This document shows, piece after piece, positions 1 through 64,000 of a stretch of 64,000 nt of DNA. The DNA is from a virus. The notes under the pieces were generated by a model. That model had not been told where the DNA came from, searched no databases, and worked only from the letters and a program-made list of their open reading frames with translations. The stretch lies in the IMG/VR virus record IMGVR_UViG_3300025120_014381, positions 9,421 through 73,420 of that record; one strand, written 5' to 3'. The number at the start of each line of letters is the position of its first letter. Within the stretch, counting starts at the first letter, position 1. The position numbers and the translations under genes are program-made.

Positions 1-622
1 ATATTTTTGCTGCATGTTCGAGGTATGTATTTTTGTTACGCAGTTCAAGTTGAGCGTTGTGCTCTCCTGTCACATCACTTGCAACATTGATTACTTGATA
101 TACAGCGCCACTTCCACTTTTAATAGGGTTATAAGAGCCGTAGAGCCAGACAACATCTCCTGACTTCTTTACTCTCTTAAATTTATTTTTAATATTTTCA
201 CCGTTTCTTAGCTTTTTCCAAAAGTCTCTATACTTTTTACTCTTAACAATATCATTAGGGACGAAAAGCATATGATGTAATCCTATGATTTCTTCTTGTG
301 TGAAGCCTACAGCCTTGCAAAAATTGTTATTTGCTTTGACAACGTTTCCTTTGCTGTCATAGACAACAACAATGTTTGAGTTGTTAATTGCTTTAAGTTT
401 GTCATTTATTTTTTGATTCTCATCTTTGTACTTAACATACATGTCCCAACCAAAAATAGCAGAAGCAGGCATGTAAATTATAAACAGCATTATATTAAAA
501 AGTGGGATACTGTAATTGAAGTGGATAATGTCAAGGTAAACAAAAGTTTGAGACATCATAAAAGCTATAGCTGTAAATGTTGCTAAACAAAAGGCTAACT
601 TTGTTCTTCTTTTTAATTTCAT
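1..622 (-). CDS. Membrane-anchored PAS/PAC sensor protein, probably a histidine kinase (truncated by window edge; not in ORF track)
   Basis: Manual translation from ATG at 622 (TAATG overlap with yceI stop): MKLKRRTKLAFCLATF, two hydrophobic segments, then PAS-PAC (VVYDSKGNVVKANNNFCKAVGFTQEEIIGLHH...FWKKLRNGE...KRVKKSGDVVWLYGSYNPI...VASDVT) and coiled coil ELRNKNTYLEHAAKI running off the window. Confidence 0.75.
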   Translation of the reverse strand, partial: MKLKRRTKLAFCLATFTAIAFMMSQTFVYLDIIHFNYSIPLFNIMLFIIYMPASAIFGWDMYVKYKDENQKINDKLKAINNSNIVVVYDSKGNVVKANNNFCKAVGFTQEEIIGLHHMLFVPNDIVKSKKYRDFWKKLRNGENIKNKFKRVKKSGDVVWLYGSYNPIKSGSGAVYQVINVASDVTGEHNAQLELRNKNTYLEHAAKI

Positions 623-1146
623 TATTCTTCCGATTTAAAAAACTGTAAGTCTAAAATTAGTTCTACGTTGTTATCAATTAGAAAGTTTCGAGTACTTGAG
701 GCAACAAAGTCTAAAAACCAACGTAATCTTTGCACTGTACACGTCATTTTAAAACAATATTTTTCTTGGCCACATTCATCTATAACAGTTCCGTTATACT
801 GACCTATTAATTTCACTTCCCTTGCTACTTTCTTTATTTCTAAAAGACCATTAACTATATACTCATCATCAACAATATCGACACTAGTTGATTTAAATTT
901 AATTTCAGGATAATTTTCACAATCAAAAAACTCATCAGATTTTAAGTGAATGTCCCGTTCTGGTTGTGATGTATAAAGACTTGCAACATCAATAACACAT
1001 TCAAGCTTTGCATCACTTAGATCTTCTTTTTCTGAGATTATTGTTGATTCATAGTTGTTAAAACACCCACTCACAGATGATATCATCATATGCTTTACTT
1101 TAAAAGAGATATCACTATGCGTTTGATCGATGATATATTTTGTCAT
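622..1146 (-). CDS. yceI: YceI-family lipid/polyisoprenoid-binding protein
   Basis: IDQTHSDISFKVKHMMISSVSG and RDIHLKSDEFFD...YPEIKFKS motifs. Confidence 0.85.
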   Translation of the reverse strand: MTKYIIDQTHSDISFKVKHMMISSVSGCFNNYESTIISEKEDLSDAKLECVIDVASLYTSQPERDIHLKSDEFFDCENYPEIKFKSTSVDIVDDEYIVNGLLEIKKVAREVKLIGQYNGTVIDECGQEKYCFKMTCTVQRLRWFLDFVASSTRNFLIDNNVELILDLQFFKSEE

Positions 1147-1200
1147 ATAATTAACTCCCTTATCTTATAATTATATTCACAAAACTAATTTGAGGTAAGT

Positions 1201-2022
1201 ATGGCAAAAATTAAAAATATGGGAACAGCAACAATGCGTTTTAGCGAAGGATTGATTGTTACCGGTTCTGCAGGAATAGATGAACATTCACTAGTCGTAA
1301 CAGGAAGTTCCCGAATAATTGGTAATCTAATTGTTGACAGTCGCATTGGAATTGGAACAGAAAGCCCAGACTACAAACTAGAAATCGGTGGTAGCATGTC
1401 AATCGGTGAATATATTTATCATAGAAATGATACAGATACATTTATTAGATTCGAAGCCAACAAAGTTAGTATTGATGCTGGTGCTTCTAGTGGTGATGTA
1501 ATTCTGTCAGGAAGTGTGCATGCGCCTAATGGTATTACAGGTTCTATAACAAATGCTGTTTCTGACATGGATGGTAATAGAATTTTAGGCGGTTTATATC
1601 AGCTTGACGACGGCTTAATTCAAAATCCTAATTCAAGTTATAGTAGAATTTACTTTCCCGCTGATGATACACTCGTAGAGACAGTTGGACCAGTGTCTCA
1701 TAATTATAAAATAGCACCATTTAATGGTGAACTAATAAAAATGCAAGTCAAGTCAATTCAAGATTTTACTGGGAAAGCACTAACAGCTTCGCTTCATGTA
1801 GGTACAGGTACAAATAATGCATACAGCGCCACACCTGCTGTCTCTGTTGTGCTCAATGGTCAAGCTGCTCATTCCGTGTATACCTTTGATTTTCTTGGAA
1901 GAAGTGGAACAACATTTAGCGAAGGTAATATATTTGGATTTAGCTTAGAATTGTCTGAAAATTTTGCCGGCAACGAAACAATACACTTTACATCAGTTGT
2001 TAGATTTAATCCTTACTCTTAA
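1201..2022 (+). CDS. Virion structural / tail-fibre-like protein
   Basis: RIGIGTESPDYKLEIGG fibre repeat, VTGS/LSGS motifs, GAGG RBS upstream. Confidence 0.55.
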   Translation: MAKIKNMGTATMRFSEGLIVTGSAGIDEHSLVVTGSSRIIGNLIVDSRIGIGTESPDYKLEIGGSMSIGEYIYHRNDTDTFIRFEANKVSIDAGASSGDVILSGSVHAPNGITGSITNAVSDMDGNRILGGLYQLDDGLIQNPNSSYSRIYFPADDTLVETVGPVSHNYKIAPFNGELIKMQVKSIQDFTGKALTASLHVGTGTNNAYSATPAVSVVLNGQAAHSVYTFDFLGRSGTTFSEGNIFGFSLELSENFAGNETIHFTSVVRFNPYS

Positions 2023-2529
2023 TCATTCTGGAAACCAAAATTTAGTTCCCATTTGCATATACGCTGGATGCATAATATGACCAACAACTTCGACATGACC
2101 TAATCCAAGTGCATGACCTAATTCGTGCTCGAGTAATAAGTCAAGATTATATGTACCAGGCCTGAGTTTGATTACTGCACCCCTCATCCAGCGAAGCTGT
2201 GTATATCTTGCAGTTTGCCCTAATACATTTATATTGTTTAACCTGGCATCACGTCTTATGATAATAAACCCTTCTAGATATTCGTGGGCGCATGTTTCTT
2301 TTGAAGGATTCATTTCGTACATTGCTATTGGAAACCCTCTAAGCGTCCAGTAGTTAATGGCTCTAATAACAACAATTTCAGGGAGAGGTTTACCATAGCA
2401 GTTTAAAATAACAGGAGGTTCTGGCCACACCCATGCTTGAAAAACATTTGCTTCGTAAACTCTTTTCATTCCTAGTCCTAAAAAGAAACCAAAAATTAAT
2501 GTAATAAAAAGATTAAACTGTTTACTCAT
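2023..2529 (-). CDS. Matrixin-like (metzincin) zinc metalloprotease with N-terminal membrane anchor/signal
   Basis: HELGHALGLGH zinc motif plus Met-turn HIMHP; hydrophobic N-terminus. Confidence 0.8.
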   Translation of the reverse strand: MSKQFNLFITLIFGFFLGLGMKRVYEANVFQAWVWPEPPVILNCYGKPLPEIVVIRAINYWTLRGFPIAMYEMNPSKETCAHEYLEGFIIIRRDARLNNINVLGQTARYTQLRWMRGAVIKLRPGTYNLDLLLEHELGHALGLGHVEVVGHIMHPAYMQMGTKFWFPE

Positions 2530-4108
2530 CGCCGCATCCCCAAACTGCGTATTCTATTGTTATTGTTTGCCCGGGATCTGGTATGTTTCTTTCGTTAAAT
2601 AACACAGAGTTAGTGGACGGTTCATACACCCACTCATAAGTCAGCTGGCCATTAACTGTTACGCTTATTGTCGACTCAATCGGGTCATTTTCATCTATAG
2701 CGAAAGATATTTGTGTTGTGACTGTGTTTGCAAGGTTCTGCATTTGTTGGCCCCAATCAGCAGCACATATTGAATACCATGCTCCATTATACCTCTGGGT
2801 CATATCATAATAACCCGCGCCAAACTGTATATTACGATTTGATGATATATAAGGGAAATTACATCCACCTGGGTAATCACCTATCACAGCAAATTGTCTC
2901 ATTAAATCAATAGATAATTTAAAACTATCAAAGAAGTTTGTATACGATATCCAACCTCCTTGTGAATGATCTGGTTCATCAGAAACATAGATTATCACCA
3001 TAGTTGCATTTTCTCTATAGTAATGATTTCCTGGCGCAGCATCTCCTTCTAATGCATATTTTGCCATTTCAATACCCTTTTCCATTCCGCTCCCCCTAAT
3101 CCCAATAGAAGAAATTACATTTTGCACCCACAAAACCGGGCTTGGATGTGTTGAATCAATCCAAGAATATCCGTCATATTGTCTAAACCTTGCTTCGTCT
3201 GTTGTAATAACAGCAAGATGATAATCTGAACCGGTACTTTCAAATACATTCATAAAAGAGTTCATTTGACTACTAAGCTCTTGTTGAAATATATTCATTG
3301 ATCCGGAGTTATCAACTACAAAAAGCACATCTAAAAGAGATATCTCTTCTTGAATATTCGTTTGTGTGTGCCAATGCTCGACGTCTCCTTCGCCATACTG
3401 CACCACCTCTGTAAGCGGCAATACTGGATCGTTTCCTTCTATTCTAATTACACTTTCATCATAACTAATATCAATCGGTGTATATGAAACTAGAAAATCA
3501 ACTTCTTGCCCGGGCATTAATTCCCACGGTGGTGGAGGTAAGCTTCCCATTTCCATAATTATGTCTTGCGGTTGTGTTACCATTTGTGTGACGCTGTCCA
3601 CCGTCAACACCAGATTCCCGTCGTTGCGTATGGTGATTCTTTCTTCGTTGTCACATCCTATACTTATCTGACCGTAATCAAAGACTTCTGGTGTTACTGT
3701 CATGACTGGTGCGTCACCAAAACCAGAGACAGGCAACTCATACTCATTTTCATCTTCATCGTTAGTAACAAATCTAATTAAAGCGCCATTACTTTCGAAA
3801 GTCTCAGGAATATAATACACGTTAAATTCTTGTGTTTCTCCCGGGCCAATCGTGTAATTTTCTAATAAACTATCATCAAGGCTGAACCGGTCATTACCTG
3901 AAACTAGTTCTGGGTAGCTTATAATTAATTCTTCATCACCCGCATTAATAACAGCAAAAGTTGCTTGTCCAGATTCTAATCCGGACTGTAAATGTCCAAA
4001 TTCAATAGATTCAGGATAAACAACTAATTCTGGCTCAGTTTGTATTACTTTGTTGACGCCGTAATCATTGCAAGAAAGAAACAGTAAAGCAAATAGAATG
4101 TACCACAT
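2522..4108 (-). CDS. Lipoprotein with two Ig-like (ASH/choice-of-anchor D) domains and a VWA domain
   Basis: Lipobox LFLSC; VINAGDEELII and IRNDGNLVLTV Ig-like repeats; MIDAS motif DVLFVVDNSGSM; IIYVSDEPD. Confidence 0.75.
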   Translation of the reverse strand: MWYILFALLFLSCNDYGVNKVIQTEPELVVYPESIEFGHLQSGLESGQATFAVINAGDEELIISYPELVSGNDRFSLDDSLLENYTIGPGETQEFNVYYIPETFESNGALIRFVTNDEDENEYELPVSGFGDAPVMTVTPEVFDYGQISIGCDNEERITIRNDGNLVLTVDSVTQMVTQPQDIIMEMGSLPPPPWELMPGQEVDFLVSYTPIDISYDESVIRIEGNDPVLPLTEVVQYGEGDVEHWHTQTNIQEEISLLDVLFVVDNSGSMNIFQQELSSQMNSFMNVFESTGSDYHLAVITTDEARFRQYDGYSWIDSTHPSPVLWVQNVISSIGIRGSGMEKGIEMAKYALEGDAAPGNHYYRENATMVIIYVSDEPDHSQGGWISYTNFFDSFKLSIDLMRQFAVIGDYPGGCNFPYISSNRNIQFGAGYYDMTQRYNGAWYSICAADWGQQMQNLANTVTTQISFAIDENDPIESTISVTVNGQLTYEWVYEPSTNSVLFNERNIPDPGQTITIEYAVWGCGDE

Positions 4109-4150
4109 AAAACACCCCCATATTTTTAAATATAGGAAATATTTTATTTT

Positions 4151-4336
4151 TTACGAAAATGTCACATGATCTGACAATAAAGCGTCAATTTTTTTGATTG
4201 TTTCACCTATTAGCTCAATGTGTTCGATTTCTCGCATAATAGCGTTGCGATTACTTCTCCAGTCATTTCTTTTCTGAAAATTTTCTATTAACGTCATTCT
4301 AATGTTGACTAGTGCTTGTATTGTTTCTTTATCCAT
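4151..4336 (-). CDS. Hypothetical protein
   Basis: Short ORF overlapping upstream stop, operon context. Confidence 0.55.
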   Translation of the reverse strand: MDKETIQALVNIRMTLIENFQKRNDWRSNRNAIMREIEHIELIGETIKKIDALLSDHVTFS

Positions 4337-4901
4337 TCGTCACTCCTTGTAAAAACCAGTCAGGTGTTTTTGAACGAGGTTCCCACTTAGCAAACCTGAC
4401 CTTGTCTTTAATATAATACTTTCTATAGCTTTGTATAGGATCATCACCAACTTTATATTCTTCTTTCATGCAGATAGGAAATGGAGTTCTACCTTTCACA
4501 GGAAAGCTGGCAGGACCATTTTTTATGAGCCAATGATAAACCTCAGTAGACTTGTGAATCTTGTCATACCTCAAATTATACTCACGTAGTAAACACCGCA
4601 TTAACTCCATATGCCAACCATAGTTTTCTGCCGACTGTCTAGTCCAGATAGTGCAAGGATGATTGACGTGTGTCAGTCCCCATGGTGGCTGTTTATCTTG
4701 AGGCACGTTAACCCTTAAATATTCTTTAGCGTCTCGCATCAGCTTAAAGTCTGATCTCGTTTTGCCAAACTTATCAAGCCAACTCATCCAGTGCGCAGCG
4801 CATCCCATTTGACCTGCCTCTAAAATCATTTTAACCACGTGTTTATTGCAGTGGTATTCTGCAGCCTTCTGAGGCTGTTCATCTAATACGAACATATTCA
4901 T
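4329..4901 (-). CDS. Pyrimidine-dimer DNA glycosylase family protein (DenV-related)
   Basis: MNMFVLD...HCNKHVVKMILEAGQM, THVNHPCTIW, SYRKYY motifs. Confidence 0.75.
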   Translation of the reverse strand: MNMFVLDEQPQKAAEYHCNKHVVKMILEAGQMGCAAHWMSWLDKFGKTRSDFKLMRDAKEYLRVNVPQDKQPPWGLTHVNHPCTIWTRQSAENYGWHMELMRCLLREYNLRYDKIHKSTEVYHWLIKNGPASFPVKGRTPFPICMKEEYKVGDDPIQSYRKYYIKDKVRFAKWEPRSKTPDWFLQGVTNG

Positions 4902-4903
4902 TT

Positions 4904-5698
4904 TTACTTTCCTAGTAAAGTGTTAATAATTTTAATTGTTTGTTCGGGGTTTTTAGTTTCAAAACTTCTGTTAGGATCTTTTTCTTTAATGACTTCATAA
5001 AGTTCTTTGTCGTTACCGTTCTGTCTACATCTATCACCAATAAACCAGATAGCGTCTTCTTGGCTAAAATTTCTCAAAACAAGTGATTTGTCCCACCCAC
5101 GTGGGTATATATCAAAAGATGTTGAACCACCTAGTTTAACGTCAACATTTTCATATAGTGGCGATCTAAAGTACGCGTCCAGTAAAGACGCTCTGATGTT
5201 ATGCTTCACGTCTAATGTTTTCCACACTGTTCTCTCGTCATGACTAGCATTTCTCCCAATAGGGCACCAGTTTATCATAGACCCGCGACAGTCAATAAAA
5301 TTACCTGTCAGTGGAATATGTCTACTGTAAACTTTACGTTTGATGCGCAATTGATTTTCAATTAAGTGATATATAATATTTTTATACTTTACTTTACCAA
5401 GTTCTTTTTCCATAGACATGTTGTATATGACTTTTTCTAAATTAGCCTCATAACGTATGTACTTGGTGCCATTATGTGGAAAGTAATACAGCTTATCATG
5501 ATCAAAATTAAAATCTTCAAACATGATAGTGCATTGTTCTTTGATGTAATCCATACCAGAGCCGGTAACAATTCCAATTTCATATCCACACTCGTGGAGG
5601 CCTTTAAGCATATCGAGAACTGAACGTTCCATCGCTTTTCTGGCAGGTGTTAGTGTACCATCCATATCAAACAAAACTATTTTTTTCATGCTAATCAC
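4904..5698 (-). CDS. HAD-IIB phosphomannomutase (eukaryotic PMM-like)
   Basis: LFDMDGTLTPAR, VTGS, FIDCRGSMINWCPIGRNA, GGSTSFDIYPRGWDK, FIGDRC...GND. Confidence 0.8.
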   Translation of the reverse strand: MISMKKIVLFDMDGTLTPARKAMERSVLDMLKGLHECGYEIGIVTGSGMDYIKEQCTIMFEDFNFDHDKLYYFPHNGTKYIRYEANLEKVIYNMSMEKELGKVKYKNIIYHLIENQLRIKRKVYSRHIPLTGNFIDCRGSMINWCPIGRNASHDERTVWKTLDVKHNIRASLLDAYFRSPLYENVDVKLGGSTSFDIYPRGWDKSLVLRNFSQEDAIWFIGDRCRQNGNDKELYEVIKEKDPNRSFETKNPEQTIKIINTLLGK

Positions 5699-6147
5699 TC
5701 CTTACAGAAGTTTCTAACTGCGTTTATCAACCAGGAAGAAGATTGTGGCTTATCATTTCCGCCCATCCCCCAGACCATTTGTATACCTAATTCTTTACAC
5801 AAATCCATTTCAGGTGTATTTCTGTCTCCTCTATCTCCACCATTTGCAAAAATATGTGGGTCAAGATGACGTAATGTTTCACAAACTGTGTTGTCATCGT
5901 CTTTAGCTTCAACAACATCAACAACGCCTTTGATTGCATACAATATTTCTTGTCTCTCTTCATAAGGCATAAAAGCGTAACCTTTCTTTCGAACAAGCCA
6001 TTCATCAGAATTTGCAATGACAATCACATTGCCAAGTTTTGATGCATCTTGTATCATTCTTACATGCCCTATGTGGATCGGATCAAAACCACCAGAAACA
6101 CAAACTATTTTTTTATTATCTATAAGTTGTCTTTTTTCTTTTTTCAA
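5695..6147 (-). CDS. Cytidylyltransferase-like nucleotidyltransferase (HIGH family; TagD/RfaE-II/RibL-like)
   Basis: VSGGFDPIHIGH, NSDEWL.RKKG, FANGGDR, QSSS. Confidence 0.85.
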   Translation of the reverse strand: MKKEKRQLIDNKKIVCVSGGFDPIHIGHVRMIQDASKLGNVIVIANSDEWLVRKKGYAFMPYEERQEILYAIKGVVDVVEAKDDDNTVCETLRHLDPHIFANGGDRGDRNTPEMDLCKELGIQMVWGMGGNDKPQSSSWLINAVRNFCKE

Positions 6148-6377
6148 TGTGCTTTACCCTTTATATCGTAGTATGTAACGTTTATTATTCTACCTTGTGC
6201 CAAAACTTTGTACACTTTTTCCCAAATTAATTCTTTTGTACACCACAAATCATCATATTCTTTAGTATATCTCTTGTCGTGCTCTGACAATATTACGCCG
6301 ATAAAAAAAGCGTTGTCATTCTTAGACAACGCTCTACCACGCACAATTACTAAGTCACCTTTCTTATAAGAAGACAA
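6144..6377 (-). CDS. Hypothetical small beta-barrel-like protein
   Basis: YKKGDLVIV start; GGAGG RBS. Confidence 0.5.
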   Translation of the reverse strand: MSSYKKGDLVIVRGRALSKNDNAFFIGVILSEHDKRYTKEYDDLWCTKELIWEKVYKVLAQGRIINVTYYDIKGKAH

Positions 6378-6402
6378 CTTAAACCTCCAAGCTGAGAATA
6401 TT

Positions 6403-6951
6403 TTAGCCTACACCTTCAAAAGATGCTGTACCGTTGATGCTACCTGTTAAAGACGGGAATTCACCGCTAGATATCATGGTCAAACCTGCTAAAATAGAGA
6501 ATGAAGTTGCATGAGCTGCGGCAGGTGTGTTATCAGATGCGTTTGACATAAAAAATATTTCTTTGCAACGTATGTCTAAATTAATCACTGTACCGAAAGT
6601 ATCTGGATTTTGTGCTTTAGTGGCGGAAGCTGAGGGTATCAAGAAAAAGTTTCTATTATCTGTAGCTGAGATTGATGTTTTTGCTGATCCTCCGAGACTC
6701 ACAGGCAACCTTTCTCCAGGTGCAAACATGCCTCGTTTGCTAAAACCAACTCTTAATTCATTCGCGCCAGTATTCCTGATAGTTATGTGCTTCGTAACAA
6801 AAGGGAACGAAACAGAAACTGGCTCTGGGCTAGCACTATTTGCATCAATACCTTTTACTTCTGATGCTGCTGAACTCGTTACGAAAGGTATACCACTTAC
6901 TTGATACGCAGGTACAAAACTCGGACCTGACTTTGGCCAATTTATTGACAT
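6403..6951 (-). CDS. Hypothetical, probably virion-associated protein
   Basis: PAYQVSGIPFVTSS, LTGS motif; preceded by ATAATTA motif and GGAG RBS. Confidence 0.5.
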   Translation of the reverse strand: MSINWPKSGPSFVPAYQVSGIPFVTSSAASEVKGIDANSASPEPVSVSFPFVTKHITIRNTGANELRVGFSKRGMFAPGERLPVSLGGSAKTSISATDNRNFFLIPSASATKAQNPDTFGTVINLDIRCKEIFFMSNASDNTPAAAHATSFSILAGLTMISSGEFPSLTGSINGTASFEGVG

Positions 6952-6978
6952 TGTAATCTCCTATTTTACTCTATGATA

Positions 6979-7137
6979 TTAATTATCTGTCACAACTGAT
7001 AAAATATACCATTCTTCTAATTTACCTTTTGTCAGCACTGTCAGATAATTTGGGTGCACTTGGTTGTTTTTTACGACGATTCCTAGTTTTTTTTGTTTTT
7101 TGTGTTTTACTAGTTTGCCTATGTACCTTTCGCTCAT
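6979..7137 (-). CDS. Hypothetical small protein (probable start MSERYIGKLV)
   Basis: IGKLVKHKK...GIVV pattern; overlaps the 7022-7345 ORF in another frame. Confidence 0.35.
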   Translation of the reverse strand: MSERYIGKLVKHKKQKKLGIVVKNNQVHPNYLTVLTKGKLEEWYILSVVTDN

Positions 7138-7345
7138 CTTTTGCTTCTTCCAACTTATCATCTTTATGACTAACAGCTTTGTTATATTCTTGCAAGCCAC
7201 AAGGAATAAATCCGCGATATTCACAATATTCTATTAACCTTTCGTATGAAGTTAATTTATTTTTGTCGATAAAGATTTTTAAATTGGTTTTGTTTCGACG
7301 GAGTATATACTCTAATTTAATGCTCATAATCATCACCCTCCCCAA
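7022..7345 (-). CDS. Hypothetical basic protein
   Basis: ORF in operon downstream of sigma gene. Confidence 0.5.
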   Translation of the reverse strand: MGRVMIMSIKLEYILRRNKTNLKIFIDKNKLTSYERLIEYCEYRGFIPCGLQEYNKAVSHKDDKLEEAKDERKVHRQTSKTQKTKKTRNRRKKQPSAPKLSDSADKR

Positions 7346-7595
7346 GTTTTTGATAAAACCCGTTATCTATATATACTTCGGTGAATAAGTTTTTAACTAG
7401 TTTGAATGCAGCATTGCCATACTTTTGTTTAATATTTTCCAAGATTTCCCCTGGGTGATGATGTGCATCACTACTTAAACTAGCTTGGATATCTGCTAAG
7501 AGAGTGTCAGACATGTCTTGATCCCAGTCGACACTCTCAAGTAAGGCAGTTCTAAAATTTAGATCTAGAAAAATTGATTTATTATAGTCTGTCAA
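7317..7595 (-). CDS. Hypothetical protein
   Basis: ORF overlapping neighbours, GAGG RBS. Confidence 0.55.
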   Translation of the reverse strand: MTDYNKSIFLDLNFRTALLESVDWDQDMSDTLLADIQASLSSDAHHHPGEILENIKQKYGNAAFKLVKNLFTEVYIDNGFYQKLGEGDDYEH

Positions 7596-7872
7596 CTACT
7601 TCCTCGCTCATAAAACCGCGAACTGAATCCTGAAAATCCGGATTAATAGCTAGCTTTTTTAAATCTTTTTCACTTAGCTTCAAATCATACAAGCTAGCTA
7701 TTTCATCAGCAACTTTTATCAGTGCATTAACAAAAACGTTTCTTGCAGTTGAATGATTCATTTTAAAACCAGCATCGCGCATTTCATCTGCTATTTCATG
7801 GTACGTCATACCATCAAACAACTTAGACGTACCGTAACCATTTTCACTTTTAAATCCTTTTGGCATTGCCAT
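7582..7872 (-). CDS. Stand-alone HTH protein resembling sigma70 region 4.2
   Basis: GMTYHEIADEM...MNHSTARNVFVNALIKV matches the TLEEIG...TRERVRQIE.KAL.KL pattern; own GGGAGA RBS. Confidence 0.6.
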   Translation of the reverse strand: MAMPKGFKSENGYGTSKLFDGMTYHEIADEMRDAGFKMNHSTARNVFVNALIKVADEIASLYDLKLSEKDLKKLAINPDFQDSVRGFMSEEVVDRL

Positions 7873-7893
7873 AATATATCTCCCTGTATTATT

Positions 7894-8643
7894 TTATTGT
7901 GCTAATTCTATTTCGTAAATATTTTCATCATTTTCGCTAACTTCAGATATACCAAATCGCATGCGAAGAACTAGTTCCTCACGCTTAGTTAACGAAGTTA
8001 ACGCCTTAACAATCCTAGCTCTGATTAGTTGATTATCCAGAATCTGTTCAATGTTTAGACTGTCATTGTCGGGTATTATGTCACCAAGTGTCCTGTTACC
8101 TTCTTCACCAATTTGCTGGTCAATAGACGCAACGCTTTTTGTTTTTACTGCTTCTAGCGCATTACGAACATGTTTTTCTGTTAAGCCAAGCGCTTCACAA
8201 ATCTCGTCCATTGTAGGTTCATGGCCAAACTCGTCTTGGTACTCCTGCCTGAGTTGCCAAATTTTTCGAGCATTTGCTAAAGTATGGGAAGGAACTTTTA
8301 AGAGTGTGCTGTTTGAAGTCAAACTACGTGTGACAGCTTGTTTTATCCACCAACAAGCGTATGTTGAAAATTTAAAACCTTTGCGCCAATCAAATTTTTC
8401 AACAGCTTTGATTAATCCAATGTTGCTTTCTTGAATTAAATCTTCTAAGCTGCCACCATACTTGGCATATTTTTTGGCAATTGAAATAGCCAATCTAAGA
8501 TTGGATTCAATCATTATTCGTCTTGCTCTTAAGTCACCAGCTTCAATTCGTTTTGCTAATTCGACTTCTTGTTCTCTGGTCAAAAGCTTTGTGTGTCTTT
8601 TTATATCTCGAAAATACATCTCGAGAGAGGTTTTTGTTTCCAT
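7894..8643 (-). CDS. Phage sigma70-family (RpoD/RpoS-like) RNA polymerase sigma factor lacking the region 4.2 HTH
   Basis: LLTREQEVELAKRI, ESNLRLAISIAKKY, DLIQESNIGLIKAVEKFDWRKGFKFSTYACWWIKQAV, region 3 EPTMDEI, ends LTKREELVLRMRFGI plus 17 aa; start placed at ATG 8643 after GGAG. Confidence 0.9.
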   Translation of the reverse strand: METKTSLEMYFRDIKRHTKLLTREQEVELAKRIEAGDLRARRIMIESNLRLAISIAKKYAKYGGSLEDLIQESNIGLIKAVEKFDWRKGFKFSTYACWWIKQAVTRSLTSNSTLLKVPSHTLANARKIWQLRQEYQDEFGHEPTMDEICEALGLTEKHVRNALEAVKTKSVASIDQQIGEEGNRTLGDIIPDNDSLNIEQILDNQLIRARIVKALTSLTKREELVLRMRFGISEVSENDENIYEIELAQ

Positions 8644-8690
8644 ATTATTTATCTCCAATGTTTAATGTTTAATGTTTAGTTTGTATTGTT

Positions 8691-8719
8691 ATTATACTAT
8701 GAAAGTGCGCAGGTTACAC
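8691..8719 (-). promoter_or_regulatory. Promoter GTGTAA-N17-TATAAT upstream of the sigma gene
   Basis: -35 at 8714-8719, -10 at 8691-8696 on minus strand. Confidence 0.65.
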
Positions 8720-8727
8720 CTGCGCAC
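8702..8727 (-). terminator. Hairpin/terminator after hsp20 with the -35 box in its loop
   Basis: GTGCGCAGG-TGTAA-CCTGCGCAC-TTTC; short U tract. Confidence 0.55.
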
Positions 8728-8743
8728 CCATAATTATTATTAA

Positions 8744-9151
8744 TTACTGTACAGTAATTGTTTTTGTTTCTGGTTTACGCTCTTGTAACAAAGGTACAGT
8801 GATCTGTAAAATACCTGCGTTATAAGCTGCATCGATACCATCAACGTTTACACCCTGAGGTAAATTCCAAGAGCGCTCAAAGGATGCATACTGAACAAAC
8901 TCTTGTTGTACGTACTTTGTACGTTGTGACTCATTTAAATGTCCTTGAACACTGAGTACATTGTTTTTAATGTCAATTTTAAAATCGTTCCTTGCAAATC
9001 CTGGAACATATAAATAAAAATTAAAACCACCATCATCAGCTTGAGAAATGTTGCACTGTGGGTATACGTTTTTCGCAGTACGCCTTGACTTGAGCCCTGA
9101 CATGTCATTAATAAATTTATCATCAAAAAAATCATTTATAAAATACTTCAA
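8744..9151 (-). CDS. Small heat-shock protein (Hsp20/alpha-crystallin)
   Basis: VPGFARNDFKIDIKNNVLSVQG, FERSWNLP, AAYNAGILQITVP. Confidence 0.9.
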   Translation of the reverse strand: MKYFINDFFDDKFINDMSGLKSRRTAKNVYPQCNISQADDGGFNFYLYVPGFARNDFKIDIKNNVLSVQGHLNESQRTKYVQQEFVQYASFERSWNLPQGVNVDGIDAAYNAGILQITVPLLQERKPETKTITVQ

Positions 9152-9208
9152 ATTATCCTCCTCTGTTAGTCATGAAGTTAATACTAGCGTATACTAGCTA
9201 GTGTATTA

Positions 9209-9237
9209 ATAATAATCACAGTTTTTTATATTTACAC
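9209..9237 (-). promoter_or_regulatory. Promoter GTGTAA-N17-TATTAT upstream of hsp20
   Basis: -35 9232-9237, -10 9209-9214. Confidence 0.55.
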
Positions 9238-9253
9238 CCCTTTTTTAAAAAAA

Positions 9254-9592
9254 TTAAAAAATAAGTTTCTTGCCTTTCATTGTTATGTTTCTCTTGTTGA
9301 AAGATTGCACAGCAACAGTTTTTACGCCTGGTAATTTCTTCACCAAGTTCGATACATTCTTTAAACTCTGATATATTTCGTCAGACTGTGGTAAATATTT
9401 TATACTCAGTGGTAACAGGCCGTCGCCGTCTGAGAAACGTGCAACTTTATCTTTTTGGCCAACAACAGCGATACCAGGAAGAATTCTAATCCGCGTCATC
9501 AAATCAGGTACGTGAACTTCATTTTCTATCTTAAGTGTGACCACAGCTGTCGCTAGTTTTCTCTTTAATTTATAGTTAGTTGCATTTGACAT
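9254..9592 (-). CDS. Hypothetical protein (ACT/ferredoxin-like alternating pattern)
   Basis: IRILPGIAVV and VKKLPGVKTV internal repeat. Confidence 0.5.
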   Translation of the reverse strand: MSNATNYKLKRKLATAVVTLKIENEVHVPDLMTRIRILPGIAVVGQKDKVARFSDGDGLLPLSIKYLPQSDEIYQSLKNVSNLVKKLPGVKTVAVQSFNKRNITMKGKKLIF

Positions 9593-9625
9593 GTGAACTC
9601 CGAACTATTAATAACTATATAATAA

Positions 9626-11224
9626 TTAATCATTTTGCTCAGTATTTACTTCAATCATTGAACAATCAGCCATTAATAACATTGTTGCAGCAGAAACAGC
9701 ATTCTCTATAGCACATCGTGATACTTTTGCAGGATCAAGTACACCCAATTCAAACATGTCACCAAATTTCTTATTACGTACGTCATAACCAAAACCAACC
9801 TCTGTTTCTTTCAGTTCGTTTAAGACTTTATGATGTGACAAACCAGCGTTATCTAGTATCTGTCTAAAGGGTGTTAAACACGCTTCTATTAACAAGCGAT
9901 ATCCGGAAATAAAGCTTTTATCATGTTTAGATATATCATGATCACCTAGCTCTTGTGCTAATCTATACAAGGCAATCCCCCCACCCGGAAGTACTCCTTC
10001 TTCAAGTGCTGCACGTGTGGCATGCAGTGCGTCATCTACCCGATCGTAACGTTCAATTAATTCTGATTCTGTTGCAGCACCGACCCTAAGTATTGCGATA
10101 CCGCCTGATAATTGTTGTATTCGATATCGAAGCAATTCGCGTTCATTCTCACCTAACCCTGGATAGTTTAATTTTTCTCTAATAACATCCATTCGCGCTT
10201 GTGTCTCATCAGAACGTGATTCATCTTTTATTACTAATGTTTTACTCTTATGGATAATCATCTTTTTACATGTACCAAACATTTCCGGGTCAAAAGAAGT
10301 CATGTCAAATGCGCTATCTAACACCTTACCACCTACAATTGATTCTAGATCAAGTAACAAGTCGTGTCTTGCGCCACCAAAACCAGGTGATTTTATAGCT
10401 GCAACTCTGAGTGAACCTTTAACACGATTCAAAACTAATCCTTGCAGTGCGTCCCCGTCAACTTCATTAGCGACAACAATAATTGGTCTTCCCATTTCAA
10501 GCGCTACTTCTAAAGGTTTCATCAATTCACGAACTGAATTGAAGCTTCGGTCTGCCATGAGAATAAGGGGTTTTGAAAATTCAGCTGTCATTTTATTTTT
10601 GTCTGTTACGAAATACGGTGACAAAAAACCTCGCTCCATTTGGAAGCCGTCTACGACTTGCAAAGAGCTACTAAACCCTTTTGCTTCTTCAACAATGACA
10701 TGCCCATCTGGTCCGGCAGCTTCTATCGCTTTAACAATAAGCTTTGCTACTTCTTTCTCACCATTCGCTGATATTGTTGCCACTTTAAGTAAGTCACTAG
10801 TGTCACTCACTTCCTGTGAGGTATTTTTAATTGACTCAATTAAAATATTTCTTGCATAATCAATACCTTCTTTTATTTGCATCACATCAAAACCAGCTAT
10901 TTTATATTTTAACCCTTCATTATAGATGAACTGAGCTAATACTGTTGCTGTTGTCGTACCGTCACCAGCTTCATCAGCAGTCCGACTAGCTGATTCTTTT
11001 ATAATTTGTGCCCCTAAATTCTCAACTTCGTCTACTAGATTAACTGCTTGCGCAACTGTTACGCCGTCTTTTGTGACAATTGGATGTTGGCCGGGACGAT
11101 GTATTAAAACTAACTTGCCCTTTGGTCCCATAGTTACTTTAACTGCGTTAGCTAGCTTATTAATGCCTTTTTGAAGTTTTGAATCTAATTCTTGACCAGA
11201 ATATATTTCGCGCTTAATTTCCAT
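9626..11224 (-). CDS. groEL: Chaperonin GroEL (phage-encoded)
   Basis: AVKVTMGPKG, VTKDGVTVA, AGDGTTTATVLA, DDALHATRAALEEGVLPGGG, GVLDPAKV. Confidence 0.95.
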   Translation of the reverse strand: MEIKREIYSGQELDSKLQKGINKLANAVKVTMGPKGKLVLIHRPGQHPIVTKDGVTVAQAVNLVDEVENLGAQIIKESASRTADEAGDGTTTATVLAQFIYNEGLKYKIAGFDVMQIKEGIDYARNILIESIKNTSQEVSDTSDLLKVATISANGEKEVAKLIVKAIEAAGPDGHVIVEEAKGFSSSLQVVDGFQMERGFLSPYFVTDKNKMTAEFSKPLILMADRSFNSVRELMKPLEVALEMGRPIIVVANEVDGDALQGLVLNRVKGSLRVAAIKSPGFGGARHDLLLDLESIVGGKVLDSAFDMTSFDPEMFGTCKKMIIHKSKTLVIKDESRSDETQARMDVIREKLNYPGLGENERELLRYRIQQLSGGIAILRVGAATESELIERYDRVDDALHATRAALEEGVLPGGGIALYRLAQELGDHDISKHDKSFISGYRLLIEACLTPFRQILDNAGLSHHKVLNELKETEVGFGYDVRNKKFGDMFELGVLDPAKVSRCAIENAVSAATMLLMADCSMIEVNTEQND

Positions 11225-11225
11225 A

Positions 11226-11435
11226 TTACCCCTTTAATAACCCCCTACCGGCACCGGGAGGTCTTTGTCCTTTTGCTAAACTCTCTACGAGTGATTGTTC
11301 GATTTGTACAATTCTACGTTGCTGCGTTTCAACGTTAATTGCCACAAACAAATCGCCTTCTTTTTTTAATACTTCATTTAAAGAAATTTTATTCATCTGG
11401 CGTAGTGCCATTTGTACGTTGTCATCTAAATACAT
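11226..11435 (-). CDS. Hypothetical protein
   Basis: Short ORF directly upstream of groEL; no GroES signature recognised. Confidence 0.55.
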   Translation of the reverse strand: MYLDDNVQMALRQMNKISLNEVLKKEGDLFVAINVETQQRRIVQIEQSLVESLAKGQRPPGAGRGLLKG

Positions 11436-12232
11436 TATAATCCTCCGAATGTCTTTACATACTTATTCCAAGTTTTCTCTTTTAACATTGACTGAAAATC
11501 CATATCGTCAAATATATCATATAATTGTTCAAAATCAGAAACACCTTCATGCTTCTCCATGTCAGAAAGCTTGTCAGAGAAATCCACCAAGCGTATTAGA
11601 TTAACATTTCTTTCAAATACCTGTTGTCTAATAGGGTCTTTTTTTAAGTACTCAGAAAGCAATTCTGGAGAACGTACCAGCTTGTCTGCAGTTTTATCTC
11701 CGCAACCTGGAATGCCGGAAATGTTATCTGTTGGATCGCCTCTCAGTGATTTCCAAGTGACATAGTCGTAGTCAGGGGTTTCAATCATTTTCTTTTTAAC
11801 TGGATTGTAAATTTCGCAATTATCAAAAGCATTTAACAATTGATAAAAATCAGAATCAGAAGATATAATCGTACAGTCGTCACCTTTGTCGCAGTGAACT
11901 TTTACTAAGGTTGCAATCGTATCATCACATTCTAAGTTTGGATGTCTGACTGATGTAAAGGGTAAACACTCCTTAACAATACTAATGATCTGCGCTTTTT
12001 GCTCATGAAAGTGTCTGTCTTTATTTTCACGGTTTGCTTTGTAGGCATCGTTTAGCTGTGTCCTAAACTGTGGGTTGCCTTCTAACACAAAATAAACTAA
12101 GTCTGGTTTAAATTTTTCCACAAGAGGTCTTACACCTCTAAAGAAATTATAAACTACTGGGTAGTCTCCTTTCATGTAACCACTTCTTGCTCTGTATATG
12201 AGATTGTATGCGTCTAGTAACAAGACATTCAT
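11435..12232 (-). CDS. 5'-3' exonuclease / flap endonuclease (PolI N-terminal / T4 RNase H-like)
   Basis: LLLDAYNLIYRA, YKANR, ECDDTIA, SSDSDFYQL, LRGDPTDNISGIPGCGDKTA. Confidence 0.9.
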   Translation of the reverse strand: MNVLLLDAYNLIYRARSGYMKGDYPVVYNFFRGVRPLVEKFKPDLVYFVLEGNPQFRTQLNDAYKANRENKDRHFHEQKAQIISIVKECLPFTSVRHPNLECDDTIATLVKVHCDKGDDCTIISSDSDFYQLLNAFDNCEIYNPVKKKMIETPDYDYVTWKSLRGDPTDNISGIPGCGDKTADKLVRSPELLSEYLKKDPIRQQVFERNVNLIRLVDFSDKLSDMEKHEGVSDFEQLYDIFDDMDFQSMLKEKTWNKYVKTFGGL

Positions 12233-12711
12233 TGAGGTGCTCCTGCATTGTTGATTTGTTCCATGTTGATTTTGCCAAATTTTCCATTGCCAAGATCTAC
12301 TCTTATTATACCATCATCATCAAGCGGTTGCACTTCTTGTTCTTTTAATTCATTTTTGCCCTCTAAAACAAATTGAGCTTGTTCTGCAGGTTCTTCATAG
12401 ACAGGTGTGTCGTACAATGAAGTATTAAAGATGTTAATTGACATTTCTTCTGCTAAGGTTACCATCTGTTCGATAGCATCTTTTGCATTGTTAATCATAT
12501 AACTTTTTACTTCATCTTTTGAATTAAATAGTTCACCCTTTATTTTTTTAATGTCAGCTGTTGTACCTTTTTTGTCAGGAAACTTAACAATATATGTTTT
12601 TTCTTTTCCTTCTAGCGTTGTTCTAATTACTTCTTCGACAACTTGAATGGGTACTACTTTACTAGCGTCTGCTATTAAAAATAAAATCTGTCCAACTTGG
12701 TATTGTTGCAT
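12229..12711 (-). CDS. Hypothetical protein
   Basis: GGAGG RBS; first gene after promoter TTATAA-N17-TAAAAT. Confidence 0.6.
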   Translation of the reverse strand: MQQYQVGQILFLIADASKVVPIQVVEEVIRTTLEGKEKTYIVKFPDKKGTTADIKKIKGELFNSKDEVKSYMINNAKDAIEQMVTLAEEMSINIFNTSLYDTPVYEEPAEQAQFVLEGKNELKEQEVQPLDDDGIIRVDLGNGKFGKINMEQINNAGAPQ

Positions 12712-12730
12712 ATAACCTCCGTTTGGTTAT

Positions 12731-12759
12731 ATTTTAACAAATATTGGACAGATTTATAA
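12731..12759 (-). promoter_or_regulatory. Promoter TTATAA-N17-TAAAAT
   Basis: -35 12754-12759, -10 12731-12736. Confidence 0.5.
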
Positions 12760-12783
12760 TTGTTTTATGTGAAAATTTAAGTT

Positions 12784-13293
12784 TTAGTATCTTCTAAAAC
12801 CTAATCCTGGTAACATGTTGCCTTGGTGTGAATAACCTTTCTTACTTCTTCGCGGCTTGTTGTTACCATAGATCCAATCACTAGTAAGATTCATTTCTTC
12901 CATCACGTTCGCAACTTCTTCATCAATTACTTTTTTGAGTTGTGATTCAAAAATTCTTCTCTTTCTATCTTCTCTAGACTCTCTCAAGGGACGTCTTCTT
13001 TTGCTTTCCATAATTCTCTTGGCGCGCCTAAGTTCTTGCACCAACATTGCTTCGTCTACATCTAGAACTTCATCAGCATCATCCATTTCATACATATCTT
13101 CATCAACATCGTCCATCTCGTCCATGCCTTCCATGCCTTCCATGCCTTCCATGCCTTCTTCGGTATCTTCCATTTCATACATACCTTCATCAGCATCATC
13201 ATGATTAGCACCTTCATTTAAACGGCCACCAGATCTGTTACTATTTGTTGGCAAACCTGCTAGTTTGCTTATTCTATCAAAATCAATACGCAT
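12784..13293 (-). CDS. Acidic probable internal head/scaffold-like protein
   Basis: RISKLAGL N-terminus, D/E-rich low complexity, LNE/LRE sites, ESQLKKVIDEEV. Confidence 0.5.
   Translation of the reverse strand: MRIDFDRISKLAGLPTNSNRSGGRLNEGANHDDADEGMYEMEDTEEGMEGMEGMEGMDEMDDVDEDMYEMDDADEVLDVDEAMLVQELRRAKRIMESKRRRPLRESREDRKRRIFESQLKKVIDEEVANVMEEMNLTSDWIYGNNKPRRSKKGYSHQGNMLPGLGFRRY
13121..13158. repeat. 9-bp tandem repeat x4 (EGM)n
   Basis: ccatgcctt x4. Confidence 0.9.
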
Positions 13294-13349
13294 AATGTAT
13301 CCTCCACATGTATTTAAATATCACGTGTAAACTGTATTTTTAAAATATT

Positions 13350-13706
13350 TTATCTTGTTTGCAAATTTTTTCTAACGTTTTCTGTAATTTTCGTGCCGGC
13401 TGCTGCTGCAGTTTTTAGAGGTTGTAAACCTAACACACTGCGTACTTCATCATAAAGTGCCGGTTGAAGACCGCTTTTCAAAACAAGCATGTCAGCATAC
13501 TGATGTAGATCCATTTCCATGATAGGCACTGGGTCTCCGTTTTCGTTAGGTTCAAACTCACCAGTATCTCTACTCTCAAACACAAATAAAATTTTAGGCA
13601 TAACTTCATCCTTAGGGACCATGATAAAAGGAAGGTTGCTTGTTGCACCGTCTTCTGATTCTTCATACATGATTTCAGGTATCCAGTTTTTATTTTTTAT
13701 ACTCAT
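13350..13706 (-). CDS. Hypothetical protein
   Basis: ORF with GGAG RBS. Confidence 0.6.
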   Translation of the reverse strand: MSIKNKNWIPEIMYEESEDGATSNLPFIMVPKDEVMPKILFVFESRDTGEFEPNENGDPVPIMEMDLHQYADMLVLKSGLQPALYDEVRSVLGLQPLKTAAAAGTKITENVRKNLQTR

Positions 13707-13755
13707 TATATCTCCGTTTGTTGTATTTTACTTTAACAAAATAACAAGTAAAAAA

Positions 13756-14610
13756 TTAAAATAAACCTTGCTCATAACTATGTTGTATTAAATGTGTTGC
13801 GTATTGAATTAATTCACCAGTTTGTGACCTTATATCTCTGGAGTTTAGATATCTACCTAGTACATCTTTTTGAGTGTCGCTTAAACGAGTAGCTGACATG
13901 ACAGCACCGGGAGAAGGTGATCTTATTGCAGTAAGACGATTATTTAAATCAGCCGATTTTTGAGGTGTCACATTATCTAAATTACCTGCTAATAGGCTTA
14001 AAAATATTACCTGGTCGTGTGTAATCCCCCGATATGAAGAACTACCTGATATTCTAAGAATATCTGAATCCGACTCTGCAGGTAAGCGATCAATTCCTTC
14101 TCTTGCTAAAACTTGCCTTATGTTAGAAATAAAGAAAGGAGCTGTCGCGACAACCTCAGCAGATGTTTTCAGATCGGAACCCCCACCTTCATACCCGGAG
14201 CCCATACCGCCTTTTGATCGATCAAAGGGCAATCCTTCTTCGTGGACATTTTTGTACGCAATAAATGCAGTTTGAATCTCTCTTAATAAATCACATTTCC
14301 CTTTCATATTAAAAACTGGTATTAGTCCAAACATGTTTAAAAGAGGTAGTATGTCACCTGTAAATGCTCTGAAAACAGTTGGGCTCATCCAATTTGGCAA
14401 GTCCTCTTCTTTACTTCTAACAGTTCTAGAACTTTGAAAGAAAACTGTGAAGAACTCCAAAAACTCTTTATTAGGTTTAAAGTCGCACGATTGGGGTGCA
14501 AACATCTCACTAGACATTGCCAGATACTTAGCCTCAGTCAGATAATTTTGTGTTGTGGATTCTACAAACTCTTTAATTAAAACATTGAGTTCACCGCGCG
14601 TTAACTTCAC
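13756..14610 (-). CDS. Hypothetical protein with MKLTRGELNVLIKE leader (probable head-packaged)
   Basis: GTG start; leader shared with other ORFs. Confidence 0.55.
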   Translation of the reverse strand: MKLTRGELNVLIKEFVESTTQNYLTEAKYLAMSSEMFAPQSCDFKPNKEFLEFFTVFFQSSRTVRSKEEDLPNWMSPTVFRAFTGDILPLLNMFGLIPVFNMKGKCDLLREIQTAFIAYKNVHEEGLPFDRSKGGMGSGYEGGGSDLKTSAEVVATAPFFISNIRQVLAREGIDRLPAESDSDILRISGSSSYRGITHDQVIFLSLLAGNLDNVTPQKSADLNNRLTAIRSPSPGAVMSATRLSDTQKDVLGRYLNSRDIRSQTGELIQYATHLIQHSYEQGLF

Positions 14611-15285
14611 TTAGTACCTCTTCATTAAAAGCTTAACTTTTTTTCTAATTTTAGTTAAGTCCTGACTTTCATTTACTCTGATCGGCGGTGCGCTATCTTC
14701 ACCAGAAGACTGCGTCTTTGTTTTTTCTTGTGGTCGACTTTCCTTTTCAACCGAAGATTCACCCTCTTCACCAAAAGATATTTTAGCGTTAAAAGGTGGT
14801 TCACTTGGATCTACCGCGTCTTCAGCGTCTAAAGCGCCTTGGAGAATTTTTGACAACTCGCCTAAAAACAAATGTAGAATTTTTCTTTCATCATCATCCA
14901 GACGATCGTAATAACCTAATAACTCATCTTTAATTTCTTTATCTTTTGTTGACCGACCAGATCTTAGCGTGTTGATATCTTTTATTACGCTATCAAAGGA
15001 AACACCAAATGTCTCTGGATCTAAAGGTTCTTCTTTAGTTTCAGGTTCTTCTTTAGTTCCAGGTTCTTCTTTAGTTTCAGGTTCTTCTTTAGTTTCAGGT
15101 TCTTCCTCTTCTTGTTCTGATAAATTTACATTGTAAACAGCAGCGCTGTTTTCTAAGCTTTTAATATATCTTTCTTGCGCAATGTCAGTTGATTCATTTA
15201 ATTGCTTTCTTGATTTCGTAACTGCTTCTTCTGACACAATTTTTAAAAGTTGTAGCAGTTCGCCTTCTGAATTAACTTTAAACAT
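14611..15285 (-). CDS. Acidic hypothetical protein (probable internal head protein)
   Basis: LNE/LSE sites, EEPETK repeats. Confidence 0.55.
   Translation of the reverse strand: MFKVNSEGELLQLLKIVSEEAVTKSRKQLNESTDIAQERYIKSLENSAAVYNVNLSEQEEEEPETKEEPETKEEPGTKEEPETKEEPLDPETFGVSFDSVIKDINTLRSGRSTKDKEIKDELLGYYDRLDDDERKILHLFLGELSKILQGALDAEDAVDPSEPPFNAKISFGEEGESSVEKESRPQEKTKTQSSGEDSAPPIRVNESQDLTKIRKKVKLLMKRY
15025..15105. repeat. 18-bp tandem repeat x4.5 (EEPETK)
   Basis: aggttcttctttagtttc repeated. Confidence 0.9.
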
Positions 15286-15660
15286 TTAATAACTCCTTTT
15301 AAATATATCTATTTTGCATGTGACATAATTATCTTCATTATTAGTTTCTAATTCATTAATAATAAAAACACCACAATCTTGCATATAATGACAACCGCGG
15401 ATTGGAATAAAATAATTGACTTTTTTATTATGGATGTTGAAAATATATTTTAAGTCTTCATTATCTATAGCTGCTGTTATTTTGGTTACCTCGTCACAGA
15501 AATTAATTTTAACTAATTTGACTTTAAAGCTTTTTGTATCATCACTGTGAAATTGAATTGGGATTATTTCTTTTTCTTCAATAATCTTAATTGGACTTTC
15601 TGCTGCCAGATCTTCTTCTGTGATTACGTCTTTCAAACTTTCACTAACAAAAAAAGACAT
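15286..15660 (-). CDS. Hypothetical protein
   Basis: Operonic ORF. Confidence 0.55.
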   Translation of the reverse strand: MSFFVSESLKDVITEEDLAAESPIKIIEEKEIIPIQFHSDDTKSFKVKLVKINFCDEVTKITAAIDNEDLKYIFNIHNKKVNYFIPIRGCHYMQDCGVFIINELETNNEDNYVTCKIDIFKRSY

Positions 15661-15661
15661 G

Positions 15662-16084
15662 TTAAGCTCTGAATCGTATGACGTTTATGTCTTCAATTAT
15701 TTCATCTATTTTTTTGGACATGTCTAGATCACGATCAGTTACATCGTTTAAATCACGTGTGTATAAAGTAACAGTGACCTTTGTGTGATCGATCGTTATT
15801 TCTGGGTGATGATACATCTCTTCTGATAGATTTATTAATTCATTTATAAAATATGACAAAAATCTGACTGACTCGAAAGAGTATACTTTTTGCAAAGAAT
15901 TTTTTTCACTGGTGTTAATCTGGCACCACGAAAACGGCTCCGGGTCAATAGGTAAATCTTCTTCACCTTCTGGGTACCCTGTCCCTAAATGGCGCATCAT
16001 AGCTTTGCCGCTTTTTGTCATGTCAAACTCGTTGAGTGTTTGCTGCTGACGATTCTTCAATATGTTCTCTAACAACCTGCTCAT
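15662..16084 (-). CDS. Pterin-4-alpha-carbinolamine dehydratase-like protein with N-terminal extension
   Basis: SEEMYHHPEITIDHTKVTVTLYTRDLNDVTDRDLDMSKKID. Confidence 0.75.
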   Translation of the reverse strand: MSRLLENILKNRQQQTLNEFDMTKSGKAMMRHLGTGYPEGEEDLPIDPEPFSWCQINTSEKNSLQKVYSFESVRFLSYFINELINLSEEMYHHPEITIDHTKVTVTLYTRDLNDVTDRDLDMSKKIDEIIEDINVIRFRA

Positions 16085-16087
16085 TAC

Positions 16088-18727
16088 TTACCTCGTCTTA
16101 CGTTCTAGATCTCTATATACTTTTTCTTGTGCTGTTGCTTTGATTGCAGACTCAATAGCTTTCATTAGATTCGCTGGGTTGTCTGTAAGGTCGTCCACAG
16201 CATCTTCAATTGCATCCTTATATATTGCACCATCAAAATCTTGGAGTTTATCTAAGATCCCGTCTTGCCATACTTCTTCAGCATCAACAAGTACTTCAGC
16301 AAAAACTTCTGGTGTCAATCCAATGTCCATAAGTTTTTTAACAATCTTGCCTTTCTTAGTCGATGGTCCAGCTTCATAGTCAGGTTTTGTCTTGAGTCTT
16401 GTAAAGTACTCAGCAATACCACCCTTTTCAGTAATAGTATTTTTACTAACCTTACCTTCGCCGACTCTAGAAATTATAGCATCAGCAATTGCATCATTTA
16501 AATCTCCACGCATTGTGCTAAAGACAGCATCAACCGGCGCCATATTGACTTCTCTAAATACAAAACCGCCTACTAAGTAGAGTAAGTCATGGGCTGGGTG
16601 ATCTTTATTTGAAGATATATCTGTGTAAGTGTCACCTTGATTAAACAGCTTTTGGAGTGTTTCTAGTACAGGAACAATTTGCTCTTTAAGTGAATTTAAT
16701 ATCTCAACTGTACCTACATGCTGAACTTTATTTTTTGCGTTAACTGTCCTCTTTTTTACTTTATTGCCACCGCTTGCAACAAGCTTCTCATATTTTGGAA
16801 TTAGTTTTGCATTAACAACAACAAGCATCTGGTCTACTAGTACTTCCGCGTTGAAGTCCATCAGTGCTCCAACATTTGAAGGGTTGCCCTCAATATCAGT
16901 GAAAGACATCATTTCAAGTTTTGGTTGTATATCTTTTAAGAAATACTGACGCATTCCTGCACTTCCTGAGTATCCAAAGTAAGGTGCTAAATCTTGGAAG
17001 TCAACTGTTTTTCCTCGAACGTGTCGTGCAGCAAACTCTTCTAGTGCAGTCATGTAATCTTCTGACTGTATTTCATCAACTTCATCTGTTGATTCGTCTG
17101 ATATATCAATATCACTTGTTTCCGGTTCGACAACTCTTTGTGCTTCTTCTGCAAACTCAAATTGCATTGTTATAAAAGTTTCAATCTCACTCATGAGTTC
17201 TTCTTCATCTAACGATAATATAATATCAGCATCACGAATTACATACAATCCAGGATTTGATCGATCTTCAAGTGAAGATGTGACAACTGCAGTAAAGCCA
17301 TCAAGTATTTGTTCTTGGCTTTGCAAATCGACGTTATTGTGAAAATGAGTTCTATCTTTAAATTTGTTCTTCGTACCAGGAAGCTGGAGTGATTTTATAA
17401 ACGCAGCAAACAATCTATCGATAACATTTTTAATAACAGCATCATCTCCCTGTGCTGCAAATCTACTAGTGCCTCCATATCTTACGTATGATCCGGATAT
17501 GTCCTTTTTTAATTCCATGACAAATTCATTAAAAGGTTTGCCAGCAGCTGCTGCGTAATCTTGTAAGCTTCTTCGTAATCTAGGCTTTTTCTTAATTACT
17601 TTTTGCAAAGCCTCGCTTATAATTACAAAAAGCTTCATTTGAATTTCTTGAATCTTTGCTAGCTTTTTGCTTTGATTTTTCATCTTATTGATATACTGAA
17701 ACATTCTTCCTACATTTAAAGGAGTTAAAATTTCCTGGCTAGACAAACCAAACTCTTGGGTCACGGGTGTGATCATAGCACCAAATTCTTTTGCCATTTT
17801 TGGATCCATCATTAACGCAGTTGCTTCATTATGTATTTCTTTAAATACTTCCTGAAGACTAGCGCTAGCATCCATTGCTGCTTTTTCTTGTGGCGTTGCA
17901 TTATCATATGCTGATGTATTAATGTTTCCAGTTTCCGGATCGATGCTTGCCCCGCGTGATAAAAATTGTTGGAAACTATCAAAGATTGGCTTTCCTGTTC
18001 CTAGTTTTGTTTCGCCCGGGCGGGTTGGAAACAAAGGTCTATCATCATTAGGGTCTATATCTGTCCCAATGTCCATTTCATCTTCTCGAAGCGCTTGCAT
18101 GTAACCATTAATAAAATCTTGTGATCCCATGCTTAATTGTTGCGCTCGTTCCGCAGATGGATTAGCATCAGTTGTACCTGTGCGGTAGCCATCTAAATAA
18201 GCTTGTTTGTTCTCTGCACTTCCATAATCATCAGAAGCTTGCGCATCAATAGGTAAATTTTGTCTTTTTCTTACTGGTGCTGATTCCAAAATAATATTAA
18301 AATCTTTAATTGTCGTGTGTTTCGATATATTAAAAGATTCATTTATTGCATCCATACTTCTATCATCGTCTCTATCAAGTGCTTTATCTAAAAGCATGTG
18401 CAGCTGCCTATAAAAGTATTCAATTTGTGACACAGGCACTTCTTTGCAAATTAAAGTTGCAGAGCCACATAGTTCAGAAATTGTACCGGGGACAAAGTCT
18501 TCATCTTCCACAGGCATTTTTGGAACTGATAATTGGACTGCCATATGATCAGATACTTTAATCGGTGTGTCTTCTTCGTCTTCGTAAAATCCAAATGGAT
18601 CAGAGTTTGGAGACTGGATGTTAAAAGGATGAATCATCCTTCCTCCATGATCACCAGACGCTCTGTTTTCATTTAATCGATTTTTTAACAAATTAAATAA
18701 GACGCGTTTTTTAACTGCTACTTTCAT
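16088..18727 (-). CDS. Large hypothetical protein (probable head-packaged)
   Basis: 879 aa; leader VKKRVLFNLLKNRLNEN; ATAGTTA motif upstream. Confidence 0.6.
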   Translation of the reverse strand: MKVAVKKRVLFNLLKNRLNENRASGDHGGRMIHPFNIQSPNSDPFGFYEDEEDTPIKVSDHMAVQLSVPKMPVEDEDFVPGTISELCGSATLICKEVPVSQIEYFYRQLHMLLDKALDRDDDRSMDAINESFNISKHTTIKDFNIILESAPVRKRQNLPIDAQASDDYGSAENKQAYLDGYRTGTTDANPSAERAQQLSMGSQDFINGYMQALREDEMDIGTDIDPNDDRPLFPTRPGETKLGTGKPIFDSFQQFLSRGASIDPETGNINTSAYDNATPQEKAAMDASASLQEVFKEIHNEATALMMDPKMAKEFGAMITPVTQEFGLSSQEILTPLNVGRMFQYINKMKNQSKKLAKIQEIQMKLFVIISEALQKVIKKKPRLRRSLQDYAAAAGKPFNEFVMELKKDISGSYVRYGGTSRFAAQGDDAVIKNVIDRLFAAFIKSLQLPGTKNKFKDRTHFHNNVDLQSQEQILDGFTAVVTSSLEDRSNPGLYVIRDADIILSLDEEELMSEIETFITMQFEFAEEAQRVVEPETSDIDISDESTDEVDEIQSEDYMTALEEFAARHVRGKTVDFQDLAPYFGYSGSAGMRQYFLKDIQPKLEMMSFTDIEGNPSNVGALMDFNAEVLVDQMLVVVNAKLIPKYEKLVASGGNKVKKRTVNAKNKVQHVGTVEILNSLKEQIVPVLETLQKLFNQGDTYTDISSNKDHPAHDLLYLVGGFVFREVNMAPVDAVFSTMRGDLNDAIADAIISRVGEGKVSKNTITEKGGIAEYFTRLKTKPDYEAGPSTKKGKIVKKLMDIGLTPEVFAEVLVDAEEVWQDGILDKLQDFDGAIYKDAIEDAVDDLTDNPANLMKAIESAIKATAQEKVYRDLERKTR

Positions 18728-18766
18728 ACTAACCTCGCGTGATATGTATTAACTATTATGTAGATA

Positions 18767-19162
18767 CTAATTTTGATTGACAGAATACGTAATTCCTATA
18801 GTCGTTGCTGTCCCTAAAGCAAAACCACCAAAAAACGCTAACCTCTGGATCCAGTCTTTGCGTGCCTGTATTTTTATTTCTTCGTCACGAAGCTCAATCA
18901 TCTGCTTGTACATCGTTGTATTCGCTTCACATTTTGTGTAGTATAGATCATATTTAAGACTTAGTTCGTCAGACTTTCTTTGTAACTCAAATTCCTTGTC
19001 TAGATCCGCCTGCAGTAATTCTTTTTCGTGCGTTGAAATTATTTGTGCTAGAGCATCATGTGTCAATAACTTCCCAGTGAATGGTGCCTGGTCACCCTTG
19101 TCGACGTTTGCGTAATCAATATCGGCAGCCCAAATTGTACCGATTAAAGCTAATAAAAACAT
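18767..19162 (-). CDS. Envelope protein: signal peptide, coiled coil, C-terminal TM (spanin-like)
   Basis: MFLLALIGTIWAA...FFGGFALGTATTIGITY. Confidence 0.45.
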   Translation of the reverse strand: MFLLALIGTIWAADIDYANVDKGDQAPFTGKLLTHDALAQIISTHEKELLQADLDKEFELQRKSDELSLKYDLYYTKCEANTTMYKQMIELRDEEIKIQARKDWIQRLAFFGGFALGTATTIGITYSVNQN

Positions 19163-19494
19163 TATTCCCCCTTTAACTTATATTTCTCCTTTAGGATTTT
19201 ATCAAGTTCTTCAGGATTGTTTTCTAATTCTTTTTGACGTGAGGATTTAATTTCAGCAATCTCCTCGCTCTTGCGCGCAAACTCTTCCTGCGCAGCAGAC
19301 CTTTTCTCAAGATGTTGTTCATATATGTCTTCTTGGGCCGCGATAATCTTCTCGCTGCGCTTCTTTTCAAACTCACTGTCACCTTCCTTTACTACTTTCC
19401 TACTGTCTCTTTTGCTTGATGCCACTATCGCAATAATTGCAAGCACTCCGCCAACTAACCATTGCCATTTGTCCTTAAACCACTTCCACTTCAT
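19162..19494 (-). CDS. N-terminal TM plus coiled coil (i-spanin-like)
   Basis: WLVGGVLAIIAIVA then charged helix. Confidence 0.45.
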   Translation of the reverse strand: MKWKWFKDKWQWLVGGVLAIIAIVASSKRDSRKVVKEGDSEFEKKRSEKIIAAQEDIYEQHLEKRSAAQEEFARKSEEIAEIKSSRQKELENNPEELDKILKEKYKLKGE

Positions 19495-20366
19495 TAATAA
19501 CGCCCGTAATATCTTTTTCTATATAATGAACCTCGAGATTCTCCAAACTTTATATTGTTAGATAGTGTATTATTCTCTTTAAGCTCACTAGCATCTACAC
19601 TAGTGCCTTCATCGTCTTGGGTTTTAAGATACTTAATAAACTTAAGTACTCCATCTAAGTTGTCTTTGTAACCAGCTCTTTTAGCTATCCCTGCAGCATC
19701 ACCCTTATTCTTTTCAAGATAATCAGGTGTCAAAGTGTCTTCGTGATACCCGCCTTTTAGTGCTGCTGCGACAGCATCAGAGGTGATCCACGCTTTCCAT
19801 TTTTCTGTCGTTTTATTACCCCAGTCGCCGTCATCTGTTGCACCAATAATTCTTTGAATTTCTTTAACTTTTGCAACCCCGGATGAAGATAATTTCTTCT
19901 TAGATTTTGTCTGAGCCGGCTTACTTTGTGCTTTTTCAGCTGATTTAGCAGCTGTTGCTGCTAGCGTCTCAACTTCTCCTTCTTTTTTGTTTTCATACTC
20001 AGACCTGTACTTTCTCATTGCTTGTTTCACGACTGGATCTTTAAGGACGCGGTTGTTAGGAGATTTTTTCTCCATACCTAACATTGTTAACATAAATGTG
20101 TCTTTGTTAAAACCATTAGCGTCATAATTCGGATCATTAAGTAACGCTGTTGCTGCATTATTTAATAAGACTTCTTTGGCAGCATCTATCTCATCTGACT
20201 TTTTTTGTCCTTTAGTAAAAGAAGTATAAACTCTTGCAGACGCAGCATCTAATGTACCCATTCCTTCTGGCGCATCAGAGACTTCGCTGATTAAGCTTTC
20301 TAATTTAAAATTTCTTCCATACAGTTCATTAATTAGTTTCTGATTGTGTGCGTACTTTGTTTTCAT
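19494..20366 (-). CDS. Hypothetical protein with peptidoglycan-binding-like domain
   Basis: EIQRIIGATDDGDWGNKT; LINE/LISE/LKE sites; start placed at MKTKY. Confidence 0.55.
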   Translation of the reverse strand: MKTKYAHNQKLINELYGRNFKLESLISEVSDAPEGMGTLDAASARVYTSFTKGQKKSDEIDAAKEVLLNNAATALLNDPNYDANGFNKDTFMLTMLGMEKKSPNNRVLKDPVVKQAMRKYRSEYENKKEGEVETLAATAAKSAEKAQSKPAQTKSKKKLSSSGVAKVKEIQRIIGATDDGDWGNKTTEKWKAWITSDAVAAALKGGYHEDTLTPDYLEKNKGDAAGIAKRAGYKDNLDGVLKFIKYLKTQDDEGTSVDASELKENNTLSNNIKFGESRGSLYRKRYYGRY

Positions 20367-20370
20367 TTTA

Positions 20371-20640
20371 TTATCCCCTCCATATCTTTGCAAAATCAAT
20401 AGCTGACTGGCCGCCGATGTACATCATTGCGATCATGCCCCATGTATCTGCATCTAAGCCGGCATAAACTAAAAGAGCTGTTGCTGTACCAAATACTAAT
20501 AACTTGCGAGAAATAATCTTCTCTTGCATGCTATCGAGTATCCCTTTTGTTTTTCGATCCAAATACAAATCTTTCTTGAGTGCTTCTACTTTCTCAGCAG
20601 GTAAATTTTTTACAGCATCTTTTATTTCTTCAATTCCCAT
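20371..20640 (-). CDS. Holin-like two-TM membrane protein
   Basis: SRKLLVFGTATALLVYAGL and WGMIAMMYIGGQSAID. Confidence 0.5.
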   Translation of the reverse strand: MGIEEIKDAVKNLPAEKVEALKKDLYLDRKTKGILDSMQEKIISRKLLVFGTATALLVYAGLDADTWGMIAMMYIGGQSAIDFAKIWRG

Positions 20641-20654
20641 TTTTAATCCTTACT

Positions 20655-20996
20655 TTACATTTTTTCTAAGCTTTGTATTTCTTTGTACAATTTTTTAAGT
20701 TCTTGGATTGTCGGTAGTTTATCAGCAACTGTTTCACCTTCGTCTAGTTCATCCATTCTTGCTAAAGCATCACCCACCTTGTAAACAAATTCTGATATAC
20801 TTCCTAGCGTTGATCTCATTTTTCCTGTCTGATCTTCTGCAATATCTCTTATTGATTTACCTGCTGTCATTATTTTGCCGCCGGCAGACTTTACTTTTTT
20901 TCCTGACTTACTACCAGAAAATTGCGCCATTTCAGAAGCATTTAAAACTTCTTCCATTAAAAGTTTTCTGAGCCTTGATCTGTTTAATTTTTTCAT
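20655..20996 (-). CDS. Hypothetical protein with MKKLNRSRLRKLLMEE leader
   Basis: Leader motif; GAGG RBS. Confidence 0.55.
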   Translation of the reverse strand: MKKLNRSRLRKLLMEEVLNASEMAQFSGSKSGKKVKSAGGKIMTAGKSIRDIAEDQTGKMRSTLGSISEFVYKVGDALARMDELDEGETVADKLPTIQELKKLYKEIQSLEKM

Positions 20997-20997
20997 A

Positions 20998-21279
20998 TTA
21001 ATCCTCATCTTCTATCATACTAAATATGCTCTCAACATCTGATTTGCTAAAATTCTTTTTTGCCCGATGCTTCTTTTCTTCTACAACATCATCAAGAAAT
21101 TTCATAATTTTATTATCTTCAATCTCAATTCGCTTAGCAAAAGCCTCGATTACTTCTTGCATCGATAAGCTCCGGGCTGTACATGCCATTTTTAGCGCTG
21201 TGTGACTATCTTTTGTTAGATTGAAGTGAACTGACTTCTTAACCAAGACATCGTATTGTCTAGACATGTCATCCTCCAC
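20998..21279 (-). CDS. Ribbon-helix-helix-like DNA-binding protein
   Basis: KKSVHFNLTKDSHTALKMACTARSLSMQEVIE. Confidence 0.55.
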   Translation of the reverse strand: MEDDMSRQYDVLVKKSVHFNLTKDSHTALKMACTARSLSMQEVIEAFAKRIEIEDNKIMKFLDDVVEEKKHRAKKNFSKSDVESIFSMIEDED

Positions 21280-21880
21280 TCATTCCTGCGCCGGCTGGAT
21301 TAGCGCCAACAGCCAACGGGACATCTTCTGCGTATTTAATGTCAAATTCTTTTGCTGAAATACCGAACTGCTCATCAAGTATATCTAGATATCTCACAAC
21401 AAACTTATCACCATAATTTTCATCAAGGAAGTTTTTAGTTCTATTGATGATTGCAGTTTCAACATCTAATAATTGTCGGTGGTTCATGATTAATCTTGCA
21501 ACTTTAATCGTAAATTTGTCGATATCTAAATCAGGAACAGCATCTGCAACTGCAGCCTTTGCAGTTATCGCTTCTGATCCTGTTGGACTAGTCTCTTCTT
21601 CAGGCGCTTCATCTCCAGATTCATCTGCATCTGCGGGTTCATCCTCTTGTTCGAAAAGAAACTGAAGTGAAGTTTTATTTAAAGACTCCATTATTTTATC
21701 ATCTTCATTTCGAATAGTTCTCTTTTCGTACATTAATATTAAAGAATCAATTTGATCATCAACAGAATCATCTGCTTTTCTTGCCTTAGTATTCGAGTTA
21801 GCAGTTACGCCAGCCTCAGGTGCATCTCCTAAGTCTTCTTCTTGTTGCTCAAAAATCAATTTATAAAGTTTTTCTTTCAT
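21269..21880 (-). CDS. Acidic hypothetical protein (probable head protein)
   Basis: LIFEQ/LFEQ/IMES sites, acidic linkers. Confidence 0.55.
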   Translation of the reverse strand: MKEKLYKLIFEQQEEDLGDAPEAGVTANSNTKARKADDSVDDQIDSLILMYEKRTIRNEDDKIMESLNKTSLQFLFEQEDEPADADESGDEAPEEETSPTGSEAITAKAAVADAVPDLDIDKFTIKVARLIMNHRQLLDVETAIINRTKNFLDENYGDKFVVRYLDILDEQFGISAKEFDIKYAEDVPLAVGANPAGAGMSGG

Positions 21881-21881
21881 T

Positions 21882-22559
21882 TTAACTCCTCAGAATCTGG
21901 ATCATTTTGTCAGCTTTTACGACGCGTTCTTCGATCACAGGCCAACGTAATAATTTCATCATTGCTCTAGCGTAAGTGCTAACGTCTTTTAAGTAATCAC
22001 GATAATATGCATGCTGCCATGCATCCATTACGATGATAGGATACGATCCAAAAGGAATGTTGTTTGAATGTAGATCAACGACGGCGTTCATGTAAGTTTG
22101 TGTGAACGTGTTTAAATAAGTTATCGCCCAACCACATTGAGAGGCTGCTGCGCATGCTAAAAAATCTTTTTGCCAAGCGTCAAAACTCCCAAAGTCTCGT
22201 GCTAAGCGCATATAAGAAAGAGAGTCCATTTTAATTTCAGAATTTGGATCACCAACATTAGCGAAATATAATTCGTGTAAGTATACACCATTCATATTAA
22301 AAGTCTCATCTAATTTTAAAGATCTAAATTGTGAATGATTACAGTTCACATTTTGTTTATCAACAGTGTCAAGTTTGGCACTGACTTCATTAAAGTTTTT
22401 AAGATACCCTTGGTAGAGTTCAATGTGATTTTGGTAATTGTCATTACTTAAAAATTCTGAATTAAAACTAAACTTTTTTTCTTGTGCTGACAAAGCTTCA
22501 TCAATTCTTAGCGAGTCGCGTATAACTGATTTAATTTTTCCATTAAATAATTTTTCCAT
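21882..22559 (-). CDS. sod: Fe/Mn superoxide dismutase with N-terminal extension
   Basis: NHIELYQGY, LHELYFAN, DFGSFDAW, MDAWQHAYYRDY (four metal ligands present). Confidence 0.85.
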   Translation of the reverse strand: MEKLFNGKIKSVIRDSLRIDEALSAQEKKFSFNSEFLSNDNYQNHIELYQGYLKNFNEVSAKLDTVDKQNVNCNHSQFRSLKLDETFNMNGVYLHELYFANVGDPNSEIKMDSLSYMRLARDFGSFDAWQKDFLACAAASQCGWAITYLNTFTQTYMNAVVDLHSNNIPFGSYPIIVMDAWQHAYYRDYLKDVSTYARAMMKLLRWPVIEERVVKADKMIQILRS

Positions 22560-22562
22560 TTT

Positions 22563-22802
22563 TTACACCGTTTCGTATTCTTTAAAGTCAGACATAGGTA
22601 TTTCTACATAAACTTTCTTTTTTGACATAGGGTTGCTATAATATCGATATGCAACAATTAAGGGTTCCTTACCATTAATTACAATTTTTTGAATAGTATA
22701 TTCAATTTTTGTAGGTTTGTGTCTTATTAACAAAGACTTTGACAACATATTGATTATCTTGCCCTTCTTCTTTTTAATACCTTTTTTTAAATTCTCTTGC
22801 AA
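22563..22802 (-). CDS. Hypothetical protein
   Basis: ORF after ATAATTA motif. Confidence 0.5.
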   Translation of the reverse strand: MQENLKKGIKKKKGKIINMLSKSLLIRHKPTKIEYTIQKIVINGKEPLIVAYRYYSNPMSKKKVYVEIPMSDFKEYETV

Positions 22803-22841
22803 GACAAACTCCGCTGTACAATTTAATTATCAATTTCTCAT

Positions 22842-23276
22842 TTAATTATCAACTAATTTTATAACTGTGACATTACATTCGTTCAATATATCAACGCCAG
22901 ACATGTCTGGTTTATAATCATTAATGTACAACACCTGTTCTATTCCAGAGTTAACAATACATTTTGCACAGACAGGACAAGGAGCGTGAGTTAGATACAT
23001 CTTTTTTGGTTTAGGGTTGTTAAAGTCACATTTAATTAATGCATTAACCTCTGCGTGTATAAAACCACTTTTGCCTGTCTCCAGAGAATCCCTGCAGTTT
23101 GGTCCTCCTTTCTGGTCGCCATTATAACCTAACGCTAGTACTTGTGTATTGTCATTAGTAACAATGACTGCGCCTACTTGAAATTTCGGATCAGGAGAGC
23201 GTTTTGCAATATCTAAGGCAAATCTTTGCCAGATACTGTTCCACTCCGGTCTATCGTTTACTTTCATTTTTTTCAC
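22842..23276 (-). CDS. dCMP deaminase
   Basis: QVGAVIV, LGYNG, IHAEVNAL, HAPCPVCAK. Confidence 0.9.
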   Translation of the reverse strand: MKKMKVNDRPEWNSIWQRFALDIAKRSPDPKFQVGAVIVTNDNTQVLALGYNGDQKGGPNCRDSLETGKSGFIHAEVNALIKCDFNNPKPKKMYLTHAPCPVCAKCIVNSGIEQVLYINDYKPDMSGVDILNECNVTVIKLVDN

Positions 23277-23403
23277 AAATAATTCTTCTCATGATTGTCT
23301 TCGCGGTGGCATAATTGTAGCAAGGAATAACGTCGTCTTCAGAAATAACAACTTCATATTTACCATAAAACTTAATAGAATCTCTTATGTATGGATATAT
23401 CAT
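23251..23403 (-). CDS. Small hypothetical protein (50 aa, not in ORF track)
   Basis: MIYPYIRDSIKFYGKYEVVISEDDVIPCYNYATAKTIMRRIICEKNESKR fills the operon gap. Confidence 0.45.
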   Translation of the reverse strand: MIYPYIRDSIKFYGKYEVVISEDDVIPCYNYATAKTIMRRIICEKNESKR

Positions 23404-23406
23404 AGT

Positions 23407-24243
23407 TTAAACTTTGTCAAAAAGATCTTCGATATTGAAATCTCCAGGCAGTACAAACCCAGCTGCTTTTTTATGTCCACCACCACCATATTCTTTAGAA
23501 ACTTCAGAGACGTCAATCTTATCGTGGAAAGCACGAAGACTAACTTTTATAATTTTTTCGTTATGATCGTAGTACCAGATCATTGCAAAGTCACAGTCAG
23601 GTGCCAATCGTGCACCTATTTCAGACATCCAATGAGAAGAGTTAACAACTAAAACGTTTTTACTATTTATTTTCCTAGCAGCAGCTTTGTCACACACTTT
23701 CTTAACTACAGTTTTTGAATAAGCTAATATATAGCTGCCTCTTTTAACAGCATCATCAAACACAGAATCATCCTCAAACTTTTCAAATTCTTCAAAGTCG
23801 TGAGGCACCATGTCAAACGCCGCGCTGAATTCTTTTGAATAAGGTAGTTCCCAACGCCATAAGTCTCTATCTGTAATATACTGGATAAACTTTGGTGACT
23901 CTTTACCTGGGTGGAAAAATTCCCAAGACAATGTTGCACCAGACTTATTCATATCAAATATTGTATTTGATATATCATGCAATTCGACAACTGCTGACTT
24001 GTGATGATCAATAACTAAAAGTTCGTTTGCATCTTTAATCATTTGTTTTGTTGTCGCATTATTAAAAGAAAAGTCTAGTATAACAACATTCTTTCCTTTT
24101 ACGTCAGGGGGATTAGTTCCGTGCTTGCAAGCGTAGTACTCAGCACGATTACCTAATAGTTTCCAAGCTGAATAAGCTGATCCGAAACCATCAGTGCAAT
24201 CGGCATGATATATTACAACGTTAACACTCGAAGGTTCTAACAT
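23407..24243 (-). CDS. DHH/DHHA1 family phosphoesterase
   Basis: YHADCTDG, ILDFS, IDHHKS, DRDLW, SLR, YGGGGHKKAAGF. Confidence 0.9.
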   Translation of the reverse strand: MLEPSSVNVVIYHADCTDGFGSAYSAWKLLGNRAEYYACKHGTNPPDVKGKNVVILDFSFNNATTKQMIKDANELLVIDHHKSAVVELHDISNTIFDMNKSGATLSWEFFHPGKESPKFIQYITDRDLWRWELPYSKEFSAAFDMVPHDFEEFEKFEDDSVFDDAVKRGSYILAYSKTVVKKVCDKAAARKINSKNVLVVNSSHWMSEIGARLAPDCDFAMIWYYDHNEKIIKVSLRAFHDKIDVSEVSKEYGGGGHKKAAGFVLPGDFNIEDLFDKV

Positions 24244-24256
24244 ACGTCTCTCCTAA

Positions 24257-24838
24257 TTACTCACGCATATAATTATGATGTTCTTGACATCTTGGTTCGT
24301 AAAGTTCTGCACCACCTACTTGAATTTGTTCTACTGATGGATCAGATTCAAAAGGTTCTACTTGTTTTACATTTGATTTTATGTATGTGTATCTTGCATC
24401 TTTTTGGCAAACGCTGCATACAGACTTACACTTTATTATTCTTGTACAAAAAGGCATTAGGTCTTTGACTTCTTTAAAAGGCTCTCCGGCAAAAGACAGG
24501 TCTATTGAAGATACTACCACGTCATATCCTTTCTTGTATAAGGTTAAACATGCGGCGGCGCCACCCTCAATTAAAAATAATTCGTCTATCAAAACGCAAT
24601 CAACCTCTTTTTGCTCTGCAATCTTTTTAATTATCTCTTCACCAGTAGAAACTAAATGCGCTGGAATTTTATTGAAGTTATGTGTAACTATCTCGCCAAC
24701 TTGCGAGTATCTATCATCAAGGCTAGACTTGAATGCGATAACCTTCTGCTTTTGATAGTATCTTTTGTCAGCTTGCATCAACAACTTTGTTGTTTTTGAA
24801 CTAAACATAGGGCCGGTGTATAGTATTAAATCAGCCAT
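24257..24838 (-). CDS. tdk: Thymidine kinase
   Basis: TGPMFSSKTT, DDRYS, IDE, CSVC, VGGAELYEPRC. Confidence 0.9.
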   Translation of the reverse strand: MADLILYTGPMFSSKTTKLLMQADKRYYQKQKVIAFKSSLDDRYSQVGEIVTHNFNKIPAHLVSTGEEIIKKIAEQKEVDCVLIDELFLIEGGAAACLTLYKKGYDVVVSSIDLSFAGEPFKEVKDLMPFCTRIIKCKSVCSVCQKDARYTYIKSNVKQVEPFESDPSVEQIQVGGAELYEPRCQEHHNYMRE

Positions 24839-25841
24839 CTCTCAGTCCCCACCACTGGATTGTGAGCTCTAAACCTTCCCAAAATTTTACTAGAGGTTCA
24901 TAGCCAAAATCATTCTTAGCTTTAGAGACGTCTGCTTGTGTGTGCATGACGTCGCCTGGGCGCCAATCAGCATGTCTAATCGTGCTATTGAATTCTGAGA
25001 CGAAATAATCCAACACCTCTTTATTGGAGACCTTGTTGTTACACGCGATATTATAACAGTCTCCAGCAAAAGGACCTTTAGCATTTGCTGATAAAATGTT
25101 TGCTGAAACTACATTATCAATATAACACATATCGCGTGTCTGGCTTCCGTCTCCATCAGAACGACACTCAAGATTGTTTTTAGTTGCGTGACACCAAGCA
25201 GAAACGGCTGTTGAATATGGGCTGTCTCCGTACTGACCTGGCCCAAAAACATTAAAATATCTCAAGCAAACAATATCAAGCTTGTACAAGTGCCAGCACA
25301 TCTTTGCAAATTCTTCTATCGATGACTTTTGCCATGCATAAGGTGACTTAGGATCTTTAGAAGCAGTTTCTTTTGTCGGTAGTTCAATGGCACCTCCATA
25401 AACAGAAGAGGAGGAGGCCCAAACAATCCTATCAACAGCACCACTGGCTGCCTCAAATAGTTTTACTGTTTTTGCTATGTTAACTTCTGTAGTATACCAA
25501 GGTTGTTCAACTGAGTAACTGACTCTTGGTACTGCTGCCTGGTGAAAAATAACATCGTAACATCCTTGATATACAGCATTCAACACATTATCGTCCGCAA
25601 AATCATCTTGTATCACTAACACTTCATCACTTTTTCTTTTTTGATCTTCAGGGATTTGCATCATGTAAATTGTATAAAATGAGCCGTTTGGTAAAACTCT
25701 AATATTTACCCCTTCCAACAATTCTAAATGGCCGTTTGACATGTCATCAACAATGTCAACTTGCCAACCTTGTTTTACCAGCTCTTTTGTGAGGTTGCTT
25801 CCAATAAAACCACAACCTCCTGTCACTAGTGCTTTTTTCAT
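24831..25841 (-). CDS. NAD-dependent NDP-sugar epimerase/dehydratase
   Basis: VTGGCGFIGS, HQAA, ASSSSVYG, SPYAWQK, LRYFNVFGP, RPGDV. Confidence 0.9.
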   Translation of the reverse strand: MKKALVTGGCGFIGSNLTKELVKQGWQVDIVDDMSNGHLELLEGVNIRVLPNGSFYTIYMMQIPEDQKRKSDEVLVIQDDFADDNVLNAVYQGCYDVIFHQAAVPRVSYSVEQPWYTTEVNIAKTVKLFEAASGAVDRIVWASSSSVYGGAIELPTKETASKDPKSPYAWQKSSIEEFAKMCWHLYKLDIVCLRYFNVFGPGQYGDSPYSTAVSAWCHATKNNLECRSDGDGSQTRDMCYIDNVVSANILSANAKGPFAGDCYNIACNNKVSNKEVLDYFVSEFNSTIRHADWRPGDVMHTQADVSKAKNDFGYEPLVKFWEGLELTIQWWGLRDG

Positions 25842-25861
25842 ATAAACTCCTTAACATAGAT

Positions 25862-25890
25862 ATTATATCTTACAATATTGAGATTTATAA
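25862..25890 (-). promoter_or_regulatory. Promoter TTATAA-N17-TATAAT
   Basis: -35 25885-25890, -10 25862-25867. Confidence 0.55.
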
Positions 25891-26436
25891 TACTACTTCA
25901 ATATCACTTGTGTCTATATCGAATTCATTGAATATTACATCTTGGCCGCCTAATTCTTTAATTTCCATGAGAAACCAAAAGCCTGCGATGTTTCCCTCTA
26001 ACTCTTCAACAATATTTGCAACAGCAACGGCAGTACCTCCCGTTGCTAGCACATCATCAACAATCAAAACGTTATCTTCACGCGTAATATCTTCTTCATG
26101 AATTTCTATCGTAGCTGATCCATATTCTAACTTATAAGTTTGGTGTGCAGTTTTGCGTGGTAGCTTTCCTGCTTTCCTTGCTAGCACCATAGGTAAACCG
26201 GTTTCATATGCGAGAATTGTTCCAAAAAGAAAACCTCGTGAATCTATCGCTACAATCTTATTAACCATACCTTCACGTTTAATTTTTCTAACGTAATGCG
26301 TCATTAAGTTTCTAAACTCTGTCTGATCTTGAAAAAGAGGTGTGATATCTTTAAACGTCACGTTCTTTTTTGGAAAATCAGGTACATCAATAATTAATTT
26401 TTTAATTCTTTCTAACATGAATTTGTGTTCACTCAT
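25885..26436 (-). CDS. apt: Adenine phosphoribosyltransferase
   Basis: VPDFPK...FKDITPL, DSRGF, RKAGKLP, LEYGS, IVDDVLATGGT; start placed at MSEHKF. Confidence 0.92.
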   Translation of the reverse strand: MSEHKFMLERIKKLIIDVPDFPKKNVTFKDITPLFQDQTEFRNLMTHYVRKIKREGMVNKIVAIDSRGFLFGTILAYETGLPMVLARKAGKLPRKTAHQTYKLEYGSATIEIHEEDITREDNVLIVDDVLATGGTAVAVANIVEELEGNIAGFWFLMEIKELGGQDVIFNEFDIDTSDIEVVL

Positions 26437-26935
26437 TTTTTCTTTCCTTCCATATGTCATTTTTATTTTTTCTTTCAAAAAAGCTAACATTGACTTTTTT
26501 CTCTTCATCATTAAGCGTGTAAGATGCAATTAATCCAGCATGACTAATTACACTTAAGTTAGTTATAACAAACTTTCCACAGCTAATTTCTATTATCTCG
26601 CCTATATTGATCGGATAACCAAAGGCAGTTGTGAAAAATGTATTTTTGTTTATTTCAATTAGTGTGCTTGTTTTCTCTTCGTATCTAAATAGTCTTCTTT
26701 TATCATAGTGGCGTTTTCTTAGTGTCTTCCACCTAAACGAACTACTAATTGATGATTCCATTTTAGGAAATGCTTGTTTAAAGATATGTTTTCTCCTTTG
26801 GCAACCGTGACTAGGAGGTCCCCAAATGACATAGTCAGGAAAACAAATTTCATCTTTAAGAAAAATGCATTCAAAAATATTTTTATCTTTTATCATATAA
26901 CATGTCCTGAGCCTACCGTGAATTCCATTTTGCAA
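26429..26935 (-). CDS. Hypothetical protein
   Basis: Operonic ORF, true start probably about 26896. Confidence 0.45.
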   Translation of the reverse strand: MQNGIHGRLRTCYMIKDKNIFECIFLKDEICFPDYVIWGPPSHGCQRRKHIFKQAFPKMESSISSSFRWKTLRKRHYDKRRLFRYEEKTSTLIEINKNTFFTTAFGYPINIGEIIEISCGKFVITNLSVISHAGLIASYTLNDEEKKVNVSFFERKNKNDIWKERKNE

Positions 26936-27813
26936 TAATTACCTTCACGGTCACATTTAAAATACCTAAATACTTCTGCTGTTAAATACTTCAGGAAGTT
27001 TAGATCGTAATGCACTGTATCTTTTGCATTAGAAGACCGTAGGTAAAAACGTGCATCCATGTGATCGTCGCGGATTAAAAAGTGACATGTGGCAATGCAA
27101 CTACTGTCTGTGTATATGAAGCGACGTGAGTTTATTGTTTCTTTGCGTTCGTAAGGATTTTTTCCTGCTAGCTCGTCTTTGATTGTTTTAAATACTGAGG
27201 CCTCGATTCTTTCGTAATAATCTTTCTCTTTTTCATAAACTAACATTTCTTCGTTAATGTCAGAAAAATCACCTGTGTCATAGTGCACAAAGTTAAAACC
27301 CACTACCTCTTGTAATTGGTTTGCAGATGATGTACCTAGTGTTTGCAACATAGCGTCCCGCAGATGATGCGCAGAGTTTCTTTCGAATGATCGATACTGG
27401 TTAACCAGGCTTTTAACGAGAGGTTCATCCACAACACTTCTTATTATAGTTACGTTGGCGTGGTACTGGAATTCTTCTACAGCTTCAGAGAAAAGATTAT
27501 GTAGTTTACGCAGACTAGCAAGATTTTGAATTGGGTCGCCACGCTTTGAAAATCTATCAACAATAACCTCCCAGTCAGGCAAGCAAATAATTAGCTGGTT
27601 GTTAAGATTAAACAGTTCACGTTTTAATTGTTCAACGTGGTTGAAAGTATTTCGGCCATAGTATTTTGCATGGATCAGCATAGACAAAGCTGATCGATCT
27701 TGGATGTTCCATTGATAATTTGATTGTTCGTGTATCATCTCGTATAAAGTTGTTTTTCCGGAACAATCAGGACCTTCAATAAAAATGTAATTAATTGGTG
27801 TTGAGTAACTCAT
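26893..27813 (-). CDS. dNMP kinase fused to a thymidylate-synthase-fold domain with dCMP-type signature
   Basis: N-terminal IEGPDCSGKTT/DRS; C-terminal SRR...SCIATCHFLIRD...YLRSSNAKDTVHYD...VGSGHVI. Confidence 0.65.
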   Translation of the reverse strand: MSYSTPINYIFIEGPDCSGKTTLYEMIHEQSNYQWNIQDRSALSMLIHAKYYGRNTFNHVEQLKRELFNLNNQLIICLPDWEVIVDRFSKRGDPIQNLASLRKLHNLFSEAVEEFQYHANVTIIRSVVDEPLVKSLVNQYRSFERNSAHHLRDAMLQTLGTSSANQLQEVVGFNFVHYDTGDFSDINEEMLVYEKEKDYYERIEASVFKTIKDELAGKNPYERKETINSRRFIYTDSSCIATCHFLIRDDHMDARFYLRSSNAKDTVHYDLNFLKYLTAEVFRYFKCDREGNYCKMEFTVGSGHVI

Positions 27814-28042
27814 CTTCTATTTCCTCTATTTTTGCAATAAATAAGTTTTCGTGTTCTTTGATTTTTCCGTTATAAAAGACAGAATAAAAATTGTTTCTAA
27901 GTTTAAGTGGATTTCTTTTTACGACAATACCGTAAGCGTGATCAAATCCGGCTTTGTCATGGAAGGGAACTACACAAAGCTCGCCTATCTCAAATTTTTT
28001 ATCTTCAGGTGTTGTAAATATATTCATGTCAATCTGTGACAA
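27791..28042 (-). CDS. Hypothetical small protein
   Basis: FEIGELCVV...YGIVV pattern. Confidence 0.5.
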   Translation of the reverse strand: MSQIDMNIFTTPEDKKFEIGELCVVPFHDKAGFDHAYGIVVKRNPLKLRNNFYSVFYNGKIKEHENLFIAKIEEIEDELLNTN

Positions 28043-31000
28043 GAGGTCTTACTTTTGCTACACTTGTTGATGCACCCCAGTTTGGATCATTAGAAGCTTG
28101 CACTAACCAGATTGAATATGGCACCATGGATGACGGTTTATTACCCCACATTCTTAACCAACCTGTGTTATTTTCATAATCAGTAATCTTGAGTCGATAA
28201 AACGTCTTCTTATTCTTAGTTGTCTTTTTAATCATTTCAACGATACAACACCAAGCAATACCTTTTTCGCCCGGCTCCATATTTAATACAGACTTAACGT
28301 TAGCACTTTTAATCTTTTCCATCATATCATCAGGGAATGCTAAATCATCACGAGTTGCTGAACACAAGTCCTGATACATTGTCAGTTTGTCAATTCGACC
28401 CCAGTCCTCAATGTCTTTAGTTTGTTCGATCAAGATAGGCAACATTTCAGGAGCATTTTCTTTCTTTGCCTTGCGCATTGTCATACCCCACTTGCTTTTC
28501 TTTAATGCGTTGTAATTCTCAATGATAATATTATAAAGCTGATTGTGATTATCAATAGTGCCGTCCCACATCTCTTGTAGTCCGTTAAATGCTTCGACTT
28601 TGCATAGTGAAGCAAATCCTGTTTTATTGAGTTTAGAATGGCGCCATTTACCTGTTTCATCAAATAATATATCAGCAACTGATTCATATGGTCTATTTTG
28701 CATGATTTCAACAACAGCAGTTTTACCTACACCCTTAATGGAAGTTAAAGGAGGAATAAATGCTTTTTTATTGTCTGACCATTGCCAATACGTACCTGAT
28801 TCATTTACATCCGGTAATTCAATACGATAACCCATTTCTTTAATTTCAGCAATTGCTTTTGATAATGCATTTGGGTTATTGTTTTCAGATTCAAGAATCG
28901 TCCCCAACCAATCAGTTTCATAGTATGTGTGAAGCCAAGCAGCGTAATAAGAGCCAATGGCGTAAGCAACAGCATGTGATTTATTAAAGCCATACACAGA
29001 GAAGAATTCAATACGTTCCCACAGCTCTTGTGAGATATGCTCAGGTACTCCATTGATTTCTTTTGCACCGTTGACAAATCTTGAGCGCGCTTCTTCACGC
29101 TCACCACCTTTATTACCCATGGTATCAAGCGACTTCTTAACTAATGTTTTGCGGAGTTTATCTGACTCAGCAGGTGTAAAGCCACCAAGTTTCTGTGCAA
29201 GAAGCATAAATTGTTCTTGGAAAGTTACGTGACCAAATGTGGGGCCGAGTATTTCTTTAATAATAGGATGTGCATAATGTATTTCATCAGAGCGAAGCTT
29301 GTCTTTAACATACTTCTTATGAACATTGGCGCGTAGAGGACCAGGTCGATATATCGCGGTCAATGCTGCGAGTTCGATAATTGTTGTTGGTTTAGCATCC
29401 TCACAGAATCGACGCGCGCCTTCAGCAGTGAATTGGAATACACCGGTCTTGCGACGTTGATGATAAACATGTTTCCAAACTGTATCATCATCTTGCTCGA
29501 CATAGCGACAATTAAGGTGCTTGTCAAACCAATCACGTATTTCGAGAAAGGTAGGTTCAGTGCCCGTTTCACGAGTGATAATGCGCTTGATACAGTTTTC
29601 TACGTCTTTAAGGAGTGTTAGCCCAAGAAAGTCAAACTTAATAAAACCGTTATCCTCAAGATTACGAAAGTTCATCCCTTCAGTCCAAGGGGTTTGCAGT
29701 TCACCACGTACACCAATAATGGGCATTGATTGTTCTAGTGCTTCAGGAGGGCCAATAATAACACCACCCGCATGGCGACCAATAGATCTATTTTGCATAA
29801 AGAGTGCTTCGATATGATCCTTCACTTTTGGATACTTTTCCATAAACTCGCGATAACCTTTTGAATAATTCATACAGTCTTCATGTTTGAGAACAAATAC
29901 AGACTTCTCGGTATTTTCATCACGAGCCTGGGACATTACATCGTCTTGCAGTGGACCAGTCATTTTGTTTACTTCAGCAAAATCAACTTCATAGAACTTA
30001 GCAATATCCTTTACTAGTGACTTTAACTTAAGTGTGTTAAAGTTGGATACTGGGATTACAGCCTGATCACCGTATAGTTCACGTGCTGCATCAATCAAGG
30101 CATCACGATTACCAGCATCAGAATCAATGTCCGGCCAAGACGTACGATGGCGCCCAAGAAATCGTTCCCATAGCAAGTCGTATTTAAGTGGGTCGACTTG
30201 GGTGATACCTAACAAGTAGTTTACAAGTGAACCGCCACCAGAACCGCGTGCAGGACCAAACAGTGTATGATCTGCTGCTTTGTGAAACACTTCATACATT
30301 ACTAGGAAGTAGTTTTCGAACCCGAGGTATTTAATGTCATCGAGTTCGTGCTTCGCCCGGGCAACGTATTCGGTATTGGTATGAAGTCCTTCTTTAATGA
30401 GCGCTGCTTTGACCTTTTTTGCAAGTTGTTGAAAAGCAGTTTCGTTAGGCTTATTGAAATCGGGAAGCTTAACGCTAGTATCAATCCAACAATCTTCACA
30501 CTTTTCCCACGCAATGTCATGGGTGATTTCAATTGATCGTTTAATCTTTTCTTCATAGCCCTGGTAAGTATCTTTGTACTCGTCATAATGACGCGTAAAT
30601 TCATTCCACATCTGACTAGCGTTTTTCGGGTATAATTCACACTTTAAGTCTTCAAACTCTGGTAGTGGAGAGGGATCGTTACCCATCCAACCTAGTTTTT
30701 TGTAAAGCTCGCGAGCTTCCCACTTATCCGGTGAATAGTAATGAGAATCAGGTGTAGCAATTAACTGCAATCCTGTTGCATCTGAATGCCGAAGTAGATG
30801 GTGATTTACTAAATGTTGTTGCTTAAGACGATTAAACTGTATTTCTAGATAGAAATTATCTTCACCAACTGCATCAACAAATCGATCAGATAAATACATT
30901 AACTCCTGCTGGATTTTTTCATCACCTAGTTTTAGTGCATTACCACGCATAATTCTATTTGAAAAGATACCGCCTAGACAAGCAGTTGAAACAGTTAAAC

Positions 31001-31547
31001 CCTTTCCGTACTTTTTAAGTAGATCAAAGTCAATGCGCGGATATCTATAAAAGCCGTCTGTGTAGGCACGTTTAATTAGAGTAAATAAGTTACCTAAACC
31101 TTCACGGTTCTGTGCTGTTACTACCAGATGATAACGTCGTTTCCATTCGTCCTTACCCAAGTCAAACGATTTTGTTTCTTCTTCGTTTTCGATAATATGA
31201 CCGCCTTCTTCATCTTCTTTCAGGGCTTTAAGTTTTGCATTGGCACGATCGATCTTTGACTGTTCATAGTCTGATTTCCAGTCTTTAAGCGATGGGACAA
31301 AGTAAAACTCGCAACCGTATATTTGACGGAATTTCTTGCCTTGCTTTTTAACTTTTTGCGCATGTTTATAAGCGTGTGCTAGACCAGAACCGTTACCGTG
31401 ATCAGTTAATGCCCAAGCATCCATACCATTTTCTAGTACAAAGTCAATATGGTCGGATGGGTACCCTAGGCCGTCGAAAACAGAGAAACCTGTGTGTCCG
31501 TGAAAACCAACAAATCGATCGGGTGGGGTAATTAGCTTGATGTCCAT
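28029..31547 (-). CDS. dnaE: DNA polymerase III alpha subunit (family C)
   Basis: PHP motifs HGHTGFSVFDG, ALTDHG; GPARGSGGGSLVNY, PDIDSD, KFDFLGL, YGFNKSHAVAY; start placed at MDIKL after GGAG. Confidence 0.95.
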   Translation of the reverse strand: MDIKLITPPDRFVGFHGHTGFSVFDGLGYPSDHIDFVLENGMDAWALTDHGNGSGLAHAYKHAQKVKKQGKKFRQIYGCEFYFVPSLKDWKSDYEQSKIDRANAKLKALKEDEEGGHIIENEEETKSFDLGKDEWKRRYHLVVTAQNREGLGNLFTLIKRAYTDGFYRYPRIDFDLLKKYGKGLTVSTACLGGIFSNRIMRGNALKLGDEKIQQELMYLSDRFVDAVGEDNFYLEIQFNRLKQQHLVNHHLLRHSDATGLQLIATPDSHYYSPDKWEARELYKKLGWMGNDPSPLPEFEDLKCELYPKNASQMWNEFTRHYDEYKDTYQGYEEKIKRSIEITHDIAWEKCEDCWIDTSVKLPDFNKPNETAFQQLAKKVKAALIKEGLHTNTEYVARAKHELDDIKYLGFENYFLVMYEVFHKAADHTLFGPARGSGGGSLVNYLLGITQVDPLKYDLLWERFLGRHRTSWPDIDSDAGNRDALIDAARELYGDQAVIPVSNFNTLKLKSLVKDIAKFYEVDFAEVNKMTGPLQDDVMSQARDENTEKSVFVLKHEDCMNYSKGYREFMEKYPKVKDHIEALFMQNRSIGRHAGGVIIGPPEALEQSMPIIGVRGELQTPWTEGMNFRNLEDNGFIKFDFLGLTLLKDVENCIKRIITRETGTEPTFLEIRDWFDKHLNCRYVEQDDDTVWKHVYHQRRKTGVFQFTAEGARRFCEDAKPTTIIELAALTAIYRPGPLRANVHKKYVKDKLRSDEIHYAHPIIKEILGPTFGHVTFQEQFMLLAQKLGGFTPAESDKLRKTLVKKSLDTMGNKGGEREEARSRFVNGAKEINGVPEHISQELWERIEFFSVYGFNKSHAVAYAIGSYYAAWLHTYYETDWLGTILESENNNPNALSKAIAEIKEMGYRIELPDVNESGTYWQWSDNKKAFIPPLTSIKGVGKTAVVEIMQNRPYESVADILFDETGKWRHSKLNKTGFASLCKVEAFNGLQEMWDGTIDNHNQLYNIIIENYNALKKSKWGMTMRKAKKENAPEMLPILIEQTKDIEDWGRIDKLTMYQDLCSATRDDLAFPDDMMEKIKSANVKSVLNMEPGEKGIAWCCIVEMIKKTTKNKKTFYRLKITDYENNTGWLRMWGNKPSSMVPYSIWLVQASNDPNWGASTSVAKVRPLVTD

Positions 31548-31577
31548 GTAGAAAAACTCCTTGTTGTATTTTGTTTT

Positions 31578-31606
31578 ATTATACACTAAGGAGTTTAAGA
31601 TTACAC
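31578..31606 (-). promoter_or_regulatory. Promoter GTGTAA-N17-TATAAT upstream of dnaE
   Basis: -35 31601-31606, -10 31578-31583. Confidence 0.65.
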
Positions 31607-31616
31607 TTTTCAATAT

Positions 31617-32018
31617 TTATTCTTTGCAAGCATCACAAAGTGTGTATATCCAGCCTCGCTTTTTTTCATTAGGTGTTGAAGCATTCCCACATTGCGAACA
31701 GATTCGATAAGACATTGACTCTGCAAGATCAATAATCCCATCAATGAATTCGTCGCTTCCCTGGACATAGAAACGAAGGCCACCAAATTTCTCTTTCACT
31801 TGCGTCGCCTCGCATACAACATGCTCTTCCTCGGGTTTGTTACGATTAGCATTGTCCATTTGATTCTTGATATTGCCACACATTGTGTCTATTAACGAAT
31901 ACCATCCATCACCACATGCTATTCCGTAACACATTGCTGTTACAGTCCTGTCTAACTCTCGCTGTCTGAATATTACTGGATAATCATTAAATAGCTTTTC
32001 TTGTAATTCTTTCTTCAT
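31617..32018 (-). CDS. Conserved phage protein with C-terminal Zn finger
   Basis: CGDGW, QVKEKFGGLRFY, CSQCG...TLCDAC. Confidence 0.65.
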   Translation of the reverse strand: MKKELQEKLFNDYPVIFRQRELDRTVTAMCYGIACGDGWYSLIDTMCGNIKNQMDNANRNKPEEEHVVCEATQVKEKFGGLRFYVQGSDEFIDGIIDLAESMSYRICSQCGNASTPNEKKRGWIYTLCDACKE

Positions 32019-32205
32019 TGTTGCCTCTTTGTATTAATTTAACGCCGCCCTTATTACCATCATGAACAATTGATATTATTTTAGAGCGTGACAATATTCT
32101 AAGTTCCGTGTAATGAAATCTAACAACTGACTCTAAAACAATTCCATAAACAATTTGTCCCTTATAAGTAATTGTTTCAATCAAGTCACCTGAATAGAAT
32201 TCCAT
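31987..32205 (-). CDS. Hypothetical small protein
   Basis: FYSGDLI...YGIVL pattern. Confidence 0.45.
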   Translation of the reverse strand: MEFYSGDLIETITYKGQIVYGIVLESVVRFHYTELRILSRSKIISIVHDGNKGGVKLIQRGNNEERITRKAI

Positions 32206-32207
32206 TG

Positions 32208-33197
32208 TTAAAAATATTCAGTTAAGTCAATATTTCTCGCTTCTGCTTCTTCTAGATATCTTAATGGGTTGTAACCTTCAGACTTTAAAATACTTTCGAA
32301 AGACATTTTTATTCCTTGCGATAAACTTATTTTTGGTTCCCACCCAGTTATCCTCCTAGCTTTTTGTGATGACAAGATATGATTACCCATATATTCTGTT
32401 TGTGGCAGCCATTCGATTGTATCTGCGAAACTCTGGCCACACACTTCATCCATTAGCTGAATGATTTCACCGGTGACTAATGGCGTTTCAGCTGCGATAT
32501 TATAATCGTCATTCCAATATTCTTTTTTGCTCATACAAGTAAAGACACCATCACAATAATCATTGACGTGTAAGTAGTCTTTAATCTTTGTTGGGTCAAG
32601 GAACATTTTGACTTTAGGAATTCCATTAAGCTTGGCGTATATCGTTTTAGCAATCAAAGAGTTCATGTCACCCTCACCACCATATGCAAAGAGTGGTCTT
32701 ACGATCATCCATGCGTCACTGTGTGACTTAACGATTTCTTCTGCAGATAATTTCTGACAGCCGTAAAAAGTGCTCGGTCCTCGATCTGAATCCTCAACGA
32801 TAGCTGTTTCTTGATATTTGGGAGTATCATAAATAACTGTAGTACCCATATAACAGACAGGAATTCCGCACTTCTTTGCAGCACGACAGATATTAAAAGT
32901 ACCCTGGACGTTAGTAAGTGTTGATTCTTTTGCATTTAGCGCGACGACATCAGTACCTACAACTGCTGCGTTATGGATGACATAGTCAATATCGTTGACT
33001 TTAAAGAATGCTATCCACGCTTCTTCTGAATTACGATGAACACAAGGCTCACCTTTTTCCGTCGTAAACTGTGCCACAAATGCGGCATCTTCGTTTAAAT
33101 CGTGCACGCCCGATACAAAATGAAAACCGTGTTTTTTTGCGCGATTGGCTAAATTAGTACCTATAAAACCTTTTTCTCCAGTTATAAAAACATTCAT
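32208..33197 (-). CDS. Divergent NAD-dependent NDP-sugar epimerase/dehydratase
   Basis: FITGEKGFIG, HNAAVVG, FYGCQK, VRPLFAYG, KDYLHVND. Confidence 0.85.
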   Translation of the reverse strand: MNVFITGEKGFIGTNLANRAKKHGFHFVSGVHDLNEDAAFVAQFTTEKGEPCVHRNSEEAWIAFFKVNDIDYVIHNAAVVGTDVVALNAKESTLTNVQGTFNICRAAKKCGIPVCYMGTTVIYDTPKYQETAIVEDSDRGPSTFYGCQKLSAEEIVKSHSDAWMIVRPLFAYGGEGDMNSLIAKTIYAKLNGIPKVKMFLDPTKIKDYLHVNDYCDGVFTCMSKKEYWNDDYNIAAETPLVTGEIIQLMDEVCGQSFADTIEWLPQTEYMGNHILSSQKARRITGWEPKISLSQGIKMSFESILKSEGYNPLRYLEEAEARNIDLTEYF

Positions 33198-33275
33198 TAA
33201 TACACACTCCTATTTTTTAAATTTATCAATTGCGTTTAATATATATTATATAAAAGGTAGCGAGGAATTTACAGT

Positions 33276-36125
33276 ATGAATAAAAAAAGTTTAAGTCGCG
33301 GCGATCTAAGAAAAATTTTAATCGAAGCATTGGAAGTTTATTCAGAAGAAAAAAACCCAGGATTTGAAAGAAATAGTCGACATCGGGAAGCAATATCACT
33401 ACTCAAAACAAGAAAGAAGAATGTGACTGATGTCTATTTTCTAGATGCAATTAAGAAAGAAGGGATAAAAACTTCTATTAATCTAGATAACTATTTTTTC
33501 TGGAGTCAGAATCGTTCATTTTGGAGCTCATTGTCTAGCTTTGACGAATTAAAAATTGGTGAGTCTGGTATTAATTTAGGTATCAGCAAAAGCACAGATC
33601 CTTATATGTATCAAAAAATTGGTGCAAATAAATACAGAGTAGTTGCAGGACCGAAACCTGAACAAATGGGTTTTGAATTTACAAAAATGCCAAAATCAGA
33701 CCCTTCACCGAGCAAAAATATACAGAAAAAAGACGTGCCAAAAGAAGATTTGATCAAACATGAGTATACAATAGGAAATACAGGTGTTGCAAATGCCGTG
33801 AAAGGTACTAAAATGATCAAAAGGGTAAAAGGAGACATTTCAAGAAAAATAGTCATGACCTATTTAATGCCCGATTCTTTAAAAGCGATGGAAATTCAGT
33901 CTAGAGTGCCACCAAAACCATTTAAAAAAGTTGATGATAAAAAAGAAATTGGTGAAGTTGTTAAAGAATTTGAGAGGCTTACCGGCAATAAAATACCTTT
34001 TGACATAGGCGCTGGTAAAGAAAAGATTGTATCTAAATTATCAGGTAAGAAGTTACCTCCAAGCGAATTCATAAACACTTTTGGTCCAATAATTAAAAAT
34101 TCGGTGGGGACGTCAGGCGTTTTTCCTTCTGTGACATTAGCTCAAGCAATCTTAGAAACAGGGTGGGGAAGATCAACTGTGGGTGATGCAAATAATATGT
34201 TTGGCATCAAAGCAAAAGGCAAAAAAACACAGTATTGGCAAGGTGATTCAACAGTCAGTAAAACAACTGAATATATTAAAGGTAAAAAAGGCAGCTATAA
34301 CCTAGGCTTTCGAAAATACAGATCAATTGAAGACAGTATCAAAGACCATAATTTGCTTTTACAAAAATCTCGCTATAAAAAAGCGATTAATGCTGTTACA
34401 CCTGAAGAACAAGTAAAAGAAATTAAAGCAGCAGGTTACGCAACTGATCCTAAATATGCTGAAAAGTTAATAAGCCTTATTAACAAATACGATTTAAAAC
34501 AATTTGATAGTGAAGTTGCAGCATTGAAGGCATCACAAAAAAGTGACGCGTCAAGATTAGCAGAAAACAAAAATAGGAGAAAAGGCGAAATGATTATGAC
34601 AGAAGAAAAAATAAGGTTAATGGTTAGAAATTTACTTCTTAATGAAATCTCAGGACAGGACAAAGAACATGTAAAATTTGTTCAACGAGTAATTGGCACA
34701 AAAGATGATGGTGACTGGGGTGACAATACTAATGATGCGTGGATACGTTGGGTTGAAGAACATGTAGATGTCCTCGAGAAGATGGCTGAAGATGCATCGT
34801 TAACAAAAAAGAATATTTTAGATATTAAAGCTGACGCTGCGGAAATTGCAGCCGTGATACTTGGCGAGAAATCAAAAGAAAATTTAGCAGGTGTTAAAGA
34901 ACTTGTGAAAAAGTACTTGGATATTGTAAACACAGTAAAGTCAAAATTCAATACTGGCGATAAATATGAGTTTGTCCGGGGGCCAATAAACGGCTTGTAC
35001 CGAGGTGGTTTACAAGGTATGAAAAACAATTATATAAAATTTTATTACAATGATATCGCGATTGCATTCGATATTAAAACTGGTGAAATAAAGCAAAGAA
35101 AACGCGGGGAACAAAAACCTTTTGGGTTTGGACAAGGCAAAAAATTAAAAGAACATGTCCAAACAAATGTATTGAAAGAAAACTTTATTAACCCAGCTAA
35201 AATATACATGGATCTAAAAGCAGGGGACAAAATTGCTAATAATTCTGTGTACAACGCTATTGTCGTCGATGTCGGGCCCATTCAGTTCGAGGATGCTTTA
35301 GATGATGGTTTGGAAAATTATAAAAAAAATCAATCAAAAGAAAAAGGCCAGCTTGTTGGAGAAGTCGAAGTTGTGGGCGAAGATATCGTTTACAACAATT
35401 TAGTATTTCGATCTGTGCCTAGTCCAAAAATTGTAGCGAAGGCTAAACAGTTGTACAATAGTTTTCGCGCAGCGCCTAAAGATCAAGAGTCCCTAAATAA
35501 ATGGAGAGAAGAGAACATTTACGGTGCTTACGATAAAAAATATTTAAAAAGTACTTATACTAATAGAGGTAAAATAAGTGGTTTTGCATCAACTGAGCAG
35601 AGTGCATGGAGCTCTTGGTTTTTAAATATATGTGCGCTAGAAGATCCTGTTTTTAGTTCACAGATTAATAGTGGAAAACTTTGGGTTGGTTATCCTATTA
35701 ATTCTGCTACAAATTCTGACAAATTAGGTCTTTTTGATTTGCAGAAGAAAGTCATGGAAAACCCAAATGAATATAAAGGTAAAACTGTCTGGATACCTTT
35801 TGATATTAGTATCGGTGTTCCTGTCGTTCCTGGAGATATGATATCTACTCCTAGAAGCGGAGGAAATCACATGAGAATTTTTGTTGATTCGAATGGAACA
35901 GTAATGGGAGGAAATGAAGGATATCACCCAAAATATAAAGGTCCAAAAGGAAAAAGGGTAAAAGTTGAAGGATCACCCGAGGGAGGTGGCATGGGTAAAG
36001 GATCAGTAAAATTAAATGACCTAGGTACACCGGTGCCAGGACAATCGTATGCACGAGGACATACCTACAAACACATATTAAAAAAAGTTTATATAGTCGG
36101 GGCTAAAGACAGAAACTTTTCATAA
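33276..36125 (+). CDS. Multidomain virion protein with GH73 glucosaminidase (FlgJ-like), PG-binding-like domain and C-terminal CHAP-like region
   Basis: SVTLAQAILETGWG, NNMFGIKA, FRKY.S...S, AAGYATDPKYAEKL; QRVIGTKDDGDWG; AWSSWF...PGDM...GNH...GGNE. Confidence 0.75.
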   Translation: MNKKSLSRGDLRKILIEALEVYSEEKNPGFERNSRHREAISLLKTRKKNVTDVYFLDAIKKEGIKTSINLDNYFFWSQNRSFWSSLSSFDELKIGESGINLGISKSTDPYMYQKIGANKYRVVAGPKPEQMGFEFTKMPKSDPSPSKNIQKKDVPKEDLIKHEYTIGNTGVANAVKGTKMIKRVKGDISRKIVMTYLMPDSLKAMEIQSRVPPKPFKKVDDKKEIGEVVKEFERLTGNKIPFDIGAGKEKIVSKLSGKKLPPSEFINTFGPIIKNSVGTSGVFPSVTLAQAILETGWGRSTVGDANNMFGIKAKGKKTQYWQGDSTVSKTTEYIKGKKGSYNLGFRKYRSIEDSIKDHNLLLQKSRYKKAINAVTPEEQVKEIKAAGYATDPKYAEKLISLINKYDLKQFDSEVAALKASQKSDASRLAENKNRRKGEMIMTEEKIRLMVRNLLLNEISGQDKEHVKFVQRVIGTKDDGDWGDNTNDAWIRWVEEHVDVLEKMAEDASLTKKNILDIKADAAEIAAVILGEKSKENLAGVKELVKKYLDIVNTVKSKFNTGDKYEFVRGPINGLYRGGLQGMKNNYIKFYYNDIAIAFDIKTGEIKQRKRGEQKPFGFGQGKKLKEHVQTNVLKENFINPAKIYMDLKAGDKIANNSVYNAIVVDVGPIQFEDALDDGLENYKKNQSKEKGQLVGEVEVVGEDIVYNNLVFRSVPSPKIVAKAKQLYNSFRAAPKDQESLNKWREENIYGAYDKKYLKSTYTNRGKISGFASTEQSAWSSWFLNICALEDPVFSSQINSGKLWVGYPINSATNSDKLGLFDLQKKVMENPNEYKGKTVWIPFDISIGVPVVPGDMISTPRSGGNHMRIFVDSNGTVMGGNEGYHPKYKGPKGKRVKVEGSPEGGGMGKGSVKLNDLGTPVPGQSYARGHTYKHILKKVYIVGAKDRNFS

Positions 36126-36151
36126 AAAAACCCTACTGAGCGTAGGGTTTT
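36124..36151. terminator. Bidirectional intrinsic terminator between convergent genes
   Basis: AAAACCCTAC-TGAGC-GTAGGGTTTT. Confidence 0.75.
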
Positions 36152-36176
36152 AGGGTTTATAAGATTATAGTCAATA

Positions 36177-36626
36177 CTATTCTATTTCACCTTGATATCG
36201 CATTTCAACTAGTTGACTAGAACCTACACAATCACTCAGGTAGTTGTCTAACTGTTTTAGCGATGTGCAGACTGCTTCACCACTTGCTGCTAGCATGAGA
36301 TTAAATTGTGCACCTGGTGGAAGACCATCACAGAAATATACAATAGGTTTTTCCAAACAATTCATATAACCTGCCTCAAAAATACTTCCCATATCTTTAT
36401 TGCGTGTATTGCACAACATCCAGTCACATTCGTGCAAGTGTTGAATGTTTCCTTTAAAGATCTGGTCTTGCATTGATTCTTCAGCATCATTATCACAAAG
36501 ATTTTCATCCTTAGGTGAAAAATAAGAAATACCATGCTTTTCAAAAACTGCCTTAATATTTTCTACTTCTTCCATCCATTCTGGTGAAAACCAACCACTA
36601 GCTAAATAAACTTTTCCTAAACTCAT
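36177..36626 (-). CDS. Nucleoside 2-deoxyribosyltransferase / nucleotide N-hydrolase family protein
   Basis: VYLASGWFS, YFSP, DMGSIFEAGY, FNLML. Confidence 0.85.
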   Translation of the reverse strand: MSLGKVYLASGWFSPEWMEEVENIKAVFEKHGISYFSPKDENLCDNDAEESMQDQIFKGNIQHLHECDWMLCNTRNKDMGSIFEAGYMNCLEKPIVYFCDGLPPGAQFNLMLAASGEAVCTSLKQLDNYLSDCVGSSQLVEMRYQGEIE

Positions 36627-36627
36627 A

Positions 36628-37614
36628 TTATTTTCTCCCCATAAATTGATTATATTGATATTTTAATTGTGCAATATCTTCGTATGTTTCGTCCCAAAGT
36701 TGTTCAAATATTGTTGGTGCGTCTGGTGGGTGTGTACCATTAATATCCTCACGTCGAGACTGGTAAATTGTATCGTTAGGATGATACTCAAACTTATCAT
36801 TCTTAGGTTCTGGCCAGTACAGATTTGTACCTCGTGATGTTTCGCCACCTTTACCATCAGGCACACGGAATGTTTTAATATAATGCATATCTGGCTTGTT
36901 AAAGTCAATTCTTGCAGATGCTTCTGGCAACACCTTTAAAACTTCTCGCGCCATATAAGCTGCAAGAAGATTATCAGCTGCAGGTTGAATTTGCATATCT
37001 TGGCGTTGCGCGATGAAACCTAGTAAATCTTTAAGATTAAGACGCATTAGATAGAATGATGTCATTGCTTTTGGAAGAATCATTCTAGCATCCATCATAG
37101 ACACTACTTTTGAATCTGTCATATCTGAATAAAGCTGTTTTGACTCTCGTACGATCTTTTTATATCTCGCCAAAAATTCAGGTGAATTCTGGACGGCTTC
37201 TGGAATTACTGCCGGATCATCTCGTAAGTCACGATCGCCTGTGCATTGTGCAGCAAAAGAACCTGCTCGGTGCCTAATGATATGCGTCACTTCTTGAAAT
37301 GATAAACCGGAAAGCTTAAAGGTAAAGCCTAAACATTCCATTGGTGTTGGAAGCGCACGAAAACAGAGGACGTCCTCAAGATTTGCAGATAACTCTTTCA
37401 GTGATGCTGTTGCTGGGTTTGTTTCGTCATGATGATCTGCCCATGTTGCCTTCACATATTGCCAAGCGACGTTCAAGGCTTGTGAACGTGTTGGTGCGTC
37501 GATCAATTCAACTTTTAAATGAGCTAAGTTGTTAAAGAATTCTGTTCTTGGTTCTTGACCGAACTTTAATTCCATTGGTAAATCGACAGGTTTTAAATCT
37601 AAATTTTGTGGCAT
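36628..37614 (-). CDS. thyX: Divergent flavin-dependent thymidylate synthase (ThyX family)
   Basis: PMECLGFTF, HIIRHRAGSFAAQC, DARMILP, NLKDL...QR. Confidence 0.75.
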   Translation of the reverse strand: MPQNLDLKPVDLPMELKFGQEPRTEFFNNLAHLKVELIDAPTRSQALNVAWQYVKATWADHHDETNPATASLKELSANLEDVLCFRALPTPMECLGFTFKLSGLSFQEVTHIIRHRAGSFAAQCTGDRDLRDDPAVIPEAVQNSPEFLARYKKIVRESKQLYSDMTDSKVVSMMDARMILPKAMTSFYLMRLNLKDLLGFIAQRQDMQIQPAADNLLAAYMAREVLKVLPEASARIDFNKPDMHYIKTFRVPDGKGGETSRGTNLYWPEPKNDKFEYHPNDTIYQSRREDINGTHPPDAPTIFEQLWDETYEDIAQLKYQYNQFMGRK

Positions 37615-37650
37615 AGAATCTCCTTTTGAGTTTTAAATTTGTATATAATG

Positions 37651-37689
37651 ATTATAGACAAAAAAAAGCACTATTACAAAATAGTGCTT
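37651..37689 (-). promoter_or_regulatory. Terminator hairpin overlapped by promoter TTGTAA-N17-TATAAT
   Basis: AAGCACTATT-TTGT-AATAGTGCTT-T-tract; -35 37674-37679, -10 37651-37656. Confidence 0.65.
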
Positions 37690-37730
37690 AAAAAGTTTAC
37701 TAAACTAATTAATTTTATTGATCAGGAAAA

Positions 37731-37958
37731 CTATTTAATTAAGTTAACTGATGATGCCATTTCAGGATTAAAGTCTCTTCGAAGTTCGATAAGTGGGTTA
37801 AAGCGAATATTCCCGCGCTCTATAATCAAAGATCCCTGGGGCTTGACTAATGAACCTTCGACGTCTAGTGCTTCAAAGTCTATCTCAGTTCTTTTATTGT
37901 AAGTAATATCTTTTTCTTGAGCTTCTGCAGTAAAAATTGAAATGAGTAATAAAAACAT
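37731..37958 (-). CDS. cglF: CglF/GltF-like adventurous gliding motility protein homologue (secreted)
   Basis: Signal peptide then YNKRTEIDFEALDVEGSLVKPQGSLI...FNPLIELRRDFNPEMASSV, matching the recalled family pattern KKT.IDF....VEGEL.KPEG...F..LI..R..F.PE...S. Confidence 0.7.
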   Translation of the reverse strand: MFLLLISIFTAEAQEKDITYNKRTEIDFEALDVEGSLVKPQGSLIIERGNIRFNPLIELRRDFNPEMASSVNLIK

Positions 37959-38011
37959 GGTTTTTCCTTTGTTGGGTTGTATTGTTGTATATTAATATTA
38001 TATATGGTTAA

Positions 38012-38992
38012 TTAGACAGTTACACTTTTGTTGTCTTTTTTATTATACTTTACAATCTTATTAACGTCTTCTATTGTTGTTTCTTCATCAATAAACAACA
38101 TAATGTCAGCGACGTCTGTGTTGTATTCCTCAGCAAAGTACTTATATTCTCTTTTTCCTGATTTAAAATCTTCCAAAGCCTTGCTATTTCTTTTAAGTGC
38201 AGATAATCTTACAGATAATTCTTCAACTCCGAGATTGTCAGGAGGCGTTTCATATAAACCTTGATAGTACATTGCTAGTCTGAGTACTAAATCTTGTTCT
38301 GCGTTACTACTACCAATTCTTTTCGGTTTGTCATAGAAAACAATATACTCAGTAATCTGTCGTTTATTACCTTTTACTAAATCTTTTCTTAACGCACCTT
38401 TTAATTGACTAACATTAAAATTACTTTTAGGACCTTTGCCGCTACTATCAGAAAGAGCTTTGATCGCGCCGTTTTTAATATGACCTACTTCGTGCAGAAG
38501 AAGCGCTAATAATTCTTTTTCGCTAGAGTTTTGGGCATAAAGTTTAAATACAACTATCAAAGGGTTGTTAAGTCTATCATTGTTAATTTTAGATATTACA
38601 TGTGGAGGTAAACCGATATCTTTTGGGACTTTGTCAAAATGCAAAACTTTCCTATCTTCACCTTCTTCATCGCCATAACCGGCATGAAACGCCAATGCCT
38701 TTATCCCTTTAAACTCAATGTCAACTTTATCAGTAATGTGAAGATAAGTTTGATTGATTATTTTGATGACTTCATTAACTGTCGCTCCATCAATATTTTG
38801 ACTTTTTGTATCAGCATTTTTAAGTTCTTCTATTACTTCATTTTTTGCTATTTTAAAAGCTTTGTTTAACTTATCTTCTAGACTAAGCATTTTAGAGCTA
38901 GCATAAAAATCATCTTCTTCGTCACTTAGCCAGTCTTGTTCGTTAATAAAATTTTCTACAATTAATGATATTTGTCTTTTTGTAAGTTTCAT
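38012..38992 (-). CDS. HExxH zinc metallopeptidase-like protein with MKLTKRQISLIVENFINE leader
   Basis: LLHEVGH motif and downstream VEELSVRL; start at 38992 after GAGG. Confidence 0.6.
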   Translation of the reverse strand: MKLTKRQISLIVENFINEQDWLSDEEDDFYASSKMLSLEDKLNKAFKIAKNEVIEELKNADTKSQNIDGATVNEVIKIINQTYLHITDKVDIEFKGIKALAFHAGYGDEEGEDRKVLHFDKVPKDIGLPPHVISKINNDRLNNPLIVVFKLYAQNSSEKELLALLLHEVGHIKNGAIKALSDSSGKGPKSNFNVSQLKGALRKDLVKGNKRQITEYIVFYDKPKRIGSSNAEQDLVLRLAMYYQGLYETPPDNLGVEELSVRLSALKRNSKALEDFKSGKREYKYFAEEYNTDVADIMLFIDEETTIEDVNKIVKYNKKDNKSVTV

Positions 38993-39017
38993 TAGCGCCT
39001 CGTCATATAAATACATA

Positions 39018-39962
39018 TCAACTAATTGCTTTAATTTCAAACAAAACTTTCATTGCTTGATGGTAGCTGCTGAAGTGATATATACTTTCGTGACTTAAAT
39101 CTTCATTATAAGATTTTAAAGGTACTAAACACTTAATTCCGTGTTTGGCGTAATCCTCAGCATGTTTTGGCGCGTCATCTATTGCAAACTTAATTTTACC
39201 TTCGTCATAGTACTTTGATTTTGCGCACCACCTAAACTTTTCAGGTGAGAATGAGATAGCATCACAAGGAATATTTTGTTGGTGTATCCAAAAATATGTA
39301 TCATATAGACATTGCAGTTCTTCTTCAGGGCGTGCTGTTAAAAGATGAATCCAATAGCCTTTATGTTTTAATTGCCACAGAAGTTCTAAGTTATCAGTAT
39401 CTATAGTTAGATTCGCAAACCCTTCGTCGTCAAGAAACATTTTAAATACATACTCAGAATTTAAATTAATTTTTGAGAGTGCTGTGATAAAGTAATACTC
39501 TTTAGAGTCTACATCAGCTCGGACTCCAAATTTTTTATACAGCCAATCAGAAAAGCCAACTCTAAAATTAGCTAACACGTCATCGATATCCACGATAGCG
39601 ACAGGTTGACCTTCCCACTTTTTCTGTTGTAAGCTGTGGTGCTTGTTAAGATAAACATCTTTTTTCTCAAAGGCTTTTTCAAATTCTTTTGATGTAATGC
39701 CCCAAGTGTTTAACGTTGCCATCATGTAACGGATAACGTCGACCGTTTCATATAAAACTGTTGATCTATTTGCTAGGGGTTCAGTGTGTGAATGATGATT
39801 TTTATATTGGGTTGCGTTAACTAGTGCACTTAGTTCTGCATGGGCACACAAAACGTTATCTTGTGTTATCTTTTCTTTTAGTTCTTGGGATAATTGATCA
39901 CTTCTTCCGACAATTTTTTTATTATATTGTAATTGTTGTAATAGCATCTGTTTGAATGTCAA
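39018..39962 (-). CDS. All-alpha NTP-pyrophosphatase (MazG/dUTPase-like) fused to HAD 5'-nucleotidase
   Basis: AELSALV...ETVDVIRY; VDIDDVLANF, LTAR, FAIDDAPKH. Confidence 0.7.
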   Translation of the reverse strand: MTFKQMLLQQLQYNKKIVGRSDQLSQELKEKITQDNVLCAHAELSALVNATQYKNHHSHTEPLANRSTVLYETVDVIRYMMATLNTWGITSKEFEKAFEKKDVYLNKHHSLQQKKWEGQPVAIVDIDDVLANFRVGFSDWLYKKFGVRADVDSKEYYFITALSKINLNSEYVFKMFLDDEGFANLTIDTDNLELLWQLKHKGYWIHLLTARPEEELQCLYDTYFWIHQQNIPCDAISFSPEKFRWCAKSKYYDEGKIKFAIDDAPKHAEDYAKHGIKCLVPLKSYNEDLSHESIYHFSSYHQAMKVLFEIKAIS

Positions 39963-40194
39963 AGGTCACCTCAGTATCAGGTTGTGTTGTTACATGTTTT
40001 TTAAATGTATCTACATAATACTGAAATTCTTTGGAATTTACATTACTAAACAGAAACATTGTGTTGCCTGCATTTATAGAACCTGAAAATGACCCGTGAG
40101 AATCAACTTGTGTCTTAATTTCATCAAAAGACAAGTTTGTTTTTTCTCCGTTAAAAATGACATTTGAATCCATTATTTTCCTCTCAGTAGCCAC
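39922..40194 (-). CDS. Hypothetical protein
   Basis: Operonic ORF. Confidence 0.5.
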   Translation of the reverse strand: MATERKIMDSNVIFNGEKTNLSFDEIKTQVDSHGSFSGSINAGNTMFLFSNVNSKEFQYYVDTFKKHVTTQPDTEVTFDIQTDAITTITI

Positions 40195-40564
40195 TTAAAA
40201 GACGCTGCCTAATCTTAGTATCCTTTTTTAAATATGCATCAAACAATTCTTTTTCATTAAATCCTGTCACTATTAACATTGCAAAGAAATAGTTTAAAGC
40301 ATCTACAACTTCTTCTAGAAACTCTCCACGATCCAACGCTTGTTCAACGTTCGTTACACGATGAGGTTTCCAGTTCTTTAAATGTTGCAATGCTTCAAAC
40401 ATTTCTTCGACGCCCTTTAAAGCAAGGTCGCGGCAGACTTGTTGTGATTCTTTTTCAGCAATGTCAACAGGAAAGTCTGGGTAAGAACCCGGGATTGTTT
40501 CTTTCATCATTTTCATAAAAGAAAGGCGCAATTTAAACATTTCTTCAAGTCTACAGTTTTCCAC
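40184..40564 (-). CDS. All-alpha dimeric dUTPase/dCTPase-like NTP pyrophosphatase
   Basis: VEEMFEAL...NWKPHR...LEEVVDALNYF...AYLKK. Confidence 0.75.
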   Translation of the reverse strand: MENCRLEEMFKLRLSFMKMMKETIPGSYPDFPVDIAEKESQQVCRDLALKGVEEMFEALQHLKNWKPHRVTNVEQALDRGEFLEEVVDALNYFFAMLIVTGFNEKELFDAYLKKDTKIRQRLLSGY

Positions 40565-40566
40565 GA

Positions 40567-40791
40567 TTACTCTCCTTCTGTTTTTAACTCAGAAGCTTCT
40601 TGTAACATTTTTTCAATGTTCTGCTCTTGACTTTTTTCGTATTCTTCGTTCAAGAATAGCTCGCCTTCATCTAGCGCTAATCTTACCATTCTAAAGTGGT
40701 CAACAATGTCTGTCCCAGTTAAAAGACCTAGTTGTAGAATTTTGACAAAGTGTGCAATAACACTATCATTTAATTTAACGTTGTTGTTCAT
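40567..40791 (-). CDS. Hypothetical conserved protein
   Basis: LGLLTGTDIVDHFR; GGAG RBS. Confidence 0.6.
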   Translation of the reverse strand: MNNNVKLNDSVIAHFVKILQLGLLTGTDIVDHFRMVRLALDEGELFLNEEYEKSQEQNIEKMLQEASELKTEGE

Positions 40792-40799
40792 ATTCTCTC

Positions 40800-41606
40800 C
40801 TATTTTTGAACAGCCGGCACCCAGTGTGTAGTTCGTTTATCAAGCGTTTGTTCTTTGATAATTTCATTACCACAAGGTGAGGTTTTTTGATTATACACAG
40901 CGAAACGCTGACTGTACAAACCTTTTTTGCCGTTAGGCTTTCTATAGTTTTGTATTGTTGCACCTCCTGTACTATACGACAGTTGTATTATTCGTCTACA
41001 TGCATAGAATAGTTTGTTAGACTCATCAGTTGTGATATGTGCACACAATCGGTGTGGTGATATCTTTGCGTCATAAAGACATTCTGCTTTAAGGTAGTTT
41101 CCGATACCGCTTACATTTTTTTGATTCATTAAAAATTCTGCAATTGTTTTGTTAGGCTTCTTTTTTAAAAGAATATAAAATGTATCAGGACCCCACGCAT
41201 CTTTAAGAAAGTCTGGCCCTATTGACTTGAGCTTTTTAGCTAAGTCTTTTTTATTAAGTGCTATTTTAAAAGTACCAAAATTTCTCATATCATTATAATA
41301 CAAGGATAGTGATTCGTCTTCAAACTCTAGTTTGAGCCTAGAGTGGTTTGTTGTATTGTTCGACCACATTCCTGTCATTCCCAGTGTATTAAAGAAGTAT
41401 ACGTCGTCTTTGAATGAAAAGTATATAAACTTCCCCTTACATTCGACATGTTCCAGCAACAAGGGGAATCGCCAACTTGGGTTATTGACGTTATCAATTG
41501 GTTTCTTAGTATATCTTCCAGATAACACTGTCAGTCTTTTAAGTACTTTTCCTTCATATGATTTTAAAAAGTCTACTGTTGTTTTTACTTCGGGTCCTTC
41601 AGGCAT
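40800..41606 (-). CDS. Fpg/Nei family DNA glycosylase/AP lyase with zincless finger
   Basis: MPEGPEV start, KGKFIY, LGMTG, DMRNFG, LMNQKNVSGIGNYLKAE, RTTHWVP. Confidence 0.92.
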   Translation of the reverse strand: MPEGPEVKTTVDFLKSYEGKVLKRLTVLSGRYTKKPIDNVNNPSWRFPLLLEHVECKGKFIYFSFKDDVYFFNTLGMTGMWSNNTTNHSRLKLEFEDESLSLYYNDMRNFGTFKIALNKKDLAKKLKSIGPDFLKDAWGPDTFYILLKKKPNKTIAEFLMNQKNVSGIGNYLKAECLYDAKISPHRLCAHITTDESNKLFYACRRIIQLSYSTGGATIQNYRKPNGKKGLYSQRFAVYNQKTSPCGNEIIKEQTLDKRTTHWVPAVQK

Positions 41607-42027
41607 GTGTTTCCTCCAGCCAAGATTTATAATTTTTAAGTGCACTATCTGTTGGAATGACTTCTCGCCATTCTCCCTTAACAAAGATTCGATACGCGTC
41701 TGACCCATATTTTCCAATACCATACAATTTAGTTGGGTCATCTTTCCAGTCTTTTTCGAGGTAATCAATTGACATCTGTTTTAAAGCGCGGGTACGTCTG
41801 TCTACCAAACCCAAAGGTTGTATTAAAGACTTTAAAGCATGCTCATCTAACTTTGATGCATCTTCAGGTGTAGGCCAATTTTTTAAAAAATCCCAGAAAT
41901 ATGGTTCAGATGAGCGCCGCTTTGTTAAATTACAAAATATGCAGCAAACAAAGATCCTCCACGGATCTTTGTTTAATTCTTCTTGTAAAAGTGCATAAGG
42001 TGACATGTGTATCTTCTTTTTTATCAT
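41599..42027 (-). CDS. MBD4-like HhH-GPD mismatch DNA glycosylase
   Basis: LLQEEL..DPWRIFVCCIFCNLT, WPTPE, LYGIGKYGSDAYRIF, PTD.AL..Y..W. Confidence 0.85.
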   Translation of the reverse strand: MIKKKIHMSPYALLQEELNKDPWRIFVCCIFCNLTKRRSSEPYFWDFLKNWPTPEDASKLDEHALKSLIQPLGLVDRRTRALKQMSIDYLEKDWKDDPTKLYGIGKYGSDAYRIFVKGEWREVIPTDSALKNYKSWLEETHA

Positions 42028-42060
42028 GTTTTATTATTTTTTATCATGTTTTATTATTTT
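42021..42060. repeat. Perfect 20-bp tandem duplication at the start of the MBD4-like gene
   Basis: ttatcatgttttattatttt x2. Confidence 0.9.
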
Positions 42061-42101
42061 TTACTACATACATATAATACAGATATGTTTAGGAGTTTTA
42101 C

Positions 42102-43010
42102 ATGAAAATAACGAAAAAGCAGCTAATTAACATTATTAATGCTTCTTTACGAGAGTCCAAGATTGCTCAAGGTATACTTGATAAAGGCGTTGATCAGATT
42201 CCCTCAGGTGCATCTGGAGGTAATGAATTGGAAGGTGCTATTTCAAAATTTCAGGAAGTCGTTGATACTTTATCAGAAGCCGGTGCAATTGCTAAAACTA
42301 GCTTTACTGTGGCAGACCTAGGAGCCTTAGGAACAAATTCTTCCATGCGAAGAATTATACTGACAATTGCTAGAAACGCCACGCCTATAGTGAGTATACT
42401 TAAAAGCCCACTATTTACTGCGCTGACTATGGGGGCGCAGACTGTTAGTGTAGTGCTAGGTGCCTATGCACTATTACCAATTGCGATTTCAAAAACACTA
42501 GAAAATATGGGGACGGTAGAAGGTGCTGTGGATCGTCAGCTTAAGCTTAAGCGTAGCAGTGATGAACTTCCGAAAGATTATGCACTGGAAATTACTGATT
42601 TTGCTAAAAGTTTTGAGGATCGTTCTTATTTAAAGCGCGTGGGCGGCATGGACGGTCGCGATGATGTATTGCGTGTTCTCGCAATGGACATTTTAAGCGA
42701 AAAAGGCAAAAACATTTCTAATAGAATGTTGCAAAAAGGAAAAATATCAAAAAAGTTTCATGGCGAAGTCTTAAAAGTTCGTAATAAGCTAAAAGCAGAG
42801 ACACAACCCACACTAAATGATTATCATGCGCGACTAAAAGAATTAAAAAACGCACCCGATCAAGCAGATATTAAAAACAAAGCAATTGCAATAAATGCTG
42901 TTTGTAGTGTTTTTAGCTTATTAGGCTTCGAAGTTGAATTGGGTCCTGTTAGTATTTCTGCAGACACTATTGTTGATAAATTAGCAGGTGTTGTTAACGT
43001 TGAAGTTTAA
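42102..43010 (+). CDS. Hypothetical protein with MKITKKQLINIINASLRE leader and hydrophobic helices
   Basis: AGGAG RBS; leader motif; LFTALTMGAQTVSVVLGAYALLPIAI segment. Confidence 0.6.
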   Translation: MKITKKQLINIINASLRESKIAQGILDKGVDQIPSGASGGNELEGAISKFQEVVDTLSEAGAIAKTSFTVADLGALGTNSSMRRIILTIARNATPIVSILKSPLFTALTMGAQTVSVVLGAYALLPIAISKTLENMGTVEGAVDRQLKLKRSSDELPKDYALEITDFAKSFEDRSYLKRVGGMDGRDDVLRVLAMDILSEKGKNISNRMLQKGKISKKFHGEVLKVRNKLKAETQPTLNDYHARLKELKNAPDQADIKNKAIAINAVCSVFSLLGFEVELGPVSISADTIVDKLAGVVNVEV

Positions 43011-43012
43011 TA

Positions 43013-43738
43013 TTACTTTTTTTTAAAAAACTTTTTAGGTCTAGTACCTACTTTTCGCTTACTATATTTTCTTCTTGCCACTTCAGAAACTTTTTGTTCT
43101 GTAAAGTCAAAACCATAGTGTATTAGTATCTTTTTTAATTCAGCATCTCTCTGTTTTTTAGGAACATGAAACCACTGCCAGCCTATTAGATTTTTCGTAT
43201 CTTTTACTCTGTTTTTCTTCATGGTGCAAGCGGGAGTTATCTCTTCACTGATCACGCTTTCCGGTATAGATATATTTAAATCAAAAGCAACCATTATTAG
43301 ATCACCGTATAACTCACTATTGTAAGCATTTTGTGTAATTCTATACTGTTCTGTCAGTTGATCCTTTAAGTGCTTTGAGCGTATTTCCGATGTTTTATCT
43401 GGGTGTGTCACCATTACAATCTGTCGATAAATTTTTTTTGCCCAAGGTTTTACATCAGCTGAAACCTTAGAAGCACTCTGCGTTAATTCTTGTTTACCAG
43501 GTTTACTGATTGCTGTATTTGTTTCACTATTTTTTGGTAAGTGGCCCATAAAAATTTTATCATACAGCGCTTGTTGTCCTTGTGAAATATTTTGTCCCGC
43601 AAGTTTATTACGAAAAAAGGAAAGTCGGTAATTTAAGTCAGCTGAACCTACATCATACTCTTTTTTAACTTGTAATTCTTCTTCAAAAACAAACTTGTAT
43701 TCTAATATTTTAACTCTGTCTGCGCTGTTTAATTTCAT
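43013..43738 (-). CDS. J-domain-like co-chaperone
   Basis: AKKIYRQIVMVTHPDKT...YRITQNAY. Confidence 0.65.
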   Translation of the reverse strand: MKLNSADRVKILEYKFVFEEELQVKKEYDVGSADLNYRLSFFRNKLAGQNISQGQQALYDKIFMGHLPKNSETNTAISKPGKQELTQSASKVSADVKPWAKKIYRQIVMVTHPDKTSEIRSKHLKDQLTEQYRITQNAYNSELYGDLIMVAFDLNISIPESVISEEITPACTMKKNRVKDTKNLIGWQWFHVPKKQRDAELKKILIHYGFDFTEQKVSEVARRKYSKRKVGTRPKKFFKKK

Positions 43739-43934
43739 TGTATATTTCTTTGATTAGTAACACCGGCCAGACAATCACTAATCGCATGTCAGAATTAATT
43801 TTATTTTTTCTTTCATTAGCTTTTTTTCTGAGCTTTACATCGCTTGACATTAAATTTATTACTTTAAGTTCTCTATGAAAAATATAAAAAATCACAACAG
43901 TCATAGTAACATAATATAAGAGAAAAAACATCAC
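43710..43934 (-). CDS. Small membrane protein
   Basis: Hydrophobic N-terminus, IVWPVLL. Confidence 0.5.
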   Translation of the reverse strand: MMFFLLYYVTMTVVIFYIFHRELKVINLMSSDVKLRKKANERKNKINSDMRLVIVWPVLLIKEIYNEIKQRRQS

Positions 43935-44419
43935 TTATTACCTTTCGAGAGTCGCTTAATGATATTGTATATTTCCTTATCAGTTATTGCCTTTCGAGAT
44001 TCTTTGACTACATTTCTTCGAGACTTATTTGTAATTCCTACTTTTCCTGATTTACTCTTCTTTTTAACCTCTACAAGAGAAGCTGTGGTCTTCGTACGAG
44101 GTTTTGCTTTTACAGTAACTGCTTCGGCTGTTACCTTGAGCCTTTTATCAAATAAACCTTGTAACTTAAGAGGTTCAAAAAATCGATCATCTACAACAAC
44201 TTCTAAAGTCATATCGTAGATTCCTTCCTTTAAAACATGATCAAGTGGTGGTAACGTTACTGTTACTTCATCACCAGTGCTTTCTCCTTCAAAAGCAAGT
44301 GACATGTTTTTTGATTCTAACATTAATCTACATTTTGCTTCGCCAGGTCGAGTACCTTCAATTTGAACCTGGAAAGTTAATTCGTTTTCCTCATCAATCA
44401 TTAAATCAATTTTTGACAT
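43931..44419 (-). CDS. Conserved hypothetical phage protein (Ig-like)
   Basis: ENELTFQVQIEG...LEVVVDDRFFEP. Confidence 0.55.
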   Translation of the reverse strand: MSKIDLMIDEENELTFQVQIEGTRPGEAKCRLMLESKNMSLAFEGESTGDEVTVTLPPLDHVLKEGIYDMTLEVVVDDRFFEPLKLQGLFDKRLKVTAEAVTVKAKPRTKTTASLVEVKKKSKSGKVGITNKSRRNVVKESRKAITDKEIYNIIKRLSKGNK

Positions 44420-44759
44420 TTTTACTCCTTACTTCTTTTACTATGACTTTAATATCAGGTTGATGCACAGCAAGACGTGTGGGCCTGGCTTCAATCCTAG
44501 GTGTTGGTTTGTCAACAAAAGTCGATCTTACAGTATTAATTATCGGTTTGACGAGGTCTTTTCCATTAATAGAAACCAAAGCAATAGAAACTTTTAATTC
44601 ATCTAAAAAATCGCCAAATTCTTGTTTGGCGCGGCGGCCTCTTCTTACTAAACCTCTGGTAACTTGCGCAACAATAGCTGCTGGAATTAAGCCGCGTGCT
44701 ATTAAGTTAGTAGGTGTTGCACCTGGGCCAAAGCCACGAGTTACAATAAAGCCCGGCAT
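44406..44759 (-). CDS. Hypothetical protein
   Basis: IVTRGFG...LIARGL...VTRGL repeats. Confidence 0.55.
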   Translation of the reverse strand: MPGFIVTRGFGPGATPTNLIARGLIPAAIVAQVTRGLVRRGRRAKQEFGDFLDELKVSIALVSINGKDLVKPIINTVRSTFVDKPTPRIEARPTRLAVHQPDIKVIVKEVRSKNVKN

Positions 44760-45190
44760 TAAATACTACCTGTACCAATCAATCGTCTTTCAAATAATTC
44801 TGTTATCGATGAGTCTCCATTCCGATCAAGTAATTCATAGCGAGCTATTTCTGTTGTATTATCATCTTGAAAAAATACCATTTGTTTTGTGTCTTCATCT
44901 ACTTGCCATCTACCGGTGTGTATATATCTAGATATTTTTTGATCGATCTTAACTTCTTCAGTGGCATAAACGCTTGTATTACCATTTACTGACCAGACAA
45001 TCGAACCACTAAATTGTGTAGATAAATCAAGCTGGACACCGTACAATCCAGTATTTGTACCTAACTCATACACACCGGTGTTTCTAACAGAAAGTGCACT
45101 TGAACCGAGTGTGTCAAATAGCTGGTATCTTATACTTCCTGATATGCCACCTAAACTTTTACCTAAATTAGCTGTCTGTAGTACTTTCAA
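44759..45190 (-). CDS. Hypothetical virion-associated protein
   Basis: ISGS/FSGS/TGS motifs, GRW. Confidence 0.5.
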   Translation of the reverse strand: MKVLQTANLGKSLGGISGSIRYQLFDTLGSSALSVRNTGVYELGTNTGLYGVQLDLSTQFSGSIVWSVNGNTSVYATEEVKIDQKISRYIHTGRWQVDEDTKQMVFFQDDNTTEIARYELLDRNGDSSITELFERRLIGTGSI

Positions 45191-45557
45191 ATTCTTCTCT
45201 TGTCTCTAATTTTTTGTGGTCTAGACCCAGGGATTCTTTTGTTTTCGCTTCTGATTCTTTCGTTGGCTTTTCTAAGTCGTTTCCCATTTCTATTTTTCTC
45301 TTAATTTCTTCTATTTGCTCAATCAAAGATAGACGAACAGAATTTTCCGTGCTTTGTGTTAAAACAAAATCTCTAATGTTGTATAACGCATTAATTAAGT
45401 ATCTTACTTTTTCTTCATCGTTGTCAAAATTTTTACTAACAACCTCCTTAAGTGATGCATCAACAAAAACTTTTAACTGTGTTAGCTGATGTAAAGTTTG
45501 TTGCGTCAAAGCCGGTTTTATTAAATCAATATACTGTTGTTCCATTTTCTCCTCCAA
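45168..45557 (-). CDS. Hypothetical protein
   Basis: ORF with GGAGG RBS, true start probably 45545. Confidence 0.5.
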   Translation of the reverse strand: MEEKMEQQYIDLIKPALTQQTLHQLTQLKVFVDASLKEVVSKNFDNDEEKVRYLINALYNIRDFVLTQSTENSVRLSLIEQIEEIKRKIEMGNDLEKPTKESEAKTKESLGLDHKKLETREEFESTTDS

Positions 45558-45569
45558 AATAAGTATAAC

Positions 45570-45609
45570 ATTATAAAATAAAAAGGAAGAGCAGTAAACT
45601 GCTCTTCCT
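45570..45609 (-). terminator. Intrinsic terminator with overlapping promoter TTTACT-N17-TATAAT
   Basis: AGGAAGAGCAG-TTTA-CTGCTCTTCCT-TTTT. Confidence 0.7.
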
Positions 45610-45634
45610 CAATAAGTGTATAATTAATAAGCTA

Positions 45635-47782
45635 TTAGCGTGTTACAATTGTTACAACATCATCAGCTTCTAAATCGAAACCAAAACGAAGAATTCTTGC
45701 TTGGCCTACAACTGCTACATAATCAACTGCACCAGTCCCAACATTGACATCAGTACCAGAAAGTAATAGCTGACCATTTACAAACACGTCAGATCGATCA
45801 AAAGCAAGTGATCTAAGATCGTCAGGTTGTGTACCAGCTGCAAGCCCAGATGTTTGCATATCAACATTCGAACCAGAAGCGATTCCAGCTGCACCAATAA
45901 CTCTTGCGGCTTTCTTGATATTAGCTCCACCTACATCGGCAAAACTTAGTACACCAGAACCATTAGTCGTCAGTGCTTGTCCATTACTACCAACACTACT
46001 TGGTAATGTAAGCGTAATATTACCTGTTGAAGCTGGACCTGCAAGTGTGACAGCATTTGAGCCATTTGCATCAGCTTCTTGGAAACTGATTTTACCAGCA
46101 GCACCACCACCGTCAAGAACTAAATTAGAACCTGAGAGCGTTGTTACGGGTGCTGTTAACGTGGAGTCAAAGTTTAAGAACCTGTACTCATCAACAAGAA
46201 TTCTGGCATTATCATTAGCTTTAACATCAATCTGTAATTTTGTACCAGGAGATCCAAGAACATCTTGGAAAACTACCTGTCCACCACCTGGTCTGAAAGT
46301 AATATTTCTAAGTCCAGATGAAGATAAGATTAATTCAGTAGAACTTCCACCAAGACCACCAACTTGTGCTTCTGAAACATTAAAGAAAGTATGACTAGTA
46401 CTACCCAAGACAACGTCGTTACCTTGTGCACCAGAGATTACAAATTGAGAACCATTCAAGTCAGCTTTTAATGTTGCAGCAAGTTGACCAATTTGATTAA
46501 CGTTAATTGTCGCACTGTTTGATTCTAAGCCTAAACTACCACCGTTGTGCCCACCAGAAACGATTAGATCGTTACTTGAGAAAAGAAGTTTACCTTTACC
46601 TGTTCCGTTTTCTGAAAGAGAGATATCCTTGTTGTTACCAGCGTTAAGATTTAAGTGGTTTGCAGTTGTAATTTGTAAGGCTGCAGCACCAGCAAAACCT
46701 GGCGAACTGTCATTAATCTGGATCTTGTTTGTGTTGCCTTTAACCTCTAAAGAAGCTGCGCGCCAACTAATATCAGTAAAGTTAGCAGTAGAAGAGTTAC
46801 CAATAGATCCACTATGAGAAGCAACTGCCCCAACGCCAAATGAGTTGTTTGAACCGTTGATCTTACCAATAATAACATCTGGTCTTGCTGAAACATTAGA
46901 ACCTGATGTAAAGATAATACCAGAGTCTGTGTTTGCAGCGACTGAGTCACCAGCAAGAGCAAGAAACTTATCATGAATTGTCACATTAGTCGAGTTAACA
47001 GTAGTTGTTGTACCTGCAACACTAAAGTTACCAGCAACGACAACAGTTGTACTAGAACCACCTAAAGTTAATGCATTTCCACCAACACTAGCACCAATAT
47101 TAGCAGCACCAGCAGCAAAGTCTAAGTCGTTACCTGAAACAGTTAAGTCTCCAGCAATAGTAGCGTCACCATCATTATTTAACGTAATTGTAGTTGTACC
47201 GTCAGCAGACTTGATATCTTGCCCACCAACAACAATGTCACCGCTTACTTTTACAAGATCTTCTGTAAGAAGAAGTGTTCCACCAGTTTCCGAGTCAATT
47301 GTTGAACCGTTTGTGAGTGTAACCTTACCGCCTCCAATTGTAACGTCTCCAGCGAACGTTACATCTCTGTCTGCAGAGTTAAGGGTAATGTTTGGTGTTG
47401 TACCTACTGCATTACCTAAACCAATTTTAAGTTTATCGTCTGTATCGTCAAGCCCTACATAAAAGTCTTTTGCGTTACCGTCAAATACGATCGCTGTGTC
47501 CTCAGCACCTGCATCACCAATTGTGAGTGTTGGGGTTGTGCCTTTAAGTGTTATGTCAGTATGAAATTCACCTGCTGCTGCTTTAGCAAAAGTATCACCA
47601 CCGTGAATTCTTTTAATTGCTGACGCCATTTCTGAAAGAACGCCTACCATCGAACCTGAAGTCAAACCTAATGCTAATAAATTAGCCCCTGCGTTTGCAC
47701 CAAGATTGTCGACGATGCTGCCTTCTCTGTCTGCGAATGACCCGGTCAATTGACCTAGTCTGAGTTGTGTTCTTGAAGCCAT
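45635..47782 (-). CDS. Tail fibre / virion structural protein
   Basis: G/T/N-rich beta repeats (AGDLTVSGNDL, GTTTTVNSTNVTI.D, TLPSSVGSNGQALTTNGSGVLSF), C-terminal DVFVNGQLL. Confidence 0.75.
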   Translation of the reverse strand: MASRTQLRLGQLTGSFADREGSIVDNLGANAGANLLALGLTSGSMVGVLSEMASAIKRIHGGDTFAKAAAGEFHTDITLKGTTPTLTIGDAGAEDTAIVFDGNAKDFYVGLDDTDDKLKIGLGNAVGTTPNITLNSADRDVTFAGDVTIGGGKVTLTNGSTIDSETGGTLLLTEDLVKVSGDIVVGGQDIKSADGTTTITLNNDGDATIAGDLTVSGNDLDFAAGAANIGASVGGNALTLGGSSTTVVVAGNFSVAGTTTTVNSTNVTIHDKFLALAGDSVAANTDSGIIFTSGSNVSARPDVIIGKINGSNNSFGVGAVASHSGSIGNSSTANFTDISWRAASLEVKGNTNKIQINDSSPGFAGAAALQITTANHLNLNAGNNKDISLSENGTGKGKLLFSSNDLIVSGGHNGGSLGLESNSATINVNQIGQLAATLKADLNGSQFVISGAQGNDVVLGSTSHTFFNVSEAQVGGLGGSSTELILSSSGLRNITFRPGGGQVVFQDVLGSPGTKLQIDVKANDNARILVDEYRFLNFDSTLTAPVTTLSGSNLVLDGGGAAGKISFQEADANGSNAVTLAGPASTGNITLTLPSSVGSNGQALTTNGSGVLSFADVGGANIKKAARVIGAAGIASGSNVDMQTSGLAAGTQPDDLRSLAFDRSDVFVNGQLLLSGTDVNVGTGAVDYVAVVGQARILRFGFDLEADDVVTIVTR

Positions 47783-47933
47783 TTTTTTCTCCCTTGTTTT
47801 AAAATAATATAGCTTAAAATAATTTTTCTAACTTAACTATAACTATCAACAACGAAACACAACTTCAATATATTTAGGTCAGTATTTTACTAACTATTAA
47901 GACCTCTGATTTATATATCTCATCTAAAAGTAA

Positions 47934-48161
47934 TTAATTTTTAAAAATAAGATTTTTTAAATTCTTAACGTGCGCATCAAACTTTGCAGATTCTGAATTA
48001 GCAAAAGAAACAGCATGCTGTCCGGCTTCATTTTTTGAATCATCAAATTCAAAACGAAACCTTCCGTTTCTTTCCCTGTTAGCATTTAACAATTTCATAC
48101 CCTTCATCATTAAAAAAGCGGCAATCGCAATATCAGACGTTACATAGATATTTTGACTCAT
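47934..48161 (-). CDS. DUF5659-like conserved phage protein
   Basis: VTSDIAIAAFL..KG...RFRFEF. Confidence 0.6.
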   Translation of the reverse strand: MSQNIYVTSDIAIAAFLMMKGMKLLNANRERNGRFRFEFDDSKNEAGQHAVSFANSESAKFDAHVKNLKNLIFKN

Positions 48162-49516
48162 GATACTACCTTGTTATACATTGCTAACACTAAGCTGCCC
48201 ACCTCGGGTACCGAACCGGTTGCAAAATACACATTAGAACCGGTGACTGAATAATCTTGAAAAGTTGTTAATCCGGGGGGTGTTTGGAGTTGTCCATTCA
48301 CAAATATACTTATCTCGTTAGAAGTAAAAGGTGTATTTGCGAGAGTAAAAAGTGTGTTCAAACCATTGGAAGTTCCAGTTAACAATTCATTAAAGACAAA
48401 CTCCTTATTGGTCTTTAATGACCCCGATATTTTTACATCACCCCCAAAAACTGTTGTGCCCTTGTCTGATGTAGAACCCATCGAACTAATAGAACCTGAT
48501 ATAAAGAAATTATTATCAGTACCAGCAAAGCTAGGCAAACTACCATTAGCACCTGATCCGATTAAGACAGAGCCAGTGATAGCTAATGCTATACTATTTG
48601 AACCGGCAACTTTTAATTGGATTGGCTGTCTGTCAACTGTTACAACAGCTCCTGCTCCTGCACCACCTTCATCATATGCTTGATCAAGCGTATTTTGTGT
48701 GTCAGAACCAGCACCACCAGTTGAGCTTATTGTGACTTGTCCACTAGAACCTGATGTTATTGTTACATTATTACCGGCAACTAAATATGATTTACCGTCT
48801 GTAAGCTGTTGCAAAGATCCGGAGAGGGTGTTTTCAAAAAATCCTTCACTTGCAAAATTTCCAACATATGCGAAGGCTTTAGCGTGTGCAGGTATTTTAG
48901 ACGAATTATAATCTTGTAAAAATAATATGCCATTGTAAAAATCTACATTCCAATCAATATTATCTAAAAGAGGTATTTCATCGCCAATACCTCCCGAACC
49001 ATCATCTTTGTAAATTTTTATTATATATGGATTTGGCGCAGTTCTTGAGAAAAAAGGTGGTATTAATTGAACACGACCTAAAGTTTCATGAACTGTTTTG
49101 TTATTGTTGAAGTCGCCGTTTCCTTTCTTAAGATTACTTGAATTTGATTGATAGTCTGATCTAAAAGCAAATTCATAAGTGTGAGGTCCAGAAGTTTGTG
49201 AAGCTTCGCCAGAATCTGACCCGGCACCACCATCAGGTGATGTTTCATTTGCGTCATATGTTGTACCTGCCAAAGAAGATAAGGCAAAGTGAACATACTC
49301 AACTGTGGTGGGAGCACCGTTCGAGGCACTTTGAAGCAAATAAAGTGTTTGGGATGGACTGTCTGGTATTGATTGCCCGAACAAAAGAGAAGAAGCCGCT
49401 TGGATATTGGATCCAATTAATTCCTCGCCATCGGTCTTTAAGTTTGAGGTGTGCGCCTTACCTAAAAGTTTCTTTTGGGCAAAAAATGTAGCTGAAGTAT
49501 TACTTTTTCCTGCCAT
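48158..49516 (-). CDS. Virion structural protein
   Basis: TLDQAYDEGG, LSGSLQQLTDGKSYLVAGNNVTI, C-terminal NGLNTLFTL...IFVNGQLQ; start placed at MAGKSN. Confidence 0.7.
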   Translation of the reverse strand: MAGKSNTSATFFAQKKLLGKAHTSNLKTDGEELIGSNIQAASSLLFGQSIPDSPSQTLYLLQSASNGAPTTVEYVHFALSSLAGTTYDANETSPDGGAGSDSGEASQTSGPHTYEFAFRSDYQSNSSNLKKGNGDFNNNKTVHETLGRVQLIPPFFSRTAPNPYIIKIYKDDGSGGIGDEIPLLDNIDWNVDFYNGILFLQDYNSSKIPAHAKAFAYVGNFASEGFFENTLSGSLQQLTDGKSYLVAGNNVTITSGSSGQVTISSTGGAGSDTQNTLDQAYDEGGAGAGAVVTVDRQPIQLKVAGSNSIALAITGSVLIGSGANGSLPSFAGTDNNFFISGSISSMGSTSDKGTTVFGGDVKISGSLKTNKEFVFNELLTGTSNGLNTLFTLANTPFTSNEISIFVNGQLQTPPGLTTFQDYSVTGSNVYFATGSVPEVGSLVLAMYNKVVS

Positions 49517-52500
49517 TATCCGCTCCACGTGACAGTAATCTTATTAAGATATCCTGTCCAGTTTTTGTGTGCAGAAATTTTTACCACAACATACTCAGCT
49601 CCTGATGCAGTTCCGTCGACAGTCGATCCGTTAAATGTACAAACGTTTGTTGCATTCGACAAATCAACGGTAGAATCAGCATCTCCAAACAAACAACCAT
49701 CACCATCAGTAATATTACCAGAACCTGCTGAGGGTGTGCCTAGATCCAAAAATCCTGTTTTTCCTGGTACTTTTAACTCTACAAAAATATTTTTATTTGA
49801 ACCTAAGGAGGAAGATTTTCCAACTATGGTGGCATCTCCGTTAAGAACTAGTGTTATTCTTGCTAAGTCGTTTGATGTTGGATTTAAGAAACCTCTGTAA
49901 TATTCCCTTGTTGACTCACTTAATGAACTATAATTTACATTGTTTGGAGGTCCATCAAATATGCCTCCATCAGAATAATTTCTAAAGTCACCGGCACTTC
50001 CTCCGTCGAGCGGACTTATTAATTTATTATCAAAAAGCATTAAACCATTAAAGTAATTTGGAAAATTAGAATTGTCATTTAACGATCCCGTAGATGACCA
50101 TTTAAAGAGACCGTTTGTTACATTAGCTTGTGCTAAATAACTTCCACTTTGTATTCTAAATGATTCTCCACTAAAATTTTCAGTTGTATTGACATTTGAA
50201 GCGTCACTTGCGGAAAATACTAGTAAAATTGACGATGTCATTACCAAAGTGCTGTGTGTATCTAAATTGGTCTTCAAAGGATGATCAAAGACTAATGATC
50301 CTGTCATGGACTTTCTTGCATAATTTGCGTATGTTCCTACAAGAGAACCGGTTGACGAAAATCTAAGTGATCCTGTTACTGTACAAGTTTGTTGCTCAGA
50401 ATTTGTAGTTGTTTTTAACGTTTGAAGTGACGCAATTGATGCAACTGAAGTTTTTGTAGATGTTATTCCGGTACCTGACTGTATAATTTTAACACCACTT
50501 GCGTTTGATAAGTTTGCAAATGAAATTGCAGAATTACTGTCTGAATACACATTTCTGTAAATATTATTTACTTTTACCTCTAAACTTCCGCTAGGTTGGA
50601 CAAAATATTTAACACCACTTAAATTAAATATTTCATCATCTTTTGCAGGTTGAAATTTTAGGTCTGTTATACTTAATCCGTTTGCATCATTGTCATTAAC
50701 CCATTCGACATAATTTGTTGTTCTAGTACCCCATGACCCAACATGTTTTACTCTTGCATAATTCCAACCGTTTCTTTGATGTGTGGTGTGCACCCTATAT
50801 TTTCCAGTTCTTTGTATTTCAAGAAAGTGAGGTACTTCATTATCAAATTCTGCCGCTTTCCAGACGCTTAAATCAAAAAATCCACTGTTGCTCGTAAATG
50901 TTGTACCTGTTCCGGAACCTGGGTTACCTGCACCAACGTTATCAAATGCACCTGCTAAATTTACTGTATGCACATTTGATCCGTTTACTTCAAGAACTAA
51001 AGATCCGCTGTTTGCGTCAGAAAAAGAATTTGCAACAAAATCAGGAGAAGTAGCAGACACATCTTCATTTAAGTCACCTTCTATTACCGTGTCAAGTGCA
51101 AAAACTGACCTACGAAGATTATTTGAATTTGCTGACGTTTCATAAAGACCGTTGACGTCAACAGCTGCTTCTATACCGGCTGATGAACCGACACTGGTAT
51201 AACCTGATATAGCTTTTGATGACCCAAATGATAGATTCGAATCTGTTCCATCATTATTGCAGTCGATATCGTCTAAGTCAGGTATTGCTGATATTGTTCC
51301 TGTACCTGCACCAAAAGAAACTGTTATACTGTCGATGTAACCTGACCAATCAGCGTCAGCTTCGACACGAACCCCAATGTACTCATTATTACCTACACTA
51401 ACTGTGCCTAAAGTAACAATGTTAGTTGCGTTTAAAGAATTATCAAAAGAAAGCGATCCGTTAGCAGTATGAGCCCCGTCATTATCTTCATACTCATCTA
51501 ATACAAATTCTGTTGCAAGATCTAACCAACCTGTTGATCTAGTGCCGTCACTTGGAAATTTTACAAAAACTCTTATTCTTCCACTATTGAGTACTGTTGC
51601 TGCAGGAACAATGGTCGACCCAGCTCCATTTATTGTTATAGAAAAATCTTGCTTATCTGAGCCAGTTTCATTTTTAAACCATCTATAAAATGTTCGCTGG
51701 CCGGATTGTCCAGAATAATTAGGATTTTCACTTGGGGCATTATCTAATTTACCACCATCAGAAGTTGAACGAAAGTCACCAGATAAAAGTGTGTTGGTCG
51801 GAGAGTACAATCTACTATCATAGAACTGTAGACCGTTAGTATGTGCTCCATTAGAAGCAGTCATATGAACAGTACTGTCCCAAGCATTGTCGGAGTGTAC
51901 TAAAGAAGCTTGTGTATCATAAGCACCACTAATAATTCTGTATTCTTCGCGTCTAAAATTCTCAACTAATGCTGTTGAATTATTAGTCAAATTATACATT
52001 AAAATACCTGTGGCAACTGATTCGCCACCAGCAGACAAGTTTGTTTTAAAAGGATGTGTTACATTGATTGATGATGTCAGAGCGCCACTTAAAAAATAAT
52101 TAGCTGATACTTGCCCGGAGCCGGTTACATGCAAAATCTTAGTATGATTTTCGCTAACACCAATAGTTGGTTTTGACTGAGCTGCTATGCTAAAAGAAGG
52201 GTTAGAAGATAGAAGTGAATTATTGTTAGTTGTAAAAGTTATGTTATTACTGTCGTAAACATTTCTATAAGCATTTTTTACTCTTGTTTTGTATTCACCC
52301 GTACCACTTCTAAAATATTCAATTCCGGATAAGTGTATACTTCCACTCCCTTCGAAGCTAATTGTATTACCTTCAGCTGCTAAAGGAGTCGCTTCATCAT
52401 CATTAACCCACTCTATATAATTTGTTGTGGTGGTTGAACCACTCTTAACATGTTGAATTCTCGCGTAATTCCATCCTCTGCGCTGACTTCCAGATGCAAT

Positions 52501-53313
52501 TACAAATTGTCCTGTTCTATGTTTAAATGAATCAAAAGCGTTACCATTTGAAAACGTTCCTGTGGTAGGTAATGAAAATAAGTTAAAACCCGATCCATTG
52601 GCATCTAAGTGAGAACCGGTTCCTATACCTGATGAGCTGCTTCCAATTGATGCTACAGTCAAATCTATTTGTTTAACAGTCGTACCATTAACGTTTAACT
52701 TTAAAACACCAATATCACCATCACCGAAAGAAAAGGCAGGAAAATTTACTACATTATTTCCTTGACTATTTGCAGAAACGTCAGCATTGAGTGCACCGCT
52801 AATGTGTGTATCTCCGTTAAATGCACCCAGCCTTATACTATTGCTACTTGTCAAAACATTATATGCACCATTAACATCAACAGTAGCTGCCACACCGGCT
52901 GTTGCAGCAACACTAGTATACGATGGATTACTAGAGGCTAAGTTATTAGAAGAGCCAAAAGATAAAAATAAGTTTGTGCCTGTTTGAGAGGAATTAATAT
53001 CATCTAAGTTTGGTGCAGGAGATGGTGCCAGTGCTTTAAGTACTTCATTTATTCTATCAACTGCAGTCCCTACAGGAGTATTAATTGTAAAGTCTGTAAA
53101 AAGACCATCTAAATAAGTTCCATCTTCAGCTTCACCAATAGCTGTTCCAGCATCTAAGCTTGCAGTAATGACAAAATTACCTGACCCATGATCAGAGATA
53201 GTTATATTAGGACCAGCTTTTAAACTTCCTGATAAAAAACCGCCGAAACCGTCGGCAACCTGAATTGACCCTGCCGAGCCGGTAGACTCGTTTACTCTTA
53301 ACGCTGTCATCAA
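49516..53313 (-). CDS. Large virion structural protein with internal tandem duplication
   Basis: Two related ~580-aa halves (PNLDDI...LSFGSS...VDVNG; GWNYAR...TNY.EWVND; LSG..YF; HP.KTNL; TG.LDL). Confidence 0.75.
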   Translation of the reverse strand: MMTALRVNESTGSAGSIQVADGFGGFLSGSLKAGPNITISDHGSGNFVITASLDAGTAIGEAEDGTYLDGLFTDFTINTPVGTAVDRINEVLKALAPSPAPNLDDINSSQTGTNLFLSFGSSNNLASSNPSYTSVAATAGVAATVDVNGAYNVLTSSNSIRLGAFNGDTHISGALNADVSANSQGNNVVNFPAFSFGDGDIGVLKLNVNGTTVKQIDLTVASIGSSSSGIGTGSHLDANGSGFNLFSLPTTGTFSNGNAFDSFKHRTGQFVIASGSQRRGWNYARIQHVKSGSTTTTNYIEWVNDDEATPLAAEGNTISFEGSGSIHLSGIEYFRSGTGEYKTRVKNAYRNVYDSNNITFTTNNNSLLSSNPSFSIAAQSKPTIGVSENHTKILHVTGSGQVSANYFLSGALTSSINVTHPFKTNLSAGGESVATGILMYNLTNNSTALVENFRREEYRIISGAYDTQASLVHSDNAWDSTVHMTASNGAHTNGLQFYDSRLYSPTNTLLSGDFRSTSDGGKLDNAPSENPNYSGQSGQRTFYRWFKNETGSDKQDFSITINGAGSTIVPAATVLNSGRIRVFVKFPSDGTRSTGWLDLATEFVLDEYEDNDGAHTANGSLSFDNSLNATNIVTLGTVSVGNNEYIGVRVEADADWSGYIDSITVSFGAGTGTISAIPDLDDIDCNNDGTDSNLSFGSSKAISGYTSVGSSAGIEAAVDVNGLYETSANSNNLRRSVFALDTVIEGDLNEDVSATSPDFVANSFSDANSGSLVLEVNGSNVHTVNLAGAFDNVGAGNPGSGTGTTFTSNSGFFDLSVWKAAEFDNEVPHFLEIQRTGKYRVHTTHQRNGWNYARVKHVGSWGTRTTNYVEWVNDNDANGLSITDLKFQPAKDDEIFNLSGVKYFVQPSGSLEVKVNNIYRNVYSDSNSAISFANLSNASGVKIIQSGTGITSTKTSVASIASLQTLKTTTNSEQQTCTVTGSLRFSSTGSLVGTYANYARKSMTGSLVFDHPLKTNLDTHSTLVMTSSILLVFSASDASNVNTTENFSGESFRIQSGSYLAQANVTNGLFKWSSTGSLNDNSNFPNYFNGLMLFDNKLISPLDGGSAGDFRNYSDGGIFDGPPNNVNYSSLSESTREYYRGFLNPTSNDLARITLVLNGDATIVGKSSSLGSNKNIFVELKVPGKTGFLDLGTPSAGSGNITDGDGCLFGDADSTVDLSNATNVCTFNGSTVDGTASGAEYVVVKISAHKNWTGYLNKITVTWSG

Positions 53314-53410
53314 CTATACTCTAACTAAAACTAAACTAAACTAAACATAAAAGAGAAGAATCTCTCGAACGTATAAATATATTTATCCGGGAAAAAAAGT
53401 AAATTCTTTT

Positions 53411-54304
53411 TTAATTAATCTCAGATAGAAGCTGCTGTATATCTAATCCTGCGCAATCTATTTTCTTACGTGTTAAATGATAGTGGCTTACAAAACCTTT
53501 AAATCTGCCGGCAGCTGCAGAAGTTGAAACATTTTTGAGAGTGTTGCCTTCTTTATCTTTAGGACATTTTAAAGGAATTCCAACACCGACATTAATAGAC
53601 TTCCAGAGTGCTTTCAAAGCTTCTAACTGGACTGGGTAAAATCCAGTAAAATCTTTAAGTGGTGCTCCGTGCACAGTTTCACCGCTTATTATTGGCCTCT
53701 CTCCGTATCCATTTTTTTTGTACCAACCTTGATATTTAGGATCATATGCATTTGATATTTCTACCCCAATTGAATTGTGATTAAGTTTCTTACTTCCAGC
53801 ATGATAAGCAGCATGATTTGTGTCAAGTAGTTGATATATTGTACCGTCATTATCAATTAAGAAGTGAACAGCTAATCCTCGTTTTTCAAGTACTTTGTGA
53901 CATGTCCTACTATTCAAACAAACATCCCAGTGATTTACAAACATGCTAATTTCTCTTGGCTCAAAATAAGATGTGTAACCTTTTCTAGCTTTATAACCTT
54001 TGTCTTCAGACCAAAGAACAACTTTTTCCCATTCAATTGGTATAAAATTTCCGTGGTGAACAATATGAGCGTTTTCTTTTGATTCTATAGTATCAGGCTC
54101 ATAATCATCAATTTCACTCTGTCTTTCAGTAAATATTCTTCTGTGTGTCCCGGGACCGCACAATCCATCTGGTTTCAAACCATTCTTCTTCTGCCAAACT
54201 TTAATTGCATCAATTAAATCTTCATCAAATTCATTACAGTTAAACCACTCAGGAGTCCAACCTAACTTAGCAGATGAACTCTCGTTATAAAAAATTTTAT
54301 CCAT
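53411..54304 (-). CDS. N-acetylmuramoyl-L-alanine amidase with PG-binding domain (endolysin candidate)
   Basis: WQKKNGLKPDGLCGPGT; VNHWD, VHFLIDNDGTIYQ, AYHAG, SIGVEI, SHYH...KIDC. Confidence 0.85.
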   Translation of the reverse strand: MDKIFYNESSSAKLGWTPEWFNCNEFDEDLIDAIKVWQKKNGLKPDGLCGPGTHRRIFTERQSEIDDYEPDTIESKENAHIVHHGNFIPIEWEKVVLWSEDKGYKARKGYTSYFEPREISMFVNHWDVCLNSRTCHKVLEKRGLAVHFLIDNDGTIYQLLDTNHAAYHAGSKKLNHNSIGVEISNAYDPKYQGWYKKNGYGERPIISGETVHGAPLKDFTGFYPVQLEALKALWKSINVGVGIPLKCPKDKEGNTLKNVSTSAAAGRFKGFVSHYHLTRKKIDCAGLDIQQLLSEIN

Positions 54305-54762
54305 CAGATACCTCTTTTTACGCGCTGTGTCAACAAGTAATAGTAGCCTTCATATTGATTTGCTGCAGAGGCAAGATAGTCATCCATGCCTAAGGTAAGT
54401 GCTCCACACTTTTCTAGAATTTTATATAATTCAGTTAAGTTTGCAATATGATTTCTCATATATTCTAAACCAATTCCTGCAATAGCGTCAGCACCTCTTC
54501 CAGCTGGAGTCTCATATTGGGAAAGAACTTTTGCTGCGATTTCAGTTATCATCATTGGACATGCGACGTCTTCAGTATCTGCAACCATAATTGATTTTTC
54601 AATAAGCTTGTCAAAATCTTCTGATATACCGTTGTAGATTTCGCCATACAAATTAACGTGGTCTCCTGCAAAGCTCACACCCTTAGTAACGTGGTGTGCT
54701 GCGTGAAACCATGTGTGTAAACCTTTTGTACAACCGATATAACTCAATAAAGCATCTTTCAT
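54304..54762 (-). CDS. Dps/ferritin-like protein
   Basis: HAAHHVTKG.SF.GDH..LYGEIY......D...EK. Confidence 0.65.
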   Translation of the reverse strand: MKDALLSYIGCTKGLHTWFHAAHHVTKGVSFAGDHVNLYGEIYNGISEDFDKLIEKSIMVADTEDVACPMMITEIAAKVLSQYETPAGRGADAIAGIGLEYMRNHIANLTELYKILEKCGALTLGMDDYLASAANQYEGYYYLLTQRVKRGI

Positions 54763-54785
54763 TTTTAGTCTCCTGTTACCTGTAA

Positions 54786-55388
54786 TTATTCGAAGTCTAT
54801 AGTAACATCTACGTTAACGCTAATTTTTGGAACTCTAATGTTGTTAGCTAAATTGTGTTTAATACATTCATCAGCAGTGAGAAACCAATCAGCATGTTTT
54901 TTCTTATCTACTAATTTAAGAAAATAATCATCTTTCTTGCCACAATTTTGTGCCATCATTTTGTATACAACTGCATTTAAACGCTCTGTTTCTTTTGCGC
55001 TGGCGACTACTTCTTCAACTTTACCTAGTTGTCCTGAAGAAACATCATGAATCATTACTGTTGCATCTTTATCTACAAAACGATACCCTTCACTTCCAAA
55101 TGATAATAATATTGCACCGCAACTCATAGCTTTACCTTCAACGATTGTTGCTATTGGTAATTCTGAATTTTTAATTGTTGATATCATTGACATTAAAGAA
55201 TAAACTTGTCCGCCGTATGAATCAATCACAACAGGGATAATTTTTTGTCCGGTATTGTGTGCCATGGCAATTTTTGTTCTAAATTCTTTTGCCGATTCTT
55301 CATCAAACTTATTGACTGTTATGATTACTGGGTTGTGATGTAATTCAAATTCTTTTACCTCTGAGGCAACATTATATTTCCAAAGCAT
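54786..55388 (-). CDS. clpP: ClpP-family protease
   Basis: IDSYGGQV, GKAMSCGA, VMIHD, DWFLTADE. Confidence 0.85.
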   Translation of the reverse strand: MLWKYNVASEVKEFELHHNPVIITVNKFDEESAKEFRTKIAMAHNTGQKIIPVVIDSYGGQVYSLMSMISTIKNSELPIATIVEGKAMSCGAILLSFGSEGYRFVDKDATVMIHDVSSGQLGKVEEVVASAKETERLNAVVYKMMAQNCGKKDDYFLKLVDKKKHADWFLTADECIKHNLANNIRVPKISVNVDVTIDFE

Positions 55389-55412
55389 TTTTCACCTTCC
55401 TGTTTAATTTAT

Positions 55413-55449
55413 ATTATACAAAAAAAAGAGAGACTTTATATCTCTCTTT
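55413..55449 (-). promoter_or_regulatory. Terminator hairpin overlapped by promoter ATATAA-N17-TATAAT
   Basis: AAAGAGAGA-TATAAAG-TCTCTCTTT-T-tract; -35 55436-55441, -10 55413-55418. Confidence 0.6.
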
Positions 55450-55459
55450 AAATTTAAAT

Positions 55460-55513
55460 TTAGTGACAGTCACACGGGTCACAACCGCAACATGGACATT
55501 TGGTTAACCACAT
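55460..55513 (-). CDS. Cys-rich micro-ORF MWLTKCPCCGCDPCDCH (metallothionein-like)
   Basis: ATG overlaps the last codons of nrdJ; 6 Cys plus His in 17 aa; ends just before the terminator. Confidence 0.5.
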   Translation of the reverse strand: MWLTKCPCCGCDPCDCH

Positions 55514-57978
55514 TTTCCAGCGCCGCAAGATTTGCATGTGACACACCCCTCCTGATATACTAAGCTTCCTTCTGCACCGCACTCAGGACATGTTCTATCT
55601 ACTTCAGTTCCATTAATAATATAGTTTTTAAGGCATCTAGAGATAACCTTACTAAAACTAAACATGTCCATTTCTTTATCTTTTTGCATCTGTTCAACAA
55701 GATACTGGACCGGTACTCCGTGACGAAGTGATGTTGATATAACTCTTGTATAACCAGCATGATTAGGATTGTCAAAAATAGATACTACATCCTTAACAAC
55801 TAATTGATCATCGTCTTCACCTATTGTAAGATCGTATTTGCTATTTCTTGTCTTAAACGTTCGCTTATATAGTTTACCATTACGAAATTTAGAAGGTATC
55901 TCTATTTGATCTGCAGAGCCTCCTATCACCTCGTATGGTTTACCATCAAGTAACCCTATTAAAACAGCCCACTTTTGACCTTTTATCGATGTATGATAGA
56001 TGTCACATTCTAGCTCTTCAGGTCGTTTTGGTGCATCTCTTTCAACAATGGCAACCCTTCCTTCTTTTTTCTCATCTGCTGATACTAAAACACCTGATCG
56101 GGAACCATCTCGATAAACTGTTATTCCTTTACAACCAAGCTCCCAACCCATCATGTAAATGTCCTTAACAGTCTTAATATCGATATCAGCAGGTAAGTTT
56201 GTGGTATTTGAGATCGCATGACAAATCCATTTTTGAGCTACTGATTGTAGCTTTACTTTGGCGCGCCAGTCTATTTCGTTGGCAGTGGCGCCGAAATATG
56301 GAGAATGTTCTATCGCGATATCTACTTCTTCATTAGAAACGTGTGTCGCGGACATCCATTCTTTAAACTTATGATGATACACGTTAAATTCTGTCCATTC
56401 ATCACCTAAGTCGTCGACGAACATTACCTCTTCTCCATTTTGCACTTTCTTACGCCGCTTGTAATATAACATAAATGCCGGTTCAATCCCTGATGTTGTT
56501 TGCGTTAGACATGAAACAGAGCCAGCGGGGGCAGTCGTTGTATTTGCTATGTTTCTTCTACCGTACGTCCGGTAATCTTCAATCACTTCAGGAGTAAGTT
56601 CACTAAATATTCTGTCTAAGAAAGGGTGGTCTTTTTCTTTTCTGTGATCAAACACTTCAAATGCGCCTCTTTCTTTTGCTAGTTGAATTGATTCCTCGTA
56701 TGAAGCAAGAGATAACCATTTATAAATCTCTTCAACAGTTTCAATGCTTTCATCAGAGCCATATGTTTGTCCTAACATTGCAATTGCATCACCTAGACCA
56801 GTTACACCTAAACCAGTTCGTCGGCCATTGATTGCTACTTGTCTAATTGTGTTCCAAAGATTTCTTTCGTAATATTTGACTTCATCATTTTCCGGGTCAT
56901 TATCAATCTTAGCTAATATCTTATCAATTTGTTTAATCTCTAAGTCGATCATGTCGTCCATCAAACGTTGAGCTTTTCTTGCAATAACTCTAAACTTTCC
57001 TAAGTCAAATTTTGCATCTTTAGACCATGGCTTCAAAACAAAAGAAGTTAAGTTAATAAGCATTAATCGACAACTGTCATAGGGTGAAAGAATAATTTCA
57101 CCACAAGGGTTCGTAGAAACAGATCCAAAACCAACATCAGTATAGGCGTCAGAAGGAGTCATTCGTGTTGCCGTGTCCCAAAACAGGACACCAGGTTCAG
57201 CAGAAGCGTGCGCGCCTTCAATGAGTGCATCCCATATTTCTCTTGCGCTAGTATAGTTTTGTACTTCCGGATCGTCGGAATCGACAGGCCACCTTTGATG
57301 ATATGTTATATCTTTTTTGACTGCGTCCATAAACTCATCAGTTACCCTTACAGAAATATTTGCACCGGTAACTCTTGACAGGTTTCTTTTAATTTTAATA
57401 AAGTCCATTACTTGTGGGTGATGCACAGACACTGATAACATTAAAGCACCGCGTCGGCCACCTTGTGCTACTTCTCGACAACTATTACTAAATCTATCTA
57501 AAAATACTTCAATTCCGTCTGTTGTTTTAGCAGCATTGGAAGTAACCATACCTTTGGGTCTAATTGTGGATATATCAAATCCTACGCCTCCACGTCTTTT
57601 CATGATCTGCACTTGCTCTTGATCTGTTTTAAGAATCCCCGCATAAGAATCAGCGGGGGCTTCGATAACAAAGCAGTTTGATAAAGACTGTATTTTTGCT
57701 TTATTTCCAATCCCGCTCATTGGCGAGCCTTGTGGCACTACATATTTAAAGTCTTTAAATAGATTATAAATTTCTTCGTAGTGCATTGAATTATCATATT
57801 TTGTTTCAATTGCTGCAAACTCAGATGCTATTCTTGCATGCATGTCATCTGGTGTTAACTCTACATAATTTCCATCTATATCTTGTAGTGCATATTTTCC
57901 TGCAAAAACACTGGCAGCTAATTCATCACCGCCAAAATACTCTATACTGGCCTCTAAAACTTCATCGTATGTGTACAT
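55504..57978 (-). CDS. nrdJ: Class II (adenosylcobalamin-dependent) ribonucleotide reductase
   Basis: LSNCFV, RRGGVG, RRGALM, ANISV, STNPCGEI, RRTGLGVTG, TTAPAGS, ISNTTNLP, KGITVYRDGSR, C-terminal CPECG/CKSCG. Confidence 0.92.
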   Translation of the reverse strand: MYTYDEVLEASIEYFGGDELAASVFAGKYALQDIDGNYVELTPDDMHARIASEFAAIETKYDNSMHYEEIYNLFKDFKYVVPQGSPMSGIGNKAKIQSLSNCFVIEAPADSYAGILKTDQEQVQIMKRRGGVGFDISTIRPKGMVTSNAAKTTDGIEVFLDRFSNSCREVAQGGRRGALMLSVSVHHPQVMDFIKIKRNLSRVTGANISVRVTDEFMDAVKKDITYHQRWPVDSDDPEVQNYTSAREIWDALIEGAHASAEPGVLFWDTATRMTPSDAYTDVGFGSVSTNPCGEIILSPYDSCRLMLINLTSFVLKPWSKDAKFDLGKFRVIARKAQRLMDDMIDLEIKQIDKILAKIDNDPENDEVKYYERNLWNTIRQVAINGRRTGLGVTGLGDAIAMLGQTYGSDESIETVEEIYKWLSLASYEESIQLAKERGAFEVFDHRKEKDHPFLDRIFSELTPEVIEDYRTYGRRNIANTTTAPAGSVSCLTQTTSGIEPAFMLYYKRRKKVQNGEEVMFVDDLGDEWTEFNVYHHKFKEWMSATHVSNEEVDIAIEHSPYFGATANEIDWRAKVKLQSVAQKWICHAISNTTNLPADIDIKTVKDIYMMGWELGCKGITVYRDGSRSGVLVSADEKKEGRVAIVERDAPKRPEELECDIYHTSIKGQKWAVLIGLLDGKPYEVIGGSADQIEIPSKFRNGKLYKRTFKTRNSKYDLTIGEDDDQLVVKDVVSIFDNPNHAGYTRVISTSLRHGVPVQYLVEQMQKDKEMDMFSFSKVISRCLKNYIINGTEVDRTCPECGAEGSLVYQEGCVTCKSCGAGKCG

Positions 57979-57986
57979 TTATTCTC

Positions 57987-59366
57987 CTATTTTCCTGTAA
58001 TTTCTTTCCACTTTGATTTTAACATGTTTTTTGTTCCAGCATTGTCACGTTCAATTGCGTCTACAATTGACATTTCACGTACGTCATCCAACACTTCAAT
58101 CTTTGACATTGAACAATCAATTCTAATTGGGAACATTAATCCATCACGACCTGCACGATTTTTTGCTACAAAGAGACGGCCTGCGCCAGTTGATTTTTCC
58201 ATAGGTTTTCTTGAGAGCGAAACAACAACATCAGCTACCATAGCTTTCCCATATGCTTCAGACATATTTTCTAATCCTACAACTTCTGCTTTTGCAGAGT
58301 CACGGTTAGCTTGGGATGCTGTCCAGACTGGTATGTTCATTTCCATTGCTAGGTTCCTAAGTTCTTCATATACTAGTTTAAGCTCATGTCTAAGTGAGTC
58401 ATAAGTTCGCGTAGATCGCATAATATCCGCGTAATCGATGATGAGTATACTGGGTTTAAAGTCTTTCATTTCAAGTTTTTCTAAATGATTTCTTATAGTT
58501 ATAATACTTGCGGCACCTGTCGGATATTGTTTAATTATCAACTTACCAAAATTATTTTCCTCATAAGTTTTAAGAACTGTTTCTTTATTGTCAATAACAT
58601 TGTTTGATGGTATATTGCATAAATTGCTGTCGTATCTTATTCCCACTGCAGTTTCAGTTAACTCAAAAGTGTAATGTACAACATTTTTTCCCCTACGTAA
58701 TGCCTCAGCACCCATAGAAACGAGATAATGTGATTTTCCCACACCTGTATTCGCAACAACAACACCTATTTCTCCTCTTCCTAAACCACCGTTTAACACA
58801 TCTTTTTGGTCTAAATGTTTAATACCTGTAGCACAGGTTGCTCTGTCAACTAAAACAAATCTTGCTTCATGATCTTCAAAGAAATTATGACCAATAGTTG
58901 ATGATGAACCTTTTGATACAGCATCTTTCATAATACTTAAAACAGATTCATAATTTTCTTGTTTAATTGCCTTGACGCTTTCTTCCAAAGCTTGTTGAAG
59001 TGCTTGTTTTTTACAGAAATCAAGTGACTTATCTTTTACAAATTTTAAGTCACCTAAGTTTGGAGATGACTTCATTCGCGTTAAATATTCTATTACTTGT
59101 TCTCTTAAGATAATATCATCACCTGTAGTCAATTCATCTTTAATGATTGACACCAGCAGAGGCATTGTTGGAAAGTTTCTGTATTTCGAAAAGAAGCTAA
59201 AAAATCTATCGCATAAGAATTGTAGATATTTTAATTCAAAGTAATCATACTTCATTACCTCCATCATTTGCGAGGCCCAGTTATGGTCGTTTAAAAGAGC
59301 TTGAAATATCTTTTCTTGAAAATCTTTACCGTATTTTGAAAAGTAGTTTGGGTTTTCCATCACCAT
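57987..59366 (-). CDS. Replicative DNA helicase (DnaB/T4 gp41-like)
   Basis: ANTGVGKS, TFEL, IIDYAD, WTASQANR, AKNRAG. Confidence 0.92.
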   Translation of the reverse strand: MVMENPNYFSKYGKDFQEKIFQALLNDHNWASQMMEVMKYDYFELKYLQFLCDRFFSFFSKYRNFPTMPLLVSIIKDELTTGDDIILREQVIEYLTRMKSSPNLGDLKFVKDKSLDFCKKQALQQALEESVKAIKQENYESVLSIMKDAVSKGSSSTIGHNFFEDHEARFVLVDRATCATGIKHLDQKDVLNGGLGRGEIGVVVANTGVGKSHYLVSMGAEALRRGKNVVHYTFELTETAVGIRYDSNLCNIPSNNVIDNKETVLKTYEENNFGKLIIKQYPTGAASIITIRNHLEKLEMKDFKPSILIIDYADIMRSTRTYDSLRHELKLVYEELRNLAMEMNIPVWTASQANRDSAKAEVVGLENMSEAYGKAMVADVVVSLSRKPMEKSTGAGRLFVAKNRAGRDGLMFPIRIDCSMSKIEVLDDVREMSIVDAIERDNAGTKNMLKSKWKEITGK

Positions 59367-60340
59367 AGTTTTCCTTTAGTTAGGGTTCGTAGCAAATATC
59401 CATGCCGTAAAAAGTCTATATTCTTTATATTGTTTTCATTTAAATGTTTAATTGCTTTAAGATTATTCCACGCCGGTTTAAAATTTTCAATACTTTCATC
59501 AATTCTTTTTGTTTGCATGTGCACTAAGTTGTCTACATCTAATCTGACCAACTTGATGTTACGCTCAATTAACTTTTCACTGTCTTTAATGGATTTATAT
59601 ATCTTCTTCTTTGGATGTTCACCGTGTTTAACGTCGTTACTAACAAACAACTGGAAAAAATTATTATCAAAGTCTTCTTTTAAAAGTAATTCTGAAAACT
59701 CTTTGGCTAATTTTTTATAACCTACTCCAGGAACACCTGGAATATTGTCTGATTTGTCACCAACTATTGATTTAGCCAAGCAGAAGTTATGAGGATGAAC
59801 ACCGTACTTCTCTAAGACCTTGTTCGTATTAACAAATGATTTTGAATTTGGTGAGTATATAATGCAATCCTCGTCAACTAATTGATAGAAATCATGATCA
59901 CCTGATACTATGATTTTATTCTTATTTTTTAATTTGTATTTGCACATATATCCGATTGCATCATCCGCTTCTGCGTCTTCTATATAGACCTGGCAAATTG
60001 GTAGGTTTGAAAGCACGCCAATTAAAGTTCTAATTTGAAAATTTCTATTTTCTAAAGAGTCAGGTAGTTCTTCTTTTTCGTAATATCTATTCATTTTAGT
60101 GGGCCGGCCCCCTTTTTTGTATTCAGGGTATAGATCTCTTTTTCTCTTAGACCCGCCCCCTTCCCAAACTACAATGACACTTTCTGGTTTGCATTTCTCG
60201 ATTAAATTAATCACATTATAGTAAAACCCAACAATGCCACCGATTTGTTCACCGTTATCTGACATTGCTGGGTGTGCAATATAATGACGCATAAAAACAT
60301 TTAAAGCATCAAATATCAGTACTCTATTTTTTACCATCAC
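59360..60340 (-). CDS. 5'-3' exonuclease / RNase H-like flap nuclease (second copy)
   Basis: IFDALNVF, YPEYK, EADDAI, SGDHDFYQL, VGDKSDNIPGVPGVG. Confidence 0.9.
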   Translation of the reverse strand: MMVKNRVLIFDALNVFMRHYIAHPAMSDNGEQIGGIVGFYYNVINLIEKCKPESVIVVWEGGGSKRKRDLYPEYKKGGRPTKMNRYYEKEELPDSLENRNFQIRTLIGVLSNLPICQVYIEDAEADDAIGYMCKYKLKNKNKIIVSGDHDFYQLVDEDCIIYSPNSKSFVNTNKVLEKYGVHPHNFCLAKSIVGDKSDNIPGVPGVGYKKLAKEFSELLLKEDFDNNFFQLFVSNDVKHGEHPKKKIYKSIKDSEKLIERNIKLVRLDVDNLVHMQTKRIDESIENFKPAWNNLKAIKHLNENNIKNIDFLRHGYLLRTLTKGKLW

Positions 60341-61485
60341 ATATCCAGTTCGTCTGCAAGTGCTTTCATCTCTTCATAAGACTCCATGTCAATATCAACG
60401 CCGGCTGATGTGCCCATCTTCTTAACCATTGCATCTTTAAGTATGATATCAACAATTGGACCCCAAAATTCATCATCCATTATTTCATTAAACTCTGTTT
60501 TTCTAAACTTTTTTGAATCGAGCATGGTACCATTTTCATCAAACATTTCAATTGTCTTCCACCCGCCTGTCCCAGAGACCTGGTAACTTCTATCTTCTTG
60601 TAATACCATTCCGTGTTTGCGTAACAAGTCAAACATTTCTTCATGTTCAACAATACCTTTTCCAAAATGTATTTGGAAGTTAACCTTTCTAAAAGGTGGC
60701 GCGACTTTATTCTTAACAGTTTTTGCCCAAACTTGAATTCCAATTACATCATCACCATCTTTTATTTGTTGACCAGCACCTAACTTAATACGTATGGAAG
60801 AGTGAAAAGGTATGGCTTTACCACCAGGCGTTGTATCAGGGTCACCGTACATTACACCTATCTTTGTTCTAATTTGATTTAAACAAACAAACAAACTATT
60901 TGTTTGCCCGATAACTCCGGTTATTTTTCTCATTCCTTTTGATATCGCCCGGGCTTGAAGACCGATCGTTGCTTTATCATAATCACCAAGCAATTCAGCT
61001 TTTGGTGATGATGCTGCAACGCTGTCCCATATAATTGTAACTGGAACATCTTTGTCTAAAGCTTTTGCCTTAAGAATCGTTTTCTCTGCTAGATCAAGTA
61101 CTTCTTCGGTACAGTGAGTATCAACATAAACAAATCGCTGGGAGACATCAACACCTAGGTTCCCAAGATTCTGGATAGAAGTTGCATTTTCTGTATCGAT
61201 ATAGACGGCAATACCTCCCATTTTTTGGGTGCTGCATGCTATCTGTGTGGCAATATGAGACTTTCCAATAGAAGGAGGGCCAAATATCTCTACAATCCTG
61301 CCCTCAGGAAAGCCTCCGCCAGGTTGATTTGCACAAATATAATCTAACAGCTTAGATCCTGTTGAAACCCATCGTTTAACTTGCGTTGGACTTTCATCTT
61401 CTGAGAGATTGTATGCGACTTTTGTCTTATAGTCTTTATTCAAAGATCTGATTAGTTGTGAGGTGAAATCTTCATTTTTTGCCAT
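60337..61485 (-). CDS. recA: RecA/UvsX recombinase
   Basis: GRIVEIFGPPSIGKS, YIDTEN, WDSVAA, LQARAIS, LNQIR, TPGGKAIPFHSSIR, KNKVAPPF. Confidence 0.95.
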   Translation of the reverse strand: MAKNEDFTSQLIRSLNKDYKTKVAYNLSEDESPTQVKRWVSTGSKLLDYICANQPGGGFPEGRIVEIFGPPSIGKSHIATQIACSTQKMGGIAVYIDTENATSIQNLGNLGVDVSQRFVYVDTHCTEEVLDLAEKTILKAKALDKDVPVTIIWDSVAASSPKAELLGDYDKATIGLQARAISKGMRKITGVIGQTNSLFVCLNQIRTKIGVMYGDPDTTPGGKAIPFHSSIRIKLGAGQQIKDGDDVIGIQVWAKTVKNKVAPPFRKVNFQIHFGKGIVEHEEMFDLLRKHGMVLQEDRSYQVSGTGGWKTIEMFDENGTMLDSKKFRKTEFNEIMDDEFWGPIVDIILKDAMVKKMGTSAGVDIDMESYEEMKALADELDM

Positions 61486-61509
61486 GATTTAGCTCCTATG
61501 TGATAATTT

Positions 61510-61538
61510 ATTCTACAGTTATCTTTTATAAAATACAA
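61510..61538 (-). promoter_or_regulatory. Promoter TTGTAT-N17-TAGAAT upstream of recA
   Basis: -35 61533-61538 overlapping terminator U-tract, -10 61510-61515. Confidence 0.55.
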
Positions 61539-61563
61539 AAAAACCCGCATTTCTGCGGGTTTT
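61537..61563 (-). terminator. Intrinsic terminator after ssb
   Basis: AAAACCCGCA-GAAA-TGCGGGTTTTTTT. Confidence 0.8.
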
Positions 61564-61581
61564 AAAACACATAGTTTTATG

Positions 61582-62376
61582 TTAACTCATTAAGTCAGAG
61601 AAAGCATCGTCTAAATTAGAGTATGATTCACTTGAGCCCTCTTCTGTTTTACTATTAGAAGCCTGCTTGTTATTAGAAGTCTGCTTACTGCCAGACCAAT
61701 CTGATCCTTCACTTTCAACTTCATCACTATTAAGCCAACTATTAATAATATTACTTAACTCATCATACGACTTTGTTTGGAAGATGTTATTAACATCTGG
61801 GATGTTTGATAACCATTCCTTTGCTTGTTTTGCATCTTTTGAAACTGGTGATGACTTGCGCTTAGGTAATACCTCTGTCTTTGCCCACTGTTGACCAGGT
61901 GGCTTTGTACATTTGATCTTAACATCAGTTCCTGTCTTAAGATCTGTGATATCTCCATAATCTTCATCCATCATTAGTGATAAAAGTGCTTGGTAAACTA
62001 GTTTTCCAAATGACCAGATTCTTACACCTTCAGACTCTTCACCACGAACTACAACAGGTGCATAAACACGCATTTTAGGATACAACTTCTTAGCCATTTC
62101 ATAGCTTTCTTTTGTACCTTCCCCGCGCAATTTATCAATCAACTCTTGGATTGGGTCACGTTTACCAAACTGGCTTGGTGCCAATAACCCACGTTGTCCT
62201 GGAATATTGTAGTAGAACATTAGTTCTTTAAACGGTTGTCCATCGTTATCTGGAAATGATAAAAGTCGGACTTCATATTCTTGTCCCTCTTCTGGTTTCC
62301 ACATTACGTTTCTGCTAGTGTTATTACCACTCAGTCTTTCTAATTTACGTTTAATAGCATCAAAATCTAGTGCCAT
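61582..62376 (-). CDS. Single-stranded DNA-binding protein (T4 gp32-like)
   Basis: WKP...VRLL.F, GVRIWSFGK.VY, YGDITD..TG.D, acidic tail LDDAFSDLMS. Confidence 0.85.
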   Translation of the reverse strand: MALDFDAIKRKLERLSGNNTSRNVMWKPEEGQEYEVRLLSFPDNDGQPFKELMFYYNIPGQRGLLAPSQFGKRDPIQELIDKLRGEGTKESYEMAKKLYPKMRVYAPVVVRGEESEGVRIWSFGKLVYQALLSLMMDEDYGDITDLKTGTDVKIKCTKPPGQQWAKTEVLPKRKSSPVSKDAKQAKEWLSNIPDVNNIFQTKSYDELSNIINSWLNSDEVESEGSDWSGSKQTSNNKQASNSKTEEGSSESYSNLDDAFSDLMS

Positions 62377-62439
62377 GTTTTCTCCTTTTCAATGTTTAAC
62401 TTGTAATGTCCAAAATCTAAATGATTAAGTGAACATTAG

Positions 62440-62468
62440 ATAATACTATGCCAAGAGAAGATTTATCA
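62440..62468 (-). promoter_or_regulatory. Promoter TGATAA-N17-TATTAT upstream of ssb
   Basis: -35 62463-62468, -10 62440-62445. Confidence 0.45.
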
Positions 62469-62478
62469 AATTATTTTT

Positions 62479-63978
62479 TTATTTTTTTCTTTTTTTTGAT
62501 TTAGGTGGATTCGCTAACTTTGTATATGGGTAAGACTTCTCAACGTTAAATCTTTGGCGCTTTTTTCGCTGGGATGATGTTTCAGGCTTACCTTTTGCTG
62601 TATAACCTAAAGGCACTGCTGGACCACCACCACCTGCAGCTGCACCTGAAAATTCATCTAATTCATCTATCTCATCTAATTTGTCTTGCTGCACTTTATT
62701 TACTAATCTTACTTTTCTTCGATCAGCAGCAGCCACCATTTTATCATTAAGAGCGTTTGCTTTATCTGCATAGCCTTCTAAAATAATGTCGTTAAATGTT
62801 AGGTCATATAATGAATTTTCTTTTATGTTAAATGCTTTCTTTGTTCGAGTAGTACCTTTTCCAGAAGCCACACTTTGTGAAGCGGCTGCTTTATCAATAT
62901 AAGATGTTTTATGAATAATCTCGTAAACTTGTCCTAAACGCGAGAATGATTTAACTGGGTTTGTGAAAAAGCATCGGGCTAATGAGTTTCTTTCAAGAGC
63001 ATCGGCCGGTTTATTTAACTTTTTAACTCTTTTCATTACTCCGAATAGTTTCTCTAAACCTTCAGCAATTTCACCTGTAATTTCAAATAAGAGTCGCTCA
63101 AAAGGTATTGCGTGTATTGCTATCGCCACCCCTAAACCTGCTAACTTTCCAGCAACATACCCCGTTGCACCACCGAGAATATTACCCGCTATAGGAACTA
63201 CAGTACCTCCAGCTACACCGGCTGCGCCTGTCACATATGGTTGAACAGCTAATACAACAGTTATTAATAAATCTTTTATTACTTGCAATATTGCGTTAAA
63301 TTCTTTGTCTAGTCTCTTTTCTGCATTTGGATTCCTAGCTGTGTATTGATCCACATAAACAATAAATTCTTCAAAACTTCTATCACCAGCATCGACCATG
63401 AAGTTTGTTAGTTCATTTCCAGGGTTTAATTTTAAAGTTTTATTAAAGTCTTTATTAAACTTATCTATTTTTTTAAGTGCTGACATTATCTGAAAAGATG
63501 CAATGACAATATCAAGTACAGGAATTGTTTTTCCTGCTAGTTTTGCAGAGCCCATAAGCTTAGGAAATTTCTTTGACATATAACTACCTATACCAGTAGA
63601 ACGTATAGCTTTCTGTGCCTTGTCAGTAATGCCTCCCGCCTTAACTGTGTAAGTACCAAATTTTGATATCTTTGCAACCGCGTCGCCGACAGTTTTATAA
63701 GCTCCTTTAGCTGAGCGCCCACTAGTATTGACATGATTACCTACATGTTTTAATACTTCTAATTCATTCCTAAAGACTTTTCCAGTTTTTGGATTTATAT
63801 GCGCTGAGTTTTTAACTGCGTTTTTAATGGTGGCCAGGTCTCTAGGAGCCAAACTTTTATACAGTTTTCTAAATGCACGATTTTTTCTAAGACCGTCTGC
63901 CTGTTGAGCAATCAATGCTAATTTGTCTAATGCATCTTTATCAGCTACAGAACCTTGCGGCTGATTTTCCATGATCAA
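62479..63978 (-). CDS. Hypothetical protein with glycine-zipper hydrophobic hairpin (probable head-packaged/ejected protein; start may lie outside window)
   Basis: TGAAGVAGGTVVPIAGNILGGATGYVAG; IKE/ILE/LDE sites; EFSGAAAGGGG.AVPLG. Confidence 0.55.
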   Translation of the reverse strand: MIMENQPQGSVADKDALDKLALIAQQADGLRKNRAFRKLYKSLAPRDLATIKNAVKNSAHINPKTGKVFRNELEVLKHVGNHVNTSGRSAKGAYKTVGDAVAKISKFGTYTVKAGGITDKAQKAIRSTGIGSYMSKKFPKLMGSAKLAGKTIPVLDIVIASFQIMSALKKIDKFNKDFNKTLKLNPGNELTNFMVDAGDRSFEEFIVYVDQYTARNPNAEKRLDKEFNAILQVIKDLLITVVLAVQPYVTGAAGVAGGTVVPIAGNILGGATGYVAGKLAGLGVAIAIHAIPFERLLFEITGEIAEGLEKLFGVMKRVKKLNKPADALERNSLARCFFTNPVKSFSRLGQVYEIIHKTSYIDKAAASQSVASGKGTTRTKKAFNIKENSLYDLTFNDIILEGYADKANALNDKMVAAADRRKVRLVNKVQQDKLDEIDELDEFSGAAAGGGGPAVPLGYTAKGKPETSSQRKKRQRFNVEKSYPYTKLANPPKSKKRKK

Positions 63979-64000
63979 ATTCCTTATAACACTTTTGTTG

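Follow-up and report, generated by a model that had tools for sequence, protein, structure and literature searches.

A 306-residue protein (plus stop codon) encoded in the 64,000-nucleotide stretch of viral DNA that we analysed (hereafter the window) joins a P-loop kinase to a minimal version of the thymidylate synthase (TS) fold, and we regard it, with a probability of roughly one half, as a bifunctional enzyme that would carry out a folate-free C5 modification of a dCMP-type nucleotide as well as its phosphorylation. The TS-like part, here called mini-TS, retains the residues for catalysis and for reading cytosine but no longer has the half that binds the cofactor, and it is recognised by no family library. 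The open reading frame occupies positions 26893..27813 of the minus strand (-), to which all coordinates given below refer, and starts with an ATG at 27811-27813 that has a GAGG-like site upstream.

The source of the fusion is an uncultured marine giant phage. A tblastn search with the whole fusion protein against 50,697 phage records produced no match, and the matches of the window's DnaE in phage records are all below 30% identity, from which we conclude that there is no cultured relative. Among the genome contigs searched, one match (37% identity) was near full length; it comes from an archaeal MAG, on a 26-kb contig that is probably itself viral, and the remaining 10 matches cover part of the kinase domain only. 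The mini-TS domain is represented by 430 cluster representatives at E ≤0.001 among 1.84 billion proteins. Conservation was assessed in a set of 181 relatives composed of P0001, 67 locus proteins and 113 of the sequences P0002-P0121 (at least 280 aa), and in 48 diverse sequences chosen from 68 by removing those shorter than 290 aa, those longer than 325 aa and near-duplicates. The diverse alignment, A2, was built without L067, a degenerate-looking relative in which the Cys, RS motif and His discussed below are all missing. No description of a kinase-TS fusion turned up in a literature search that covered few subscription journals.

The mini-TS domain (residues 145-306; 26896..27381) is a real TS-fold domain of about 160 aa, beyond chance. 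Modelled by itself it has a pLDDT of 88.3, and Foldseek matches this model to TS-family structures with a probability of 1.00 and 315 matches at E ≤0.001, the best being AfhB (9iqu, E 1.5e-6, TMq 0.54) and T4 dCMP hydroxymethylase (dCH; 1b5d, E 2.3e-6, TMq 0.55); the whole-protein model leads to the same families (probability 1.00, best E 1.4e-6 to 1.5e-6). In VIA-align comparisons the TS-family structures score Z 10.2-11.6 over 140-148 aligned residues, with MilA at Z 11.6 (143 residues), AfhB at 11.3 (147) and TS at 10.9 (140). AfhB, from E. coli phage HY126 (PDB 9iqu, 9iqc), RB69 gp48 and DLP3 gp80 are flavin-dependent 5-hydroxy-dCMP synthases, and AfhB, the best Foldseek match, shares the TS fold with the mini-TS domain. 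Sequence-wise, the family is nearer to T4 dCH (gp42; PDB 1b49, 1b5d, 6a9a), its closest relative in the PDB: the A2 profile, built from 47 C-terminal domains, matched T4 dCH at E 3.5e-4 and AfhB at 0.03, every match below E 0.1 being a TS-family chain, and T4 dCH and mini-TS have the same Cys...IRD...RS...D...S-x-H layout with a cytosine-type Asp in both. When the A2 profile was compared with RB69 gp48 by hhalign (probability 91.7%, E 7.9e-7, 77 columns), SRR, Cys, RSxN, Asp and S-x-H were all aligned; the diversity of A2 was required for this result, as the shallow alignment A1 gave a probability of only 4%. Of the 30 feature matches in the ESM Atlas, 21 were TS/dCH clusters. The Pfam family PF00303 (Thymidylat_synt) has no match on the protein at E up to 10 and none in record G000 at E up to 1, the same search being positive in 10 of 14 genomes used as control, and a single-sequence search of the PDB returned chance rows only (nanobody framework, E ≥0.18). 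An earlier note on this DNA had pointed to TS-family landmarks; all the strings it quoted are present in the translation, and fold, profile and hhalign agree with it. The comparison with TS and gp42 structures that it proposed has now been run and predicts a TS fold, so the proposal does not fall for want of one.

Residues 1-144 (27382..27813) form a P-loop kinase domain of the YorR/dNK/TMK type, as indicated by structure, profile and Pfam matches. The features of a P-loop NMP-kinase-like fold are all present: a Walker A motif, GPDCSGKT (residues 14-21; 27751..27774), around which E13, G14, P15, D16, G19 and K20 are invariant in the 48 diverse relatives; a DRS motif (D39, R40, S41; 27691..27699), with D39 and R40 invariant in the same set; and an Arg-rich, LID-like segment, RFSKRGD (residues 87-93; 27535..27555), with R87, G92 and D93 invariant. 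These correspond to the P-loop, DR(S/F) and R-x-x-x-R-G-D lid of YorR from B. subtilis SPbeta (PDB 2axp, 3kb2), in which DRF aligns with DRS. VIA-align places 138 residues of the domain on YorR with Z 13.8 and rmsd 2.8, other structural neighbours being the M. mycoides deoxyadenosine kinase (dAK; Z 12.4), thymidylate kinases (TMK; Z about 12; dAK and TMK together 11-12), and dCK and dGK (Z 10.3). The profile match to YorR has an E-value of 1.1e-5, and together with the structural score it bears out the dNMP-kinase-type N-terminus proposed earlier. Among Pfam families, AAA_28 passes its cut-off of 27 (28.6-29.2 bits), Thymidylate_kin (PF02223) reaches 20.5 bits, or 23.9 with the domain alone, under its 27-bit cut-off, and dNK is likewise under the family cut-off. 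With about 145 residues, the fusion kinase is the shortest among the YorR/dNK/TMK kinases, whose fold it has in common, and unlike them it is joined to a TS fold. The substrate of the kinase is not readable from fold or motifs.

With 162 aa against 238, the mini-TS domain falls about 76 residues short of RB69 gp48, the deficit being distributed as about 52 residues before SRR, 16 between SRR and Cys, and 12 after His. A long helix (residues 194-215) is separated from SRR by just 13 residues, 16 columns ahead of the Cys are gaps in hhalign, and the chain stops 2 residues past H304. The W80/Y94 segment of ThyA, the long pre-Cys loop and the C-terminal tail are absent, with no residues left to align to them, and the usual cofactor pocket wall is missing, whichever cofactor serves. 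As the folate-side segments are gone, the C5 chemistry would not be an ordinary folate one-carbon transfer; the earlier note, which had remarked on the missing N-terminal part of TS and suggested non-standard folate chemistry, gave a fair reading in this respect. The cofactor-side segments are present in T4 dCH, which binds THF (title of PDB 6a9a), and absent from the window protein. AfhB and gp48 have a short C-terminus, as the fusion does, but work with a separate kinase partner (PMC13326640), whereas the kinase is fused in the window protein.

Residues corresponding to the TS active site are conserved across the 181 relatives. Glu196 (27226..27228), kept in 180, probably corresponds to the active-site Glu of TS, an equivalence that no alignment tool returned. 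In TS, an Arg pair reaches into the partner subunit's site, and its counterpart here is S229-R230-R231 (27121..27129), aligned with SRR of RB69 gp48 (R230 in 180/181, R231 in 178/181). The catalytic Cys of TS corresponds to Cys239 (27097..27099; part of DSSC, 27097-27108), which aligns with the Cys of T4 dCH, AfhB and gp48 and is found in 178/181; this is the residue that had already been used as the catalytic-position Cys in the earlier alignment, and Cys243, directly before His244, is not conserved. R248 is kept in 179/181. In R259-S260-S261-N262 (RSSN; 27028..27039), the phosphate-binding counterparts are R259 (179/181) and S260 (178/181), and S302-G-H304 (26902..26910) is the counterpart of SLH in T4 dCH and SAH in gp48 (S in 177 and H in 176 of the 181). 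Asp270 (27004..27006; part of YD, 27004-27009) aligns with the Asp of T4 dCH and gp48 at the position of ThyA N177, where Asp is the cytosine type; the claim that the protein has Asp there concerns an essentially invariant residue (179/181, the other two being gaps). The AfhB/gp48 type is further marked by an acidic residue at the ThyA L143 position; three residues before Cys239 the fusion has Asp236 (D in 129/181), at a 12-column gap in hhalign where equivalence to ThyA L143 is uncertain. The spacing from Cys239, 23 residues to Asn262 and 31 to Asp270, fits C146, D169 and N177 of E. coli ThyA (numbering of PMC13326640).

Asn at the D169 position combined with Asp at the N177 position is, according to a paper published in 2026, the diagnostic signature of flavin-dependent 5-hydroxy-dCMP synthases; there, N177D confers dCMP preference, D169N is present in every 5hodCMP synthase tested, and a 5hodC peak visible by UV in E. 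coli DNA required a cognate dNMP kinase (PMC13326640). Nine IMG/VR homologues were assayed in that study, and members of the present family may be among them. Both signature residues are present in the fusion as Asn262 and Asp270. Asn262, which the earlier note had correctly assigned to the D169 position, is matched to the RSQN Asn of gp48 and AfhB, two proteins with which the fusion also shares the aligned Cys, SRR, RSxN, Asp and S-x-H; T4 dCH, in contrast, has Asp at the D169 position (second Asp of RSND). Because the protein carries this pair of residues, the leading candidate for its product, tentative and with odds well short of even, is 5-hydroxy-dCMP formed by O2/reduced-flavin hydroxylation. 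The equivalent of Asn262 is not fixed across the mini-TS family: the 181 relatives have N in 143, D in 26, E in 11 and a gap in one, and the 48-sequence tree implies at least 8 changes, 2-3 of them forced by well-supported branches. Since the position switches among N, D and E even inside tight clades that share a gene neighbourhood, Asn262 is a weak predictor in this family.

The protein is predicted to form a homodimer with an ipSAE of 0.88, compared with 0.00 for the best control; among proteins of solved structure, 20 of 30 pairs and 1 of 23 single chains reach the ipSAE mark used. Contacts agree to at least 96% between runs, and the partner pLDDT is at least 89. The predicted interface is formed mainly by the TS-like sheet, with R230/R231 of one copy contacting R259/S302 of the other, and the model thereby reproduces the phosphate site of a TS-like dimer, R259-S260 plus the partner's Arg pair. 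As TS dimers are solved structures, this outcome may only mirror likeness to them. In the mechanism that we propose, the gene would belong to a phage cytosine-nucleotide modification pathway and the protein would act as a TS-like dimer, in which R259 and S260 would share the binding of the 5'-phosphate with the partner's R230' and R231', and the cytosine face would be read by Asp270. Cys239 would attack C6 and so activate C5, the YorR-like kinase would then turn the modified dNMP into the diphosphate, and host kinases and the adjacent DnaE would place the modified nucleotide in phage DNA.

The link between the fusion gene and dnaE is genuine. The fusion is the second ORF downstream of a DnaE-type polymerase gene (28029..31613) on the same strand; the 83-aa ORF between them (27791..28042) overlaps both, belongs to no Pfam family and occurs only in this window (singleton cluster), so that neighbouring ORFs overlap pairwise. 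A DnaE-family ORF is located upstream on the same strand in all 67 viral loci, with a gap of at most 82 nt in 26 of them. The position two ORFs downstream of dnaE had been correctly noted, and the operon proposed along with it can be read from strand and overlaps only, as scans of the 22.5-33.5 kb region returned promoters (39 vs 36.5 in shuffles) and terminators (6 vs 6.2) at shuffle level. A conserved downstream module consists of a dCMP deaminase (22842-23276; in 54 of 68 loci), a DHH/DHHA1 phosphoesterase (23407-24243; 37 of 68), a thymidine kinase (TK; 24257-24838; 55 of 68) and an NAD-dependent sugar epimerase/dehydratase (24831-25841; epimerase family in 49 of 68). On the other side, a divergent ThyX-family paralogue of 328 aa is encoded at 36628..37614; such a gene (322-351 aa) is found at a distance of 7-15 kb from the fusion in each of five related records (G000-G004) and may act in the same pathway. 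A canonical ThyX is also present elsewhere in the four larger records, and no ThyA-type (PF00303) gene was found in any of the five, including a 100%-complete 284-kb genome; with ThyX present, the mini-TS domain is not needed for dTMP synthesis. No glycosyltransferase was detected in the window by Pfam on 64 ORFs (the target included) or PHROGs on 10 family-less ORFs, about 30 ORFs being left without assignment, and GT1/GT2 genes occur in only two of the five related records (G002, G004), distant from the fusion locus. A MazG-type dCTPase is found in none of the five records, and a weak dUTPase_2-like ORF was seen for which no PDB relative was found.

The two halves of the fusion also occur as separate genes on one strand in five viral loci (L116-L120), which were located through one subgroup of stand-alone mini-TS proteins. 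This split form belongs to another viral lineage, one that shares with the window only a ClpP gene and mini-TS, and is part of a sugar-nucleotide cluster there. In all five loci the stand-alone mini-TS gene is directly downstream of, and overlaps, a gene for a full-size T4-type dCH (match to T4 dCH, E 2.5e-71), and in three of them a homologue of the kinase domain is encoded two genes upstream (E 8e-11, 1e-8 and 1.5e-6), with the dCH between kinase and mini-TS. The stand-alone profile matches T4 dCH at E 2e-7, and all 17 stand-alone proteins retrieved have Asp at the D169 position, in contrast to Asn262 of the fusion. In L116, the sole locus scanned with Pfam, the cluster includes the T4-like dCH, a HAD-like phosphatase and an NTP-transferase/kinase, and BLAST found homologues of the L116 cluster genes in most of the four remaining loci; its 223-aa TS homologue is found by Pfam, whereas the mini-TS of the fusion is not, and for two L116 proteins without a family no PDB relative was found. 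The NTP-transferase/kinase architecture has been described for AfhE/DLP3 gp82 (PMC13326640). Taken as a whole, the earlier reading stands with respect to fold, residues, kinase and DnaE linkage, and the Asp that it had linked to dCMP specificity is retained; its simple form is complicated by the N/D/E switching at the D169 position and by the stand-alone mini-TS beside dCH.

As the stand-alone mini-TS lies downstream of a bona fide dCH, the domain may act after the first C5 step. A possible, if doubtful, account is that another enzyme first makes 5-hydroxymethyl-dCMP or some other 5-substituted dCMP, on which mini-TS then acts. In the split-gene lineage that enzyme could be the T4-like dCH, in the lineage of the window possibly the divergent ThyX paralogue. 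Cys239 would add at C6 and the 5-substituent would leave, giving an exocyclic-methylene intermediate of the kind known from TS and dCH, to which a new nucleophile would be added, while the kinase would either phosphorylate the product or make the leaving group. Besides the overlap with dCH in five of five loci and the nearby ThyX-like gene in five of five records, this order of steps would account for the loss of the folate parts alongside retention of Cys, Glu196, phosphate site and Asp, and for the freedom (N/D/E) of the folate-contacting D169 position. Against it, the ThyX paralogue is not adjacent to the fusion, G000-G004 have no PF00303 enzyme to provide 5hm-dCMP, and the co-occurrences each come from one related lineage and thus amount to roughly one event. 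Nor do we know of any TS-fold enzyme with such a tailoring activity. In its boldest and likewise doubtful form, the suggestion is that mini-TS represents a new reaction class in the TS fold, a folate-free re-opening, by Cys239 and via the exocyclic-methylene intermediate, of 5-hydroxymethyl-dCMP or another 5-substituted dCMP that would install a new 5-substituent at the mononucleotide level. The step order could also be reversed if the kinase were a deoxycytidine kinase supplying salvaged dC as dCMP to the TS-like domain. The phage does have salvage genes (TK, nucleoside 2-deoxyribosyltransferase, phosphoribosyltransferase and an NT5C-like nucleotidase), and dAK, dCK and dGK are among the top structural neighbours of the kinase, but TMKs score equally, dCMP is presumably abundant in infected cells, and the published pathway places the dNMP kinase after the synthase (PMC13326640), making this unlikely.

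It is distinctly unlikely that the TS-like domain is non-catalytic and serves, by binding dCMP or by dimerising, to regulate or scaffold a dNMP kinase, possibly the phage thymidylate kinase: such a role would fit the predicted dimerisation through the TS-like sheet, the losses in L067, and the absence from G000-G004 of any TMK above the Pfam cut-off (0/5 records) even though dTMP is made via TK and ThyX, but retention of Cys239, Glu196, His304 and Asp270 in 176-180 of 181 relatives is hard to reconcile with a binding module, and stand-alone mini-TS forms exist without a kinase domain. A reduced, folate-dependent dCMP hydroxymethylase or methyltransferase fused to its own dNMP kinase would follow the logic of T4, which uses a separate kinase, gp1, with gp42. 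T4 dCH is indeed the closest PDB sequence relative, by the fusion and stand-alone profiles alike, and 26 of the 181 relatives have Asp at the D169 position; yet the W80/Y94 segments and C-terminal tail of ThyA are absent, position 262 of the window protein is Asn, and a full dCH already stands beside mini-TS in the split-gene lineage, so that we consider this very unlikely. That the kinase acts on a modified base in DNA, as a 5-HMUDK-type enzyme, is scarcely credible. TS homologues and P-loop kinases do cooperate in thymidine hypermodification (PMC11472151, PMC8256090), as in Pseudomonas phage M6, whose gp54 (5-hmdU DNA kinase, PF18748) is paired with a TS homologue in base hypermodification. 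M6 gp54 matches PF18748 at 7.7e-18, whereas the fusion kinase has no match to this family (E up to 10 and up to 0.1), and hhalign with the PF18748 kinase aligns the P-loop alone (21 columns).

Hypermodification of phage DNA defeats restriction and CRISPR, and its enzymology is, to our knowledge, known almost wholly from phages in culture whose hosts are enteric or soil bacteria. In marine viral contigs as long as 284 kb the fusion gene sits beside that of the replicative polymerase, and the pairing of kinase and mini-TS in one gene there hints at a non-standard cytosine in the DNA of a widespread phage group. If mini-TS is active, modified cytosine would be common in an abundant, uncultured group of ocean phages, the domain would be the smallest working TS-fold catalyst, and it would help in understanding how the TS superfamily left folate, a question raised in PMC13326640. 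If mini-TS in fact re-opens a 5-substituted dCMP made by another enzyme, a widespread lineage of 200-280-kb marine phages would carry a hitherto undescribed hypermodified cytosine, and the kinase portion would pass the product on to the neighbouring DnaE for DNA synthesis.

The kinase–TS fusion is encoded at 26893–27813 on the minus strand (306 aa; a GAGG-like site precedes the ATG) and shares 23 nt with an 83-aa ORF (27791–28042, minus strand), which also overlaps the end of the upstream DnaE gene (28029–31613, minus strand; 1194 aa). The 64-kb window belongs to a linear IMG/VR record with 73,420 bases and a CheckV completeness of 27%, from which the viral genome would measure roughly 270 kb; within the window, G+C is 33–40% and nearly all genes lie on the minus strand. 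The earlier note had proposed a dNMP kinase joined to a TS-like fold with the dCMP-specificity Asp, and all the sequence strings it quoted are found in the translation.

The C-terminal half has no match in the Pfam and PHROGs family libraries. Its predicted structure provides clear evidence for a TS fold. Foldseek with the whole model placed AfhB, the dCMP hydroxylase of phage HY126, first, followed by riboflavin-dependent dCMP monooxygenase, T4 dCMP hydroxymethylase (dCH), TS and MilA, and VIA-align of residues 145–306 gave Z scores of 11.6 for MilA (143 aligned residues), 11.3 for AfhB (147) and 10.9 for TS (140). A domain-only model (pLDDT 88.3) retrieved AfhB at 1.5e-6 and T4 dCH at 2.3e-6, two hits that are not rankable because the query-normalised TM is 0.54–0.55; in BFVD the best matches were phage TS and gp42-type proteins. 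Detection at the sequence level required diversity, which was provided by an alignment (A2) of 47 such domains taken from viral loci. With A2, hmmsearch detected T4 dCH (3.5e-4) and AfhB (0.03), with nothing else below 0.1, and hhalign matched RB69 gp48 (sequence from NC_004928) with a probability of 91.7% and E 7.9e-7 over 77 columns. In these alignments S229-R230-R231 fall on the SRR of gp48, Cys239 on the catalytic Cys, R259-S260 on RS, and S302/H304 on SAH of gp48 and SLH of T4 dCH. Asp270 corresponds to Asp in gp48, AfhB and T4 dCH alike; N262 corresponds to N in gp48 and AfhB, but to D in T4 dCH. The offsets of these two positions, Cys+23 and Cys+31, equal those of C146-D169-N177 in the ThyA numbering used in PMC13326640. 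The stretch around RSSNAKDTVHYDLNFLKYL (26896–27150, minus strand; residues 228–304) also yields chance matches to camelid nanobody framework-3 at E 0.18–2, a sequence coincidence and not homology.

A homologue search returned 497 clusters, almost all of 300–310 aa and chiefly marine (ENA, Tara and JGI among the sources), and scanning 1.84 billion representatives with A2 yielded 430 matches at E ≤0.001, 170 at ≤1e-10 and 77 at ≤1e-30. Full-length or nearly full-length relatives occur at 67 IMG/VR loci, with identity down to 28% and on contigs of up to 284 kb. Among 181 relatives, R230 is kept in 180, R248, R259 and D270 in 179 each (the other two being gaps at D270), R231, C239 and S260 in 178 each, S302 in 177 and H304 in 176. 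Cys243, beside His244 in the fusion, is Ala in most relatives. Position 262 is far more labile (N in 143 sequences, D in 26, E in 11), having changed at least eight times in a phylogeny of 48 non-redundant sequences, with two to three changes forced by branches of SH-aLRT ≥95; it differs even within tight clades (L014 N versus L009/L013 E; L069 N versus L042 D), and gene-neighbourhood content did not differ between the N, D and E states. One copy, at L067:9989-10879, has lost the Cys, reads K-Q instead of R-S, has its final His replaced by Tyr, and is probably inactivated. The only cellular-genome match that spans most of the fusion (37% identity over residues 10–280) lies on a 26-kb contig from an archaeal MAG bin (PBHZ01000014.1), which is probably viral and mis-binned; in the remaining ten hits the match is confined to part of the kinase domain, and nine of these are in archaeal MAG contigs, mostly DPANN.

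In the model, the mini-TS consists of a helix (148–161), a strand (169–179), a long helix (194–215), SRR, three strands, another helix and a final strand, with only 13 residues between the long helix and SRR and the protein ending two residues past H304. Set against gp48 (238 aa), about 52 residues are gone ahead of SRR, 16 from the SRR–Cys interval and 12 from the C-terminal end. No residues remain that could pair with the ThyA segment bearing W80 and Y94, which PMC13326640 places among the residues within 6 Å of C5. Glu196, in an E-x-x-Y-Y motif and kept in 180 of the 181 relatives, would correspond to the active-site Glu of TS, a placement that lies outside every tool alignment.

For the N-terminal half, AAA_28 scored above its Pfam cut-off and Thymidylate_kin and dNK below theirs, and PHROGs matched families named 'thymidylate kinase'. 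The family profile hits YorR of SPbeta at 1.1e-5, in an alignment where Walker A, DR and R-x-x-x-R-G-D all line up. In the whole-protein AlphaFold model (pLDDT 85.7, pTM 0.83), residues 8–148 align by VIA-align with YorR (Z 13.8), the deoxyadenosine kinase of M. mycoides (12.4) and S. aureus thymidylate kinase (about 12); fold and motifs do not separate nucleoside from monophosphate as the substrate. Identity with 5-hmdU DNA kinase was ruled out, PF18748 being matched by M6 gp54 (7.7e-18) and not by this domain, and hhalign between the two aligned nothing beyond the P-loop.

The fusion is predicted to form a homodimer, with ipSAE 0.88 in all three runs (best control 0.00), contact agreement of at least 96% and partner pLDDT of at least 89. 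Of proteins solved as pairs, 20 of 30 attain this mark; of those solved as single chains, one of 23 does. The predicted interface is the TS-like sheet (233–260, 295–304), with R230/R231 of one copy set against R259/S302 of its partner; kinase residues 32–65 also contact the partner, at 176 and 178 and between kinases. An Arg pair supplied in trans to the partner's site is the shared-active-site arrangement of TS, and since TS dimers are solved structures this result may reflect TS likeness alone.

The A2 scan also recovered mini-TS-only proteins of 165–200 aa, and all 17 fetched have the Cys, RS-S-D, Asp at the 270-equivalent and GS(L/A)H. One subgroup maps to five IMG/VR loci (L116–L120) of another viral lineage. 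At L116:4708-12304 the genes run on one strand in the order: a 189-aa kinase, matched over nearly its whole length (8e-11) by an HMM built from the window family's kinase domains; a 223-aa TS homologue (PF00303 8e-22; T4 dCH 2.5e-71 over the full length; RSND and N-D-Y motifs); a 181-aa mini-TS overlapping it by 8 nt; a HAD/PNKP-phosphatase-like protein; a 511-aa NTP-transferase with an APH-type kinase; two unassigned proteins (466 and 408 aa); and a C5-cytosine-methylase-like protein. The dCH lies immediately upstream of the mini-TS at all five loci and the kinase is present at three, one of the others ending at a contig edge and one being without it. In PMC13326640, AfhF/AfhE and DLP3 gp81/gp82 are a phosphatase and a bifunctional pyrophosphorylase/kinase that activate sugar in the arabinosyl-5-hydroxycytosine pathway. 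RB69 gp45, labelled a 'nucleotide kinase' and located three annotated ORFs away from gp48, is matched by the same kinase HMM at 2e-6, chiefly over the P-loop. The split arrangement thus ties both halves of the fusion to cytosine hypermodification; the mini-TS can coexist with a complete dCH, and so is not simply a dCH substitute.

Downstream of the fusion lie genes for a phosphoribosyltransferase, an NAD-dependent sugar epimerase/dehydratase, thymidine kinase, a DHH/DHHA1 phosphoesterase, dCMP deaminase and an Fe/Mn SOD-like protein. Farther away in the window are a second epimerase, nucleoside 2-deoxyribosyltransferase, a ThyX-family protein, an NT5C-like nucleotidase, a weak dUTPase_2-like ORF, an Fpg/Nei glycosylase, pterin-4a-carbinolamine dehydratase, phosphomannomutase, cytidylyltransferase, RNR, DnaB, RecA, a gp32-like protein, two FEN-type nucleases, GroEL (9626–11224), Hsp20 (8744–9151), sigma-70 (7894–8658), ClpP and a PAS-domain protein (2–622), the four with coordinates being on the minus strand; DnaJ and GMP reductase occur in related loci. 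Counted over the window and the 67 loci (gene ±10 kb), DnaE is found in 68 of 68, the fusion in 67, thymidine kinase in 55, dCMP deaminase in 54, the epimerase family in 49, the SOD-like gene in 43 and DHH in 37. A same-strand DnaE-family ORF precedes the fusion in 67 of 67 loci (gap ≤82 nt in 26), which is conserved synteny and not independent association, since the loci represent one viral lineage.

The window's record was searched together with four larger relatives (G001–G004, 202–284 kb, G004 rated 100% complete). No ThyA-type gene was found in any of the five. The four larger relatives have two ThyX-family genes apiece: a canonical one (224–254 aa, E 1e-47 to 1e-52) far from the fusion, and a divergent one (E about 1e-19 to 1e-21). 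The divergent form (322–351 aa, extended by about 100 aa at the C-terminus, RHR motif retained) lies 7–15 kb from the fusion in all five records (36628–37614, minus strand, in the window; relatives at L128, L129, L130 and G003:C1:139266-139850) and may be another pyrimidine-modifying enzyme. With these ThyX-family genes, and canonical ThyX in the four larger genomes, dTMP synthesis needs no TS-like domain. The pterin-4a-carbinolamine dehydratase (15662–16084, minus strand; relatives L096–L099) is present in all five records, always about 9–13 kb from the fusion, and within 10 kb in 18 of the 68 loci; its placement in a phage replication module, as an enzyme that recycles pterin, could be a pointer to oxygen chemistry that depends on pterin. 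The SOD-like gene (21882–22559, minus strand) is conserved at a distance of five genes from the fusion, which would fit oxygen or flavin chemistry in the vicinity but is not evidence for it. Two epimerase/dehydratase paralogues (24831–25841 and 32208–33197) accompany the phosphomannomutase and cytidylyltransferase (4904–6147), all on the minus strand; no glycosyltransferase was found within the window, and in PMC8256090 such epimerases adjoin DNA glycosyltransferases in other phages.

Already known are the TS superfamily and its cytosine-specific branch, as well as the hydroxylase signature and the requirement for a kinase. A literature search of incomplete coverage returned no description of a TS fold cut to about 160 residues, its fusion to a YorR-like kinase, the spread of that fusion in uncultured marine phages alongside DnaE, or a stand-alone mini-TS paralogue next to dCH, and all four appear to be new.

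The retained residues (Cys, the phosphate-binding R-S with the trans Arg pair, the cytosine-type Asp, His and Glu) are those with which a TS-family active site holds its pyrimidine mononucleotide and activates the C5 position; in the TS family the His lies near the 3'-OH of the nucleotide. What is lost is the folate-holding part of the active site. Because the nucleotide-gripping set is kept and the folate-holding set is not, we favor, at a probability of about 0.5, a catalytic, folate-independent modifier of a dCMP-type nucleotide, with the kinase committing its product to the dNTP pool. A non-catalytic module seems improbable, and a reduced but still folate-dependent transfer about equally so.

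As to the chemistry of such a modifier, flavin/O2 hydroxylation ranks first, as a tentative reading based on the N262 and D270 signature, AfhB as top structural match and the need for a kinase in the published pathway; it is held down mainly by the N/D/E switching at 262 and the missing pocket wall. That relaxed position, and the co-occurrence with dCH or a ThyX paralogue, would suit exchange of a pre-made 5-substituent, which ranks next and is rather unlikely. An Fpg/Nei-type DNA glycosylase is encoded at 40800–41768 (minus strand) and also at L033:45-740. Such glycosylases act on 5-hydroxycytosine, and a phage copy would thus be awkward for a genome with unglycosylated 5-hydroxycytosine, or useful against host DNA.
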